Assembly: GCF_026571515.1 (NCBI RefSeq)
Contig: NW_026855732.1
Coordinates: 1 to 64,000, forward strand
DNA from: Ruditapes philippinarum
Lineage: Eukaryota
DNA length: 64,000 bases
Direction: 5' to 3'
In this document: positions 1 through 64,000 of the stretch, piece after piece
Layout of the letters: every line of letters begins with the position of its first letter
How positions within the stretch are numbered: position 1 is the first letter of the stretch
The notes under the pieces: generated by a model
Databases searched by the model: none
The model's input: the letters and a program-made list of their open reading frames with translations, nothing else
Told to the model about the DNA's origin: nothing
Position numbers and translations under genes: made by a program

Positions 1-340
1 TAAAAGAATTATTAAAAAAAATAATAAAGATACCAAGAAATATACAAAATGGAATGTGATGTAAGAGAATACTAAATACAACATTTAAAAAGTAGTTAAC
101 AAAATATAAATGGCACACTATATGTACAAGATCTATTCGAAAATAAAGCATATGTAATATAAAATCAATTTAACATTTTGATTTAAGGGCAAAACTAATA
201 GTCTATCTCTATATATATTAATTGTTATTTTTGTGTGTGTGTTGTTTTTGTTTTTTTTAATAGACCTCAACCTCTATAGAATAACCTACTCATTACAACA
301 ACAGTTTTAATCTTTTTAATTTTAGACATCACAATAAATT

Positions 341-539
341 TGAGCCGCATCATGACAAATCCAACATAGTGCGTTTGCTCTCAGCATGGATCCATGCTGT
401 TTGCTATCAGTTTCTCTACTTGCTATAGGGTTTGTAAGCGAACAGCATGGATCCTGATCAGACTGTGCGGATGCGCAGGCTGGTCTGGATCCATGCTGGT
501 CGCAAATGCACTATGTTGGTTTTGTCATGACGCGGCTTA
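341..539. mobile_element. Palindromic MITE (non-autonomous DNA element), ~200 bp
   Basis: Left arm TGAGCCGCATCATGACAAATCCAACATAGTGCGTTTGC pairs with right arm GCAAATGCACTATGTTGGTTTTGTCATGACGCGGCTTA; internal CAGCATGGATCC/GGATCCATGCTG motifs; related copy at ~50811. Confidence 0.8.
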
Positions 540-3187
540 TTTAATCTTTTTAGAACAACAACTCTTAGTAACAACCAATATCTATGTACTACAGTACAAT
601 CTCTGCTGAGCGGCCAATCACCTCTTTACAATCACTTTTTGCTCTAAATCTAACTTACGTAGAGCAACACCTCTCGGTTGAAATCAAAATTGTTGCCTCC
701 CAAAGGGTGTTGCCTTACAGAGGTTATTCTCTTGTTCAGTATATTCAAGTTTTATTACCGTACAAGTTTTTGCACGTTGTATAAACCTTTACCACACTAA
801 ATATCTTAAATGGACTTGCCTGTCTTTTAATCTGGACAAAACCATTCATCATTATTGGGAAAAATTTTTTAACCACTACTAGGCGACTGTGATAGTTTTA
901 CTTAATGACAAAAAAGTCAATTTTAGATGGAATGTGTTAAAGGGTGAATATAATTAATTAAATAGCAGTCCTGACAGATTCCAGATATGCCCTTTAAAAA
1001 ACTGTTGACAACTGAAATAGCAAAATAATGGCTGTTTTCTTTTATCTAAGTCTGATTAAGGTATTTTTAAAGAAAATTGAGACATTTGTGTAATAAAGGT
1101 GTATTCAGGGTCTTTAATTTTGCAAGACCCTTGTTTAATGTACAATATATAAAAATAAAGAATGCTGAAAATTTATCACAGGCAATGCAACTAAATTTTT
1201 TCTAATGCAAATAGTCTCACTTGAATTAAAGCAAAAGCACATATAATGTTATAAATTTATAAAGAATTTCAAAAATAATTCAAGTGAAGATATACATTCG
1301 CATCTTTTGATCCAAGTTGAATCTTGTCAAAATATGGAAAAACAAGTCTACACAAAACAATATAAACTTCTTGAATGAATGCATGGATAATTGTCAATCT
1401 GTTATATTTAACCCTTTACCAACTAAATGTAGCTAAACTTAGCTTCACTCACCCACCTCAATCTGAAATATTAATATCCACTCTATACCTAGAAACTAAC
1501 AATTAACAAAACCTTAAACTGTAGCTATACTATGAAAACTTGTAATTAAAAAGGGGCTTAACTCCAAACAAATAGCTTTCAGATTTATGCCTGACAACTG
1601 CACACTGTCACGATAAGCAAGAATTCCCAGTTTCATGTTGATTGATAACTTTTAAAATATTTGAATGATGGGCTACATTAACGTTTTTGCAAATCAAAAA
1701 TGACGACGACTTTGCAGTGACCATAATAGCTTGAATTTTTCTTCAAAACAGATAAGCTAAAAAATGATATTGTAATTGACATTTCTCAGTAAATTGGTGT
1801 ATCAGATCTTTTACAATGTACTTGAAAAAAAAAATCAAACAAGGCAAAAATAGAAATGCCGACACTCAACTACAGTGATAACATATTTGATGGCAAGCTA
1901 AATCAGATTCGTACATAAAATATCTTTGGTTTTAAAAATTCTATATAACTATTAACATGGTAACTTAGTGTTAGGAAATCAAAACCTTCAAAGTTCAAGA
2001 ACAATGTCCTCATAAATAACAACGAAGACAACAAAAACAGATAAAAGAAACAAAGACTAAAAATTTATCACAAATGTTTCTATATGAAATAAACAATAAA
2101 TAATAATCATGTTTAACACACATCTAAAATCTATTTCTCGTTACTATGGTAAACAATGAAATAAGAAAGTCTTAAAAACTATACTGAAATAAACAGTGGT
2201 AAATAAATGTCTAAAATCTGTATCTTTGGTCAAAAGTAGTTTACCGTAACATACATGTATTAAATTTTTTTTTATTGTATATGACACTATTGTCTGTGAA
2301 AATGTTCAATGTGCAAAGCAAAAGCAATAAATAAAGCAATGTCTGCAGGTAATAAATAACAAGAATACCAAATACATCTATGAATATCGTCCGATACCAA
2401 TTAGACAACCATAATAATAACAAACTTTGAGGAAAATTGAAAAAATCTATTTTTTTAGTGACCTTAACCTGGGACATCTTAAGGTAGATATCCATGCAAG
2501 GTTCCTACAACCAAATATAACAAAAACAGATAAGGACAACCAATATGTGTAACAATATGTAAGTGTTACAAAACGAAAAACCTACAACTATTTTCACACA
2601 AAAATCCTTAGCTTTTTCTACCTATACCTTACTAAATTTTGAAATCCTTTTTTCTCTGTTTTTTTTTACCCTATTTTTCTCTGATTTTTTTAAAAATTTG
2701 TTTCACATTTTTTTCTTCTTTCATTGTTACATCATTCACTGTATCAAGCAAAAGCAACAATAACTAATCTATCAAGTAGTGCAGAAAAATCAAGACTTAT
2801 CACCAAATTTTTTAAACATTTTTCTTACAAAATTATCAGATATCAAAGTCAAACATATGAAATCAAATCTCTAAAATAATACATGTGGATCACAACTTTT
2901 TGAATAGACACTCTAAAATCACACCGAATCAATACCTTTTTTAATTTTGTATTTTTATATTCACACTGAATGTATAGATTTTAGTTACATCTCATGAATA
3001 CAAATTGAATGTATGTGGTGTTTTTTTTTAATAACACCTCGATCAATATTTTTGGATGTAATACTATATACATGTGTTCACATTGGATTTATACTTTTGA
3101 ATAAAACCTTTTGTATACACATATAATAAAATAACAACAACAAAACTTCCTAGAAAAGAAAACCTTTTTCATCAAATTGGATCTATA

Positions 3188-3826
3188 CTGGTTTCCTAGC
3201 AGTTTCCGTCCCCTAGCAGTTTTCCGGCCGTTTATCATTTTCGTCCAGTACAGTCTATTTTTACCAGTAAGGCATCCACATTACTTCATCAATCAGAGAG
3301 ACATTTGTTTTCTATGCTAAACAGCATTTAAAAAAGTACAACGATTTATATGTTTTGAAGTTTTGCCTGTTATTAAAAGTTACATAAGGGAACTTGCAAC
3401 ATTCAAAAATAAGCAACACCTGGGGAATTTTAGTTTGAATATCCATGTGCAATAACTAAGACCCCATTTTAGGTAAATCAATACTTCGGAAAATATTTTT
3501 GCAGACGACACGGAAAAGGTTGGGAAGTTCTGTTTGTCTGATAAAATCATCTTAATATTGCTTTATGGTACTGATTTATATTCAAAATAAAAATGGTCCG
3601 GAAAACTGCCATGAATTTTTTAATAAAGGTGAAAAAAGGCGTTACATTTCAGGCCTATATTCAAACTAGAAAGTAAAATGAAAGTGCAACATTAAACACA
3701 TGGCAATGCTGGACAGGTACATGTACCTAACTTTGTCCTGTCTAAGTTTTGTGCCCCTCCGTATACTGATTTTTATTTTATTTGTTAAAAAGTGCGATTT
3801 GTGGCCAGAAACTGCTAGGAAACCAG
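3188..3826. mobile_element. Tc1/mariner-type MITE
   Basis: Perfect terminal inverted repeats CTGGTTTCCTAGCAGTTTC / GAAACTGCTAGGAAACCAG, flanked by TA on both sides; no coding capacity. Confidence 0.85.
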
Positions 3827-4371
3827 TACTTAAATATTTTCTCATTTACACATAGTAGATCTATACTTCTTTAATTATACAATGTACCTCTTGAAAATAT
3901 ACACTGGATAATACGTTTCTGAATAAAATCTCTTATACATTGTACACAAATTGGATCTGCATTATTGTAATATCTTATATCACAAAAAATAACACATGTA
4001 AAAAGATAACTTTTAAACAATGAAGCATAAATAAAAAATGGCACAAAACTTCAAATAAATGAAATATAAGAACATACAAAAGAATTACTATTTGGCAAAA
4101 ATATCTTTCAAGCTTATAAGTCTAATACAATACTATCACATTATGTAACCTTAACTTCACAATAATTTAGAATAAGAAAAGATAGTTCAAGACTAGCTAA
4201 AGGCGGAATAATAAGTGTTTAATATAAAAGTAAAAGATATCTGTATTTTATCACATAAAATTGTGCGACACACACAAACAAACTCTCTGCTTTCGTAAGC
4301 ATGATAACAATTCAAGAAGAAAATCTGTCTTGGTGATATTCATCTTCAATGATCTTTGCACAGTGTACAAT

Positions 4372-7300
4372 CTATTTATACACGTTTTTGTCACTTGTTC
4401 CGAAATACTGAGTCCATCTTTGTTTAATCATTGGAAGAAATGTTTTCTCATGCAGTGCCGAAGCTTTTACATCAGCATTATTCATTGAAGTTGTAGCTTT
4501 CACAGGGACCTGATGGAAGATGTTACCAAGCAACCCTTTTTCTAGATTCACTTTCTGTACAGTAAGCTCAGCAGACATTGCCTGCGGACAGTACTCGGCA
4601 TCGTACATCATGGTGATTGCTGAGGTTATACTGATATAATCAAGGTTACCATCGCCATCTACATCACCAATAATACCTGGTGCAAAAACAAGATGAAATG
4701 CTGAATTCCAAAATGACCTGTGATACACAGTGAAAATGTGATATCTGTAGAAATTCAACAACAAACTAGAGGATGCTTTTGTAAAAAAGCGCATGTCTCC
4801 CCCACTGCACTGTGACCTTGACCTTTGACCTACTGACCCCAAAAACAATAGGGATCATCTGCTCTATAAGACCAATCATCCTATGAAGTTTGAGGGCTGT
4901 AGGTCAAAAGGAACTCTAGTTATCATCCGGAAACGAGAAATTGACCAACGGTCACTGTGACCTTGACCTTTGACCTACTGACCCCAAAAACAATAGGGAT
5001 CATCTGCTCAATAAGACCAATCATCCTATGAAGTTTGAGGGCTGTAGGTCAAAAGGAACTCTAGTTATCATCCGGAAACGAGAAATTGACCAACGGTCAC
5101 TGTGACCTTGACCTTTGAACTACTGACCCCAAAAACAATAGGGATCATCTGCTCAATAAGACCAATCATCCTATGAAGTTTGAGGTCTGTAGGTCTAAAG
5201 GAACTCTAGTTATCATCCGGAAACGAGAAATTGACCAACGGTCAGTGTGACCTTGACCTTTGTCCTACTGACCCCAAAAACAATAGGGATCATCAGCTCT
5301 ATAAGACCAATCATCCTATGAAGTTTGAGGGCTGTAGGTCAAAAGGAACTCTAGTTATCATCCGGAAACGAGAAATTGACCAACGGTCACTGTGACCTTG
5401 ACCTTTGACCTACTGACCCCAAAAACAATAGGGATCATCTGCTCTATAAGACCAATCATCCTATGAAGTTTGAGGGCTGTAGGTCAAAAGGAACTCTAGT
5501 TATCATCCGGGAAACGAGAAATTGACCAACGGTCACTGTGACCTTGACCTTTGAACTACTGACCCCAAAAACAATAGGGATCATCAGCTCTATAAGACCA
5601 ATCATCCTATGAAGTTTGAGGGTTGTAGGTCAAAAGGAACTCTAGTTATCATCCGGAAACGAGAAATTGACCAACGGTCACTGTGACCTTGACCTTTGAA
5701 CTACTGACCCCAAAACAATAGGGATCATCTGCTCAATAAGACCAATCATCCTATGAAGTTTGAGGTCTGTAGGTCTAAAGGAACTCTAGTTATCATCCGG
5801 AAACGAGAAATTGACCAACGGTCAGTGTGACCTTGACCTTTGACCTACTGACCCCAAAAACAATAGGGATCATCAGCTCTATAAGACCAATCATCCTATG
5901 AAGTTTGAGGGCTGTAGGTCAAAAGGAACTCTAGTTATCGTCCGGAAACGAAGAATGGACGGACGGACGGACTGACTGACGGACGGACGGACTGACGGAC
6001 GGACGGACAGGGCAAAAACAATATGTCTCCCCCCGAGGTGGGGGAGACATAATTATTATTATTATGTCTGGTGAAATATACTGAAATTTAAAAATTACCT
6101 GCTAAAGAAGCTTGAAGTATAAACCTTATCTGTCTTGTAGAATGTGCAGATTAGACTGGACATTATTTTAGACAGGTGTTACAATGGTGGGGTGCATAAT
6201 TTCACTTGTTATAACATATAAACATATAAATAGAAATAAATAAAATTTAAAGCCTTATATCTAGGAAATATTTTAAAGTCAGTCAATCTAAATTTGACCC
6301 TTAACCTGCCGAATGTCTAAAATAGCACCAGTGTAAAAGGTAGATAATGTACATAATGTTTTCCTTTAAATATAACTATGATGGATATAATACCTGAGCT
6401 CATGCTGTCTGGATCTTCAACACTGCACATTGTCTTCTTCCCTTTCTTCTCCTCTCTCCTAGGTCTATGTGAGCCACTTTCTCTACCTGGTATATTATCT
6501 TCAGAGTCAGTATCTATAGATTTGTCGTCAGACTCGTGAGCAGAATCTACATACTTTTCTGTAGTACTAAATTCTGTGTTAGCATTATCGCCAGTAGTGT
6601 CATACATATTGTCCGTCTCAGAGATGTCTTTATTATCATAAAAATCATCTTCTGCATTATCATCAATATTGTCATTATTATCATCATCCATTTTATCATC
6701 AATATTATCATTATCATCATCATCCATTTCATCATCAATAAAATCATTATCATCATCCTTATTATCATTCATATTATCATTGATATCATCAATATTATCA
6801 TTATTATTATCCATATTGTTATTGATATGGTCATCATTGTGGTCATCAACATTGTCAATTTCTTCAGAATTTTCCTGCCACTCACCATCTTGAGCAGGAT
6901 GGTTGTTACCCTGATTATCCGGATTTCCTTCATGCTTGAATGGAGCACTATGCCCAGAAGGTGGCTTACTGCTACATGTTAGGGCAGCATCTGTAAAATA
7001 CAGATTCGAAGATAAACAAATGAATTTGTATTCTTTACTTTCACATCTCTATTCAGTAGTGCAGACATACGAACGGACTTACTTACAAAATGGTACTAAT
7101 GTGACTTTTCCTTTGATCTTTTTAGCCATTTTTAGTCACACAAGGCTTAATAAAAGACACACAAGTAAAAATGGAATGAATAGAATCAAAGAGAATTTAC
7201 TGTTACCCACTGTTCTCCAAGTCACACAAGTACCTCTGGGTTTGTAAGGACGTACAAAGCGGCGACTATATGCTCACCCTTTGGGGAGCATAAAAAGGCA

Positions 7301-10300
7301 ATTGTACAGCAGACAATTTAAAAAATTTGCTGGATCTTAAACTCGAAGATTCACCCATCCATGAAAACCACGTAAAAATTAATACCCACAAATAATAATG
7401 ATATTGCATTATATAATATGAACAATACCGTAAGTATGCTTCTTGGTAGGGATCTCAAGAATTCTATAAGGACTCTGTATAGAGTCCCTGTCTACAATGA
7501 ACACCTCTCCTTTGTATGTTGATAAATCATCATCACAATTAAAACCACTGTAAAACTTCTTACGTCGCCACTCAGCTGAAATAACAGGTTACACTGTATA
7601 AATCCAAAAGTTTATATATTAGTGCACTTGTGCTACTTTTATTCATTTGACGGGCAAGTGCTGTGTTTAAACAATGTTGCTCATAAACCAAAAGCATTTG
7701 ACATTTTAAAAAATATACACAGATTTAACTGTTAAATCATTCTATAATTTCAAAATATAATTTGAAACTCTGGTCTTCATTAAGGCAATTCATTTTATGT
7801 GAATGTATCAAGTATCAGAAATACTATTTCCACAAAACATTAATAGCAAAATTTAAGGATAATTTCAGCATCTAGAACTGCAACTGCAAATCAAAACTAA
7901 GATTTCAGAATCCTTCACTGACAATTTCCTTGCTTGTTGCTGTTTATTTTTCAAAATAAGCACTTTTCCAGTCAGTTGTAACTTTCGCTCCCCCTTCCCC
8001 AGGCAATATCCAAATTCCTGGTAATAGCTCAAATTAAATGTCCCCCAATATTTTTGCACCAAATCAAAAACATGTCACAGACTCCTGCATTAATTCATTG
8101 ACAGAAGGTAAATTTTGCCTAATTTTCCTTATTTTCTCTGCACTCCCATGTGGTTGAAGGTTAGTATAACAATTAGTATAACAATTAAATGGTATATTAT
8201 ATGCACATTCTGTAACATTCTGTAACAATTTGTATAAGAAAGTAGACTCTATATAAATTAAAAAATCTTTACGTGTCGGCTGCCTGATATCAGGTTCTTC
8301 ATTACCATGACGTCTTTGTCTACCCTGTACATGCTGTCTACCCTGTATAATTTATGAAATATTTGAAATAAATATATATATGATTATATACATATGGAAG
8401 ATAAAAAAAAATGTTTAAGAGCTTATTTTGATTTCAAGCAATATGATCCAAACATGGGTATGTGAACAAATACAATTTTCTCCTTTTAAAATGAATGGAA
8501 TAACTGAGAATAAAAACATTCCACCTTCAGTTTTTTTCTCATGATTTTGGGAACATGACCTTTACCCATGGAATTCGGAATTTCAGCCATGTTTTGCTAA
8601 AAATTAGGAAAAAATGCATGACTTAAATTTTTCAATGATTAAATGAATGTTAAGAAATACTGACTAGGATGGCATCTTCAAACATTTAAGCCCTTATTTT
8701 CAATGATTTTAAAATTTGTTATTCAATTTTTTTATTTTGTAACTTTCAATTATCTGTGGATTGTGAAAATAACATATGTTTTCAGTTGGGAATATGACCG
8801 AATATCGGTTATAAAATAAGCCAAAATAAACCCTTACCTTAAAGGGACTCCACTGAGGTTTTAAGACATGATGAGACTGTAAATAATTTTTTGAGATGAA
8901 TGTTCCATTTGATGTAGGTCAAAACCAATAACTTGTGTGCAAAAAATTTCAGATTATTCGCTCTCTGGTTTTTTTCAGAATAATTGAAATGACCAAATAT
9001 TGAAAATCTTTGCAACACGTTTCACTAAAATTGGACAGAATAGCACAAAAATACAATTTTCTGTTTTTGTTTTTTTAGGCCTTTGGACCTCAGTGGAGTT
9101 TTTTTCACTTTTGGGGGAAGGGGTCGGTGCCCTTTGGAGGGGGAAAAATGCAATAGGAGGGGTAATTTAATTTGTTTACTTATTTATATTGTTTTCTTTG
9201 CAGTGGAAAAGGGGAGCAACTCTTGCAACACAAGTTTAAAATACATCTCTTTTTCTTTATATATTGATGCGTCGCATGTTTAACTTGTTGGGACGCCAGG
9301 AGTAGCTCCCCTTACCTACCAGAGAACAATTTGTAAACAACTTTGCTTAACAGTAACTCTTACAGGCATAAAATAAAACATTTTTTGGCAGTTAGTTGCA
9401 AAAAATTGATAATCATTGCAGGAAAATTCGGGCTGCCATATAGGGGGAAATTAAGGCTTTGAGGGGGGAAAAAACATACTATTTTGAGGGGGGAATGGGG
9501 CTGAATTTCGCTGAATATTTTGGTGAAAAAAAAAAAACACTGCCAACTATATGAACAAACGGTATGTCAGTATAATAATAATATGGGATGATAACATATT
9601 TCAATTGACTGTGTAAAAACAATAAAGGGAGGTAAAAGTCGAACAGGAAGATTTTATAAAATAGTTTTCTTACCAGGAATGTATTCATCATTCGCAAAAT
9701 TTAATTTATTGGCAGAGGCTATGTGATTTAGTTTGACAGTTTAAAAAATAGTGGCATTGGCATGTATTGCTTTTACTTGCAGTCGCAGAAAATGTTAAAA
9801 CTGTGATATCATAGAACCCATGATATCATAGAACCTGCGATATTATAGAACCTGTGATATTATAGAACCTGTGATATCATAGAGAACCTGTGATATCATG
9901 GGAACAGAGTATAATAGTTGTCATAAAACAATGCAACTTAACCTTGATTTTTTTTTTATAAAAATTTTCTTTAAAATGGGCTGTAACTTACCTTTTTATC
10001 AGTTCTTACAAGTCCATGTTTTGTCGTTTTAAATTTTGAGTCCCGACCTTGAACTTTGAACACGAAGGCATCATGATGTTTAAGACTTGTGGCTATACTA
10101 AGACTTGAACTCATCTGGAAAAAGTTGGACTCTAGGTTCCAGAGAACACTGCCGTCCTTACCACTGATCACATACACCTGATGATATCATAAAGAAAAAC
10201 TTAAAATAAATCTGAAATTTCATGCCTTTTGAAGAGACGTTACTTTTCACAGTCACTTTTATTCATTAGAAGTATTTCAAAGTTATACTCTTAAAGAAAA

Positions 10301-13300
10301 AAGAGATTGAAAAACAGACAGAAAAACTGACAGAAAACTTGCAGACAAAGATTAATAATGATTAATAATGTCTTACATAGACACTGTAATATTCCATCCA
10401 TACACCAAAGTTCCAGGTGACCATAAAATCAATGTACTCATCATCATTGAAATATCCTGGGGCTGGTGTCCTTTAAAGAAATATGATATATGTATACTTA
10501 CTTTTAAATATAATATCATATAATACAAATGTATCTAATTATCATAATGATCAATATAAATTGTAAATTCATCTCTAAGACTGTGTCTTCTTGAATATTT
10601 TAACAACTTTTGCCTATGATGTAAGGCTGACATAAATACCCTCTCCATGCTAATTAAAATAGCTCCTGTCTTCTTTGAATTTCCAAGCAAAATTGTTTTC
10701 TCCCAGATTTCTCCCCAATATATATTTATATTTTATTTACTACTGCCAAACCATTCATTTTACCAAGTCTCTGGTATTGTCTTTCTCAAAATTAACAAAA
10801 TTTCACAAAATTAAAAATAGTCAAAGAAAGTAAAAATACCCATAAGTCTCCATTCCGGAGAAATTTGCTGTCCAAATGAGGCTAAGATCTTTTCCACTGT
10901 AAAGATTGTTAATGCCCTCAAAAGAGGTCATCAGAATATCTTTTACACTATCATTGTTGTAGTCTACAACCACTGGTGGTACCATTACACCTTTCTCAAC
11001 ACCTCTAAAACAGTGAACATAAATATTATAACCTCCAAAACAGTTCATATAAATATATTCTAAACTTAGTAACAGTGAACAGAAAAAATTATAACCTCTG
11101 AAACAGTGAAGAGAAAAATTATAACATCTAAAACTGTGAACAGAAATATATTCTAACCCAAAAACAGGTGAACACAAAGATTATAATCTCTAAAACAGTG
11201 AACAGAAAAATTATAACCTCTTCAACAAAGAACATAAATATTATAACCTCTAAAACAGTGAACATGAATATATTCTAACCTCAGTAACAGTGAACATTAA
11301 TATATTCTTACCTCTAAAACAGTGAATATAAATATTATAACCTTTGAAACAGTGCATATAATGATATAAATACATTCTAACCTTAATAACAGTGAACAGA
11401 AATATAATATAACCTCAAGAACAGTGAACAGAAATATAATCTAACCTCAGGAACAGTGAACATAAATATAATCTAACTTCAAGAACAGTGAACCGAAATA
11501 TATTCTAACATCTGAAAGAGTGAACAGAAATATAGTATAATCTCAAAACCAATTAACAGAAATATATTTCAACCACTTTAACGGTGAACAGAAAAACAAT
11601 TTACCTCTAAAACAGTATACATATATAATTTTAAAATCTACACATATTAAACAATGTACACACCTAAAACAGTGAACAGAAAAATAATAAATACCTTTTA
11701 AACCGTTACAGATAATATATATACAGTAAAACTTCTATAATGTCAAACTTGTTCTCGATATGTCAAAGTAAAAACGAAAGTCCCATTTTTTTCCCGAAAA
11801 TATCCTTTATAAAAGCCTAAAAGTTGAAATCATATGAGTCAAATTTTTTGATGTGTTGAAGTTTTATCGTGGTCAGTATAGAATGAATAGAGTACAATTT
11901 ACCATGAGTTAGTCAAAGTCCTTCGCTTGTAAACTTCGATTGCTCAAAATTTTGTCATTAAATTGAGACCAATTCATAAGCTAAAGTACTGATATGTCAA
12001 AGTATTTACACAAGTCCCTTCAACTTCAACTTATTGAGTTCTACTGTATATCTAAAAATCTACACATATTAAAGAATATACACCCCTAAAACAGAGAACA
12101 AAAATATAAAACTATTACCAAAACAGTGATGAATATATAACCTATTTTTCATAACAGGTGTATGGAAATATAATCAACAACAATGCTACAGTATGTATTC
12201 TACAAACCTATAAATAACAAAAATGCCATTTTTATCCTTGTCCAGCCCTGTATATTCCTCTCCCTGACTTGGTCCACACACTTCAGCATCGTCCCCAAGT
12301 ACATAGAGACAGAAATCTCTCACTGATATTCCCATTAAATCACCTAGACACGAAAAAAATGTATTTTAAGTTATATAGCCATATGCCCTTTTTATCGTAG
12401 AGATATACATAATTTTGAAGAGGGTTACCTAAAAATCAATCCTGTGAAGTTTGGTCAAAATCTACACAAAGGTTTAGAAGAAGGTATTTAAAAAATCTCT
12501 TTATAACAAAGAAAAACACAAAACAAAATAAGACTAAATCAAAAGCTCAGTTTTGAAGACTTTGTGGTACTCAATTGATTTTAAAATGCAGTTGGTACAA
12601 AAAATTTTAACATATAATCCCAGTATTATTTTATCAAATCCATGACAGAGTTGAAAATGGGCATGATGGTCATTAAACAAGTAATCCAAGTTGTAAAGCA
12701 ACATCTTAAAGGTATCGTAAAACAGTAGATGGTTTAAAACACTTATTTGTAAGTGTAATGCTTTGGCAGATGCCAACAGCCAGGTGAGTAAAATATCTCT
12801 TATTTATGATTATTTATTGTGAATACAAAAGTCCCACTAAAACAATACCTGGCACAGTCTCTCCTCCGCTACCAATCAGTATGTAGGTGGCGCCACCTTC
12901 AACAGGTGTAAACATGACTGGACTCATGTATGTTTCTTTGCTATTGGGCATTTCCAGGTAACGTTTGCTAACTGGTTTACCAGTGGCCCCCGACAATACA
13001 ACCAGTCGTCCTGGTGCTCGGTTATGATCCTTTAAGCAAGAAATATTGAAAGTAGATAATATGGAAAGTAATATTACAAAATATAACTTAAAGAGTAAAA
13101 AGCTGTAAGCTGCAAAAATTATTGTTTGAATCTTAAAAAAGAATACTTCCAAAATGCTTGTATGAAATAAATATTGTAATAAATTGCCTTAAAAGTTGAT
13201 GGCACATGTACAAAATCATTGCAACAGGTAAACAGATAAAAGCCTACTAGCAGAATAATATTTTGTTCATGACTATTTTTGTTTCTTTTCTGTTTACATA

Positions 13301-16300
13301 CAATATTCATGTCTGTTAAATAACATAGGCATCTTATGTTACAACTCATTCGAGAATCAACAATAAGATTATGGAAGCAATATTATTTTACTATTGATAA
13401 ATTATTGTTTTATACAAATATATCATTAGACATAGCTTATTCCCTTCAAAGTGACTTTATAATATTGCCTATCCAAGTAAAATGTTCAGTACAGGTGAAA
13501 GTCAAAGGAACTTTTCATTTTTAGCATAATTGTCTTCAATTTTATAATCTGCTTAAAAAAAAAAACAAAGTCAACAACTGACTGAATCCATAGGAATTTC
13601 TATATAATTATATCTTTTGTAATAAAATGGTAACGTTCACTTGATAAAAAGGCATTTAAAATTATTAATAATTAGTCAATCACCATAATAATATTCAATC
13701 TTTTGGAATATATTGCCAATTCAGCTCAACTTGACAATGGAAAAATGAGCATAATGAGCAGGACCAGGTATACTTGCTCAAATTTACAAAAACTTTTCTA
13801 CATTTTTTATTGTTTTGTGTCTCCTTTAAAAGTTGATGCCACTCTTAAAAGATTGTTTGTTTTCCATGTCTGACCATTACTTTTAGGGTTAAATTGGTAG
13901 GGTTGATAAAGCAATATAATTCATGCTAGTTATGGGACATGACCTAAAATTATGATCTTAAGTAAATATATAAGTTCTGCATTTCATAAAATAAATATAC
14001 AGGCAAAGCATTAAGTTACCCAACTGTTATGCCAATGCCAACCCTGCGGCAGGTAGGAAAGCATCATTATTTTTCGAGTATTAAAGCTAAACACTTGCAA
14101 GCTTTATCACAGACCAATGAATCAATTAATCACAAACATAGCAAAGTGATCTTAAACTATTTAAGAATGATACATAAAATGGACATGAACTACTTACATC
14201 AGGTTGTTTTGTCATATCTCCGCCGTTAGCAATTAGGACTTCAGGGACACTATCATTGTCCCAGTCTGGTAATGCTGCAGCATGATAGGTGTTCCAGTAT
14301 GCTTCAAACATCTCATCATCTTCACAAGTCCACAGTGTCTCACCTTACATGGTATAAAGATAATATCAATGTTATTGGAAACTCGGCAAATGTGGTTTTT
14401 CCAAGCCAAACCCCCTGAACAAACAAACTTTTACTGTTATAGCTTCACAGTGCACTACCGGTCACAACAGATTGGTCAACCTGTTGGGCTTATTTTTGAA
14501 GCTGTAACTATAAAAGTTTGATTGTACCCCTGGATTAGTCAGGAAAAACCAAAAACATTTTTTTATTCCGTAGTAATTCTATTTATAGATCCCTACTTTG
14601 ACCTTTTATTTGAATAACAATAGATTTTACCACAAACATGAATATGTGCTATTTTGTTAACAGATATGTTGCGTTCTTATTGTATCCACTAATATGATAA
14701 AAACAATTAGATAGGTTAAGCCTCTATGCATAACAGATAGTATCATTCTAGCAAAGCTTGGTAGTAACCCTTTTTTTGGCATTCACCAAATCTCCTTTGA
14801 AGGTACAAATATCATTCAAAATCACCCACTAAACTAATCATAGCTTGCATTTCTGGTATTAAAAATATACAAGGAAATCCTTTAATTAAATTTTTTTAAC
14901 ATAAAATTTATATTTTTTTTTTTCAAAACTTGGTTATCAATATTTTCAACACTTTTGCTAGACTAAGTTTACAAATATCTGCTTAACCTGCATTTGCCAA
15001 TTAATTTTGTATATCGTTTAAATCAGAACTTGGCATACTGAAATGGGATTGCTGCTGAAAATGTGAACAAAATAACAACTATCCCCGGTCACCCCTATTT
15101 GTATTTTTGTAAGTTTGCTTACATTTGATATTTTCCTTACGAAAATGAGCAAAGAACTACTACTGTTACTATTTGACAGTCTCTTTACAACAAGGGTTTC
15201 ACCAATTTTCAATCACCAGATTTTCAAAATTTGAGAATTCAGATTTAAAAAGTTGCATTATATGTACATTAAATTTTGGGACCATCGTCGGAACCAATGT
15301 TACACATTCCGTATATACTACATTTAATATGAAACTGGTATACAGTAAATAGCCTGGTTTACCAAGGATGATCTCGGACAATATGACCCAACTTTATGAT
15401 TTTCAACAAAATTCATTACAATCTTAGTTGAGGCCTTTCTTAAACTTGTCAGTATAGAAAATAATTACCTTTGTAAGGATCAAAAGCGGAAATCTGGCCA
15501 GTTCTGCCCGTCACAACACAGTCTTTCTTGCCGTCCTTGTTGATATCAAAATCTTCACAATTCATCGCAAACACCTCTGACCTTGTCTTCAAAGACCACA
15601 ACTGTGAACCATTTATACCACTTACAGCTATGATATTACCCATGCATGGATAGTCTTCTCCTTAAAATATAAAATAATAAAAGCATGTACATGTTTTCTA
15701 AAGACATTCTTTGTTTAACCCATACCATGCTAAATATCATAAATGGACTGGTCTATTTTTTAATTCAGACAAAACCATTCATCATTTTTAGGAAAAATAT
15801 ATAAAGAAGTACTGACAGAATAGTGAACATCACAGACCATGATCAGACAGCGTAGATGTAAATTCAGTCACAGCCAGTGGGCTAAGGGTGAAGAACTAAG
15901 AAATCATGCCACATTTTTTATTTATTAAATTCTAAAACTGTAATTTGTGCAAGATAAGCTAGGAATAGCAAACACTTTCATGGACATTATAGGAACTTTT
16001 TTTTAAACATCAAATTCTGTGAGTCAAGATCATTTTGTTGTCATAGACATTTGAAAATAAAGAAATATACCTGTAGTTTTTAAAACTTACATTTTAATGA
16101 ACTTTAAGGATGTTGATTCATTGCCATCAGAGGATACTTTATAAAAATTTCAACATAATTTACTTTTAATGTAAACAATTATAACTATGATATCTTACTT
16201 AACCAAATAATAAACAACATCCTATATGATTTTATTTGAAAGAATCATTTTCTACTTTACTTGTTACTTACCTCTAAGGTACAAATTATTATCTAAAAAA

Positions 16301-19300
16301 AATTCCCTATAAATCATAAATTAACAAAAATATTATGTAAGAATTTTCTCAATTTTCTTTAGACCCCAAAACTAGTCATAATTATTAACACCTGCGACTC
16401 AAACTAAACTATCAAAAAAGCTGATAAAAACTGATAGTAACTCTCATTATCCCTTACAATGTCAATTAATAAATAATTTTATTAACTACGGTGCTTCCTG
16501 TTCAAAGTACCTATTATAGATACTGTTACAAAGTGGCCGATGAACAAACAATTAACTTAAGCATTGCGTTTTAAAGAACAACTTTTTCTATTATTGAAAC
16601 AGTCTGTTACTTCGGCTACCTCTGGGCTTCTCCTCTAATGACCGTTCACTATATATAAGGCCTTAAATGTCAACTAAAATATCCACATTATTTAAAGTAT
16701 TTTAAAGATCTGTAATTGTATTACACATCAATTATAATACTTTATATTATTATTAATATCATTAATTCAAACTCACCTTTTGATTTACAAACTTTATGTA
16801 GAACATCGTATGTTTTAGCTTGTTCGCTTTGTTGGAATGGTTGACGTAGAGCAGCGGCACTTGCAAATATGATATCATCTATGCCATCATGATCAACGTC
16901 CAACAATCGCACACTTCCCTCGCCAGCTGATAAACATTAAACATTAATCACATGACATTTCTTTGTAATTAAGGTTATGTAAACATTATATTTTTCATTA
17001 TATTACACATCTAGAGCTATCACTTAAGGAAATTCATTTAAAGCACCACCTTAGATACTTACTCCCAAATATGCAAGGCATTGGTTGAGAAACATAGGTT
17101 TATAAACGAAAGTGTAAAATCTATCTTAGCACCAGTGACCTTCAAGCATAATATTAATATTATAATATTAACAATAATAATAACTTTATTTTGAGAAGGT
17201 GACATATTAAGAGTACATAATAAACATACAACTTATTTCCAATATGGCCTTCTGTCTTTAAAATATTTACATATATATATAAACAGAAAACAGAAACAAC
17301 AATAAACGGCAATATACACATATTTATGACACACACTCTTACAAAAATACATAGCATTTTCACAGAAAGAATTAACTTAGAAAACTAGTACTAAAGGATT
17401 TTTTAGTACTTTTAAACTGTATTTTTCATTAAATAATACTTTTATGTTGCACTCAAGCAAATTGTCCTCACATATGCTCAAGCTATATAAAAGGTTTGTT
17501 TACAATATCTTATTCATCGTTCTAAAATATGTAACAGTTTGTATAGAGGGGTATAATTATATGATCCTATACAATAATTAACCCAAGTATTTCCATCCCA
17601 AATAAAAAGGAAGCCTTCAGTGTTCATTAAAATATATGTATTGCTGTAAGAACTTTATATATAATAATACCTAAAATCTAAAAACATACATAAAACTGGG
17701 CACTCACCCATTTCTTTATAGGTAACAGTCCATCCTCCATCTTCCCCAATTGTAATCTGTTTGTCAATAGTCTCTTGTTGTGAAGTCTGGGGATTTATGA
17801 CTTGAACTTCTGATTCTCTTCCAAAGTTTGAAAACAAAACACCAACAACAACCAGTGAAATCAAAACAACAGCAATAGTTACAGAAACAAGAACAATACG
17901 GCATCTCGATTCTTCACGTTCAACACGTTTTATTCTCGTTTCTGGACATAGATTTAGTTCTATTTCTCCCGATTTCTGGAAAAGGACTTTTTCGTCATCC
18001 GACAGAGAAAATTCATCACTATCACTCCCGCTTTGTTTTATTTCACGGTATCGTCCCCCTCGTTTTTTGCCTGTAAAAGGGAAAAAGTTAAACTGTTGTA
18101 TGTTTTGTTTTAGTGACAAGTATATTATCGAGAATATTATATCTCAAATGAGATGTCCAGGTAAAAATATACTACTGTATGATTTTAACTAGAAAGAGAC
18201 AACAAGAGAACGTCTTAATATTCCAAGATGATGTTACATGTAGCATGCTGTAAAGGCAGAGCTAATCAACAACTCAAGTCTGTTTCAAGATTTATCAATA
18301 TAGCTTCGAAATATAATACTGGAACATGTTTCCTGTTCTGTTTTCCAAAATGAAAAAGAAGCTTAAATTAAAACGGTTAAGCTACATGGCCAGTGAGTAC
18401 TTTTTTTAGGAAAATGTAAGGGAACACTAAAGATGTTTTTTATGAAATAAAAATAACAGGATTTTTTTGAAAATGGGCCTTTAACTAAGAATGCTGGGTG
18501 TGATACAAAGCTTGACTTTCACAGTTAGATTTTAATAAGTCTAAATATAAATGGCTGTTAGTTTAAACAATATTTTATTTATAATCCACACATTTACATA
18601 ATAAAGTACATAAATAAAATTAAATATTAAAGTACATAAAATAAAATGGCTGTTATATCTAATGAAATCATTTGAAGTAACAATGGGCAATTTTATAATA
18701 ATGTAAATAAATGATGTACATTTTATTAGGCCCACAGTGTAGACAGCCTTTGTTGCAACTGTGTTGCCTCTTTAAATAAAGACTTAATTATTATAATCAT
18801 TTCGTCCATTCAGAAATAAGGTTTAAAACTATTAATGATGAAGCTGAGCCAAACAATACTCTTGCTCTTCATTAAAATTTAAAAAAAAAATATTTAAAGA
18901 ATATATTTATTACATATCAAAGGTCTGTGGACAAGAATAGGCATGTCTTTTTTCTGTTTTCAATAAATATTCTAAGGTAAAGAAATATCATCCAGTAATT
19001 ATAAACCTGCTAGCACTATAATTTTAATACTCTATAAGTCTTTCACCCAATAGTGAATAACTTTATAGGAGATAGGTCTTTATTATGAATATGTTATCAT
19101 AAGTCTTGTACAAATATAAACAAAGGATCTAAAACGCCACACACTTATATCCACTCAAAACTCAATCGTTATCTATTTTAAATTGTGTATATAGATAAAA
19201 TATTGTGTGTTGTTGAATTTTCTTCAGTGAAGAACAAATTTAATGCACATCATTTTTGATCTTTTGACAACATAGATTTGAAGATGTCATTATAAATTGT

Positions 19301-21209
19301 CAACATACTTTTCTATTACAAATTACTGTGCCTACACTGTTTTATCGCACAAAAATTTGTTAAAACACTTTTGCCAAAAGACAGGTATACCTTTACCTGC
19401 TGAATTTATATAATTGACTCACCCAGCTTTGTATTTGGAACAGTCCATTTAAAGTTGATGGGATTTCAATATACAGAAATTGAACTAACAACAGCATAGA
19501 GGCTGGCCACTAACACTTGAACTTAACATCTATAATATTAGTTGTAAATAGTGATAGATTTCATGTTTCTAATATACTTATCTTGAAAATCATAATACAC
19601 CAAAACATTAGGCCACGCTGTCTTGAGATTTAGAAATTTTTTTCTATCTCCCAATAATGTCCAAACCCTCGAGGGGCATAGACATGTTCACTGGGACGTA
19701 GACATGGAATTATTTTTGATAGAAATAAAACTCAAAATAGGTTTTAGATTACCATACAGTGCTCTGAAATGTTTGTGATTTATTATTCGGCTTATATTAT
19801 GTTTTATGTGCTTTGACAATATTTTAACTTGCCTGATATTTTGTAAACTAAAATGACCATTCATGCTGAATGTTATTTTTTAGCCATTTAATTTTTCAAA
19901 ATTAATTATTATGTCACTCAATTCAGTTCTGCAAAACTTTAAGTTCTCATCCAGTTAAGTTCAATTAATTGTACAATGCGTATAGAGATATTTTGTGTGT
20001 GTAGGCAGGAAGATTCTAACACAGAATAAAACTATCTCGGAATCTAGTAAAAGTATTTTGAGTCTTACATGTAGCTAAGCAAACATAATTTTGACGGCTG
20101 ACCTTAGCCTGGGTCGTTTACTTTTGGCTCTAGCAATAATACTAATGGTTCATGTTAACCAAAATTTTGCAGTGTATTAACCCTTTCCCTCATGAGCATA
20201 TTGTGAAAAATGGCCGTTTCCATTGAAGAGCCTATTGTTACATGTTCAAACTGCTATGAAACTATGAAAAATGCTTCCATACTAATCAAACTTGGCACAA
20301 TTGTTGACTGGACTGTTGCCTTTCTAACGACATGCTCAGTCTTAAATTTCCTGTTACCATGGCAACAAGGGGACATCTTAAAATTGCCAAAAATCACTAT
20401 TTTGCCTTGTTTTTTTCCATCAAAATTTATTTCAAAGGGCTGCAACTTCTCAAGGAATTGAGATACATTGTAGAGTCAAAGGCTTTACAGCGTTGGGTTA
20501 CACGTTACCGTAGGATCGACCTGGGGTCATTTTTAGCCTCTCACAAGTCCAAAATTTTCTTGGCGATGAGGGGGACTGCCGCCCCCCCTTCAAAACCCCC
20601 AAACAGAAGGGGACACTCCCTTCTGGCAACCCCCTGATGTATCTTTTGGATGGGGGGCCGTGCCGAAAAAGTGCTCACTTTTTTAGCAACATTTCTCAAA
20701 CTAAAACATGTGTTTGGGGCCCAAATAGGAATTTTTTTCACTATTTGAGGCCTAAAAGAGGGGGGGGGGTGGAAAGTGCGTTGTTTCGGGTATATATGAG
20801 GTAAAGGTTTAATATCTCATATTAATTAATTGTACTGAATACTTTTTAAAACTGTTCTAATGTGTTTTTCTTTTCTATTATAACAGGGAAAACAGGTGTT
20901 TCAAAATAGAATTCTTTGGTTATAATAAATGTTTATGAAACTATTTCACCTGTCATGTTTATCTATTGACTAATAGATGATAAAATTTGAAGTTAGATTA
21001 AAACAAAAGTATTTTGTTTTGTTGTGATTTAATTTTTTGCTTAGAAAGAGTTTATGTGATCTTATGTAAGAAAAACAAAAGTCTTTGCATTTTTTTTATA
21101 GAAGTTTGATTAAAATTTTCAAAACTTCTGCGTTTCTTAATACTAAAAATAAAATATTTATCGCGAAAATAGATGACAAAAACTTACCTGTACCAAATAA
21201 AGAAGGCAT
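4372..21209 (-). CDS. FAM234 (ITFG3)-like type II membrane FG-GAP beta-propeller protein, 14 coding exons, 917 aa
   Basis: Exons in minus-strand order: 21209-21188, 18070-17708, 16926-16777, 15660-15469, 14343-14198, 13029-12849, 12343-12208, 11004-10840, 10470-10377, 10177-9992, 8342-8273, 7575-7429, 6990-6394, 4676-4372. All introns GT-AG with consistent phases; total 2754 nt. Cytosolic N-terminus with YREI and DDEKVL sorting-like motifs, one TM (IVLVSVTIAVVLISLVVVGVLF), repeated FG-GAP-like loops (DVDHDGIDDII, DINKDGKKDC, DWDNDSVPEV, DYNNDSVKDI, FNDDEYIDF, DVDGDGNLDY). Confidence 0.85.
4764..6052 (+). mobile_element. Helentron-associated non-autonomous element (HINE/DINE-1/pearl-like) with internal satellite array
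   Basis: ATGTCTCCCCC motif near the 5' end (4793-4803); ~8 tandem 145-bp units; (GGAC)n microsatellite 5957-6008; 3' hairpin ATGTCTCCCCC-cgaggt-GGGGGAGACAT (6023-6050). Lies in the last intron of the FAM234-like gene. Confidence 0.75.
4808..5950 (+). repeat. 145-bp tandem repeat, 8 units
   Basis: CA(C/G)TGTGACCTTGACCTTTG recurs at 4808, 4953, 5098, 5243, 5388, 5534, 5679, 5823. Confidence 0.95.
8847..9099. mobile_element. Degenerate MITE with 13-bp inverted repeats
   Basis: ACTCCACTGAGGT (8847-8859) and ACCTCAGTGGAGT (9087-9099); left end preceded by TTAAAGGG, resembling TTAA-targeting elements; right outer end degraded. Confidence 0.55.
9800..9900 (+). repeat. ~17-bp minisatellite
   Basis: About 6 copies of GAACCTGTGATAT(C/T)ATA. 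Confidence 0.85.
11003..11690. repeat. ~30-33-bp degenerate minisatellite at an intron 3' end
   Basis: About 20 copies of CTCTAAAACAGTGAACA(T/G)AAATAT(T)ATAAC-like units; the terminal unit supplies the splice acceptor of exon 11004-10840. Confidence 0.9.
11724..12046. mobile_element. Tc1/Tigger-like MITE
   Basis: TA-CAGTAAAACTT ... GAGTTCTACTG-TA imperfect terminal inverted repeats with TA flanks. Confidence 0.6.
15719..15888. mobile_element. piggyBac-like short dispersed repeat
   Basis: Begins TTAA-CCCAT and ends AAGGG-TGAA; internal ctaaatatc.taaatggact.g...gacaaaaccattcatcatt is also present at ~783-880. Confidence 0.5.
20181..20808. mobile_element. piggyBac-like non-autonomous element
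   Basis: TTAA-CCCTTTCCCTCAT ... ATGAGGTAAAGGT-TTAA: imperfect TIRs with TTAA on both sides; GC-richer than flanks; in intron 1 of the FAM234-like gene. Confidence 0.7.
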
Positions 21210-22388
21210 CGTGGTGAATTAAACAGGGTGTTGTGATATTTAAAAACTCCTAAGTATCTAAATTCCCAAAATAAACAGCCCAGTATCCATGCTGATTTTA
21301 TTTAAGTGAGTTAAACTTTGTTTACAAGACTTGTTTAGATTTCCTTCTGATCAAATCGCTCACTTCCCGGTTGACCCAACAAGGGAGAAAACTGTGATTA
21401 CTGTACAGTAGGCTATCGAAAAATAGTTACATTGAAAACTGACGGTCGAGCTTTTATATTATCTTTTAGCCTATGTAGCAACTTTATTATATTCTGCTGA
21501 CTAGCTGGCTTTATACTGTGCTCAAATAAATTAGAAATAATAGCTGATTTATATTTTTTTTAAATTAATTGTAATGGTTAAAGGCCCATGCATGTCATTG
21601 GCCATTTCCCTATACTGTACCATCATTTGCTGACCTGCTAGTGTTATATGGCAATTAGTACCGTTATTATACTGATTTTTAATATTTTGTATCGAAGTCA
21701 AAATTCTACTTTGTTTACATTGTCAATACAAATGATTTTGCATTCTAGTACTACGTACTTTCTTCAGTTGATTAGCATCTAACATGTTCTAAAACCATTT
21801 CTAATAAATGTAAAACACATGTGTACCTTATCTTAGGAAGGAAAGAAATATTCGTTTCTGAGACATCATGTGCCTTTAATGTATTGAAAACAAAGTAAAT
21901 TAAAGATAAAAAAAGTAAGTAGCTTTAACGTTAAATTCCACATGCTTTTTTATTATGGGTGATTATTTTAAGCACAGAAAATTAAAAATCTACGTTACAA
22001 GCTTCAAATGTTTTGAATCGGAACAACAATTGTTCACTTAAGTATGATTTAGAAGAAGACCGATTGTTTTTGCTCCAATTATTAGTGGTATACATTTCAC
22101 TTGATATGCACTGTAGATTTATTTAAGTAGAAATATTTAAAAAAAGCTTTGTATTTCTGATATGCATATAACGATTTAAAAAGATATGGCCAAGGTCATT
22201 CCGCTTAAAAACAATTTATTTTTGCAGAGAAAATCGGTTTGCACTGTAGCCTTTGTTTCCTGTAAGACCTAAGGAAACATGGAATTTAACTTGGAATGTT
22301 TGATTGCATTACATAATTATATTATTAGTTATATTTTTTAATTTTTATACAAACTCGTCTAGATTTAGAACCAAAATTTAAGCATTAA

Positions 22389-22494
22389 GGTAGAACGCAA
22401 CACTTTGCGAACTTTTGAGTAGCGTCTTGAACAAAAATTGCCAATATTCAAGACGTGACGCTACTCGAAAGTTCGCAAAGTATCGCGTTCTACC
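22389..22494. mobile_element. Short fold-back MITE, TTAA-flanked (Kolobok-like)
   Basis: TTAA-GGTAGAACGC..ACTTTGCGAACTTTTGAGTAGCGTC ... GACGCTACTCGAAAGTTCGCAAAGT..GCGTTCTACC-TTAA; almost the whole element is one hairpin. Confidence 0.75.
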
Positions 22495-22623
22495 TTAATT
22501 TAAAAGTTGATACAAATCAAATTTTGTGGAAATGACCGAAAATTGGAAAGCGTTAAAACGCTTTTCACTCAAATCGGGCTTAGCCCACAAGTATGATTTT
22601 TAATCTATTTATTTTTAAATTTC

Positions 22624-23334
22624 TTTATCACACACCCGTGCCGATTTTGCGACTCCGTAAATATGGTATTGCACGGCCGTGCATATATTTTGACGTGACG
22701 TCATTAGCGTTATACAAACATAGTGTAAAGACGCGCTAAATGTTAGCGTTATATAGAGGATATTGAATGAGTGTAAGTTCAATACTGAATTTATTGCACG
22801 AGTTGAATAAAATTATATTATGCGAGCCTCTGGCGAGCATAATATTATTTTATTCAACGAGTGCAATAAATTCAGTAATGAACTTACACGAATTTAATAT
22901 TCTATTTATCACATACCCAAAATAAAGACCGTTTAAAGTGAAATAAGAGTCATTTTCCGTTGACGCGCCTACAGTAGAACGCTAACATAAAGCGCGTCTT
23001 TACACTATGTTTGCATAACGCTAATGACGTCACGTCAAAATATATGCACGGCCGTGCAATACCATATTTACGGAGTCGCAAAATCGGCACGGGTGTGTGA
23101 TAAACTATTAATAGGCGCGTCAATAAAAAACGACTCTTATTTCACTTTAAACGGTCTTGATTTTGAGTAAGTGATAATTAAATAGAATATTAAATTCGTG
23201 TAAGTTCATTACTGACTTTATTGCACTCGTTGAATAAAATAATATTAGACTCGCCAGAGGCTCGCATAATATAATTTTATTCAACTCGTGCAATAAATTC
23301 AGTATTGAACTTACACTCATTCAATATCCTCTAT
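22624..23334. mobile_element. Two nested, oppositely oriented copies of a palindromic repeat element (A-B-A'-B')
   Basis: A (22624-22750) is the reverse complement of A' (22978-23104); B (22753-22971) is the reverse complement of B' (23112-23334); B is itself palindromic around GCGAGCCTCTGGCGAGC; truncated B copy at 52373-52439. Confidence 0.8.
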
Positions 23335-25016
23335 TTATTATCATTTGCGTATCTTTCTGCATTAAGCGCTTTTAAAAGGTTATCCATGTCAGAAATTCAT
23401 TTTCTTTTTGCTTTTAGGCCTTTGGATCCTTTAAGCTCGGGTTTGAAGGAAGTATAATTTCTAGAATAAAATTCCGCAGCTTTAAATACATAATTTATTC
23501 TTTTATTCAAATTAGACAATTCAGTTAGTATTTCATAAATTTCAATAAATTTCTGTGATAAAAATATTTTACTCTGGGATGAGCATAGTATATCTTTAAG
23601 AGTGTAGCAGTAATTGCAAAGAATATCCATGCGTGGTCACACACGAACATTACCAATGATGATTTATTATTTTATTTTCATTCATTCGGTGTTCTAATGG
23701 TATTTATGTACAAATCTCAAGCTTTTTAGACTTATCATTTCAACATGAAACATATTCTGATAAGAATTCCACTAGATAAATCGTTTGTTTATTAAGTTGC
23801 CGCAGTATATATTTTGCACTTCTGCCAGCAATTTTCCCGGGCTATAGAACGAAGCTCTAAAATCAATACAGGCTGACGTCTTACAATACAGCATATTGTA
23901 TAATATGTCATGCATTATCGATACATATTTGTGATACTTCCTGTGCAATGAAAGTATTGGATATATCTAATTACAATTGTATTTTGTGTCTGTATATATC
24001 TAAAAGTATATGCAAAGCATAATAAAGGCATTTTGCTTGTATAGTGATCAATAAAGCAAAGTTTGGTGAGAAAAGAGAGCAAAACCGGGACAATATAAGC
24101 AGGTTTTTCGTTTTATTTGTTTACAAAATATGTACATTTTGAATAGTATTGATATTAAAATTTGTATGTGATAATTATAAGATAATTATTGGAATAATTA
24201 TGACTAGTCACTTCATTATTTGCGTAGTACTCGTGTATAGAATTTATATATGTTCACGTATCGATTTCTTTAAAAGCAGATGTGTAATAATCGTACAATT
24301 GAATTGATAATAATGAGATAATTTATTACATATATTACTTCTTTATTAAATACAATTAAGTTATTTACTCCTTTTATAAATGAATTATTCACCACTTATC
24401 GATTTTCAATTAATCATTCGGAAACGAATGAATAGAGATATGAAACTAAAATGACGTGTCTGTGGCGTGATTATATTAATAGAAGTCTCATATATTTCTC
24501 TTTCTTGAAATATCTACTTCGCAGAGGAGAAGCGTATAACACTGTAATGGAACTCTCAAGTCAGTTAGATAGGTAAATAGGTAGGAAGGTATAGTTGGGT
24601 ATTTATGTAGGGTAGAGTAGGTCGGTCGGTCGGTAGGTTCTTATGTTGAGTAGGGTAGGTATGTAAAGGTTCTGATCGTAGGGTGGTGAAAAGGTAGGGT
24701 TAGGGTAGGGACCGCTTTCAAAGACTGGATAAATATATATTAATTACTTTTTCAGGATACTCAGTTCTTCTAACTTTTAGTTTGTTCTTTTACTTACTAG
24801 TTAAAATATGAATGGTACAATATTTGTCTCATATATTATGTTAGCAGAACTGAAATGTTTGCGTTATTAATGTTGGTTAATATATAATTACTATTAAATA
24901 AATTCGTTTTTTTTGTTATAGATTTCAAAAATCCTAATATATGTTAATTACTTTTGAAACACTATTCCATTTTACTTTTGTAGGAAAGATTGTTAAGAAT
25001 CGTCGAAGACAAAAGT

Positions 25017-28000
25017 ATGTCTGGATACCATGCTAAGTTGGACGACAAAAGATTTACTAACTGGATAAAGACATGTATTGCCATCGATATATTTAGAGCA
25101 TATGTAGAGACTTTTGTTTACAAGGAAATAGAAAAGTTTCATTCAAGTATCCTTGAAACAATAGCAAATGAAAATAAAACGAAAAGTAATATTTATTGCT
25201 CCGAATGCAGAACTGCCAATGTATTGGATTGCAAAACGAATAACTTTTGCACCTTTAAGCATGGGAAATGTAGTAACCACTTTCCACCAGAACATACATC
25301 TCGTTCTTGCCCGAAAAACATCTGTAACCGTATCAAATATTTTATTCTAAAATGTCACGATTTTAATAGTCCTACATGGCAAAACACCAGTGCAGAGAAA
25401 TGGTGTTATAGTGCATGGGAGTTAGCAAAGTGTTATATGCCTAAAGGTGGGTATTTTGAAAAACAAAGTCCCGCCGAAACCGATTTAAATGGAATCATAA
25501 GCGTTATGTTGAACAACTCTAATATTTCAGGGACTATCGACAAATCAAATTGCGAAGAGGTAATTATCTTTTCTTTTTTCCTTTGAAGACTTTGCTAATT
25601 TCATTGAAAACATCACATCCAAAACTACATATATTACATGAAGGTTTGACACACACTACATTACAATATAGAAAACATGGGACTGACTTATTAATGACGC
25701 TAACTTTGCTTATTTGATACATTGAAAGCGTTGTCCTGTTAAATTATACCCGGCATCTAACAGCTGTTTATTCATAAGGAATATATTTAATTCTTAAGGT
25801 GACAACGGAGTCAATTATCACTGAAAATACCTTAAATGAGATTTTTTGCTTAGTAGATTTATCAACCTTTGCTGAACACATTCGTGATTTAATTTTGGAA
25901 GCAGTTAGTCCAAAAAATGTTTTTTAACGTTTTAAAACGGTACCTGTACCATTTTTATCCGCTATTCGCGTAACCTGTCAATTATCGATAACGCTCCGCC
26001 CCCTGTTGAGGCATCAATGAGGGAAATCGGTAGTTCCATATATGCGTGAATTACCGGTCCATACTGGTCCATACTACTCGTATTTGTTTAAATTCATGTA
26101 TCGTTACAAATACCGTACATCTTTTATGAATATCGTCTTTTATTTAGCCTTTTTTATAAAATAAGAAATTGTCGGCCAATGTACGTAACATAATGTATGA
26201 AACATGAATAATTAAGCATAGCGGCAAATCGCACGACCACGGGGTTGATTTAAAATATAGTTGCTAAAATATCCATAATGTGTGAAAATAATTTGTCTGT
26301 CCCGTTAATCTGATTGATATTACATTGAGTTTATGGACTTTTGTACGGATTCAAGGGCTTGCTTTACATTAATTTCAACCTCGTTTTTTAACACTGTCAA
26401 GTAAAACAGCAACAAAAACAGACAACATTTTTTATGTGAACGCCTATATGACTTGTGGTAAGGTGTCCCTGACAAATTTCTAAACCATTTTAGGTTGTCT
26501 AAGGATGATTATTTCTCCATGAATCAATAAAAAAAGATAATAAAATATATTATCAGTGAATGCTTTGAATAAATTGTTCCCCAGTAAATTGAACACAGTA
26601 CTAATAAACCTGGGACAAAGTATGGATTTTATTGTATATCCCAGTAGAAACTGGATATCTATGCCGTGCATAGATGATACGTGTATTCATGATAATAGAA
26701 GTCAAGAAGGTCAGATCATAATGATCGAGTGATACCTTTTATTTCTATTAAAATATGTGAAGCATTCATATCAATTTGGAGGAAAAAATATATAATATCC
26801 CGTTCTAATTTGAACATCTACCATGGACTTTAAAAGACCGTCAGAAGCTCAGGTTTTTGTTAATTTAATTTATATTTTAAAGGAATTTCATACACGAATA
26901 CACAGACAGAGTGACACTGGTATAATATAATAATAATGCTGATGATAATAATAATAAACTTCAAAAGTGAAACAATTAAATACCCCGCTAGCGGTGCGAA
27001 AATACGTTCCATTTCCCCCCACCGAGTGCCTCAAATTTTACCGAAAGTCACGTGACATGTGCGACAGATACCAGACGGACAATAAATCACATTAAGATTT
27101 GAAGAAATTTCTGTTATAAACTGATATTAATCAGCAAGTTTTTAATTGGTCAGATGTCACTTGGTCATAAAATGTTGTTAGAGTATGTTACCGCAACTTG
27201 TGACCCTCTCTGGTGCGATATTTGTGTATTATGCAATTATTTAGCGTGAAACGTAGGGGTCCGAGAGAGAGCAGCCGATTTATGACACTTCGTTTGATGC
27301 AGGTCGGACTAACTTTGAATCGGCATAACTTTTTTAATAATCAAGCAATTAACATGCGGTTTAAAGCACATGAAAGGGAATTCATTTACGGAGGGAACCG
27401 TGTCAGGGATTTTTGTTTGCTCAATCAGCGACTTAATTATCTTTAATTACGTAATATGTATGGTGAAAAAAGTCGCATAAAATGTTTGACGTTACGTAAT
27501 ATTTTTTTTGAGAAAAGATAGAAAAAATTTGAGACACGGTTCCCCAGATAATATAAATAAGGTTATTTTCCCAAAGTTTGATGACAAAAAAATAAAAAAT
27601 GACTTTGATATGACGATTTAAAATTTTAGGATTTTTATTCAAAATCAATCATTTACAAAGGCATTTTTTTCAAATATGTTATTTTTTGTGATGATCAACG
27701 ACATTTAATGCACAAAGATTAAATAAATAACAATTGTTACTAAAATAAGTTGGTTTAAATGACATTTATGTGAGTACCACGGAAAGTGTCTGTTGTCACC
27801 TTAACGAAACTTACAGATAAACTTTAATACCACTGCATGCGTTATGTTGGATTCTTTGGGACTAAAAAGTCTCCTTGACAACTGGTTGTTTGCTTTCTAT
27901 AAGAAGTACAATAGTACCAAGCGTTGTGATTAAAATATGGCGTTTCTAATAATTCAGAAAATTGCTATAGTATCGTTGGCCCGTAAAAATATTCTCCATA

Positions 28001-31000
28001 AAAGGCCGTTTTGTCATGCCTATACTTGTATATAGCGATTTTGAATTATGGCTATAAAACCTGTGCAATCTCAATCATTTTACACATTCTTTGTACAGTT
28101 TGTTAATTGTGATACTAATTGTGAATGTAGAATAATTAAATAAGCTATGCTTCCAGTGTATTGTTACATAAAAATCAAAATATCTGTTAAGTACAGTCCT
28201 CATCACATGATGCTTAGATTGGCCATTCAGATGTCAAAACCTTCCTGGCTTCCGTTGTTTCAACTTAGACAATATACATTACATATATATGTTGTACTTA
28301 TAGACATGTTGACCACTACAAGTATGGAGAGAAAGAAAAAGACAGAAGTTTATACAGTTGAAATACTTTATTATTTAAAATATCAGTCAACTGCAATAGA
28401 TGATTTATCAATATATATAAAGTGTTTGTTTTCCAGTTGATTATGTTATAATACTATATATATTATAAATATAAAGAATAAAAACATGTCATAATTTCAG
28501 ATACGTGGATATTGTAACTCACTTCGGCATACATCAAATTTTTATGTGGTTGACCAAAAGTTAGCTATGTTCCTCGACATGCTCGTTTCGTTTTTGGAAA
28601 ATTCACCAGCATTTCACAACGACAAGAAAGCTAAAGAAGCTATCAAAGAAATCAAGGAGGTAAGTCAAAATTTAATAAAGTTAGACACGTGAAGGTAAGG
28701 AGCGGTAGCCCGACGGGGAACATAGCAAACTCAAGGTTACAAAGCAATGTGAATTAAACTCTGAGATATATACAGTCATGATTCCCGTTGGGCGCCAAAT
28801 GTCACAGGGTGAGAAAAATTGTGCAGCCTTCATGACCTGGACTCAAACCCGGGGCCCTCGGAATACCGTTTCGCGGTTCTACCGACTGAGCTATCCAACC
28901 GTTACACACCTTCTCCGCTAAATATAAAATAGTTAACCGTGTTGCTTGCATTAGTGACAAAAGAGCTAATTATTACGACTGTCTTTATCTTGCAAGGTTA
29001 GAGCAGAGGAGTTTAAAATAACTGTTCCTGATGTCACACGAGTGATACAAAAATCAATCCAAGAAGAACGGATCCAGTGTTCTAAAGATATAGCTAAAGA
29101 ATCAAAAGATTACATAGAGGAATTGCAGAAACTAAGAAGTGAGATTGAAACCATTGCAACTAAAAGTATCAACGAAATCATTTCTGAAAAACACAAAGCC
29201 ATCGAAAAGATAACAAGTACAGCATCTTTACAAGTATCAGCTGGAAAAGACGAAATTGTAAAAGCTACAAAAGATGCACGTACTGAGATAGAATCTTTTG
29301 TGAAAGGAACTAATACACAACTAAGAGAACGTATGTTACTTTTCCATTCTGAACTACATTTAAAATAAACTATTTCATTCCGTACTATTGTTATATTATA
29401 CATTATTTGCGAATAAATTCGGTGTAGGAAATTTAAATATTAAGCTTTATAAACAAAAGTATTTTTGACATCTTGTATGCTTCGTAATTTAAGTTTATGT
29501 GTTTTTCTTTTGTCAATTCTCTAATTTTTTCTTTTCAGGGCTTAGAAAAGACCTTCTTGATTGGAACAAATCTAAACATAACGAAATCCCAATCACTCCG
29601 TTATTCGACGATACCGAAGTGCCAATCACAGACTTTTATGTCCGTCCGCAACTAGTTTCTGTTGAAAGACAAAGTTACGGATCGGTTTGGAAAAGAAATG
29701 AGAATACCCACCAATTCATTACGCGACGTTTTTTATAAACACGAAATAAGACATAATGAAATTTATCTTACATCAGATGCAGGATTTGGAAAATCTTCTT
29801 TAAGCAAATATTTAGTAATGGCATGGTGGTACGCTTTGACACCAGATTCTGACCCGTCGAGTCAGTATTTTTCCGAAGAAGATAAGAAGGTTATGGAAGT
29901 GTTTGACTATGCATTTCTGATCAACCTGCGTGAACTAGCTTATGAATGTGATGTTGACAAAATAATATTTAAACATATCATTTGCGATTTATCTCATTCT
30001 TCAGAATATTCTCTCTCATTTCTTCAAAATATTCTCCATGATGAAAACTGCTTGATAATTCTTGATGGTTTAGATGAATGGTCACATCCCACGGGTACAG
30101 AATGCAATAAAATGTGTGACGATATACCCCACAGGAAAGCAAGACAAGCATGTACAGTCGTGACCACTTCTAGGCCCTGGAAGCTTAGCGCAATAAAAGT
30201 CAGAACAAGTCAGATAGACAAACATGTTGAACTATGTGCACTTACCAAAGATCAAATAATCTGTCTCAAGAAAATGTCTGTAACAAAACTTATAGGTAGG
30301 AACGGTGAAATAAGCAACATAATCGAGGCATTAAATGCTGAAATTAAAGAAAGAGAACTAGAAAATCTTGAATCAAACCCAATGCTACTTATGTACTTAG
30401 TTTGTTTAAAAACTGAAGGGAAACCACTTGGAAAATCAAAATCTGAGCTTTACACACAGATCATTGAGCTTCTGCTGGTGCGTGCTATACAAAAAACAGA
30501 AAGAAATTCGAGCAATGATATGAATATTGAAAATTTGACAAAGGGTGATCTAGATCAAGAAAATATTCCCCTTTGTTTAAGAGAACACGAGTTACCTCTA
30601 CGATACTATCACCTTTTAAAGCAGCTTGGGCATTTGGCATTTACGACATTATTTGACGATTGCAAATCAAATACACTGGTATTTGATAAAAAGAAAGCCA
30701 GTGGTTGCTTGTCTAAAGATTTCTTACACGCGAGCCTTTTTTCCGGCATGTTGACGGAAAGTAAAATTATGGGTTCCTTATTGATAAAACAAAGTAATGT
30801 ATCATTTTGCCATAAGACCATTCAAGAGTATTTTGCTGCCATTTACATGCACATGACGCGAGATGAAGATTTTACTGTAAAAACAACGCTGAAATTTTGT
30901 AATTCGGTTAATCGCTTACTTGAAATGGAGAAAGTGTTTATCTTCTTGTGTGGCTGTAGCTATGAAACTTTTGAACGTTTCTTAAATGAGTTGTGGACAG

Positions 31001-32241
31001 TAGTGGAAACTGATAAAAGTGCTATAGAATACAGACACGGTTGTATAAGCAGTACTTCTAACTACAATATGAAAATAAAACCAATGAAAGATCTTCAATC
31101 AATGTATATCAGCTGTCTAAAAGAAATGGAAATGCAAAACGATGGGAGTAAAAGTCAAAACATTGGAAAATTAAAACTATATCTACATGACATATTTATT
31201 GACGAAGATTGCAAAGACAATAAATACATGTTATACTTGAAGAGTATGAAGGAAATGAATGAAGGTAAAATGAAATCATTTAGTATTAGAATTGAAGGCT
31301 TTTCAAATTTTGGTGATATTGAGGAGAAATTTCAACTCGAAAAGGAAACCTCTCTGGAAAAAATTAACTTTAGGGGAGAATGTTGCAGTAATGATATTCA
31401 AAAGTTGCTATGTAGTTCGGCAAATAGTTTAAAATGTGTAGAGATATTGTCAAGTATATGGACTGACAATAGATTTGTACCAACATACACCATATGGACT
31501 GATGCAATAACCAATACCTTTCAAAGGATGCATAACCTAGAAGCGCTGCATCTTTATGCTTTCCAAATGTCTCACACGCAGCTGAAGGAAATGATTTCTT
31601 TCATAGAACAGCATATTATAATGAAAGATATTGCAATTTTGAACCTAAAATGCGCCGATCACGACTTGTGTAGCGGCTGTCAACTGGATCTATCTGGACA
31701 TAGGAAATTGCGGCTATTGTCTATAGACAACTTACCGTTGTCCAAGCTTTCAATCAATGTGTCTGAACTAGAAGATTGTGTTCTTGGAAAGATTTCAAAT
31801 TCAAGCGTCCTGACATCATTCCTTACGGCATTGAAATCTGCAATTAGGGTGCAAGGCTTAACTTGCAGACATATAAGTTCCACGGATGAAATTGATAAAA
31901 TGATTGAAACAATAAGTTCTATGCCAAACCTCAGTTTTATACGATTGTTATATTCTGATCTCGGTGAAAGACAAGTCTTTTTGTCAAACAAAATGTCCTC
32001 TCTTCAGCTGGTACGCTTTGTTGAAGTTATTGTGAAATGTTGTGTACTGTGTGACATTGTAATGGTTATCAAATCATTTCCTAAGCCCGTTACCATTGAG
32101 TTATCAAAGTGTACTGTATATACTGAGACTGAATTTGATGCGTTTAAAACAGAAATTAAAAAAGATAGTAAGATTTTATTTGTACATGAAGGCAGTGGAT
32201 GTGAGTTAACATTTAAGACCTACGGAAATCAAAAGTTGTGA
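25017..32241 (+). CDS. NLR-like protein: CXorf38/DUF4559 HEPN-like domain, coiled coil, NACHT, LRR-like region; one frameshift (possible pseudogene or assembly error)
   Basis: Exons 25017-25559, 28501-28659, 28997-29330, 29539-32241 (GT-AG, phases 0/0/1). N-terminus NWIKTCIA..CPKNIC..H..PTWQNT..WELAKCYMP.GGY..TDLNGII..NSLRH; Walker A TSDAGFGKS, Walker B LIILDGLDE, VTTSRP, winged-helix FCHKTIQEYFAA, Leu-rich C-terminus. Exon total is 3739 nt, one nt off frame; the shift must lie in 29656-29735. Confidence 0.8.
25798..27800. mobile_element. Kolobok-like non-autonomous DNA transposon (~2.0 kb) in an NLR intron
   Basis: TTAA-GGTGACAACGGA ... TCTGTTGTCACC-TTAA: TIRs beginning GG with TTAA duplication; no long ORF. 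Confidence 0.7.
28786..28919 (-). mobile_element. tRNA-derived short LTR (28906-28800) with upstream purine tract and downstream tRNA-Lys PBS
   Basis: Minus strand: AGCGGAGAAGGTG | TGTAACGGTTGGA TAGCTCAGTCGG (A box) ... GGTTTGAGTCC (B box) ... CCCTGTGACA | TT TGGCGCCCAACG, matching the first 12 nt of the tRNA-Lys1,2 PBS. Confidence 0.7.
29662..32241 (+). CDS. NACHT-LRR portion of the NLR-like gene (terminal exon)
   Basis: Uninterrupted 859-aa ORF with NACHT P-loop, Walker B, WHD motif and degenerate LxxLxL repeats. Confidence 0.9.
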   Translation: MKDKVTDRFGKEMRIPTNSLRDVFYKHEIRHNEIYLTSDAGFGKSSLSKYLVMAWWYALTPDSDPSSQYFSEEDKKVMEVFDYAFLINLRELAYECDVDKIIFKHIICDLSHSSEYSLSFLQNILHDENCLIILDGLDEWSHPTGTECNKMCDDIPHRKARQACTVVTTSRPWKLSAIKVRTSQIDKHVELCALTKDQIICLKKMSVTKLIGRNGEISNIIEALNAEIKERELENLESNPMLLMYLVCLKTEGKPLGKSKSELYTQIIELLLVRAIQKTERNSSNDMNIENLTKGDLDQENIPLCLREHELPLRYYHLLKQLGHLAFTTLFDDCKSNTLVFDKKKASGCLSKDFLHASLFSGMLTESKIMGSLLIKQSNVSFCHKTIQEYFAAIYMHMTRDEDFTVKTTLKFCNSVNRLLEMEKVFIFLCGCSYETFERFLNELWTVVETDKSAIEYRHGCISSTSNYNMKIKPMKDLQSMYISCLKEMEMQNDGSKSQNIGKLKLYLHDIFIDEDCKDNKYMLYLKSMKEMNEGKMKSFSIRIEGFSNFGDIEEKFQLEKETSLEKINFRGECCSNDIQKLLCSSANSLKCVEILSSIWTDNRFVPTYTIWTDAITNTFQRMHNLEALHLYAFQMSHTQLKEMISFIEQHIIMKDIAILNLKCADHDLCSGCQLDLSGHRKLRLLSIDNLPLSKLSINVSELEDCVLGKISNSSVLTSFLTALKSAIRVQGLTCRHISSTDEIDKMIETISSMPNLSFIRLLYSDLGERQVFLSNKMSSLQLVRFVEVIVKCCVLCDIVMVIKSFPKPVTIELSKCTVYTETEFDAFKTEIKKDSKILFVHEGSGCELTFKTYGNQKL

Positions 32242-33821
32242 AGAAATGTCAAGATAGATATACTGAATGTCGAATATGGCTGAATTTTATATACATGAAC
32301 CAAACAACTTAATTTCATTCACCAACGTTATAGTAACAATACTTAAAACAAGAATATGCCTCTATTATCTGGCGAGAAAATCTCATAAGATAAAAAAGTG
32401 TGATTTCACTAGCAATAACCAAGGGCAATAATGAACGCAAAATGAAAAGCCTGCCACATTTTTACAGTAGCGTCTCTTGGAACAGTCGTGATGGCCAAGC
32501 CATGAATGTGATATACATGAATGGGAAAAGATTTTCTTTTAACTGTAGAATGATAGAAACAAATTCGTAAGGAATATCTCTTTTTCTGCGATTTCTGCAA
32601 TCACGCTAGCAGGTCGTTGACATTTCTTGGCTTCTTCGGGATCATTGATTCAAAAAAACAAAAGCTTAGTTTAAACATATTTTATTGCATCAAATACATG
32701 CCAAATATTATACAAGTGGTGAGTTTATAACAAAAAGGCAACAATTTTGGAAAAGATTTTCTTATGATTTGATATCTTTCGTTCTAATCCATTTCAGATG
32801 AATCATGTATTGTGTATGTTCTGGAATAAAATATATTAAAACTAAAACAATTTTAGATAAAAAAAGAATACTGCTTATGACGGGTATAAGGTTATGATGT
32901 ATAAGCACTTTCCGTTATCTCTTAAGAAAATTTCAACCAAACCTATACTGTAATTGTCACTTACAGCTATCATGTAGAGTCAAGCACCATTTTCTATAAT
33001 TTTCACTTAGCCGGTAAATTATTTTATGGTGCAAAAAGTCAACAGAACTTAACATTGGTTCAACCCAAGTGCTTGACAATTAATTGCGTTGTTGCCTATC
33101 CTTTTGGGTTGTTGTATCTCTTTAACAAACTTTATAAACAAGAAATGCATTTGCTTAAAGTATAAAGATATTTGTTTTGTTCAGACGTTTTTATTTATTT
33201 AAAGCTGCATGCCCCCAGATGAGTAAAAATATTTCAACAAAATAAAATTTGAAAAAAACAAAAAAGTTTCAGTTGATACTTAACATGTACGATACCTTTT
33301 TGTTCAAGGAAATGATTCGAAAGTGTTGCTATAAGCTTAAAGCTTCAACCACAATCGAACTTATAAAATTTCAAACAATCCTGATGTACTCTTCTCCTGT
33401 TTTACTTTCTGTATTAAATGAATTATGTATAAATTATAAACTACTAATCTAAAGTTGAACATTGAGATGAAGATGAAGGTGAAAGCTTTAGCATTCAATG
33501 GTGTTTTAATGTTATGATATGATATGCAAAAATACACATAACAATTACGTTTCAATGTAAATTTGCACTTAAAATAATCCCTCAGTGAAAATTGATTTAT
33601 CAAAATTTAATACCTTACACTTAAGTGAATTGAAACTACAGACCACAGAAGAATAAGCCCTGCCCATTCTCGCATCACAGGTGAAATGAATGTGAAGATT
33701 TATGTTTTCAAGCCAAAAAAAAGCGAGGAAAAAAACAATATTTAAACAATATAAAAAAATAAGTAAACAAACAAGATTTCTAAATACGCATTTCGCGAGA
33801 ACTTGATTACAAATAAGTAGG

Positions 33822-36616
33822 TTATGCGCAATTTCTTAAATAATATGTAAAGTTACTTCCAGATTCATTGAAATCACCAGGTAAAGTGCGGGGTGTGCTT
33901 GTCTGCATTGAACACCAACCACCTGTGTCATATGTTGGGCTGTGATTGCATCCACGGCATGTGTCCGTATTAGTACACCACGTGATACAGTCACGCGCTG
34001 TTTTCTGGTTGGATACGTCTATACTTTCGCCTTGAAAGTAATGTCCTGGATGGGCTATATAGGTTGACCCGTACACAGTACAGTCTACAACATAAGAGGC
34101 AAATGTGCTATCAGAAAATAAGAACCAAATAACTTTGATACAAAACTCATCCATCCTGTTAAATGCTTTATTCGCATTCAAAAATTTAGAAATGTTTTGC
34201 AGGGCCTCATTTCAGTTAAGATAATTTCTGATTCCATTTGTTAATGATTAAATACGATAAAAATGAAAGTGATCAAAAGTAAATTTGGTTGATTAGTTAT
34301 AATTTGATAACGAAGTCTTCAAATAATGTATTTTCGTTAAGAGAATTTCATATGTTTGTTTGTTTGAATGCGGTTTACGTCACACCGACACAGTAACGTC
34401 ATATATAGCAACGTACTAGCTTTCCTGGTGAAGGAAGACCTCATGTGCCCTTCCTTACAATATTTGAGGCACGAACGGGCACCTGACTAGAATCGCCGAC
34501 GTTCCGTAAGCTATCTGGATAGCTTCATCACATAAAAGAATCCAAAGTCCCTGTCGCGAATCCAACCCACAGCTATGAGGGGCAAGTGGTTTGAAGTAAA
34601 CGACCTTAACCACTCGGTCACGATCATTTTATGTTTAGATAGATTGTATAATTTTGAGATAAAGTTTAAACCTTCAGGGCACGTCTTATAGAAATAAAGA
34701 TATATATTATTAATATTTAACTATATAAATTTTACAATTAACTATTTAACAAAACTCTGCTTGGTATAAAAACTGCTCACTTGGTGTGCAAAATCCTGTA
34801 ACTGGATCAAAACTGTATTCAGGGAGACAATTGCAGAAGCCGTCGATACAATAAGTGAACTCCTCGATGCAATTGGCGTTTGATTGACATTCATCACCTT
34901 TCCTGAGATAGTCAGGCAAGTTCTCTGTCATCGATATAGACACTGATGAGGGAATAAATAAATGTGTAAAATATTTGTTAGATCCGATTTATTCAGGAAA
35001 TACAATACTGTCTGTGTTTTTTTGTAATTTTGTTGAGCACTCGCTCAAGTTGTTTAAAGAGATATTCAGGCAAAATAATGACAAAAATATTAAAATGGTC
35101 TTATGTACTCAAATCACGCTAAAATGACATTTCTTGAAGTTTCAGCATGAATTTCTGTTTAAATTCTAAATATTTTGGGTTTGAAGCGTAAATATATCTA
35201 AAGATATATGTTGAACAAAATTTAGACCCGAATAGAATCACCAAATAGTTTTAAAACAAGTCACATGACTTGAACAAACCCTTGAAGTTACAATAACAGA
35301 TATTATGGATATTGTATGATTGAAACAAGTCTAAGTCATTCATTTGACATGTTCTTTAACGTTTCCAGAGTTCACTTGACAACTATTGTGAAACCCTAAC
35401 GCTCTAACCTGACCCACGCGGGTCAAGTTAGGAAACCACCATTTTATTCTTTATATGGAGAAAAGTTTTGTTCCTTTGACTGTCTAATATATTCATGTTG
35501 AGGGCATTTACAGAATAATTACTGAAAAACTCAAAACTAAGAAATGAAAATTTTGCCTGTGTCTCCCTTTAAATGTTAACTCTACAAAGAATCCAAATGA
35601 AAACTTGCATGTTTCATGTCATATAGGAACGTTATTTATGTCTTAATATCATACAAATTCTGTTACAAATCTGTAAAGAATGACCATAATATTACGGAAA
35701 CAAAACATTTTACCGTAATAAATTTGAAATCATTAAGTTATTATACTCTTTATAGTAAGTTAAATTGAAACTTTATGACTTTATGTCATAATTCAAATTG
35801 TCGCTCTTTCGTTTTCGTTGCTTTTCACGGTCTGTCGTTTCTCCTTTGGTTGAACAGTTTTTGTTATCAAACTTTGTATCATATATTAAAACGTTTGCTA
35901 CGATTATTTTCTATATGAAAGCGAATTTGAAGTTTTTAGTTAATCTTTTGATTATATCAAAATCTATTCTTAGAAAATAAAGACGTCTGGCTCTGCCAGA
36001 CATAAACAATCAAAGTTTTGTGTTTGTGTTAACTCTACTGATTATGACACAAATATTAACAAAGAGGAACATGTACCGTGTTAATAGTAAAACATAAACA
36101 AATATTTTTGTAAAGAGGATTAAGGAAATGATGTAAAAATTTGCACCAAAGTTATTGATTAAGACCTTCATCAAATGGTACATAAATCTCGAGGAAAGAA
36201 AATAAAGAAAAGCAACAAAAAAAAATAAATAAATAAAAATCCACAGAAAAAACAACAGAAAACAACAACAACAGTAAAAAAAAAATCATTTGAGTCCTTT
36301 TTAGGTATAAATAAATTGCTTCATTATAAAGTTTTTCTTTTGAAAGTTTTAACACAAGTCTGTTTTGTTGTGATTAATGATTCCGAGGGATCACTTTGTT
36401 TCCAGATTTTTATCAAAAGTACAAGTCTGGGAATGTGTCTGCTTTACGAATATACTTTTACATGTATTATATTTTTCACATAAGTCTTAAAATGTCAGCG
36501 TTCACTATATAGCAATAATAAATTTTTACATACGCTTTCAAGTGTCAGCTTAGTATATAAATATAGCAATAATTATTTTTCACATAAGTCTTAAAGTGTC
36601 AGCTTACAGTATACAA

Positions 36617-36697
<81 letters not shown>

Positions 36698-37149
36698 CAA
36701 TACATAACTGTTTTACAGATTCAAGACCGGTTTAGTGGTTTGCTATTCGAAAAGGAATGTGAAAAAACAAACAAATAACAAATAAAAAACAACAGAAACA
36801 AACAAACTGAAACCAATTCATTAATATCATTAAACATACCTTGTGATTCCAGGCTCATAAAACTGTATGTGTTACTGTCATTTACAGTAATCAAGACAGA
36901 GCAACCAATACAAACATTATCTTCAGGACTGTACAAAATACCCAGACAGCTCACATTTGAGGTACACTTGCTTGCACAAATGGCAACGCTGGCAACACCA
37001 TCAGTTTCAAACACATGTTGGCTCGGGATATTTCGGTAGCAGCCAAGGTTCTCCAACGCATGGAATGTTGTCAATATAACACCAGCAAAAACAATTGGAA
37101 ATTTGAAAAACGAAATCACCAGAAAACAAGATTTAGTCATTTTCAACAT
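33822..37149 (-). CDS. Secreted Cys-rich PAN/Apple - EB/EGF-like - PAN/Apple protein, 3 exons, 244 aa
   Basis: Exons 37149-36840, 34942-34781, 34084-33822 (GT-AG, phases 1/1, 735 nt). Hydrophobic N-terminus; CASKC....C...Y......C; C.....C.....C..G.C.C...Y; C...C.....C.G.........C..........Y..C. Confidence 0.75.
34353..34622 (-). mobile_element. tRNA-derived SINE (bivalve Meta/Deu-type core, tentative)
   Basis: Minus strand: head CGTGACCGAGTGGTTAAGG (A box), degenerate B box GGGTTGGATTCG, core GAAGCTATCCAGATAGCTTACGGAACGTCGG, (CAAA)n tail. Confidence 0.75.
35058..35568. mobile_element. TTAA-flanked (Kolobok-like) MITE
   Basis: TTAA-AGAGATATTCAGGCAAAA ... TTTTGCCTGTGTCTCCCT-TTAA imperfect TIRs. 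Confidence 0.6.
36619..36694 (+). repeat. (AAT)n microsatellite
   Basis: About 24 AAT units with one AGT interruption. Confidence 0.97.
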
Positions 37150-38277
37150 TATTTCTCAGTACTAAAACAAACTGAAATATGATTATTTTTGAGCTGGACT
37201 GATTGCTGTGACTGATACAAAAATTATAAACTTGTATTTTTGAATTTTTTAAATATACGTATACGAGTACGTATGTAATAATTGTTTACCTAAACTGACG
37301 TATTATTTATTTATAATTACTGTAATTGTATGTTCGTGGTTATTTGTAAACATTTAATTTCTAAGATATTAATTGGATTATTCCTTTTTTTGCATCAATG
37401 CAAACACGATATTAACAGACAGGGACAGACATTGTCATTTTATAATTAAACATTCCATCTCACACTTTTTAACAAAAGTATCATTAAAATTATTACCATT
37501 GAGTAATTAGCTTAAATGTGACAATTAATTCAATACAAATAATTAAGAAACATATGTTTTTTAAACCTTTTTCCCAAGATATTTCTATTTGATCAATTTA
37601 AATAGAATTCACGTAATCTTACATTTAATTCTTCGAAAATGTCTGTATATAATAATTGAACTGACCGTGTGGTATGCATTGAATCCTTATCTTCTGTAAT
37701 TCTAATTATCAGATAATTGGATTACAACAATCATTTAACCACAACCTATTTGTTACCAAACGAGCGCATGTTAATGTTTATGGTTATCAAATAAAGGTCG
37801 GAGTAAGGATCTAGGCGCACCGTCAATAATATTATTATTAATATTATATTAAAAATATTAACAACCGTTAAAATCCTTATACAGTGGTGGAAAATTTAAA
37901 GTGACTTTAAAGATTTAACCGCATGACACATATTGTAAAAATTTTTTTCTCTTTTTTTTCCTGAAATGAATTTATATAATTATAACTAGTCGAAGAAACT
38001 TTAAGATATTCGAGAGAAAAAAAAAACAACAACACAACTTTTTACGTGAGTATATTTAAAGAATCGACCACTTAATTAGCATAATAAAAATAAAACAACA
38101 CGAACTTATAAGGTCTCGATGGTTAAAAATAGGTTCACGTTGTTCCCAGCGGCGACAGGAAGACGATCGTAATAAAATGACATCGTTGTTTTGCCTGTTT
38201 GTTTCATTAACCGTTTGATAAAATTACCACACGAATGTTATGAGTATTCCTTTATTACACGAACGCTGCTTATCCCG

Positions 38278-38300
38278 ACAACAACAACAATAACAACAAC

Positions 38301-38334
<34 letters not shown>

Positions 38335-38350
38335 ACAACAACAACAACAA
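38278..38350 (+). repeat. (ACA)n microsatellite
   Basis: About 24 ACA units with two interruptions; explains the poly-Thr ORF. Confidence 0.97.
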
Positions 38351-39242
38351 AAACCAGCCACCCGATATCAACGTTTTAAATAAGCTTATAGATAATCTAC
38401 TTAAGACAAAACAGTAATTTCGAAAATTACACAATATCGACGCTTTAGAATAGCATATGCCTCGTTTGAGATTGGTCCACTGGAACTTTAAAATTAATTT
38501 ATGTTTTGCTGTATATTATTCATCTGAAGTTTACCCCAATGAGATCAAAGATACGAAGGTAGCGGATTATCTGACACTTTGCACGTAGAGAGAGACCTAC
38601 ATCAAATTGTACGAAATTTTTGAAAATCCCATTTCTTTTCCTACCAAGACAAAAAAAACTAAAACAAACAAAAAAAAAAGGAAAAAAAAAAACAAACAAA
38701 AAAAGCGACATCGTTTCAAACATCGACTAAGATCGACTTCTTTAAATATGTGAAATAACAATTTGCATTTGGCCATGCGTAGGCTGATGTATAATCTTTA
38801 TATATCTGATATCGTGTTTTCATTAACAGCATAATCTGGCAATAAGTCCAGCAGCTGTGTATAATCCGATAGTTTCTAATGGCAATAAATGTATACTTAT
38901 CAGATTTAATGATATTTTCTCCAATGGTGACAAATAAAACTTAATGTGTTTGTTGATTAAGTCAGTCAGATAACTGGAACTAAAACATCAATATGTTTTC
39001 GTAGCAACATTTTCTTTGATAACAGTATTGAAACTTACAAATTGTAAACTGAGTTAATGATTACAATTTAGTTTAATTTGTATTTAAATGCAATTAAATG
39101 GATTGAATGTGTATCGATTCAATAATGCTACGCCTGGGGGATGATTTGTATACATATAACCTGATACAGATAAATAACTAAACATTTAATGTGATGAGAT
39201 GAGTATAATTTATAGGTTTTGTCATTTCCAAATATATTCAAA

Positions 39243-40304
39243 ATGGTATCAACAGCAAAACTAGCATCGCTTGGGATTTTATTCATCATATCTTGCTTAA
39301 GTGGACTGGTACTACCTTTTATCATTCTTCGAGGACTTGCACGGAATTGTCAAAGCTCGAAATCCTTTAAAACAGTGTTAGGAGTATTAAACTGCTTTTC
39401 TGGTGGAGTTTTCATATCGACATCATTGTTGACTCTGCTTCCAGAGGGTAGAGAAACTGTTGAAAAGGCATATAATGTGATGGGACATAACCTTATGTAT
39501 CCCGTTACAGAGCTTTTGTTGGGATTTGGATTTCTGATAATCCTACTCATTGAAAGTGTGACGATTTCGTGTTACAAGAAACATAAGAAAATACCTAAAG
39601 GTTCCGAACCCCGTCCGGATATAGAACGAGTGAGTGAAAGTCAAACCAGAACTGATACAACTGACACCACACATGAATGTAATGATTATTGTGCTTCTTA
39701 CCAGAATGGTCATGTAACAGTCATTCCTAGGGTTCAAGGAGCAGACGAACAACAGGACATAACCCCAACATCGCCGAGAACAGAAATTAAAAATGACTCA
39801 CAACTCCCAGACCACTGTCTCTCTGAAGATATCTATGGCGAAGGAATGTCAAACTTACACAGCATTGTTCTTCTGATGGCTTTGTCAATTCATATGATAT
39901 TTGATGGTCTTAGTTTAGGATTATTGCCAGACGAGAACGAGGTCTGGTCTCTCCTTATGGCACTTGGAATTCACAAGATACTTATATTTTTCAGTACTGG
40001 TATAACAATATGTGAAAGTACAACGACAATAAAATTTATCATCGCTATGCTATATATGTCACTCGTGTCGCCTTTAGGCGTTGGACTGGGAATTTTATTA
40101 ACATCACAGTCGGCCAATGTTTCGTTAACAATTATTTCTGCCTTTTTACAAGCAGTAGCTGTTGGAACGTTTGTTTATGTTGCATTCTTTGAAATTTTGC
40201 TTAAGGAATTTACAGCTGGTGAAAACATGAGAATTGCAAAAGCAATATCTACCGTCTTTGGCTATTGTATATTTGCAGGAATAAAGTTCATTATGCCGGA
40301 ATAG
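39243..40304 (+). CDS. ZIP (SLC39) zinc/metal transporter, ZIP1/ZIP3-like subfamily II, 353 aa, intronless CDS
   Basis: Eight hydrophobic segments in a 3+5 arrangement; LNCFSGGVF, YPVTE, ALSIHMIFDGLSLG, GIHK, SPLGVGLG, AVGTFVYVAFFEIL motifs; ATG at 39243 lies just downstream of a candidate splice acceptor (TTTATAG, ~39215). Confidence 0.93.
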   Translation: MVSTAKLASLGILFIISCLSGLVLPFIILRGLARNCQSSKSFKTVLGVLNCFSGGVFISTSLLTLLPEGRETVEKAYNVMGHNLMYPVTELLLGFGFLIILLIESVTISCYKKHKKIPKGSEPRPDIERVSESQTRTDTTDTTHECNDYCASYQNGHVTVIPRVQGADEQQDITPTSPRTEIKNDSQLPDHCLSEDIYGEGMSNLHSIVLLMALSIHMIFDGLSLGLLPDENEVWSLLMALGIHKILIFFSTGITICESTTTIKFIIAMLYMSLVSPLGVGLGILLTSQSANVSLTIISAFLQAVAVGTFVYVAFFEILLKEFTAGENMRIAKAISTVFGYCIFAGIKFIMPE

Positions 40305-43300
40305 TATGTCATTCTGAATAAGAAATAAATAAATTGTCATTTAGTAGTAAACGGTGTTTATTTTACATTATAGTATTTAGAGATAAGTGAAAATATTTCA
40401 TTGAATAAAGAATAATCTTAGCAAAACATCGTCATTTCGATAAATGCCGCTTTATCAATCACATTGGTACTAAGCAACGCGCATGAATAATTAAGAAAAA
40501 ACATACCGTGTTCAAAATAATTTTTTTTTGGCGAAAGCTTTTGTTCTCGTCTCTAGGTTGCTTTACATGTACACATTTGTTTATTACTGTAACATAATTA
40601 ATCTAAATGCAAGTATTTTTATCAATACAAAATGCCTTAGGATATTTTCCGCTCAATTTTGCCAAATGCAGTATAATATGCAGTAGTATGGGGGATTTCT
40701 TTAATCAAAAACGCATTAGTTTGATTTGTAATCAGCATTAGGGACTTCAAATAAAAATCAAAACAGTTTTGTTTGTTTGATGTTGTTGTTGATGTTGTAT
40801 AATAGTAGTTGTGAGTGAGAACGTTTTGTCTTCGTTTCTTTTTACATTACCCACATAAATCATTGTGCTGTTGTACTTTTGAGCTGAATTATGCTTCTTA
40901 AAAAGTGCAAATGAACAATTATGAAAATGGCGTTTCTAATTACTTTAAAAGAATTCGCAAAGTAATATATTTAAAACAAAATAAACAAACCAAAATCTTA
41001 AAACAAAAACAATGTGTTCGATTTTCTCTGAATTACGCATAAATGCATATACGCACGCACGCACAGAGAGAAAAAAACCCACTAAAGTTTGCTTGCATTT
41101 TATGCATAAGATGACAGAGTGTACTATTTCTATTTCCATATCATTACTCAGTTAATAACAACTAATAACAATTATGTTCATTCCTTACGATTTATTGATA
41201 CTGTGGACCAGGCACATACATAAAATGCATTGTATTTGTGAGGAAACCCTTTGAAAACTAGGGAGAGTTTGCATTTATTTTCCCAATTATTATATAAGAA
41301 ACAGTTAAACATTATAATATAACATTTAACATGCAATATACAGACCAAGATTTCGTTAGAAAGGAAAGCAATTGAAAAAATAAGATAAGTGTTTTTTTTT
41401 CCTGGGAAATATAATTTTAAAATTATTACAAGTTACAATGAAAAAATGGCTAATCCTATAATATTTTATGAATAATATGCCGGTCACTATCAATAACTCA
41501 ATATGAAAAAAATATTTGGGGACATTTACAAGAAGCAAATTACATTGATCTTTGTCATCGGTTGATAAAGATGTAATGTTGTGCCAACTTTTTTTAATTA
41601 CATTGTATTTGATTCGCTATAAGCAGCAGAGAATTCTCGTATCATTTACACCATTTTGAAACATGTCCTTAGTTATCCAATATCGCACTTTTCAGGTTGT
41701 TTAGAACCTCTTAATAAGGCGCATATTATTAGAAATTCATTTTCGAAATTAATTTTAACACCATTCATGAAAACGTTTTTTGAAAAACAACAAAATTGAA
41801 TTATTGTTTAATTAGAATCTGTAAAAAGATTTTCCACATTTTTTGGAAGTCGAATTTTCAATTATGTTTACCTCAAGGCAGAACAAGGATAATACGAATT
41901 ATAATCAATAACAATTAATCAACACTACTTTAAGAAATAAATTTCCGACTCAATGAAGTAATAATAAAAAGGAGAGAAAAACCAGCACTAAAATCCCAAC
42001 AACAATGTTATAATTATTTGTGCTGATTAAGCTTCACTAGAACAAATATTAAGAAGAACGGATTACAAGATTAGGAGACGTTACAAAGTCATTTTTAAAC
42101 CGCCTTATAGAAACAATCTGGCTAACATTATTTCTACTAAGGGGAATATAATCGCAGAGGGAAAATCTTATTCGTCACGCGAGTTATTGTTTATTTCCCT
42201 TTCCGAAATTTCGAATCAATGTTGTAGTATATTTAGTGGAGATTGGTCCAATGGTACTCGATTCAAGTCAAGAGGTATCGGCTGTAGTTTTACACTGAAA
42301 ATTTCCATGAACATTGCATTTAATTTACTTCCATGAAATATCAAAATATGTATGGCCAAAGGTGCCATGTGCATCAAACTTAGACAATAACATACATTCA
42401 TAGACTTACTTACACATTTTGTAAGTCGTTCATTTTTTTCATTTTTTTGCGGTTATTTTTTATTGTAATTCATTGTGTAACCATGACCAAACAATCTGAA
42501 CAATTTTTGCAAAGTAATGTTAATTTATACTGGTCAAGCTTTATATTTTTCTTAAATGAAATACTCAAACGTATAAGAACTAAATATTTGAAATGAATAT
42601 TTTACAGTTATTGTATGTTATCTGATATTCCCTTATAACAGAAATTATAGAATTATCTAAGCTTATATAATCATAATATAAAGCAGAAATGTTTTTTCTT
42701 GTTATCGACATTTGTTTATTGTTTTCTAAAACGTGTTAAATGTTCATTAGGATCCGAAGCAAACATATCTTTATTTCATTATTGTATTTTGTCAGAATGA
42801 ACGTTGTTAAAACCCATTACTTACACTGGACGTTCATTTTACATTTTTTTATTGATCGGTTTCATTAATGTTTTTAAGCCTTACTTATAGGGATACATTT
42901 AGAGCCATATTTTATAACGTTAATATCTTAAATAATGAAGGACAATGTCACTTTCTATTGTATGTCATGTGACTGCGTCTCGACCAATCGTAAAACGGTG
43001 AAATTATTATTCATAGGATAACAGCGGTATTTTACTTTTGTGTATGATTTTATCAAGATGTGGATCATGCAAATGGCTGATTTATAACCTGTACTGATTA
43101 AATAAACTAAGCCGGTCTGAATACAAATCTAACGGGATCATATAATCATTTAAACAATACTCACATACCTATACACATATCTTGAGTGAACACAAACTAT
43201 TTTCTTGATATAAGTACACCAATTGCTTAAATAACAACCGCATATATACAGCTTAAAACAAGCAAATTTATTTTCAATAGATTGCAATGAATTGATGTTT

Positions 43301-46300
43301 TATAGACACAATCATTATAAAATGATCACCTTTTTCCAGATATTTTTTCTTTTTTTAGCAGTTAAATATTACTGATTTTATACGTTCGTCTGTTATCTGT
43401 TCAATCTTTATTTCGTATCATGTTATTGTTAAAAATGTAAATATACCTCTTTTAACAATGACTGTATTTGCTTTTTAACTAAAGTATATCCTCACAAGAC
43501 GAATATTCATATATTCATTACAATGTTATAATTATCTATTGTTTTAATACTATTTTCAAAATGTGATTTTTATCTGTTTTGTTGTAATTCAATGGTAAAG
43601 AAAAATACATTTTAAACCGGTTGTCATGTTGAAAAAATGGTTATTATAATAACAATTAATATTCTGTTCAAACTACAAACTTAAAACAATGCCACACTTA
43701 AATTTTACATAGTCAAATTTGAAAATAGAAGCTGTTTTACAAGATATTTTTCCTGTATATTTTAGAAATTAAGACAGAGATATAACGTTTATTTGTTACG
43801 ATTTGGTGCATCATTTAGACAGTATTATCGCAGTCAAAATTAAACTTCATGTATTTGCATAATGGCTGTGTTACCTAAATACTCATCTTATCTTGTAATT
43901 CATTTTCCCCCAGCTGATTAAAAAGTGTAGAAAACGGTTGATTTCGCTATGTTGACTACGATTAATGATAATATTCTTTTGATTTCCTTCAAAAGAAATC
44001 ATTCGTAAATGACTATGACATATTTGGAAAATCTGGTTAAAATATGCAATAATTTGTCTTTGATGTCACAGAAGTAAATTAAAATGATGCTGATTTATCT
44101 TTAATAGCAAAATAATCATCATTGAGACAAAATGAGTGGTTCAATCAAACCAAATGTATTCTGTCATAAATGGCGATATTATCGAAAAAGTTATTACAAA
44201 ACAGTATTATATCCTGAACGCGTAATCATCAAAGAAATGATTTCATTTCGTAGAGGCTTTAAGTTGTATAATGGGATAAAGTTAAGTGCTAATTATCTGA
44301 TATTTTCATTCATTTATAAAAGTCTCCTTATATATTGATACATGTTATACCAGCAATATTGTTTGTGTATGAAACACGTGGTCACCAAACGTTACTTTTA
44401 CATTTTTTTTCATTAGAATTCAACAATAAAAACAAACAATAGTGTCATAGTGATTTTAACGCTTTTAATCAACAGATCTTGGTCGGCTATACTAAATGAA
44501 AATATAAATTTGTCAAATCTAAATGAAATCACAAATGTGTCAAGAATGTAAATTGAAGCCTCCTAGTGGCAAAAGGGCCAGTGCCGACCAAAGTCAGCAG
44601 GCACTGTTGTTATGAAGATATTTTGCATGACAAAGGTTAATCAGCATCTAGAAGCGAACACACAGTAGCTTTGAAAATATTTTAAATAATAAAAAAAAAA
44701 GATTTCAATTGATCAATATTAGATATCTGATTTCGTTTTATTTCATTATTATTCAACCTTTTCTTAATACATTTCAGATAAGAAACAATGAGAAATATAA
44801 TCTTTGTCTCTGAAAATGTCACGTACATGGCATTATTTCACTCCCTATCATTATTAGATTTCAAGTTGATTTACATCATTAAATTGCTACTATTTCTCTG
44901 TGAATTATTTCTTTATTTGTTTCATTGAATAAATGTCTAACATCATTTTGATATACTGTAGTCTTAAATAACATCAATATCATCTTGATACTTGTGTTAT
45001 AAATTTAGAACATCTCCAAGAAATATTCCGGTGTGTGGCGAAGTTTTATTTCTGTATATTTCACACAATTGCCGAGTTTGGTCTATTTAATTTAAAACAA
45101 AATTATATTCAGTAAGAACTTTTTTTTTAATAAATCACATTATATTGCTTTATTTTACAAATAGTACAATGTATATTGTAATATATTATATTTATAATAT
45201 ATTTAATAAATATTATGTATATAATATATAAATCTTGTGTGAAGTTGGTTAAACTAATGATCCAAAATCTTTAATTCCATTGCCTTTATACAGCCATCAG
45301 TGAACATGTAGTAAGCTAATGCGCATAAGTTTCATGAAACATGAAATACGTATGTTAAGACTCCAACGGAGACCTTTCGGTTGACTCCGTCAATATAATT
45401 GTAAATGTACCATCATCGATGTTTGCGACAAGGTCATCAATGAAATGGCTTCATTACAATTAGTTGGTTGTAAATTTGATTAAAGCTAATTGGATGAAGG
45501 TCTTATGGTTTAATTACAAAAGAACCATCACAAAAACTTCTAGACGCTAGTCAAAAACAATGGAGACTGTTTTAAATAGTCATTTTTAAGGACAATAGTC
45601 TTGTGCTGTTTTATTTTTATATTTTGTTCTTAAACAAAACAAATATTTGCAGACTGCTATTTCCCAAAATTTCTCTGATGAAAATAACTGTAGTTATGAT
45701 TCCATCTCAGTGAATAATTGGGAAACAAAAAAAAATTAACTCATTTGCAAATTCCTTTTCTTATCTCATACATGAAACACACAAATTATATTTGATTAAA
45801 GAGGACAAGTTTTGAGGTACTTTGTTACTTAAAACCTGAAGTAAACTAAGGAACAACTACCAGAAGCTTTACAGAAAATTATTCAGTATATCTGGAAAAT
45901 TCGGTCATGCAATCCTACATAGTTTTCATGTTATGGAACAGTTACGTAATTACTACCTGCAGGGATGGTCTGTCACTTCCAGTTTGTAGAAGAAAATTGT
46001 TCCCTGTATGATTCCGAGCCAAATTAGGGAAATTAACTAAGCGTTGATTAGTCCAAAGATCTAGTGCTCTCTATTCTATCATTATATCATCACATAATAT
46101 TAAAAAAAAACAACAATAAATATTAGTTGACTGCTAATAAAACTTTTAATAAGAGAATTTGTAATTATCATTTTAGACTTTAAGAGTCGAATTTTTCACA
46201 TTATTTTCTTTTAATTTTCTTTAAATGTGCCTTAAACTATAATTACTGTACCTTCTCGATGGCGACCACATTTTGTATAAAATAGAAATCGAAGGGAAAA

Positions 46301-49300
46301 GAAAAGGAAAAGAGAAAGGTTATCTATTTATGAGGCACAAAAAGTAAGGCTTAATTACATTTTCATCTGACTTTCTGTTTTCCATATGTGTTTTTTTCCA
46401 ATATAGACTGCAAATCGAATTGCCCTTTCCTTTAATGTCTGGAATAAACTTTGTTAACAGTGCCTGTCTTCAGTTCACAACAATTAACGTATATATCCGT
46501 TTGTAAACTTGTATTTGTACGGAGAAAAAGAACACATAAAACGCAGTGATTGAAACTTTCACGAATCTGTCAATACCATTATTTTCACGTAGTTCCATCT
46601 GGATAGTTTACAGACAGACATTTAGTTTTATTTTATATGATATGTTCACATAACTCAACATATACTTGGACTATTGAAAAAAATGTGTCTTTTCCTTAAC
46701 ATATATTTGTTGTCATCAGAATATCGTTATATTTTAACTGGTCCTTGGAGATCATTGATTGCAATATTCTAGTAATGAGATTTTTATGCTGATTTTAAAC
46801 CCGGTGCCAGAGACGCTACAGAGGTTGCACTTCCTATTAATATTTTGATTCGACATCAAAAAAGGAATCTTTTATTTTCAACTATTTGCTTTTTTGTTCA
46901 TTTATAGTGATATATAAATGTTGTGTATTTTCCCTCACATGAAATTTATATAACAATATCTTCTTACGTAAGACCCTTATGAAATTTAACGATTAATTGA
47001 TACGGTTACGGTTTCCATCATATGATTACATAAGTGTCGAATTAACAGACTGGGTGGTACAACGTATAATAAGGTAAACCTGTTAAAAAAAACAAAACAA
47101 AAAACAACTACAACAACAAACAGTGGAAATCTTTAAATTAGAAATAATATAAGTAAGTCTATATATTGCACTGATATCGTATCAACACGGAAATTGAACA
47201 GATAGGATTTAGTTAATAGAAAATAGTTCAGAGGATGAATAACTACGACCTTTCAATGTTGTTTCCTAAAATGTATTTGAGTTCTATCAACTCTACCAGT
47301 CTTGAATATTACCTCACTGTTGCTAATTGTTACAAGCATAAATGTGTTGCTTGATAGAAGAGGTTAAGATACGACATAAGATTTGTTCTGCAACAATTGT
47401 ATAAAAAGGAAAGGGACAAAGAAAACTGGGAGGACAGGAAATACTCACAGTCAAACTGAAAATAAATTGGATCACGAGTACAAAAACATACATGGCAAAT
47501 TAACATATGCACATTCATCCTCGTATGAAAAAGAGATTACTCTTCAGTCTAAAGAAATCATAAAAGTAATATTTATTTCTTTTTTTAATTTCCATTCTTA
47601 TTTCATTGAAATTTTTAAATTATGATAAACTGAAGTTGATTTTAGCTTAATGACAGATAATGTAAACCCAGCTACTTCACAAAGAACAGAAAAATAACGA
47701 ATGTAAAATCGAAATTTTAATTGTCTATAATATCGATTTTTGACTCTTGTTTTATTTTGATATTACTATAAAGGGTTTCAGATAATTCGAGAGTTTCATT
47801 TAAGTAAAATGCAATGAAAAAAACTGGTAAAAAACCGACAATGAGTCTTTGAATCAATTATTTTGTTCCTAATGTTGTCTGAGCCAGTATGATGGTGAAA
47901 TTGTTTCTGGCATTTACAAGTCCAGTGGGTAATAGGTCAATGTTAGATTTGATTAATACTGAGTTCATTCAACTCACACTAAATGACTATCTCTTTCTTA
48001 CACCTAAATTTACCGTACGCAAGTATCGTTTGAAAAATAAATCATCTTAGAAGATACAAATAGAACTTCCAGACATCTTTGGTTTTATGGAGAAAAACAA
48101 ACAACTTACTCTGAAATACAACAATTTAATAAAATTTATTGAATGTCCAAATGTTCTATATACCGTATATTCCACTTAGAGTTAAAACAAATATGGCAAG
48201 CTTGTACTAATTGGTATTTATAGACAATAAACGTGACTTTGTTTTATTTTCAGTTTCCGAATTAAAAATGTTTGTCTGCACGCCCCTGAAAATGTGTCTG
48301 TCTGGAATATCACTATAATAATAATATAATTGCTTTATTACGAGAATGATAAAACCGCAGTGCAGAACCTTCAATACATTGAACGTAAATATACAGTTAT
48401 AATATACACATATCATAAAGATATAAATCCGATCTCTCATATTTTCATATTCAAATGTATTTATGTTTATATCGTAATTAAAATGTTACATCACCTTCTG
48501 ATATTGAGTATTGTAAAGTAAAATATGACAAAATTACATAAATCTTGATTTATGTATACAATTTTAATGTTAAAAATGTACAGTCAGGCGAATAGTGCTA
48601 GACCTCCTAACAATATTCACATTTGGTTTTTAAAAGGTAAAAGTCGTTTATACATTTTTGTTTTAGCAATAGATATTCATGCTAAAATGTCATAATGATT
48701 TTTTCTTTCTTTACATATATACTCCGTTTATAACAACATAACACAGTTAAATTGACGTTTAGAGGCCATCCGTATTAATCTCTATCTTATTATTAGAAAG
48801 CAATGAAGTTGATGTTTAGGTCAATGTCAATACCGCCTATTACGTTTAGATATGTTTTTTATAAACTTACGCACGAAAATGACAAATGTCATCTCAAATG
48901 AGTACCTCGCTGAGCGTAGACTCAAAAAACCACCCGCCACGCACCAAGTGCCCACATTCACGAGCACGGCTCCTTAGCAGACGCTACATTATCTCTTCCA
49001 CTATGTTCACAATAAACCTTATTACTCTCAATATTATCCCTGAATGAGTGCACACTACCTCACTTTATCTCTGCCCACCATAAGATAATTAGCAATCGTC
49101 ACCAACAACTCAATCTATTTCCTAGAGGTGGTATTGATCTCTTAGCGGCAGCCTCAGCCAGCACATGGAGCATTTACGGCGTACGATTAAAGTGTCACCG
49201 TACAACACACTTCCTTCCGACCGTCCGTTATGTTTTTTATTGTTTATTTAATGTTTTTAATTACGGGAGCAAACACCAAGTTCATCATCTTCACGATAAC

Positions 49301-50810
49301 ATTTCAATTAAGTAATTATATTGAATAGCTCTATATCAGTACAAATTAAATATAGAATACCGGAAGTGCAAATGGAAAAATCTGATCACGGCTTGCTATT
49401 GCAACAACTTTAAACACGACTCAATTAAAACGGGCACCAAAAGATACGAAAGTCATAAAGTGCATTGGGATATTTAGAATTTACTTAGAACTTACCACGT
49501 TATATCGTTTAGTTGCTCCGAAAATATATCTGGTTTTTTATATATATGTAGCCAAAATCATTTCCTGTCTTCTGTAAAAATTTAATCCGGCGCAATCTCA
49601 CCGGAAGTCCTGGTATACAAATTAAATCACTTTCCAACAAACATTGAGTGCTGTTTGTTCAAATAAATTTATAAAGATAAATTTTTCCAAAACAATATCT
49701 CGTATCTCTATAAATGGGTTCATAAAAAGTAACAAGACGACAGTGCATTCAGCTGTTTCGAACCTTGATTTTAAAATATTTTAAACATTGATATTGAATT
49801 AAAAGTAAACATTAAAAAGCTACATACATTTTAAAACAAATTATCAATTTAAAGTAAATTAAATTAAATACTTCTTTATTTATGAGGTTATACAACAAAA
49901 AGCAATTAACGTTAAGAAAAACACATTCCTAAATTAGGGTAATCGGTTGATAATTTAGAGGTCTTTTGCATGATTTGCACCTTGTGTACATATCCAAAAA
50001 AACAAGTCAATTCCGGTCTGAAATATAACATAAAAGGATACATTAACACCTGAATGGAGGCAAGAGTTTGATTGAAACTGTATTTGATTTATATTTATTT
50101 ATTTCATTATTTAACAAAACAACTGTTTTGCAAAATCATGAACACATTCAAAATATTTCACAAAGATATGTTACAAAATGAACAAAATGAATTCATTTTG
50201 TAACAGCTATTTATTTACGCAGTTTTATTGATTATGACACAAACTTTGATTAGATGATACGTTAGAATGGTCAAATTGAATTGAAATTAGAGGTATTTGA
50301 GCCGCGCAGCTGTAAATCATAGATCACTGGATAAGCTGTATGGTAAAAGTTATTGTTATATTTGCTAGCTTTGCATGACATGGAAATTCTGCAAAGGTCA
50401 AATTTAAGGTATTAGATGTTTAAATGACAATGTTTCAAAAGTAATCTAGAACTTTACATTACTAAACATTTGCTTAACATACAGTTTCTGAAAAAGTCTA
50501 AGTCATTAGAATATTATGTTCTTCCGGACTGACAACAGGAAAATTTAGATAAAACGGAAAGGGCACCGAAATTATAGCACACATAAGAAGTTTTTCCTAT
50601 GAGACACATGAACAGGTAACATAGGTTTGTAGAATAGAACATATCGAGAAAGCAAGATGAACAACAAAAATAATTACTTAGTAAACTGTTCTTCTTGGTT
50701 GAAATATTCGGCGGAAGTTTGTAGAAGAAAATAACAACAATAGACAACTACTGTATAATAATATGTAATATCGGATCATTTATTTAACACTTAAACAACA
50801 TACAAATATA

Positions 50811-51120
50811 TGAGCCGCGTCACGACAAAACCAACATATATGGCGGTTCTCGCACCAGCATTAAAGATCCAGGACCAGCTGCCGCTTACCAGCGCAGTCT
50901 TGATCAGGATCCATGCTGCTTCGCTTACCAACCCTACATTACAAGTAGCAGAAACTGACTCATCCGCTAGAGGTGGAGTGCTGATCAGACTGCGGGCACC
51001 GCTATGCGCAGGCATCTCCCTCTCTAGTATCTATCTGGTCGCAATACCCTCCACCGCTACTCTTATGGTTGGCCTAATATATGCGGTGCTATCCCCTTAT
51101 TGTCATGTCCATGCCGATCG
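50811..51120. mobile_element. Insertion-riddled copy of the 341-539 MITE family
   Basis: TGAGCCGCGTCACGACAAAACCAACATA, GATCAGGATCCATGCTG, CTGATCAGACTGCGG, ATGCGCAGGC and CTGGTCGCAA blocks occur in the expected order but are separated by extra bases. Confidence 0.65.
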
Positions 51121-53759
51121 ATAATTCGATACCACAGCATCCAATATCATACATGATCATATGATTACTGATATTACTCGACGCTGGACTGTCTAATATT
51201 TACAGCTCTCTTCATATATATATTAGATCCTGATTCAACTTCAAAAGCAAAATACTTAAATATATCTATCATTCATTGAACAGAAAGAAATTTAGTCTCC
51301 TATTTTTATACATTTACTGTTTTTGATTTAAATGTATATTAAACAAAATGACCCTACCTAACAAGCGATTCAATATACTTAAACTATATATAATATAACC
51401 GCAGCTCCCTCGTATCATATATCCGTGCCTACCTTTGAATGCATAATAAGTTTGAATCAGTGTTTTTTTTAAATATAATCATTATAAAACAAAATGTGAC
51501 ATAATGCTGATCAAAACATTCCGTTAACTAAGCGTTTTTAATATCATTGTGCTTATGTTCACTGCAGAGTTTAATATTAAAATTTGTGTAGCAAATTTAT
51601 ATGTTACAAATCATTAGGTAAATTGCAATAAAAAAGCAATGGAAATTATGTAATCATTTCAATTTAATCTTAAATGGTTAGCCTAGACCGACAAATAGTT
51701 ATAATGTCTGCCTAAATGTCTTGAATACCATAATTTCCCAACGATTCTATGGTATTACAGGGACTTAGCAATATCTAACATCAAATCCAATCCAATAAAT
51801 ATCTCTACCATGGTATATATGCCATCAATGTATGATCTATATCGCTATATAGAAACGCCAATGGGACGTTTCATAAAACATACAATAAGAACTGAATGCT
51901 AATACTTTACTTACTACACACGAATGTAATATTTACTTATTTAACACTTTATATGCACATTGTTTCAGAGTTTAGGTTACTAGCTATGTATTTGTAGTTA
52001 CATTTGCTTAGAGAATTCTGGATAATTATGAAGAATATCTTAATGTAGCGTGCTTTATCTCTTTAGGTATGCTTGTTTACGGGTTTTGTCTAAGTAAATA
52101 TTATATGCGTTAGATATTTTTGTCTCTAGCATTAGTAATAGATATGTATCAATATTGACTTTCATGAAAAACTTTAGAAAAAAAGGAGACAAAAACACTA
52201 CTATACTGGAATCAGTGATCACAATTGACCACACAAATTTACATCGCTTAAGTGAAGTGAGGGGCAACCATTTTAAAAGCCACCATACGGCACAAATCAG
52301 TCACATTTGTATTATCGTTTTCTTGTCTGCTTTCCTCATTCGGACAATTTATACACTCTTACTTGATATAAGTAGAGGATACTGAATGTACTAAATTTAT
52401 TGAACGAGATGAATAAAATCATATTATGCGAGCCTCTGGTTTTATTACACTCCTACGCCATAGTTTATGTAATAAGAATAATGACATAACTTTTTTTTTT
52501 TTTTTTAATTTCAGCAACATAGTTGCTCATTTATTTTCCCCGTCCATGTGGAAAGTGGGGTCGGGGAACCATCCACCACTTCCACTTACAATATGATACA
52601 TCTATCCCAGTATATTATGAACATACAAAGTTATATTATATGATAATAGTGTTTTCAACATAACAACAGAACTATAAAAAAAAGCCATACATATTCATAC
52701 AGTATATAATGTTGAAATGAAAAAAAAAATGTTCCATGGGGGCAGATTTATATAGTGTTTAAAGATGGGGGGTTTTTATGTTTAAAAAAAAAAATATGTT
52801 TCACAAATCTTAAAAAAACATTTTCTAGCCAAAGCTAACTGCCATGTTTTGTATGTTATATTATTTTGATTGTACATAATTCACATATTTAGTGTATATA
52901 TTCAATGCTAAATGTATAACAAGTTCACAGACAAAAACTGCAGCTTAATATAATAAAGCAATTTTAATTGTAGTGAGCACAGGTACCTGTAACAACACTC
53001 ATCTCCAATGCTCTATATTTGCTATATACTACAGTCTTATCACAGCATATTGCCCATATAGAGCACGGTGAAGACAGTCCTGCCTCAAGTACATGTGGTA
53101 GTGAGTAAGTAAACAATCTTTCTAGTATGCTTAGGAGCGTTGTCTCCCTTAAATCACTGATATATTTATGTTTCAGATGAAATATAATGGTAATGCCTAA
53201 TTGCTAGAAAAAAACAACGACTTTTAAATGTTAATATGAACAAGTTCTTTCATCATGTAAGTTCTAAAAAAAAAAAAATTATTTTTTTTCACTGCTTTAA
53301 AATACTTCAAGTCTAACCTAGACAGGTGAATTGTACACTTTTCATAGTCAAAGACTAAACTTATAACACTTATTACAAAATGTGTGTATACAAATTTATG
53401 TACATAAATAATACACAAATTATCAGAATATAAATACAAATGTAGACAGAAAGCTTTATGTATGAATTGATTCATAAAAAAAATAGATATGTAAAAGGTT
53501 TCTGGTGTAAACTACTAGAGTTTCCTTCTTAATGAAAAATGATAAATAAAAACAATTGAAAATAAGAATCAGAAAGGATGTGAATAAGGCGACGGAAGAC
53601 CACATCATAATGGTAGTGGGTGAGAGTTAAGAAAACTGTTTTTTTTTTTTCGTTTTTTTTTGCTTTGCATATAGTTATGTTAAATAGAAATTTCATAAAA
53701 ACCTTTCAAGTATAGTACATGGATATAATATTCCCTATTGGGATTCAACTGGAAGAATC

Positions 53760-56700
53760 AGACTAAAATTTTTGCCATGACCTTTCGAAATTTTCATACC
53801 TGACCGTTTGTTTTGCAACACATTTTTCAATGTTTATAATTGGCTATTATTTGTGACTTAAAAATTTCCAGTCCAGGCCTTATTTTTTTCATTTTACTAT
53901 AATATATAAATTGCTTTGCCCATAATATTATCTTATTTATAACAATATCTAATTTTGTATTACCAAAATAATATATCTATAGTAGTCCAATCATTAAAAT
54001 TCAGATTACATTTATTTATTATATAAGACTGAAGTTGCCGCCAAAATTGTTTAATTATTTCACAGTCATTGAACAAATGGATCAAAGTTTCTGGCTGACT
54101 TTGGCAAAAAGTACAAGCATCTTCATTAGTAAGATTCATTTTTTTCATCAAGTGATTTTTGTTCCTAGTATTCTATGGTTAATCCTAAATTGGAACCAAG
54201 TTATTTTGGGGTCTTTAGTAAATTTATAACTCATATCATATATTGAATTCCTTTAAAAAAATCCTGGGTCTGTGATATCTCTTAATTCATCTTGCCATTT
54301 TTGTAAAGAACTAGGAAAATGACCTGCATCTTGCATTGCTTTATAGATTGATTTACACCCTTTTTTATCCTTAATTATTAGTGCTAGAGTTTGTGGAATA
54401 TGTGTATAGAAGCTAAGTTTTTTTAATAAATGTTGCATATTATTTACTTCAAGGAATTCATTTACAGCTGTTAACATACCTCTATATTCCAAAAAGTTGC
54501 TTCCTTATATTATAAGTTTCCAAAAAATTCAGTATATGTGTAAAAATCTCCATTTTGATTTAAAAGATCACCTAAAAAACAGAACCCCTTTAGAGATCCA
54601 TCTATTAATACAAACACTTGAATTTCCAACTTTAATTCCTGGGTTAAGCCATAAATGAACTGAAAAACACTGTTTACTATTTTCTGGTTTTACATTTAGA
54701 GATAAAACATAATAGCTATATAGAACATCTTTCCAGAATGGATTAATATCTAAATGTAGTTTTGTTTTTATATAATCTGAGCCATATTTGGAGATATGGT
54801 TTACATATGGACATATACTATCTACTAAAAAACTAAATTTGTTATTTTAAATTGGACAGCCTTCGTATCCATGTTACTTTTAGACTATTACTAAATTTTT
54901 TTAAATCTACCATTTTCAACCCTCCAAACTTGTAGTCTTTGGTAATAATATTCCTTTTGACTTTATCTACAGAATTATTCCATATAAATTTGAAGAAAAG
55001 GTTCTGTATGGTGGTAATTTTGTCCAAGGGTGGATTTGGTAAACTCAAAATAAATGATTTAACTTTGCAAGAGCAAGGGATTTTACAACAACCAGTTTTC
55101 CTATTGGAGAAAGGACTCTTTTAGACCAGTTCGCAAATAATCTCTTGATTTCTTCAATTTTTTAAGTCAAAATTTAAATCTATAATTTCAGATAAATCTG
55201 TAGTAAATTTAACACCTAGAACTGTAAAGATTTTTTTCGTTCCATGACAGATTATACTCTGGACAAAGAATAACATTACTGTTTTTTTCCGATCCAAACC
55301 AGATAACTTTTGTTTTATCTACATTAATATTAAGGCCTGAGATCTCTAGCATAAAAATTTTAATGTTAACATTGTGTTCTTAAGAGATTTTTTTGTACCA
55401 TCTAAAAACAAACTAGTGTCATCCGCATATTGGGATATCTTGTATTCTTTTCCACAGATTTTTATACCTTTTATATTTTTATTGTTTCTTATCATGATTG
55501 AAAGAAATTTCAGCACATAGAATGAAAAGGTAAGGCGACAGAGCATCTCCTTGACGACAGCCTCTCTGTAGTAAGAACCATTCAGACATATGTCCATTTT
55601 ACAATCACACATGATTCAATATTGGTATAAAACAATTTAATCCAGGTTTTTAATAGAATTGCCAAAATTGAAAAAGTCTAAAACTTGGTACATAAAGTTC
55701 CAGGAGACAGTATCAAATGCCGCTGCAAAGTCAATTAAAAGTAATAAACCAGGCATATTATTTTTTTCTGTATTAAAAAGCAGATCATATAACATTCTTA
55801 TATTTGATGCCATTAGTCTACCTGGTAAGAATCCAGTTTGGTCTTCATTTATAATATTAACTAATACATTTTTAATACGAAAAGCGATTGAGGCAGAGGC
55901 TACCTTATAAGCAACATTTAATAAAGAAATAGGTCTCCAATTTTTTAAGTAAAGTTTATCTTTATTACCTTTGGGTATACAGGTTATGTCTCCCTGTTTT
56001 TGAGTAATTGATAATTCTCCAATTGAGTGAGCATAATTAATTGACCTTACTAAAAATGTGCCAATATCATTCCAGAAAAATTTGAAAAATTCTACTGTAA
56101 AACCATCATTTCCAGGACTAGTATTATTAGACATGCGCTTTTAAAGAATTTAACATTTCGGTGTATGTCAGAGCTCTCCTCAATGGATTGCTTATCAATT
56201 TCTGTTAGTTTTCGGAACATTAAAATCACTCAGTGTTTCAGTTAAAGATATATTTTCAGTTTCTTTCACTTTATATAAATTTTCATAGTGTTGTTTTGTT
56301 TCAGTAAGAATTTCATCTTGTGTTTTTTAAAATATCACCTTTTTTTTGAGATTAAGTGTTCATAAACTTTGAAACATAATTTCTATTTTCGAGATTACAA
56401 AAGTAACGGGTAGTTTTTCTCCTTCATGTATCCATTTAGCTTTTGATCGAATGAAAATGCCATCCATTTTTTTTTCTTAAATCAGCAAGCTGTCTTCTTT
56501 TACTTTCTAACAGTTCATAATTTATATTTTTGTTTTTTTTCAAATATTTCGATTTCTTTTAAAAGTTTATCTTCTTTATTAATTTCTGTTTTTTTCTTAT
56601 GTGAAGCATAACTAATTGTTTTCCCTCTAATATTTAATAGCAAGGTCTCAAAAAAATAACTGATCATTAACATTAAATCTTATTTCTTGAAGGGGTATAT

Positions 56701-57545
56701 TATCTATATCTGATACATCTAATGAATACTGTAGTTTTGTTTCCGGTAATAATATTTTTCACTTCATTTATGTATTTTTCATCTCTTAAGAGGGAATTAT
56801 TAAATTTCCAGTAAGACCGCCCCTTTTTTAAATTTACCAAATTCTAGTGACATTAAAATAAGTGAATGATTCTGTAACGATACCCAGGTAAAATTAAAGT
56901 TTTGTCAATATCGGTATATAAAGTATCTGAAATTAGGGAAAAAGTCAAGGCGTGCTTTTTTCTTTGGATTTTGTCTAAACCACGTATATTCCCTTTTTTC
57001 CAAGTTATTTTCTCTCCAGCAATCCATTAGGTTAAACTCTGACATTAAACTGTGTAGCTTATCACGTGCATTTGGATTGTTTAAGTGTAAGTAATTAAAA
57101 CAATCTATATCTGGATTAAGTACCATGTTTAAATCTCCAGCAAGAATATATAAAGTATTATTGAATTGTGACATTTTCTCTGAAACCATCTCATAAAAAT
57201 TTGGGTTGTCTCTATTTGGTCCATAAATATTTAATAGAGTGATATCTTTATCGCATATTTTACAGTTCAGAATAAGCAAATTACCTTCATTATCCTTCTC
57301 GATATTATTTACTTTACAATCAAAATTATTGCAACACCCCGAGATTGACTATTGAAATAAGAAAAGTAGGTATCATATCCCCATATGGACCGTATATACT
57401 TTTCTTCCTTATTTGTGAAATGAGTGTCTTGTAACATACATATTGAGTACTTTTTACTTTTTAAGAAATTAATAACATCTCTACGTTTAGCTCTGTCGCC
57501 TAGGCATTGAACATTCATAGAAATCACTGACACATTATTTGTCAT
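53760..57545 (-). pseudogene. LINE ORF2 (APE endonuclease - reverse transcriptase - zf-RVT), multiply frameshifted
   Basis: Fragments: ISMNVQCL..LQDTH..SRGVAI, NIYGPN, AGDLN, ARLDFF (APE); SPGNDG, KNWRPISLLN, DFAAAFD, QYADDT (RT); GGLKMVD; CTFCQSQPETLIHLFNDC (Zn finger). 3' end approximate. Confidence 0.9.
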
Positions 57546-58517
57546 GGCTATCTAAATCATGAAAAAATTGTCTAAAAACATGTGAAAAAGAAAATATAAT
57601 TGTCTGATATTTTATGAGAACAGGTAAAACTTCTTGATAGATATATAGAGTATTTAAATAAAAACCTTTAAAAATGTAGGGTCTCACCCAAAAACTTAAT
57701 GGGTCATCCACCAAAAACCTTATATTATCCATTAGTTTGTAATTTTTATATGAATCGATCGGCATGTTGAAGAAGAGGGCTTTAAATTAAATTTAAGCTG
57801 TAATATATTCTCCATTTCACTAGGGGGCAGTAAATGTGCCTATTCATATATAAAAGGATTGTGCTTTTACAAAAAAAAAGAGTGAAAAAGTTTATAAATA
57901 TAATGTAGGAAACATATATATACTGTATGTGTTATACCATTTCCAGGTATTTTCAATAAGTTTATATAACAACAATACAAATACCAGTACATAGAGTATA
58001 ACTTTACATTCCAAAAAGAAAATAAACAGTAAAAAGTAAACAACATACTCATTGATTTACTGTGTTTTGACCATTTTCCCTGTGCCTCTGCCCATTCACA
58101 TTAGATTCATATCTTACACAGTTCACGTTTCACTGAAAAAAATAAGAACCAGACCACAAAGAACCGCTTTCAAAACGTAATCATACTACTTTTTTTTCTA
58201 TTATCTGGGATTAAAATAACTTAGTTTTAATGTATCCCAGTAATTATAAATATATACATGTACCGAAACGGCGAAAGGACGAACTGACTCATCAAAACAA
58301 ATATACGAAAGAACATCAAATCTACTTTTAAACTTTATAAAGAAAACATTTCTACGTGTGTTTTTCAATTAAGAGGTTTGCATTTTACTTAAGTTTTCAT
58401 ACCGTAATATCTCCCAGCTTTGGTGTTGTGAACAACAGTTTATAATTCTTGACAGGTAAAATTTGGCATGGGTGCAGCCATTTTATCAGGTGGCGCTGTT
58501 TGCGCACTGCGCATCAG

Positions 58518-58691
58518 CCAATCACAGTATAGTAAGTGAAATTACCCAACAGGCTCAGTATAAAAATAAACACTACCACGTGCTTACGCACGTGTTTAAT
58601 GTAAACAATCCAATCACGGTATCGAAAGTGAAATTACCCAAGAGGGGCCGTATACAAGTAAACACTACCGCACATGTTTAATGTAAACAAT
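58518..58691 (+). repeat. Two-copy ~85-bp tandem duplication in the LINE inter-ORF spacer
   Basis: CCAATCAC.GTAT...AAGTGAAATTACCCAA.AGG...GTATA.AA.TAAACACTACC...TGTTTAATGTAAACAAT occurs twice. Confidence 0.85.
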
Positions 58692-58956
58692 ATTTTAATA
58701 GAAACAATTAATGTTCACGTATTCTTCCTAGGGTAAAGAGGCACAGTAAAGCATAGTTTGATAGTAATTCATGTTTGATAGAAAGTCAAAAAATAAATTT
58801 AAACAAAAAATAGTTAACAGTATATATATCTATATATGAAAACTACACAATTTTGAACATTTTCCCAACAAAATATTAGTCAAATAAATGTAAACATTAG
58901 TGCTATATCTATCAGTCTATGTATGAATAGTTACCAAACCACACAAAGTCACTTAA

Positions 58957-59877
58957 TTAAGATTCCGTGCTTGGTATCACAGTTCCTGAGGACCCGACGG
59001 GCACTTTATCCAGATCACTTAGACGAGATACCACTAGTTTTTTATTGTTTTTCAGTAATGCCACGATTCTGCCTTCATCGCTCCAGGCAGCCTTTACCTG
59101 ATCGTGTGCGGAGGTGTTTTCCAGAAGTTTTGCGTTGACCCGTGTGAGGTCTTCTCTTATGACGATGAACGAACCCTTAAGTTGTCTGCGAGCTTTCAAT
59201 ACTTCATGTTTGAGATATCTCTGTACAAACTTACATATGATGGGCCTGTTCCCATCACTACGGAACTTCCCGATCCTATGTGTGATGTCAAAGTCTCCAT
59301 TTCCGACTTTTATATGTAGCTTATCGGAAATAATTGAAATTACCTTCTTACATGTGTCCTTGTAGTTTTCACTGACATCGTCTGCAACTCCGTAAATTCT
59401 GACGCTGTTACATCGCGTATACTGTTCTAGATGATTGTTCTTTTCTTCCAATGATTTAACTTTAACTTCCCTTTCATCTATTTGCTCTTGAAGCGTTTTG
59501 TTTTTATGTAGTAACTGATGGTTTCCTTCCTGCAGTTGATCGGTTTTTACTTCTAAATCTGATACTTTATTTCTCAGAGTTTCTACTACATCTTCTATTG
59601 ACTTAACCCTATCACTTACTACCTTCACTTCTTTATGTATATTATCTAGTTCCTTCTGCACTTGGAGTTTAATTACTTTTTCTAGGTCTTTGAGCTTCTT
59701 ACCAAGCAGATCCTCAGTAATCATTAATTTAAATTTTGATTCAATGTATTCTTGTGATGCCAAACTATCTAATTTATCAGAGACACTCTTCAATATATGC
59801 TTCAACTCATCAGGATTTGCATTAAATATCAAATGTTTATCAAGGGTGGGCTGGGTAGAAGCCTCGCTTGGTTTACA
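58957..59877 (-). CDS. LINE ORF1 (coiled coil + L1-type RRM/CTD), N-terminally truncated
   Basis: Coiled coil, LEQYTRCNSVRIYGV, HRIGK..RPIICKF, IREDLT motifs. The frame stays open upstream of 59832 up to the TSD with no ATG. Confidence 0.85.
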   Translation of the reverse strand, partial: CKPSEASTQPTLDKHLIFNANPDELKHILKSVSDKLDSLASQEYIESKFKLMITEDLLGKKLKDLEKVIKLQVQKELDNIHKEVKVVSDRVKSIEDVVETLRNKVSDLEVKTDQLQEGNHQLLHKNKTLQEQIDEREVKVKSLEEKNNHLEQYTRCNSVRIYGVADDVSENYKDTCKKVISIISDKLHIKVGNGDFDITHRIGKFRSDGNRPIICKFVQRYLKHEVLKARRQLKGSFIVIREDLTRVNAKLLENTSAHDQVKAAWSDEGRIVALLKNNKKLVVSRLSDLDKVPVGSSGTVIPSTES

Positions 59878-62800
59878 TATGACATAACTTTGTTTTATAA
59901 TCTATAACTTTATATGGATTATCTATTTATGTGCATAAAGGAATGTTTTCGTTTGGGACTATCGCACGCTTCATAAGATTAGATTTTAGATATTAGTTAA
60001 TAAGGTTCCTTGTTTCATTAAAGAGAAAGCAATTAAGTTTAATATCAAAAACGTTCCAAAATCTGATAATCAATTATGGTTTTCCTAAAGCGGCTGTCTT
60101 ACATACCGTTGACTTTAATTAGACTGAATGATAAATATCACTCAAGGGAAATTGGCCAGAGACAGATTTGATTAATTAATATCCATCTTAAAGGACGATT
60201 TGATTATTATTTGCAAATCAACCGTAGTCGTGAACAACATTCACAAATTATTGGCTCGAACTGGTCAAAATATAGAAACTGATTAAGTTCTTGTCAACTG
60301 ATATCAATAATTATTATTATATTTTTAACACTTAAATCACGAATACAAAAACAATTTTTGTCCTTATTCACCGTATGGAACTGCTTGCGTCAAAATCAAT
60401 GTAAAAGGACTTCAGACTTGTAAACTATTTCACACTATATCCCTACCTCAGCTGAAGAAAGGAATGACAATATTGGTTATCCTTCAAAAACTTATTCATA
60501 AGCCATGTTCACTACTTTGTTTACATTTTCTTTCATTCATTTACTACAATGATTTAACAGTCAGCAAAAATTTCTTCATTTTTGTCAATGTCATGTCGAT
60601 ATCTATTCCATAAATGCCGTTATTTTTAGCATCCCTTAGAACTACAATGTACCTCGCATTTTTCAAACAATTAAGGTATTAGCTTTTTACAAACAGCTCT
60701 CTATAAGTTATTAATGAACTTATATAACTAATTGTCACATATGTCAGAAATGACCAAAGGGAAAATATTATTTACAAATAAAGCTGTTCGTGCTCCACTA
60801 TTCCTAGTGCTATAAAGTAAACTGAACTTTTATTGATAGTGAATTTCGCTGGTGTCGAACTTAAACCAGATGTGACAGAGAGAATGCAATCACATACATT
60901 TTTGAAATGTAATAGCGTTAAAATTATTAAACTTAATGACTATAAATGAAAACCTAACCGATACAGTAATTACACCAACGCTGATACCGCCAAGTAGACC
61001 TGACAATAGCTTCGGTTTTACATCGAAATTTGAAACACAAACATGAATAATAATTTTTTAACAAAATGCGTGATGTAACAGATTTAATAAAGCCGTTTTA
61101 GTTAGGCTTCAAGTAAAGCCTTGTAAACTATGGTTGGTATTTATATCACCAAGTTGCATTTCGTTATGCACAAGGATATCATATGCTTTGTTTGTAATAT
61201 GTTCGTCTTTTACAGGATATTCATAAAACGTATTCAAATCAGCTGAAGAAAAACAAATGTTTAAAAGGTCATTGCTGTTTTTGTTTCAGTATGTTCGTCG
61301 TTTAGAATGATGCTAATGTAAGAGAAAAAAGATCAATAAAATAAATGATGTTCATAAAATATATTCAAATCAGACAAAGAAAAATAAAAACAAATCTTTC
61401 AGCATTCTCAATTAAATGTTTTCGCCGTGTTATAAATCAGACAAAAGTTTTTGTTCTGTATATGAAAAGAACAAGTGCAATCGATATGCTTAAATTTGAA
61501 ACCCTTTTAGAAAGAAAATATGTTGATCCTCATGATTTTACTAAAATTTAATTACTTTTTGTTTCTTATTTCTTCCTTTTTTGTTTTGTTTTCCATGAAG
61601 TTCCAAGAAGTACGTTTCTAACAGCAATGTTTATCATCAGTCAGTTCAAGCTGTATTGTAGTAAAGATGGTTTAATTTCTTATAAAAAAAGTTATATATT
61701 AGGATGAAATAATGAAGTTTTTTAAGTTATGAACAAAAGGAGGGTAAGTTTTAACTCACTTCTTATGTTAATTTCAAAGATCATTTAGTTGGTGCGTTCA
61801 ACAAAATCATTTGTTCTGATTAATACTAGCTCTGGTGACCCAAATCTTTTGTTTAATAGTCATTTAACCTTTACAAGTTCAGGTGACCTTTCAAAGCTAT
61901 CAATATAAGCCAGATAGGGGCGATAAAATATCCTAAAAAGTTTTGTGTTCAATTCACTAAATTGGCTCCTGGTTAAAATTTGTCTATCTAACTTATTGCA
62001 AAAAGTACATGTAGATACCACGAAAAACAATCTATAGAAGAACGCCTATCAATGTGGATTGTTTTCTCTCTGAATATCAAATAAATTTTGATCATGCATC
62101 TGCATAATGTCAAACATATAATGAACATAAAGGGAATAGTTCCAAAAGGTGATAAATCATTGTAAGCAATACATATCTCGATTATGACAGCACTTTAGCG
62201 AAGATAAATCATCACAAGTCTAGGTTAAGGAGAATGCCAAAATCAGTCATAAGGTTCTCGCTCATGTCTTGATGTAAAATCAATGAATAGCCATTCAATC
62301 AACCAAATGCAAATATTGTGTATTCTAGATTAAAAAAATTAGGGTATTGATACACCATTATAAAAGAATTTAACAAATTACTTTTATATGTTGTTATATA
62401 GACACAACATGGATCATTTATCATTAAAAATTGAGTATGTCGGTTTTACAAAGCAAATAATTTTTTTATGTCATATTCTTTTATTGTGTTTTAATATTTT
62501 AACATTTACCTTTTAAATTTACAAAGGTACTTAGAAATCACCCTTGAACAGTAAAATTTAAATCAACATTTCTGAACCTGAAAACCTTCATTTTTATAAT
62601 TTCTTAAAAGTTATAATTATACTCTAATTATTCTTATTTTAAGCCGCACAGGATGAATAATAAACGAATAAATGACGAAAACCAGTATAAAACTTAAAAT
62701 TTTATTAATACTGGTTTCTTTCATACCGATTTATTTTTTTACGTTTTAGTTCAACATTTCTGGCTACAAATGTAGTATAATCTAATGTTATTTTAATAAT

Positions 62801-64000
62801 GGCCTCTCAGTGACAATCGCATTTAGATAAAGGAAAATCGATTGAGAGAACAGTAAAACCGGCGCAAACCTGCCTTAACTGGACTGTCATGAATTATTTT
62901 GGTGTTTATCGGTAAATGATCAAGGACTATTTGCATATCTAAAATTATTACACTCTACAAATGAGATTGTTATTTTCTTGAATACCGAATACATATTTGT
63001 AAACGATACATCAATAGAAAAATGGAAAACTAATATCTGTGAAAACAATTAATGTCTGACAAAAAGACTGGACACTCTGTGTCAGAAGAAAACAGCAAAA
63101 CAAAACATGTACAATAAAATCGCTAGAATTAGATTCGCTAAATTTAGATTACTGCCAAAATCGCGAAAATAACCTGATATACGGTATGTGTTAAGATTTT
63201 AAAAACTGCTGTTCATAACTGCCACATTTCGTTTGACATTTGTGCGTTTAACAACTTTTTAGCCTTTCAATCAACTAACCAGTGGCCACTGTGGTGAAAG
63301 CGAACAAAAAATAAATAAATAAATAAATAAATAAAAAAAAAATAACCTCTAGTAGCATTATAAAAACATATCAGCTATAAGAGGAGCACAATTAGTTCCC
63401 ATTGGGATGCTGTTTCTTTTTAAGCCGTCGTGAAACCAGAAATGTGTATTTCAGGATAATTATTACAGGTGAACGAAAAAGGCGATGCCCACGCCTTTTT
63501 AGATAAATAATCATAACTGCAAATCGGCTCTTACTCGGCAGTAATTAGTGTAGCCGCTATTTCATGAAGAGACCAGTGCTGATATTGAAAATTGTGATTG
63601 GCATATTTTAATTAGCCAGGTCAGGTGTTTCTAAAAAGGCTGATAACACTGTAGCAATGTGAGGATACATTCAAATTTATTACATAGATAATGCACGTGG
63701 AGTTCAGCTCGCAGAGACAAATGTGAACACAGTAACCTTTTGATATCCTTTAAACTTTATGAAAAATGTCAATTATTAATTGCTGACTGTTTTATATTTT
63801 CTAGAAAAAAGTAAGCAAAACATTATTTTGTTTCATATGACAGGAATGAATTGCATCAAAAATACTAGGTATTGTTGAAAACTCATTGTTTTACATGCCA
63901 GATTAAGTAATTGGACCCTATCCTTGTTTGTACGTGACTGCTGGGGAAAAATAATGTTATGCTTAATTAAAGAGGTGACACTTTCTATATTTTTATCTGA

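Follow-up and report, generated by a model that had tools for sequence, protein, structure and literature searches.

A NACHT-LRR gene of the clam Ruditapes philippinarum with a CXorf38-family head and a rearranged HEPN-type motif

Introduction

HEPN-headed NLRs are the dominant NLR type without a death fold in some bivalves, and the R-x4-6-H motif is the rule by which such proteins are called active. A gene in the window analysed here, the first 64,000 nucleotides of contig NW_026855732.1 of the R. philippinarum assembly, raises the question of what such a head does when the arginine of that motif is missing. A sequence-only reading had described it as a sensor-effector immune receptor whose HEPN-family head replaces the death fold and is spliced to a NACHT domain, an architecture that is borne out below, and had taken this copy for a possibly altered or decoy paralogue, which is not supported.

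The layout of a HEPN head followed by NACHT and LRR regions has already been published (2013, 2021, 2022). The CXorf38 family was described as a Swt1-like HEPN with a zinc-ribbon insert and as a fusion partner of NACHT in cephalochordates and cnidarians, and was classed as 'Active' with an R-x4-H motif (PMC3710099). HEPN-NACHT-LRR proteins with a DZIP3/hRUL138-like head (PF18738) are known from the pearl oyster and other bivalves (PMC9646362), as are the HEPN-NLRs of PMC8662601. The earlier statement that such architectures occur in bivalves and corals but lack functional characterisation agrees with the literature on bivalves and cnidarians, in which no HEPN-headed NLR with a tested function, and no CXorf38-family protein with demonstrated RNase activity, was found. 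The new part appears to be a conserved clam subfamily without the arginine and with a rearranged motif, as judged from sequence comparison.

Results

Gene structure and reading frame

The gene lies on the plus strand and comprises four exons, separated by three introns that are all GT..AG:

25017..25559, plus strand: exon 1, aa 1-181, first portion of the head, supported by Pfam DUF4559, conservation and an RNA-supported donor
28501..28659, plus strand: exon 2, aa 182-234, HEPN motif helix and final head helices, with RNA joints on both sides
28997..29330, plus strand: exon 3, aa 235-345, amphipathic helix forming a predicted coiled-coil stalk, from the model and RNA joints
29539..32241, plus strand: exon 4, coding for the NACHT module and the LRR-like tail up to the TGA stop, from domains and model
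29684..29684, plus strand: extra base present only in the assembly, causing a frameshift; missing at full depth in 4/4 runs from 4 studies

Every joint was present in RNA-like contigs (exons 1-2 in 3/4 runs, exons 2-3 in 4/4, exons 3-4 in 3/4), and the last two joints were absent from 3/3 DNA runs. The RNA status of the runs was deduced from the spliced joints, none being registered as RNA, and depth is uninformative on expression level. The proposal that the head exons are joined to the NACHT exon was thus confirmed, and the placement of head and NACHT-LRR body in one frame of one transcript is supported joint by joint, with no contig covering the entire gene. Exon 4 was covered by RNA-like contigs from 4 runs and has no close duplicate in the assembly; no tRNA genes were found in the 64,000-nt window.

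As assembled, the spliced frame ends in a stop at 29736-29738, upstream of NACHT, a feature overlooked in the sequence-only reading. Contigs from two further runs were also one letter shorter across 29684. Without this base the gene has 1,245 codons and zero internal stops, and the frame is intact in every other animal resolved. Since base 29684 is absent from all 4 runs that cover it, the public protein P0001 (411 aa, 'CXorf38 homolog'), which stops at the frameshift, is a truncation of a 1,245-aa NLR; one assembly base conceals an NLR behind that name. The base itself may be an assembly error or a null allele private to the animal that was sequenced. Among the 38 coding differences listed, none creates a stop; their synonymous share was 13/38 against about 20% expected, which is a hint only.

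The head domain and its stalk

The Cys/His-rich, CXorf38/DUF4559-like head proposed earlier was recovered by Pfam, exon 1 matching DUF4559 at E 3e-15 and the 411-aa protein matching PF15112 with 74 bits (cut-off 27, E 2e-20). The insert of exon 1 comprises C61, C64, C72, C78, C85, H88, C98, C103 and H114 and is a putative zinc-binding element; in the model, the Cys-rich stretch forms a loop region (residues 53-101) between helices. With the CXorf38 family the head shares the Pfam family, the Cys-rich insert, the NACHT fusion and the model match, its TM-scores against chordate CXorf38 models being 0.75 over aa 1-240 and 0.85 over aa 108-240. Unlike CXorf38-family proteins, the gene has no dsRBD, CARD or DEATH domain. 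With limits of E<=1 for each exon and E<=0.5 for the 411-aa protein, no CARD, PYD or DEATH family was matched, in keeping with the earlier reading, and the N-terminus is fully taken up by DUF4559 and one long helix.

The HEPN fold of the head is predicted from the published classification, weak profile matches and structural models, with no match to a solved structure. The closest Atlas match outside the family was a HEPN_Swt1 region (TM 0.48 over 134 residues), below the bar for naming. The HEPN_Swt1 profile was matched at E 0.002-0.04 by 5/8 proteins of the canonical branch, which keeps the R-N-x-x-x-H motif, and by 0/12 of the branch to which this gene belongs (RH, defined below). HHalign placed the motif in register with DZIP3-type heads at E 0.085 for RH and 0.0023 for canonical sequences, against reversed controls of 0.75 and 0.48; with a template master that lacked the motif His the value was 0.21, which is not significant. 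Foldseek of the 411-aa model against the PDB gave 0 matches at E<=0.001, and coiled coils filled the list of a wider PDB fold search, so that both were uninformative on the head fold; when a canonical relative was used to query the sequences of solved structures, the 2 rows returned were at chance level. Homodimer prediction of aa 1-242 scored 0.34 against 0.28 for the control.

The exon 2 region is modelled as helices 176-190, 199-215 and 223-237. It is followed by a single long helix at residues 244-358 (pLDDT mostly >85 to about residue 330 and 69-75 beyond), and the exon 3 helix has coiled-coil structure matches at Z about 8, as expected from the coiled coil previously read in this exon.

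The NACHT-LRR body

The order of NACHT and LRR-like repeats, anticipated from the sequence alone, was recovered in exon 4:

29773..30261, plus strand: NACHT NTPase core, Pfam NACHT E 4e-8 and motif positions
30805..31131, plus strand: FCHKTIQEY, the His motif of the winged helix, with an HD2-like region; the NLRC4_HD2 match (E 5e-6) falls short of the cut-off
31189..32238, plus strand: LRR-like solenoid, predicted sensor, about 13 strand-helix repeats in the model

The match to PF05729 (NACHT) reached 33.7 bits against a cut-off of 26.7. The core carries SDAGFGKS, LIILDGLDEW and TTSRPW, which we take to be Walker A, Walker B and sensor-1, respectively, and its G, G, K, D and E residues were invariant in 71/71 aligned sequences. 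The His of FCHKTIQEY (His770) is, judging by the motif, the probable equivalent of NLRC4 His443. The exon 4 model (pLDDT 89.7) matched NLRC4 at E 1.8e-19, and the LRR-like tail is part of structural alignments of about 900-1000 columns to NLRC4, NOD2 and NLRP9; no Pfam LRR family was matched in any exon, and the solenoid is drawn from the predicted structure.

A rearranged motif shared by a clam subfamily

The residues under discussion lie at the end of exon 1 and the start of exon 2:

25482..25490, plus strand: Asp156-Leu-Asn158, the Asp common to both clades and Asn158 specific to the RH clade
28501..28530, plus strand: motif IRGYCNSLRH with Arg183, Cys186, Asn187, Arg190 and His191, from sequence and surveys

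The motif and the Cys at the Arg place were correctly identified from the sequence alone: Cys186 occupies the position of the first Arg of R-(N/D/H)-x-x-x-H, the polar Asn187 (position 2) and His191 (position 6) being both present. The Cys186 codon was unchanged in 6/7 runs, and one run did not resolve it. In the genome itself, 86 of the 106 paralogues with a readable motif lack the canonical Arg and have an Arg directly before the His (hence RH), although this sample, with 86 RH against 16 canonical copies, is skewed toward the query. The survey of RNxxxH versus CNxxxH copies suggested earlier found an Arg-less state that is widespread, but with Gly as the usual residue and Cys rare.

The two arginines, at His-5 and His-1, never occurred together (0/106 loci, 0/131 proteins). 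It was observed that the motif swap is one change on the tree (SH-aLRT 100), so that this perfect exclusion counts once, not 100 times, and its Fisher p of 1e-15 was set aside. On this phylogeny, RH is a single ancient branch and a large clam subfamily in which loss of the canonical Arg is ancestral, so that the idea of a specially altered copy finds no support. Ruditapes, Mercenaria, Mya and Dreissena all have members of the branch, a survey range that leaves aside oysters, mussels, scallops, cockles and razor clams.

Within the branch, the canonical Arg is absent in 101/101 members, replaced by Gly in 77/101 and by Cys in 4/101, while the His and the Arg at His-1 are each retained in 97/101 and 97% of members have the Asp, where the median conservation of a column is 46%. 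The Arg at His-1 is encoded by all six Arg codons among the own-genome copies. The motif Asn was lost in 83/97 members and kept in 14/97, this copy included, and Arg or Lys stands at position 2 in 82/97. Asn at Asp+2 is present in 94/97 RH and 0/22 canonical proteins, and the Asp in 96/97 and 22/22. Asp156, Asn158, Arg183, Arg190 and His191 are strongly conserved in the branch. The conservation of His191 and Asp156 equals that of the putative zinc ligands, of which C61, C64, C78, C85, C98 and C103 are kept in both clades; Cys72 (92/97) and His88 (88/89) were gained in the RH branch. A preprint model of human CXorf38, whose motif is RNEIMH, proposes a His-Asp pair, D134-H167, to which Asp156 likely corresponds, the match being made by spacing.

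The probable Mercenaria orthologue (1,241 aa, head and NACHT) reads VREYGNDIRH, with Gly at the canonical Arg position. Since Gly is usual in the branch and present in this orthologue, Cys186 most likely derives from Gly and not from Arg. An origin by CpG decay, with the Arg codon CGT turning into TGT, was ruled out, the relatives having Gly. No literature describing the RH subfamily was found.

Exchange of heads on shared NACHT bodies was seen as 11 changes among 3 labels in 94 rows of database proteins, mainly Mercenaria models, and may reflect chimeric annotation there; the 37 rows of the own genome did not show it (1 change, support 90/88), and it was not counted as evidence.

Discussion

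Relation to known systems

Relative to the R-x4-H of the CXorf38 family, the RH branch is without the Arg and mostly without the Asn, and has an acquired Arg at His-1 and an acquired Asn at Asp+2. The DZIP3/hRUL138-like proteins share the HEPN-family head on a NACHT-LRR body, a large lineage-specific expansion and a proposed immune role, those of Mercenaria being 37-38% identical over exon 4, but they belong to another HEPN subfamily and lack the Cys-rich insert; the typical motif is kept in 194/202 pearl-oyster proteins (PMC9646362). Mammalian NLRC4, NOD2 and NLRPs share the arrangement NACHT-winged helix-HD2-LRR (E from 1.8e-19 to 1.8e-14 by Foldseek among the rows listed) but carry CARD or PYD adaptors; identity is 10-15%, and TM-scores of 0.24-0.42 indicate that the domain orientation is different or uncertain. 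With bacterial NACHT anti-phage proteins the gene shares the effector-NACHT-sensor logic, HEPN being among their enzymatic effectors (10.1101/2022.07.19.500537), and a winged-helix His available for a hyperactive allele. This likeness is a functional analogy only, as the trees contained no bacterial sequence.

What the RH head may do

We give an even chance to the reading that this gene encodes, in one protein, a sensor and an oligomerisation-triggered RNase with a rewired HEPN site. Ligand binding would oligomerise the NACHT, the coiled coil would relay this to the heads, and the heads would be paired into a predicted RNA-cutting site in which the gained Arg190 and Asn158 take the place of the Arg and Asn now missing from R-N-x-x-x-H and the His-Asp pair remains catalytic; the output would be RNA destruction in infected cells, with cell death or translation arrest. 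This reading is favoured because the His, the Arg at His-1 and the Asp lie far above the median column conservation, because the residue types gained are those lost, because a single turn of the modelled helix 176-190 separates positions 186 and 190, and because the NACHT motifs are intact. It is also favoured by the His-Asp pair modelled in human CXorf38, by the enzymatic heads of bacterial NACHT proteins, which are turned on by NACHT hyperactivation (10.1101/2022.07.19.500537), and by Las1, in which position 5 of the motif points toward the catalytic centre (10.1101/760058). More tentatively, and short of an even chance, venerid and myid clams would have a large NLR family with an active RNase HEPN head and a migrated active site. 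The migration itself, in which the Arg would have shifted one helical turn to adjoin the His and the Asn would have shifted to adjoin the catalytic Asp, is just as tentative. Doubt comes from Las1 itself, in which R1K and H2R are non-viable (10.1101/760058) while Arg or Lys occupies position 2 in 82/97 RH members, and in which a small residue normally fills position 5, at the base of the site; it comes also from the searches, which yielded no CXorf38-family protein with demonstrated RNase activity, and from the lack of a solved-structure match for the fold.

Another reading, possible though doubtful, is that the RH head does not cut RNA but serves in RNA binding or as a scaffold. RNA or a partner would bind to the basic face of the helix, and RH proteins would be sensors that recruit the less numerous canonical HEPN-NLRs as executioners, in pairs of sensor and helper. 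The canonical Arg is gone branch-wide and the motif Asn in 83/97, equivalent changes kill Las1, basic residues at His-8, His-4 and His-1 form a positive surface, RH copies exceed canonical ones in the query-biased sample, and inactive HEPNs have been proposed as RNA receptors (PMC3710099). However, a pure binding surface would not need a His191 and an Asp156 as conserved as putative zinc ligands, and the motif Asn that was lost has its counterpart in the gained Asn158.

It is improbable that the His and Asp are kept for other chemistry (e.g., nucleotide processing or signalling) or for metal binding rather than RNA cleavage. The wider remodelling of the domain, with Cys72 and His88 also gained, and the lack of a solved-structure match would accord with it, but no other enzyme family was matched, and in the sister clade a textbook R-N-x-x-x-H occupies this register. 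Far less probable still is a decoy that alone lost its catalytic Arg among active paralogues: the rarity of its Cys and a branch longer than that of the orthologue (0.6 vs 0.25) speak for it, but the Arg is also missing from the orthologue, from 86/106 paralogues and from every one of the 16 proteins in the smallest well-supported group that contains it, so that the survey largely refutes it. A frameshifted pseudogene, or a product consisting of the 411-aa head and coiled coil alone, as the assembly and the public protein suggest, is scarcely tenable and is rejected at population level by the runs without base 29684, the open frame of 1,245 codons, the length of the orthologue and the absence of stops among the 38 coding differences.

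Significance

The RH family departs from R-x4-6-H in a consistent and conserved fashion in four genera of clams that are farmed or invasive, and its canonical sister clade, found in the same genomes, is a built-in control. If RH heads do not cut RNA, clams likely divide the work between many sensors and few executioners. If they do, the catalytic rule for HEPN domains is too narrow, and some animal NLRs are direct executioners by RNase action. Should the reading of a migrated site be true, the R-x4-6-H rule would miss this HEPN chemistry, and an animal NLR would execute through its own enzyme as bacterial STAND proteins do.

Gene structure, transcription and reading frame

The gene under study, of NLR type, comprised four exons, which together with the other features recognised in the window are listed below.

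Exons of the gene and other features of the window
4372-18143, minus strand: several exon-like frames, with a transmembrane stretch, a GDVDGDG loop and an acidic Asp/Asn repeat in one each
25017-25559, plus strand: exon 1, DUF4559 (E 3e-15)
28501-28659, plus strand: exon 2
28997-29330, plus strand: exon 3, one long helix in the predicted model
29539-32241, plus strand: exon 4, NACHT (E 4e-8)
33822-37155, minus strand: two PAN-domain exons and an EB-module exon, immediately downstream of the gene on the other strand
39216-40304, plus strand: single-exon ZIP zinc transporter (Pfam E 1e-50)
55637-59901, minus strand: non-LTR retroelement remnants, including a reverse transcriptase piece (Pfam E 1.5e-14)

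In contigs of four RNA-like sequencing runs from four studies, GT..AG joints were observed between exons 1 and 2 (three of four runs), 2 and 3 (all four) and 3 and 4 (three of four), and these spliced joints indicate that the gene is transcribed. The RNA-like label itself rests on the joints, none of the runs being registered as RNA, and no one contig covers the whole gene; within the tested stretch, three DNA runs contained neither of two joints. Since no close duplicate of exon 4 was found in the assembly, the contigs were assigned to the gene's own locus. The sequence-only reading depended on exons 1-3 being spliced to the NACHT exon, as the joints now show, and had recognised no death fold; in agreement, Pfam matched the exons to DUF4559 and NACHT and to no death-fold family. 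A contig of the RNA-like run X18 begins its match at an AG acceptor just 5′ of the ATG (24982-25016) and extends 76 letters beyond, which suggests an upstream non-coding exon before 25017. Introns 1 and 2 contained high-copy repeats (25584-28020 and 28700-28900), with summed depth of hundreds to thousands in all runs.

In the assembly, a stop at 29736-29738 ends the frame that enters exon 4, and NACHT lies one base out of frame. A public 411-aa 'CXorf38 homolog' of Ruditapes philippinarum is identical to exon 1 and ends at the same stop, the annotation being truncated by a single assembly base. Base 29684 was left out at full depth in four of four runs, each from a different study, three of them DNA and the fourth RNA-like; two further runs gave contigs one letter shorter across it, and one other run gave no call. 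Its removal yields 1,245 codons with no internal stop. A 1,241-aa Mercenaria protein showed 57% identity over exon 4 (next complete homologues, at most 38%) and was sister of the gene in both the head tree and the NACHT tree. Because the base is missing from the runs, the 1,245-codon frame is open and the Mercenaria sister is full-length, the gene is intact in the population; that it is a pseudogene, as the assembled stop alone might imply, is hardly credible. The extra base may be an assembly error or a private allele. Further NLRs may be concealed in the same way behind other short DUF4559 proteins of the assembly, and several paralogous loci, such as L059 and L071, also had an interrupted frame in exon 2 or NACHT.

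Fold of the head and body

The CXorf38 family has been classified as a Swt1-like HEPN with an inserted Zn ribbon, and its fusions to NACHT were reported in cephalochordates and cnidarians (PMC3710099). The Atlas model of the head matched chordate CXorf38 (TM 0.75) and, weakly, a bacterial HEPN_Swt1 region (TM 0.48). The HEPN_Swt1 profile weakly matched five of eight canonical-branch relatives (E 0.002-0.04) and none of 12 RH proteins, the type with Arg at the position before the motif His (His-1) and no Arg at the fifth position before it. HHalign set Cys186, Asn187 and His191 on the R, N and H of DZIP3-type heads (E 0.085; reversed control, 0.75), and PDB fold searches were swamped by coiled-coil matches, the query model including the coiled coil. 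The HEPN-like head of the sequence-only reading stands on the published class, with which these fold tests agree weakly.

The exon-4 model (pLDDT 89.7, pTM 0.86) best matched the solved structures of NLRC4, NLRP9 and NOD2 (E 1.8e-19 to 3.5e-18), with about 13 strand-helix repeats after the NACHT/winged-helix part. Exon 4 carries the Walker A and Walker B motifs, a sensor-1 motif and the His motif of the winged helix. Among Mercenaria gene models, near-identical NACHT regions carried different heads (RH, canonical CXorf38-type, DZIP3-type) in the protein sets P0008/P0009/P0014, P0011/P0025 and P0035/P0048/P0054, which may reflect a true exchange of heads or chimeric annotation of tandem arrays; no swapping was seen among the 37 own-genome rows of the NACHT tree.

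An old branch with a rebuilt motif

The motif IRGYCNSLRH (28501-28530) places Cys186 at the canonical Arg position, and its codon was the same in six of seven runs. The exon 1 search of the own genome gave at least 151 matches, only 150 of 452 candidates having been scored, so that the sample leans toward the query and the family is larger than the matches listed. Of the 149 paralogues listed, 120 contributed up to 10 kb each; the 29 omitted ranked among the closer matches in the upper part of the list. A readable motif was obtained for 106 loci: 86 were RH, 16 canonical (R-N-x-x-x-H), four neither (one of these, on visual inspection, an R-D-x-x-x-H out of alignment), and no locus had both Arg. 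Among database proteins, 131 of the 173 having the domain were readable, with 102 RH (Ruditapes, Mercenaria, Mya and Dreissena among those named), 22 canonical (Mercenaria, Mya, Mactra), seven neither and none both. In a tree of 126 heads without the motif columns (quick search, midpoint root, no outgroup), a single branch divided RH from canonical (SH-aLRT 100, one change), and the NACHT tree, built from 37 own-genome rows, divided in the same way (90/88). The canonical state is taken as the older, since human CXorf38 reads RNEIMH (10.64898/2026.05.28.728550). NACHT lay inside the fetched stretch in at least 29 of 84 RH loci with His and at least 10 of 16 canonical loci, and was present in 70 of 102 RH database proteins. 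Loci L034-L105 are closely similar RH copies (G-R/K-x-V-R-H-S) from a large and recent expansion; many have no NACHT within 10 kb, and these may either be heads on their own or contain long introns.

The Cys noticed earlier is real, and it led to the whole RH branch; the lack of the canonical Arg is not peculiar to this gene. A decoy specific to this copy is very improbable, the canonical Arg being absent from the RH type, which forms one old branch and accounts for 86 of 106 paralogues.

Across 101 RH-branch proteins, the canonical Arg position held Gly in 77 and Arg in none; His and Arg at His-1 were each found in 97 and Asp156 in 97%, the median column being 46% conserved. At His-1, each of the six Arg codons occurs among the own-genome copies. 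At motif position 2, 82 of 97 RH heads had Arg or Lys; 14 had Asn, the minority state found in the gene under study. Asn two residues after Asp156 was present in 94 of 97 RH versus none of 22 canonical heads. These counts indicate that the branch lost the Arg and mostly the Asn of the motif and that one new Arg and one new Asn arose nearby; as a single event, loss and gain are one observation. Cys72 (92 of 97) and His88 (88 of 89), specific to the RH clade (codons within 25230-25280), may complete a further zinc site. By its residues, the RH head appears remodelled rather than decayed.

Possible activity of the RH head

The gene product would be an oligomerisation-triggered RNase with a rewired HEPN site, a proposal that we hold to be about evenly poised and whose whole course, from ligand to RNA cleavage, is inferred. 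In bacteria, NACHT proteins turn on the enzymatic heads that they carry (10.1101/2022.07.19.500537). For human CXorf38, a His167-Asp134 pair and the need of a dimer for the site were proposed (10.64898/2026.05.28.728550); Asp156 is likely the counterpart of Asp134 by spacing (33 versus 35 residues to His). In Las1, motif positions 1, 2, 5 and 6 point into the catalytic centre, which would suit an Arg at position 5 that extends to the site; the same work found R1K and H2R dead and position 5 usually small, which disfavours RH-head activity (10.1101/760058). A non-cutting RNA-binding or scaffolding module working with canonical partners, to which those dead variants are congenial, is a tentative but serious alternative, and another chemistry at the conserved residues is unlikely.

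Other features of the window

The PAN and EB exons likely belong to a secreted protein or to several. By eye, the retroelement at 55637-59901 also has an endonuclease-like piece and a frame resembling ORF1. Three pieces of the 4372-18143 frames gave no Pfam match.

Relation to known systems

HEPN-NLRs were described from nine invertebrate taxa, with function proposed only (PMC8662601), and more than 50 HEPN-NACHT genes were reported elsewhere (PMC9646362); the layout of HEPN head, NACHT and LRR is already known, and its function there is predicted. HEPN proteins of the latter study mostly keep the typical motif (194 of 202), whereas the RH branch lacks the canonical Arg. No description of the RH subfamily was found in the titles, abstract openings and selected passages of the literature searched, outside subscription journals. 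The novelty here, as judged from sequence comparison, lies in an old and large clam branch whose HEPN motif has been rebuilt in a consistent way.

Follow-up and report, generated by a model that had tools for sequence, protein, structure and literature searches.

Helenus elements (TRIMp3) are TRIMs with tRNA-derived LTRs, whereas those of Ajax elements derive from 5S RNA (Kojima 2024, PMC10886601); the first-pass annotation of the DNA described here had the two names swapped. Animal Helenus insertions have 4-bp TSDs and show an excess of LTRs, for example 235:46 for Helenus-3_CGi (Table S3, PMC10886601). Transcription of Helenus by Pol III and its mobilization in trans by Gypsy elements are proposals, unvalidated in PMC10886601. 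The molluscan families reported there come only from Pteriomorphia, and Venerida, Mercenaria and Ruditapes do not occur in its text or supplement; the host considered here, by contrast, is a heterodont-type clam.

The locus lies in a 64,000-nucleotide stretch of Ruditapes philippinarum DNA (the window, to which coordinates refer unless another locus is named). It is a decayed inside-out fragment of an abundant Helenus-type TRIM, and sits antisense within a 337-bp intron of a NACHT gene. Its features, and those of the host gene around it, are as follows.

28660..28996, plus strand: host intron, GTAAGT...TTGCAAG, 337 bp, in a NACHT-domain gene; the frame is open across the joined exons
28907..28925, minus strand: 3' end of the internal domain with the polypurine tract; 5' edge somewhere within 28924-28932
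28919-28907, minus strand: purine tract (PPT), directly before TGTAAC
28800..28906, minus strand: LTR, tRNA-derived, TG...CA, 107 bp; TGTAAC at 28906, GTGACA ending at 28800
28882..28893, minus strand: Pol III box A, TAGCT...CGG, which fits the Helenus form TRGCY/YGG (PMC10886601, section 3.5)
28839..28849, minus strand: Pol III box B, conserved C changed to T at 28845
28786..28797, minus strand: PBS TGGCGCCCAACG, tRNA-Lys, 12 nt; two T between the LTR end and the PBS
28730..28785, minus strand: 5' part of the internal domain; 3' edge 28736-28730, just before the position of the pre-PPT hairpin
29656..32241, plus strand: large host-gene exon, NACHT and NLRC4-type HD2 (Pfam)

All of the minus-strand motifs named in the first-pass annotation (the purine tract, the 107-bp TGTAAC...GTGACA unit, the two boxes and the PBS after 2 nt) are where it placed them. 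Its assignment of the PBS to tRNA-Lys holds: the 12-mer occurs once in the window, against a chance expectation of 0.02 at no more than one mismatch (2 of 100 shuffles), and is the same as the PBS of oyster Helenus. The purine tract by itself is weak evidence, as four similar sites of tract plus TGT occur in the window. The description of the unit as tRNA-like stands for boxes A and B and fails beyond them: ARAGORN calls no gene in the LTR unit, a search of Rfam up to E = 5 yields no tRNA, and we found no cloverleaf there, folding being no better than that of shuffles (z = +1.3 to +1.6).

The repeat-derived stretch runs from ~28925 to ~28736-28730 (~195 bp) and takes in, past the PBS, ~50 nt of the internal domain. 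It contains no open reading frame of 100 amino acids and, like Helenus, is non-coding and shorter than 1,000 bp. The copy keeps ~19-26 nt of the 3' end of the internal domain, with at least 5-6 nt upstream of the purine tract, and ~64-70 nt of its 5' part; the missing segment of ~18-26 nt is a stem-loop, and a motif search did not find this hairpin elsewhere in the host intron. Self-BLAST of 27000-31000 found no second LTR, in agreement with the first-pass annotation. Instead of two LTRs around one internal domain there is thus a single LTR, and we class the copy as a fragment rather than an intact element. Its LTR edges abut the PPT and the PBS, with no 4-bp TSD of the Helenus kind at those edges, and a TSD search at the outer edges of the copy returned chance-level 4-mers only and none of 5-7 nt.

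The intron at 28660-28996 has GT-AG ends and is predicted to be spliced. The gene around it, at 24984-32241 on the plus strand, appears to consist of a DUF4559-like N-terminal exon, a coiled-coil-like exon, NACHT and HD2; in the large exon, Pfam finds NACHT at E = 4e-08, above the cut-off, and HD2 at E = 5e-06, below the cut-off. From these domains we predict an immune-type, NLR-like gene. A GC-rich, SNP-rich, single-copy stretch of 45 nt (28686-28730) adjoins the 3' edge of the fragment. X3 record 24, one of the contigs used below, fits the downstream exon (28991-29133, 8 differences), but the 177 nt next to that match differ from the intron, which may reflect another haplotype or a paralogous gene copy.

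The window is AT-rich eukaryotic DNA and holds other recognizable features. A ZIP transporter has named relatives, among 25 matches, in Mercenaria (71%, covering 78% of the length) and in Mactra, Ruditapes and Dreissena, which makes a heterodont clam the most likely host. Nested long inverted repeats at 22384-23337 (arms of 159, 130, 81, 69 and 43 bp, up to 97% complementary) look like a fold-back or MITE-like composite, with a related piece at 52389-52439. On the minus strand, 55637-59901 is a decayed LINE with an ORF1-like frame of 314 amino acids and fragments of an endonuclease-like domain and a reverse transcriptase (Pfam RVT_1). At 4663-6012 a 145-bp tandem array (eight 290-nt matches that overlap) gives way to a GGAC/TGAC microsatellite; we take this array to resemble the core of bivalve non-autonomous Helitron-type repeats.

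We aligned contigs from 4 of the 24 listed runs (X1, X3, X5 and X10, from four studies) to 28400-29150 at 80% likeness, and report the best 15 of 26 joints, the best 24 of 555 loose ends and the best 32 of 4,279 pieces. Flank depth is flat and low in the four runs (5.6, 85, 17 and 16), and contig depth rises to ~2,000-6,400 times the flanks over box A and ~500-1,900 times over the internal-domain bin 28738-28763, rough factors that do not give a copy number. A very abundant repeat thus spans ~28730-28925 and is longer than the proposed unit, which had ended at the PBS. Because the DNA on either side of it is single-copy in depth, we reject the suggestion that the unit is cargo of another element.

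Several properties of these contigs define the family. Among the loose ends listed, a G/A-rich tract followed by TGTAA precedes the LTR start in 44, 77, 58 and 57 contigs (X1, X3, X5 and X10, respectively); this consensus, recurring in 44-77 contigs per run, confirms the purine tract as the PPT of the family, as first proposed from the single copy, and the LTR start as real. The same loose ends reject the idea, taken from the LTR start of Helenus-3_CGi, that the tract lies inside the LTR. Compared by eye with the family consensus before the LTR, the window copy has five changes and one gap in 30 nt, LTR start included. In family copies the internal domain follows the PBS; among the ends listed, its loose ends fall at 28784 and 28736, and pieces stop at 28730-28731. 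Past 28736, other copies continue for at least 30 nt through the stem-loop (9 contigs in X1 and 27 in X5 among the loose ends listed). On the other side, multi-copy pieces stop at 28924 (X1 record 6 and X3 record 23 among the pieces listed); these two records have a PPT and an LTR followed by more than 440 nt of non-PBS DNA, as 3' LTRs would.

Joints that go back from 28876-28895 to 28730-28736, which is the canonical internal-to-LTR order, occur among the listed joints in all four runs. The ratio of LTR to internal depth is 2.5-4.1 at box A, 2.4-3.6 at box B and 2.0-2.8 at the LTR end; such ratios vary with the alignability of each part and are not copy numbers, but a fixed single-LTR unit would give ~1, so the inside-out order is not the fixed form of the family. 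From these data we infer a parent family with an LTR of ~107 bp, an internal domain of ~105-110 bp and a total length of ~325 bp. Its two-LTR form is a reconstruction based on the joints and loose ends, with no two-LTR contig of the host species among the pieces listed. Boxes A and B lie in the LTR, the PBS behind it and the PPT before it, and the family shows every Helenus feature examined that could be assessed.

The window copy itself is no assembly artefact, because one contig of run X10 (record 13) covers 28744-29034 with 12 other letters and one gap, and the copy is present in other individuals. By a 31-letter criterion, two of the four runs (X5 and X10) bridge the left junction and the other two (X1 and X3) the right; X5 and X10 reach 23-25 nt past 28736. 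About half of the aligned contigs are less than 90% alike to the copy, and at 28845, where the copy has T, the conserved C of box B makes up 71-90% of the contig depth in the four runs; on both grounds the copy is old. None of the 15 listed joints (of 26) represents an empty allele of the intron, and the gap in coverage of X1 and X3 at 28946-28990 is no evidence for one. Without an empty allele, the insertion ends and any target duplication are not fixed, and the position of each edge has a margin of 6-8 nt.

Very probably, then, the copy is a one-off relic of a canonical Helenus-type family. Integrase joins LTR edges to the target, and the ends of this copy lie inside the internal domain; hence it arrived, or was shaped, in some other way. 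The first-pass annotation was right to explain the local inside-out order by either a tandem junction or a one-LTR circle: an I-LTR-I order has two sources, a tandem array and a one-LTR circle that was opened within its internal domain. Our tentative preference, close to an even call and if anything on the low side, is for a single integrase-free capture of a one-LTR circle. The parent family would most likely be transcribed by Pol III from its LTR boxes and, by analogy with Helenus, would use tRNA-Lys-CTT as its primer and depend on a Gypsy partner for copying and integration in trans. A one-LTR circle could arise as a by-product of reverse transcription or through the LTR-LTR recombination that leaves solo LTRs; broken in the internal domain with the loss of ~18-26 nt, including the conserved pre-PPT hairpin, it would have been patched into the intron by end-joining and would then have decayed. 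The circle route is favoured because the kept internal parts do not overlap and sum to one unit minus a small gap, and because the 337-bp intron holds no remains of an outer LTR. Most of the circles formed by active LTR retrotransposons in Drosophila are of the one-LTR type (PMC12951756; bioRxiv 10.1101/2022.09.25.509424); that they rarely re-integrate (PMC12951756) counts against this route. They consist of one LTR plus internal sequence, and opening in the internal part gives the order of the window copy, although the circles described there belong to autonomous Drosophila elements.

It is also quite possible, although we lean against it, that a tandem array (LTR-I-LTR-I-LTR) was the source: either an array inserted here and its outer parts were deleted, or break repair copied ~190 bp out of the middle of an array located elsewhere. 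TRIM arrays are common in bivalves and plants and produce the same junction; they are on record for zebrafish Helenus LTR-11_DR (PMC10886601), for biv-TRIM (PMC6934838), for Cassandra (PMC7215508) and in 129 plant TRIM subfamilies (PMC4717578). The copy is old, and about one random case in four (22-26% of draws with independent breakpoints) gives a length of one unit minus a gap. Such an origin needs either a templated patch or two independent deletions by which every remnant of the outer LTRs was lost from a short intron, and it has to place both ends of the copy at the edges of one 18-nt hairpin, for which the chance is ~1%, a figure that overstates the case because the windows were set after seeing the data. 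Unlikely, in our judgement, is an aberrant linear cDNA, with a plus strand that started near the PPT, crossed the LTR and PBS, stalled at the hairpin after the second strand transfer and was inserted without integrase. Tf1 and HIV-1 cDNA can keep the PPT and PBS at their ends and insert in this manner (PMC11042837), and the 3' end of the copy halts right before the hairpin; yet at least 5-6 nt of internal domain lie upstream of the purine tract, beyond what a PPT primer gives, and the integrase-free insertions on record mostly form tandems at existing copies.

The proposal that the PPT-LTR-PBS module is itself mobile and multiplies in its permuted form, whether as cargo or by some route without integrase, fares worse, and we consider it very unlikely. 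In its favour, the local order is genuine and recurs in another individual (X10 record 13), and short contigs cannot count other copies with the same order. Against this, the LTR-to-internal depth at box A is 2.5-4.1 rather than ~1, the canonical internal-to-LTR joints recur, copies occur in which PPT and LTR lead into non-PBS DNA, most copies run through the hairpin that the window copy has lost, the flanks are single-copy, and the box B of the window copy is changed. That the locus is a tRNA-derived SINE or a tRNA pseudogene with chance LTR-like flanks is barely credible. It does have A and B boxes, and bivalve introns are rich in tRNA-derived SINEs (PMC11481361); the family, however, extends upstream of the tRNA head to the TG and PPT and downstream through the CA into the PBS, with no A-rich or tandem tail and no tRNA call or fold. 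The conservation of PPT and PBS among copies refutes this reading, which the first-pass annotation had called a misannotation.

Many bivalve Helenus internal domains, inspected by eye in Data S1 of PMC10886601, carry a stem of 6-8 bp with a mostly purine loop of 4 nt, ~10-20 nt before the PPT. By eye, the stem arms differ between families yet pair, and the hairpin is also present in the clam-family loose ends at 28736 and in a metagenomic relative described below; the word 'hairpin' is absent from the text of PMC10886601. This conserved pre-PPT stem-loop may be a new feature and is a candidate packaging or partner-recognition signal. A Gypsy partner may recognize Helenus RNA by it; PMC10886601 describes the means of that recognition as unknown. 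We also entertain, as a speculation that is improbable, that one-LTR circles are cut at the hairpin and re-enter without integrase, forming an inside-out sub-population with shared ends; the hairpin would then be both packaging signal and fragile site, and the intron copy a fossil of that route. An inside-out copy matters only if it is recurrent.

Patterns specific to the family gave no matches in metagenome contigs or in viral contigs. A broad pattern of box B, ACA and PBS gave 45, 26 and 1 loci in three scans, and 1 of these 72 (L028, from a marine metagenome) resembles the element; the other loci look like bacterial tRNAs or chance. L028 is a relative with two LTRs, 76% alike over 70 nt (E = 1.5e-5); it shares the PBS and the LTR end, a perfect 7-bp stem precedes its PPT (837-854), and we rejected its reading as a tRNA gene. 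In its segment 597-1066, an inverted copy of the 5' half of the LTR lies behind a Helenus-like element with two LTRs, and CATG stands at either end of this composite, which would fit the integration of an aberrant fold-back cDNA. Six AT-richer, eukaryote-like metagenome contigs (L019, L040, L002, L020, L029 and L042) have motifs that resemble boxes A and B, with ACA and TGGCGCCCA behind them. The L019, L040 and L002 loci showed no second LTR, and these contigs are probably SINEs with a chance match. The open-access papers searched, including the supplement of PMC11481361, yielded neither Helenus in heterodont clams, nor permuted single-LTR insertions, nor the pre-PPT stem-loop.

Among other small elements, biv-TRIM (Satovic et al. 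2019, PMC6934838) is likewise a small bivalve TRIM, found in venerid and other clams and in forms that include solo, truncated, rearranged and tandem ones; in a venerid clam its arrays reach 58 repeats, and 96% of loci hold less than one copy. It differs in its repeats of 202-218 bp, its internal domain of 77-80 bp, its lack of a canonical PBS and the lack, in that account, of a reported tRNA-derived LTR. We rejected identity with biv-TRIM because the clam unit has a 107-bp LTR and a canonical PBS. Cassandra and Ajax also have a Pol III promoter within the LTR, but one that is 5S-derived (PMC7215508 and PMC10886601); their hosts are plants or nemerteans, and the Ajax TSD is 5 bp. Cassandra arrays show I-LTR-I junctions (PMC7215508), the arrangement of the window copy.

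The closest likeness is to oyster Helenus-3 and Helenus-4, with which the clam family shares a tRNA-derived LTR with A and B boxes, TG...CA ends, an excess of LTRs over internal parts, and an internal domain of ~100-120 bp that closes with a stem-loop and PPT. By eye, Helenus-3_CGi, Helenus-3_CVi and Helenus-4_SaGl share with it the LTR ending CCTGTGACA and the TT spacer, and an identical 12-nt Lys-CTT PBS occurs in the clam copy, in these three elements and in Gypsy-125_CGi (Fig. S2C, PMC10886601). The clam LTR is shorter, at 107 bp versus 139-140 bp in oyster Helenus, and nearer to the 104 bp of Helenus-2_TeGr; the window copy departs further from Helenus in its single LTR, its lack of a TSD at the LTR edges and of the hairpin, and its changed box B. 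For annotation, a clam repeat of very high depth would be mislabelled as a SINE or pseudo-tRNA. Helenus outside Pteriomorphia, in a heterodont clam, may be new, although the kind itself is known; unless already in Repbase or Dfam, it would point to a bivalve lineage that goes back to the split of Pteriomorphia and heterodonts, or to transfer. In other respects the family looks ordinary, and only the origin of the window copy is a small puzzle.
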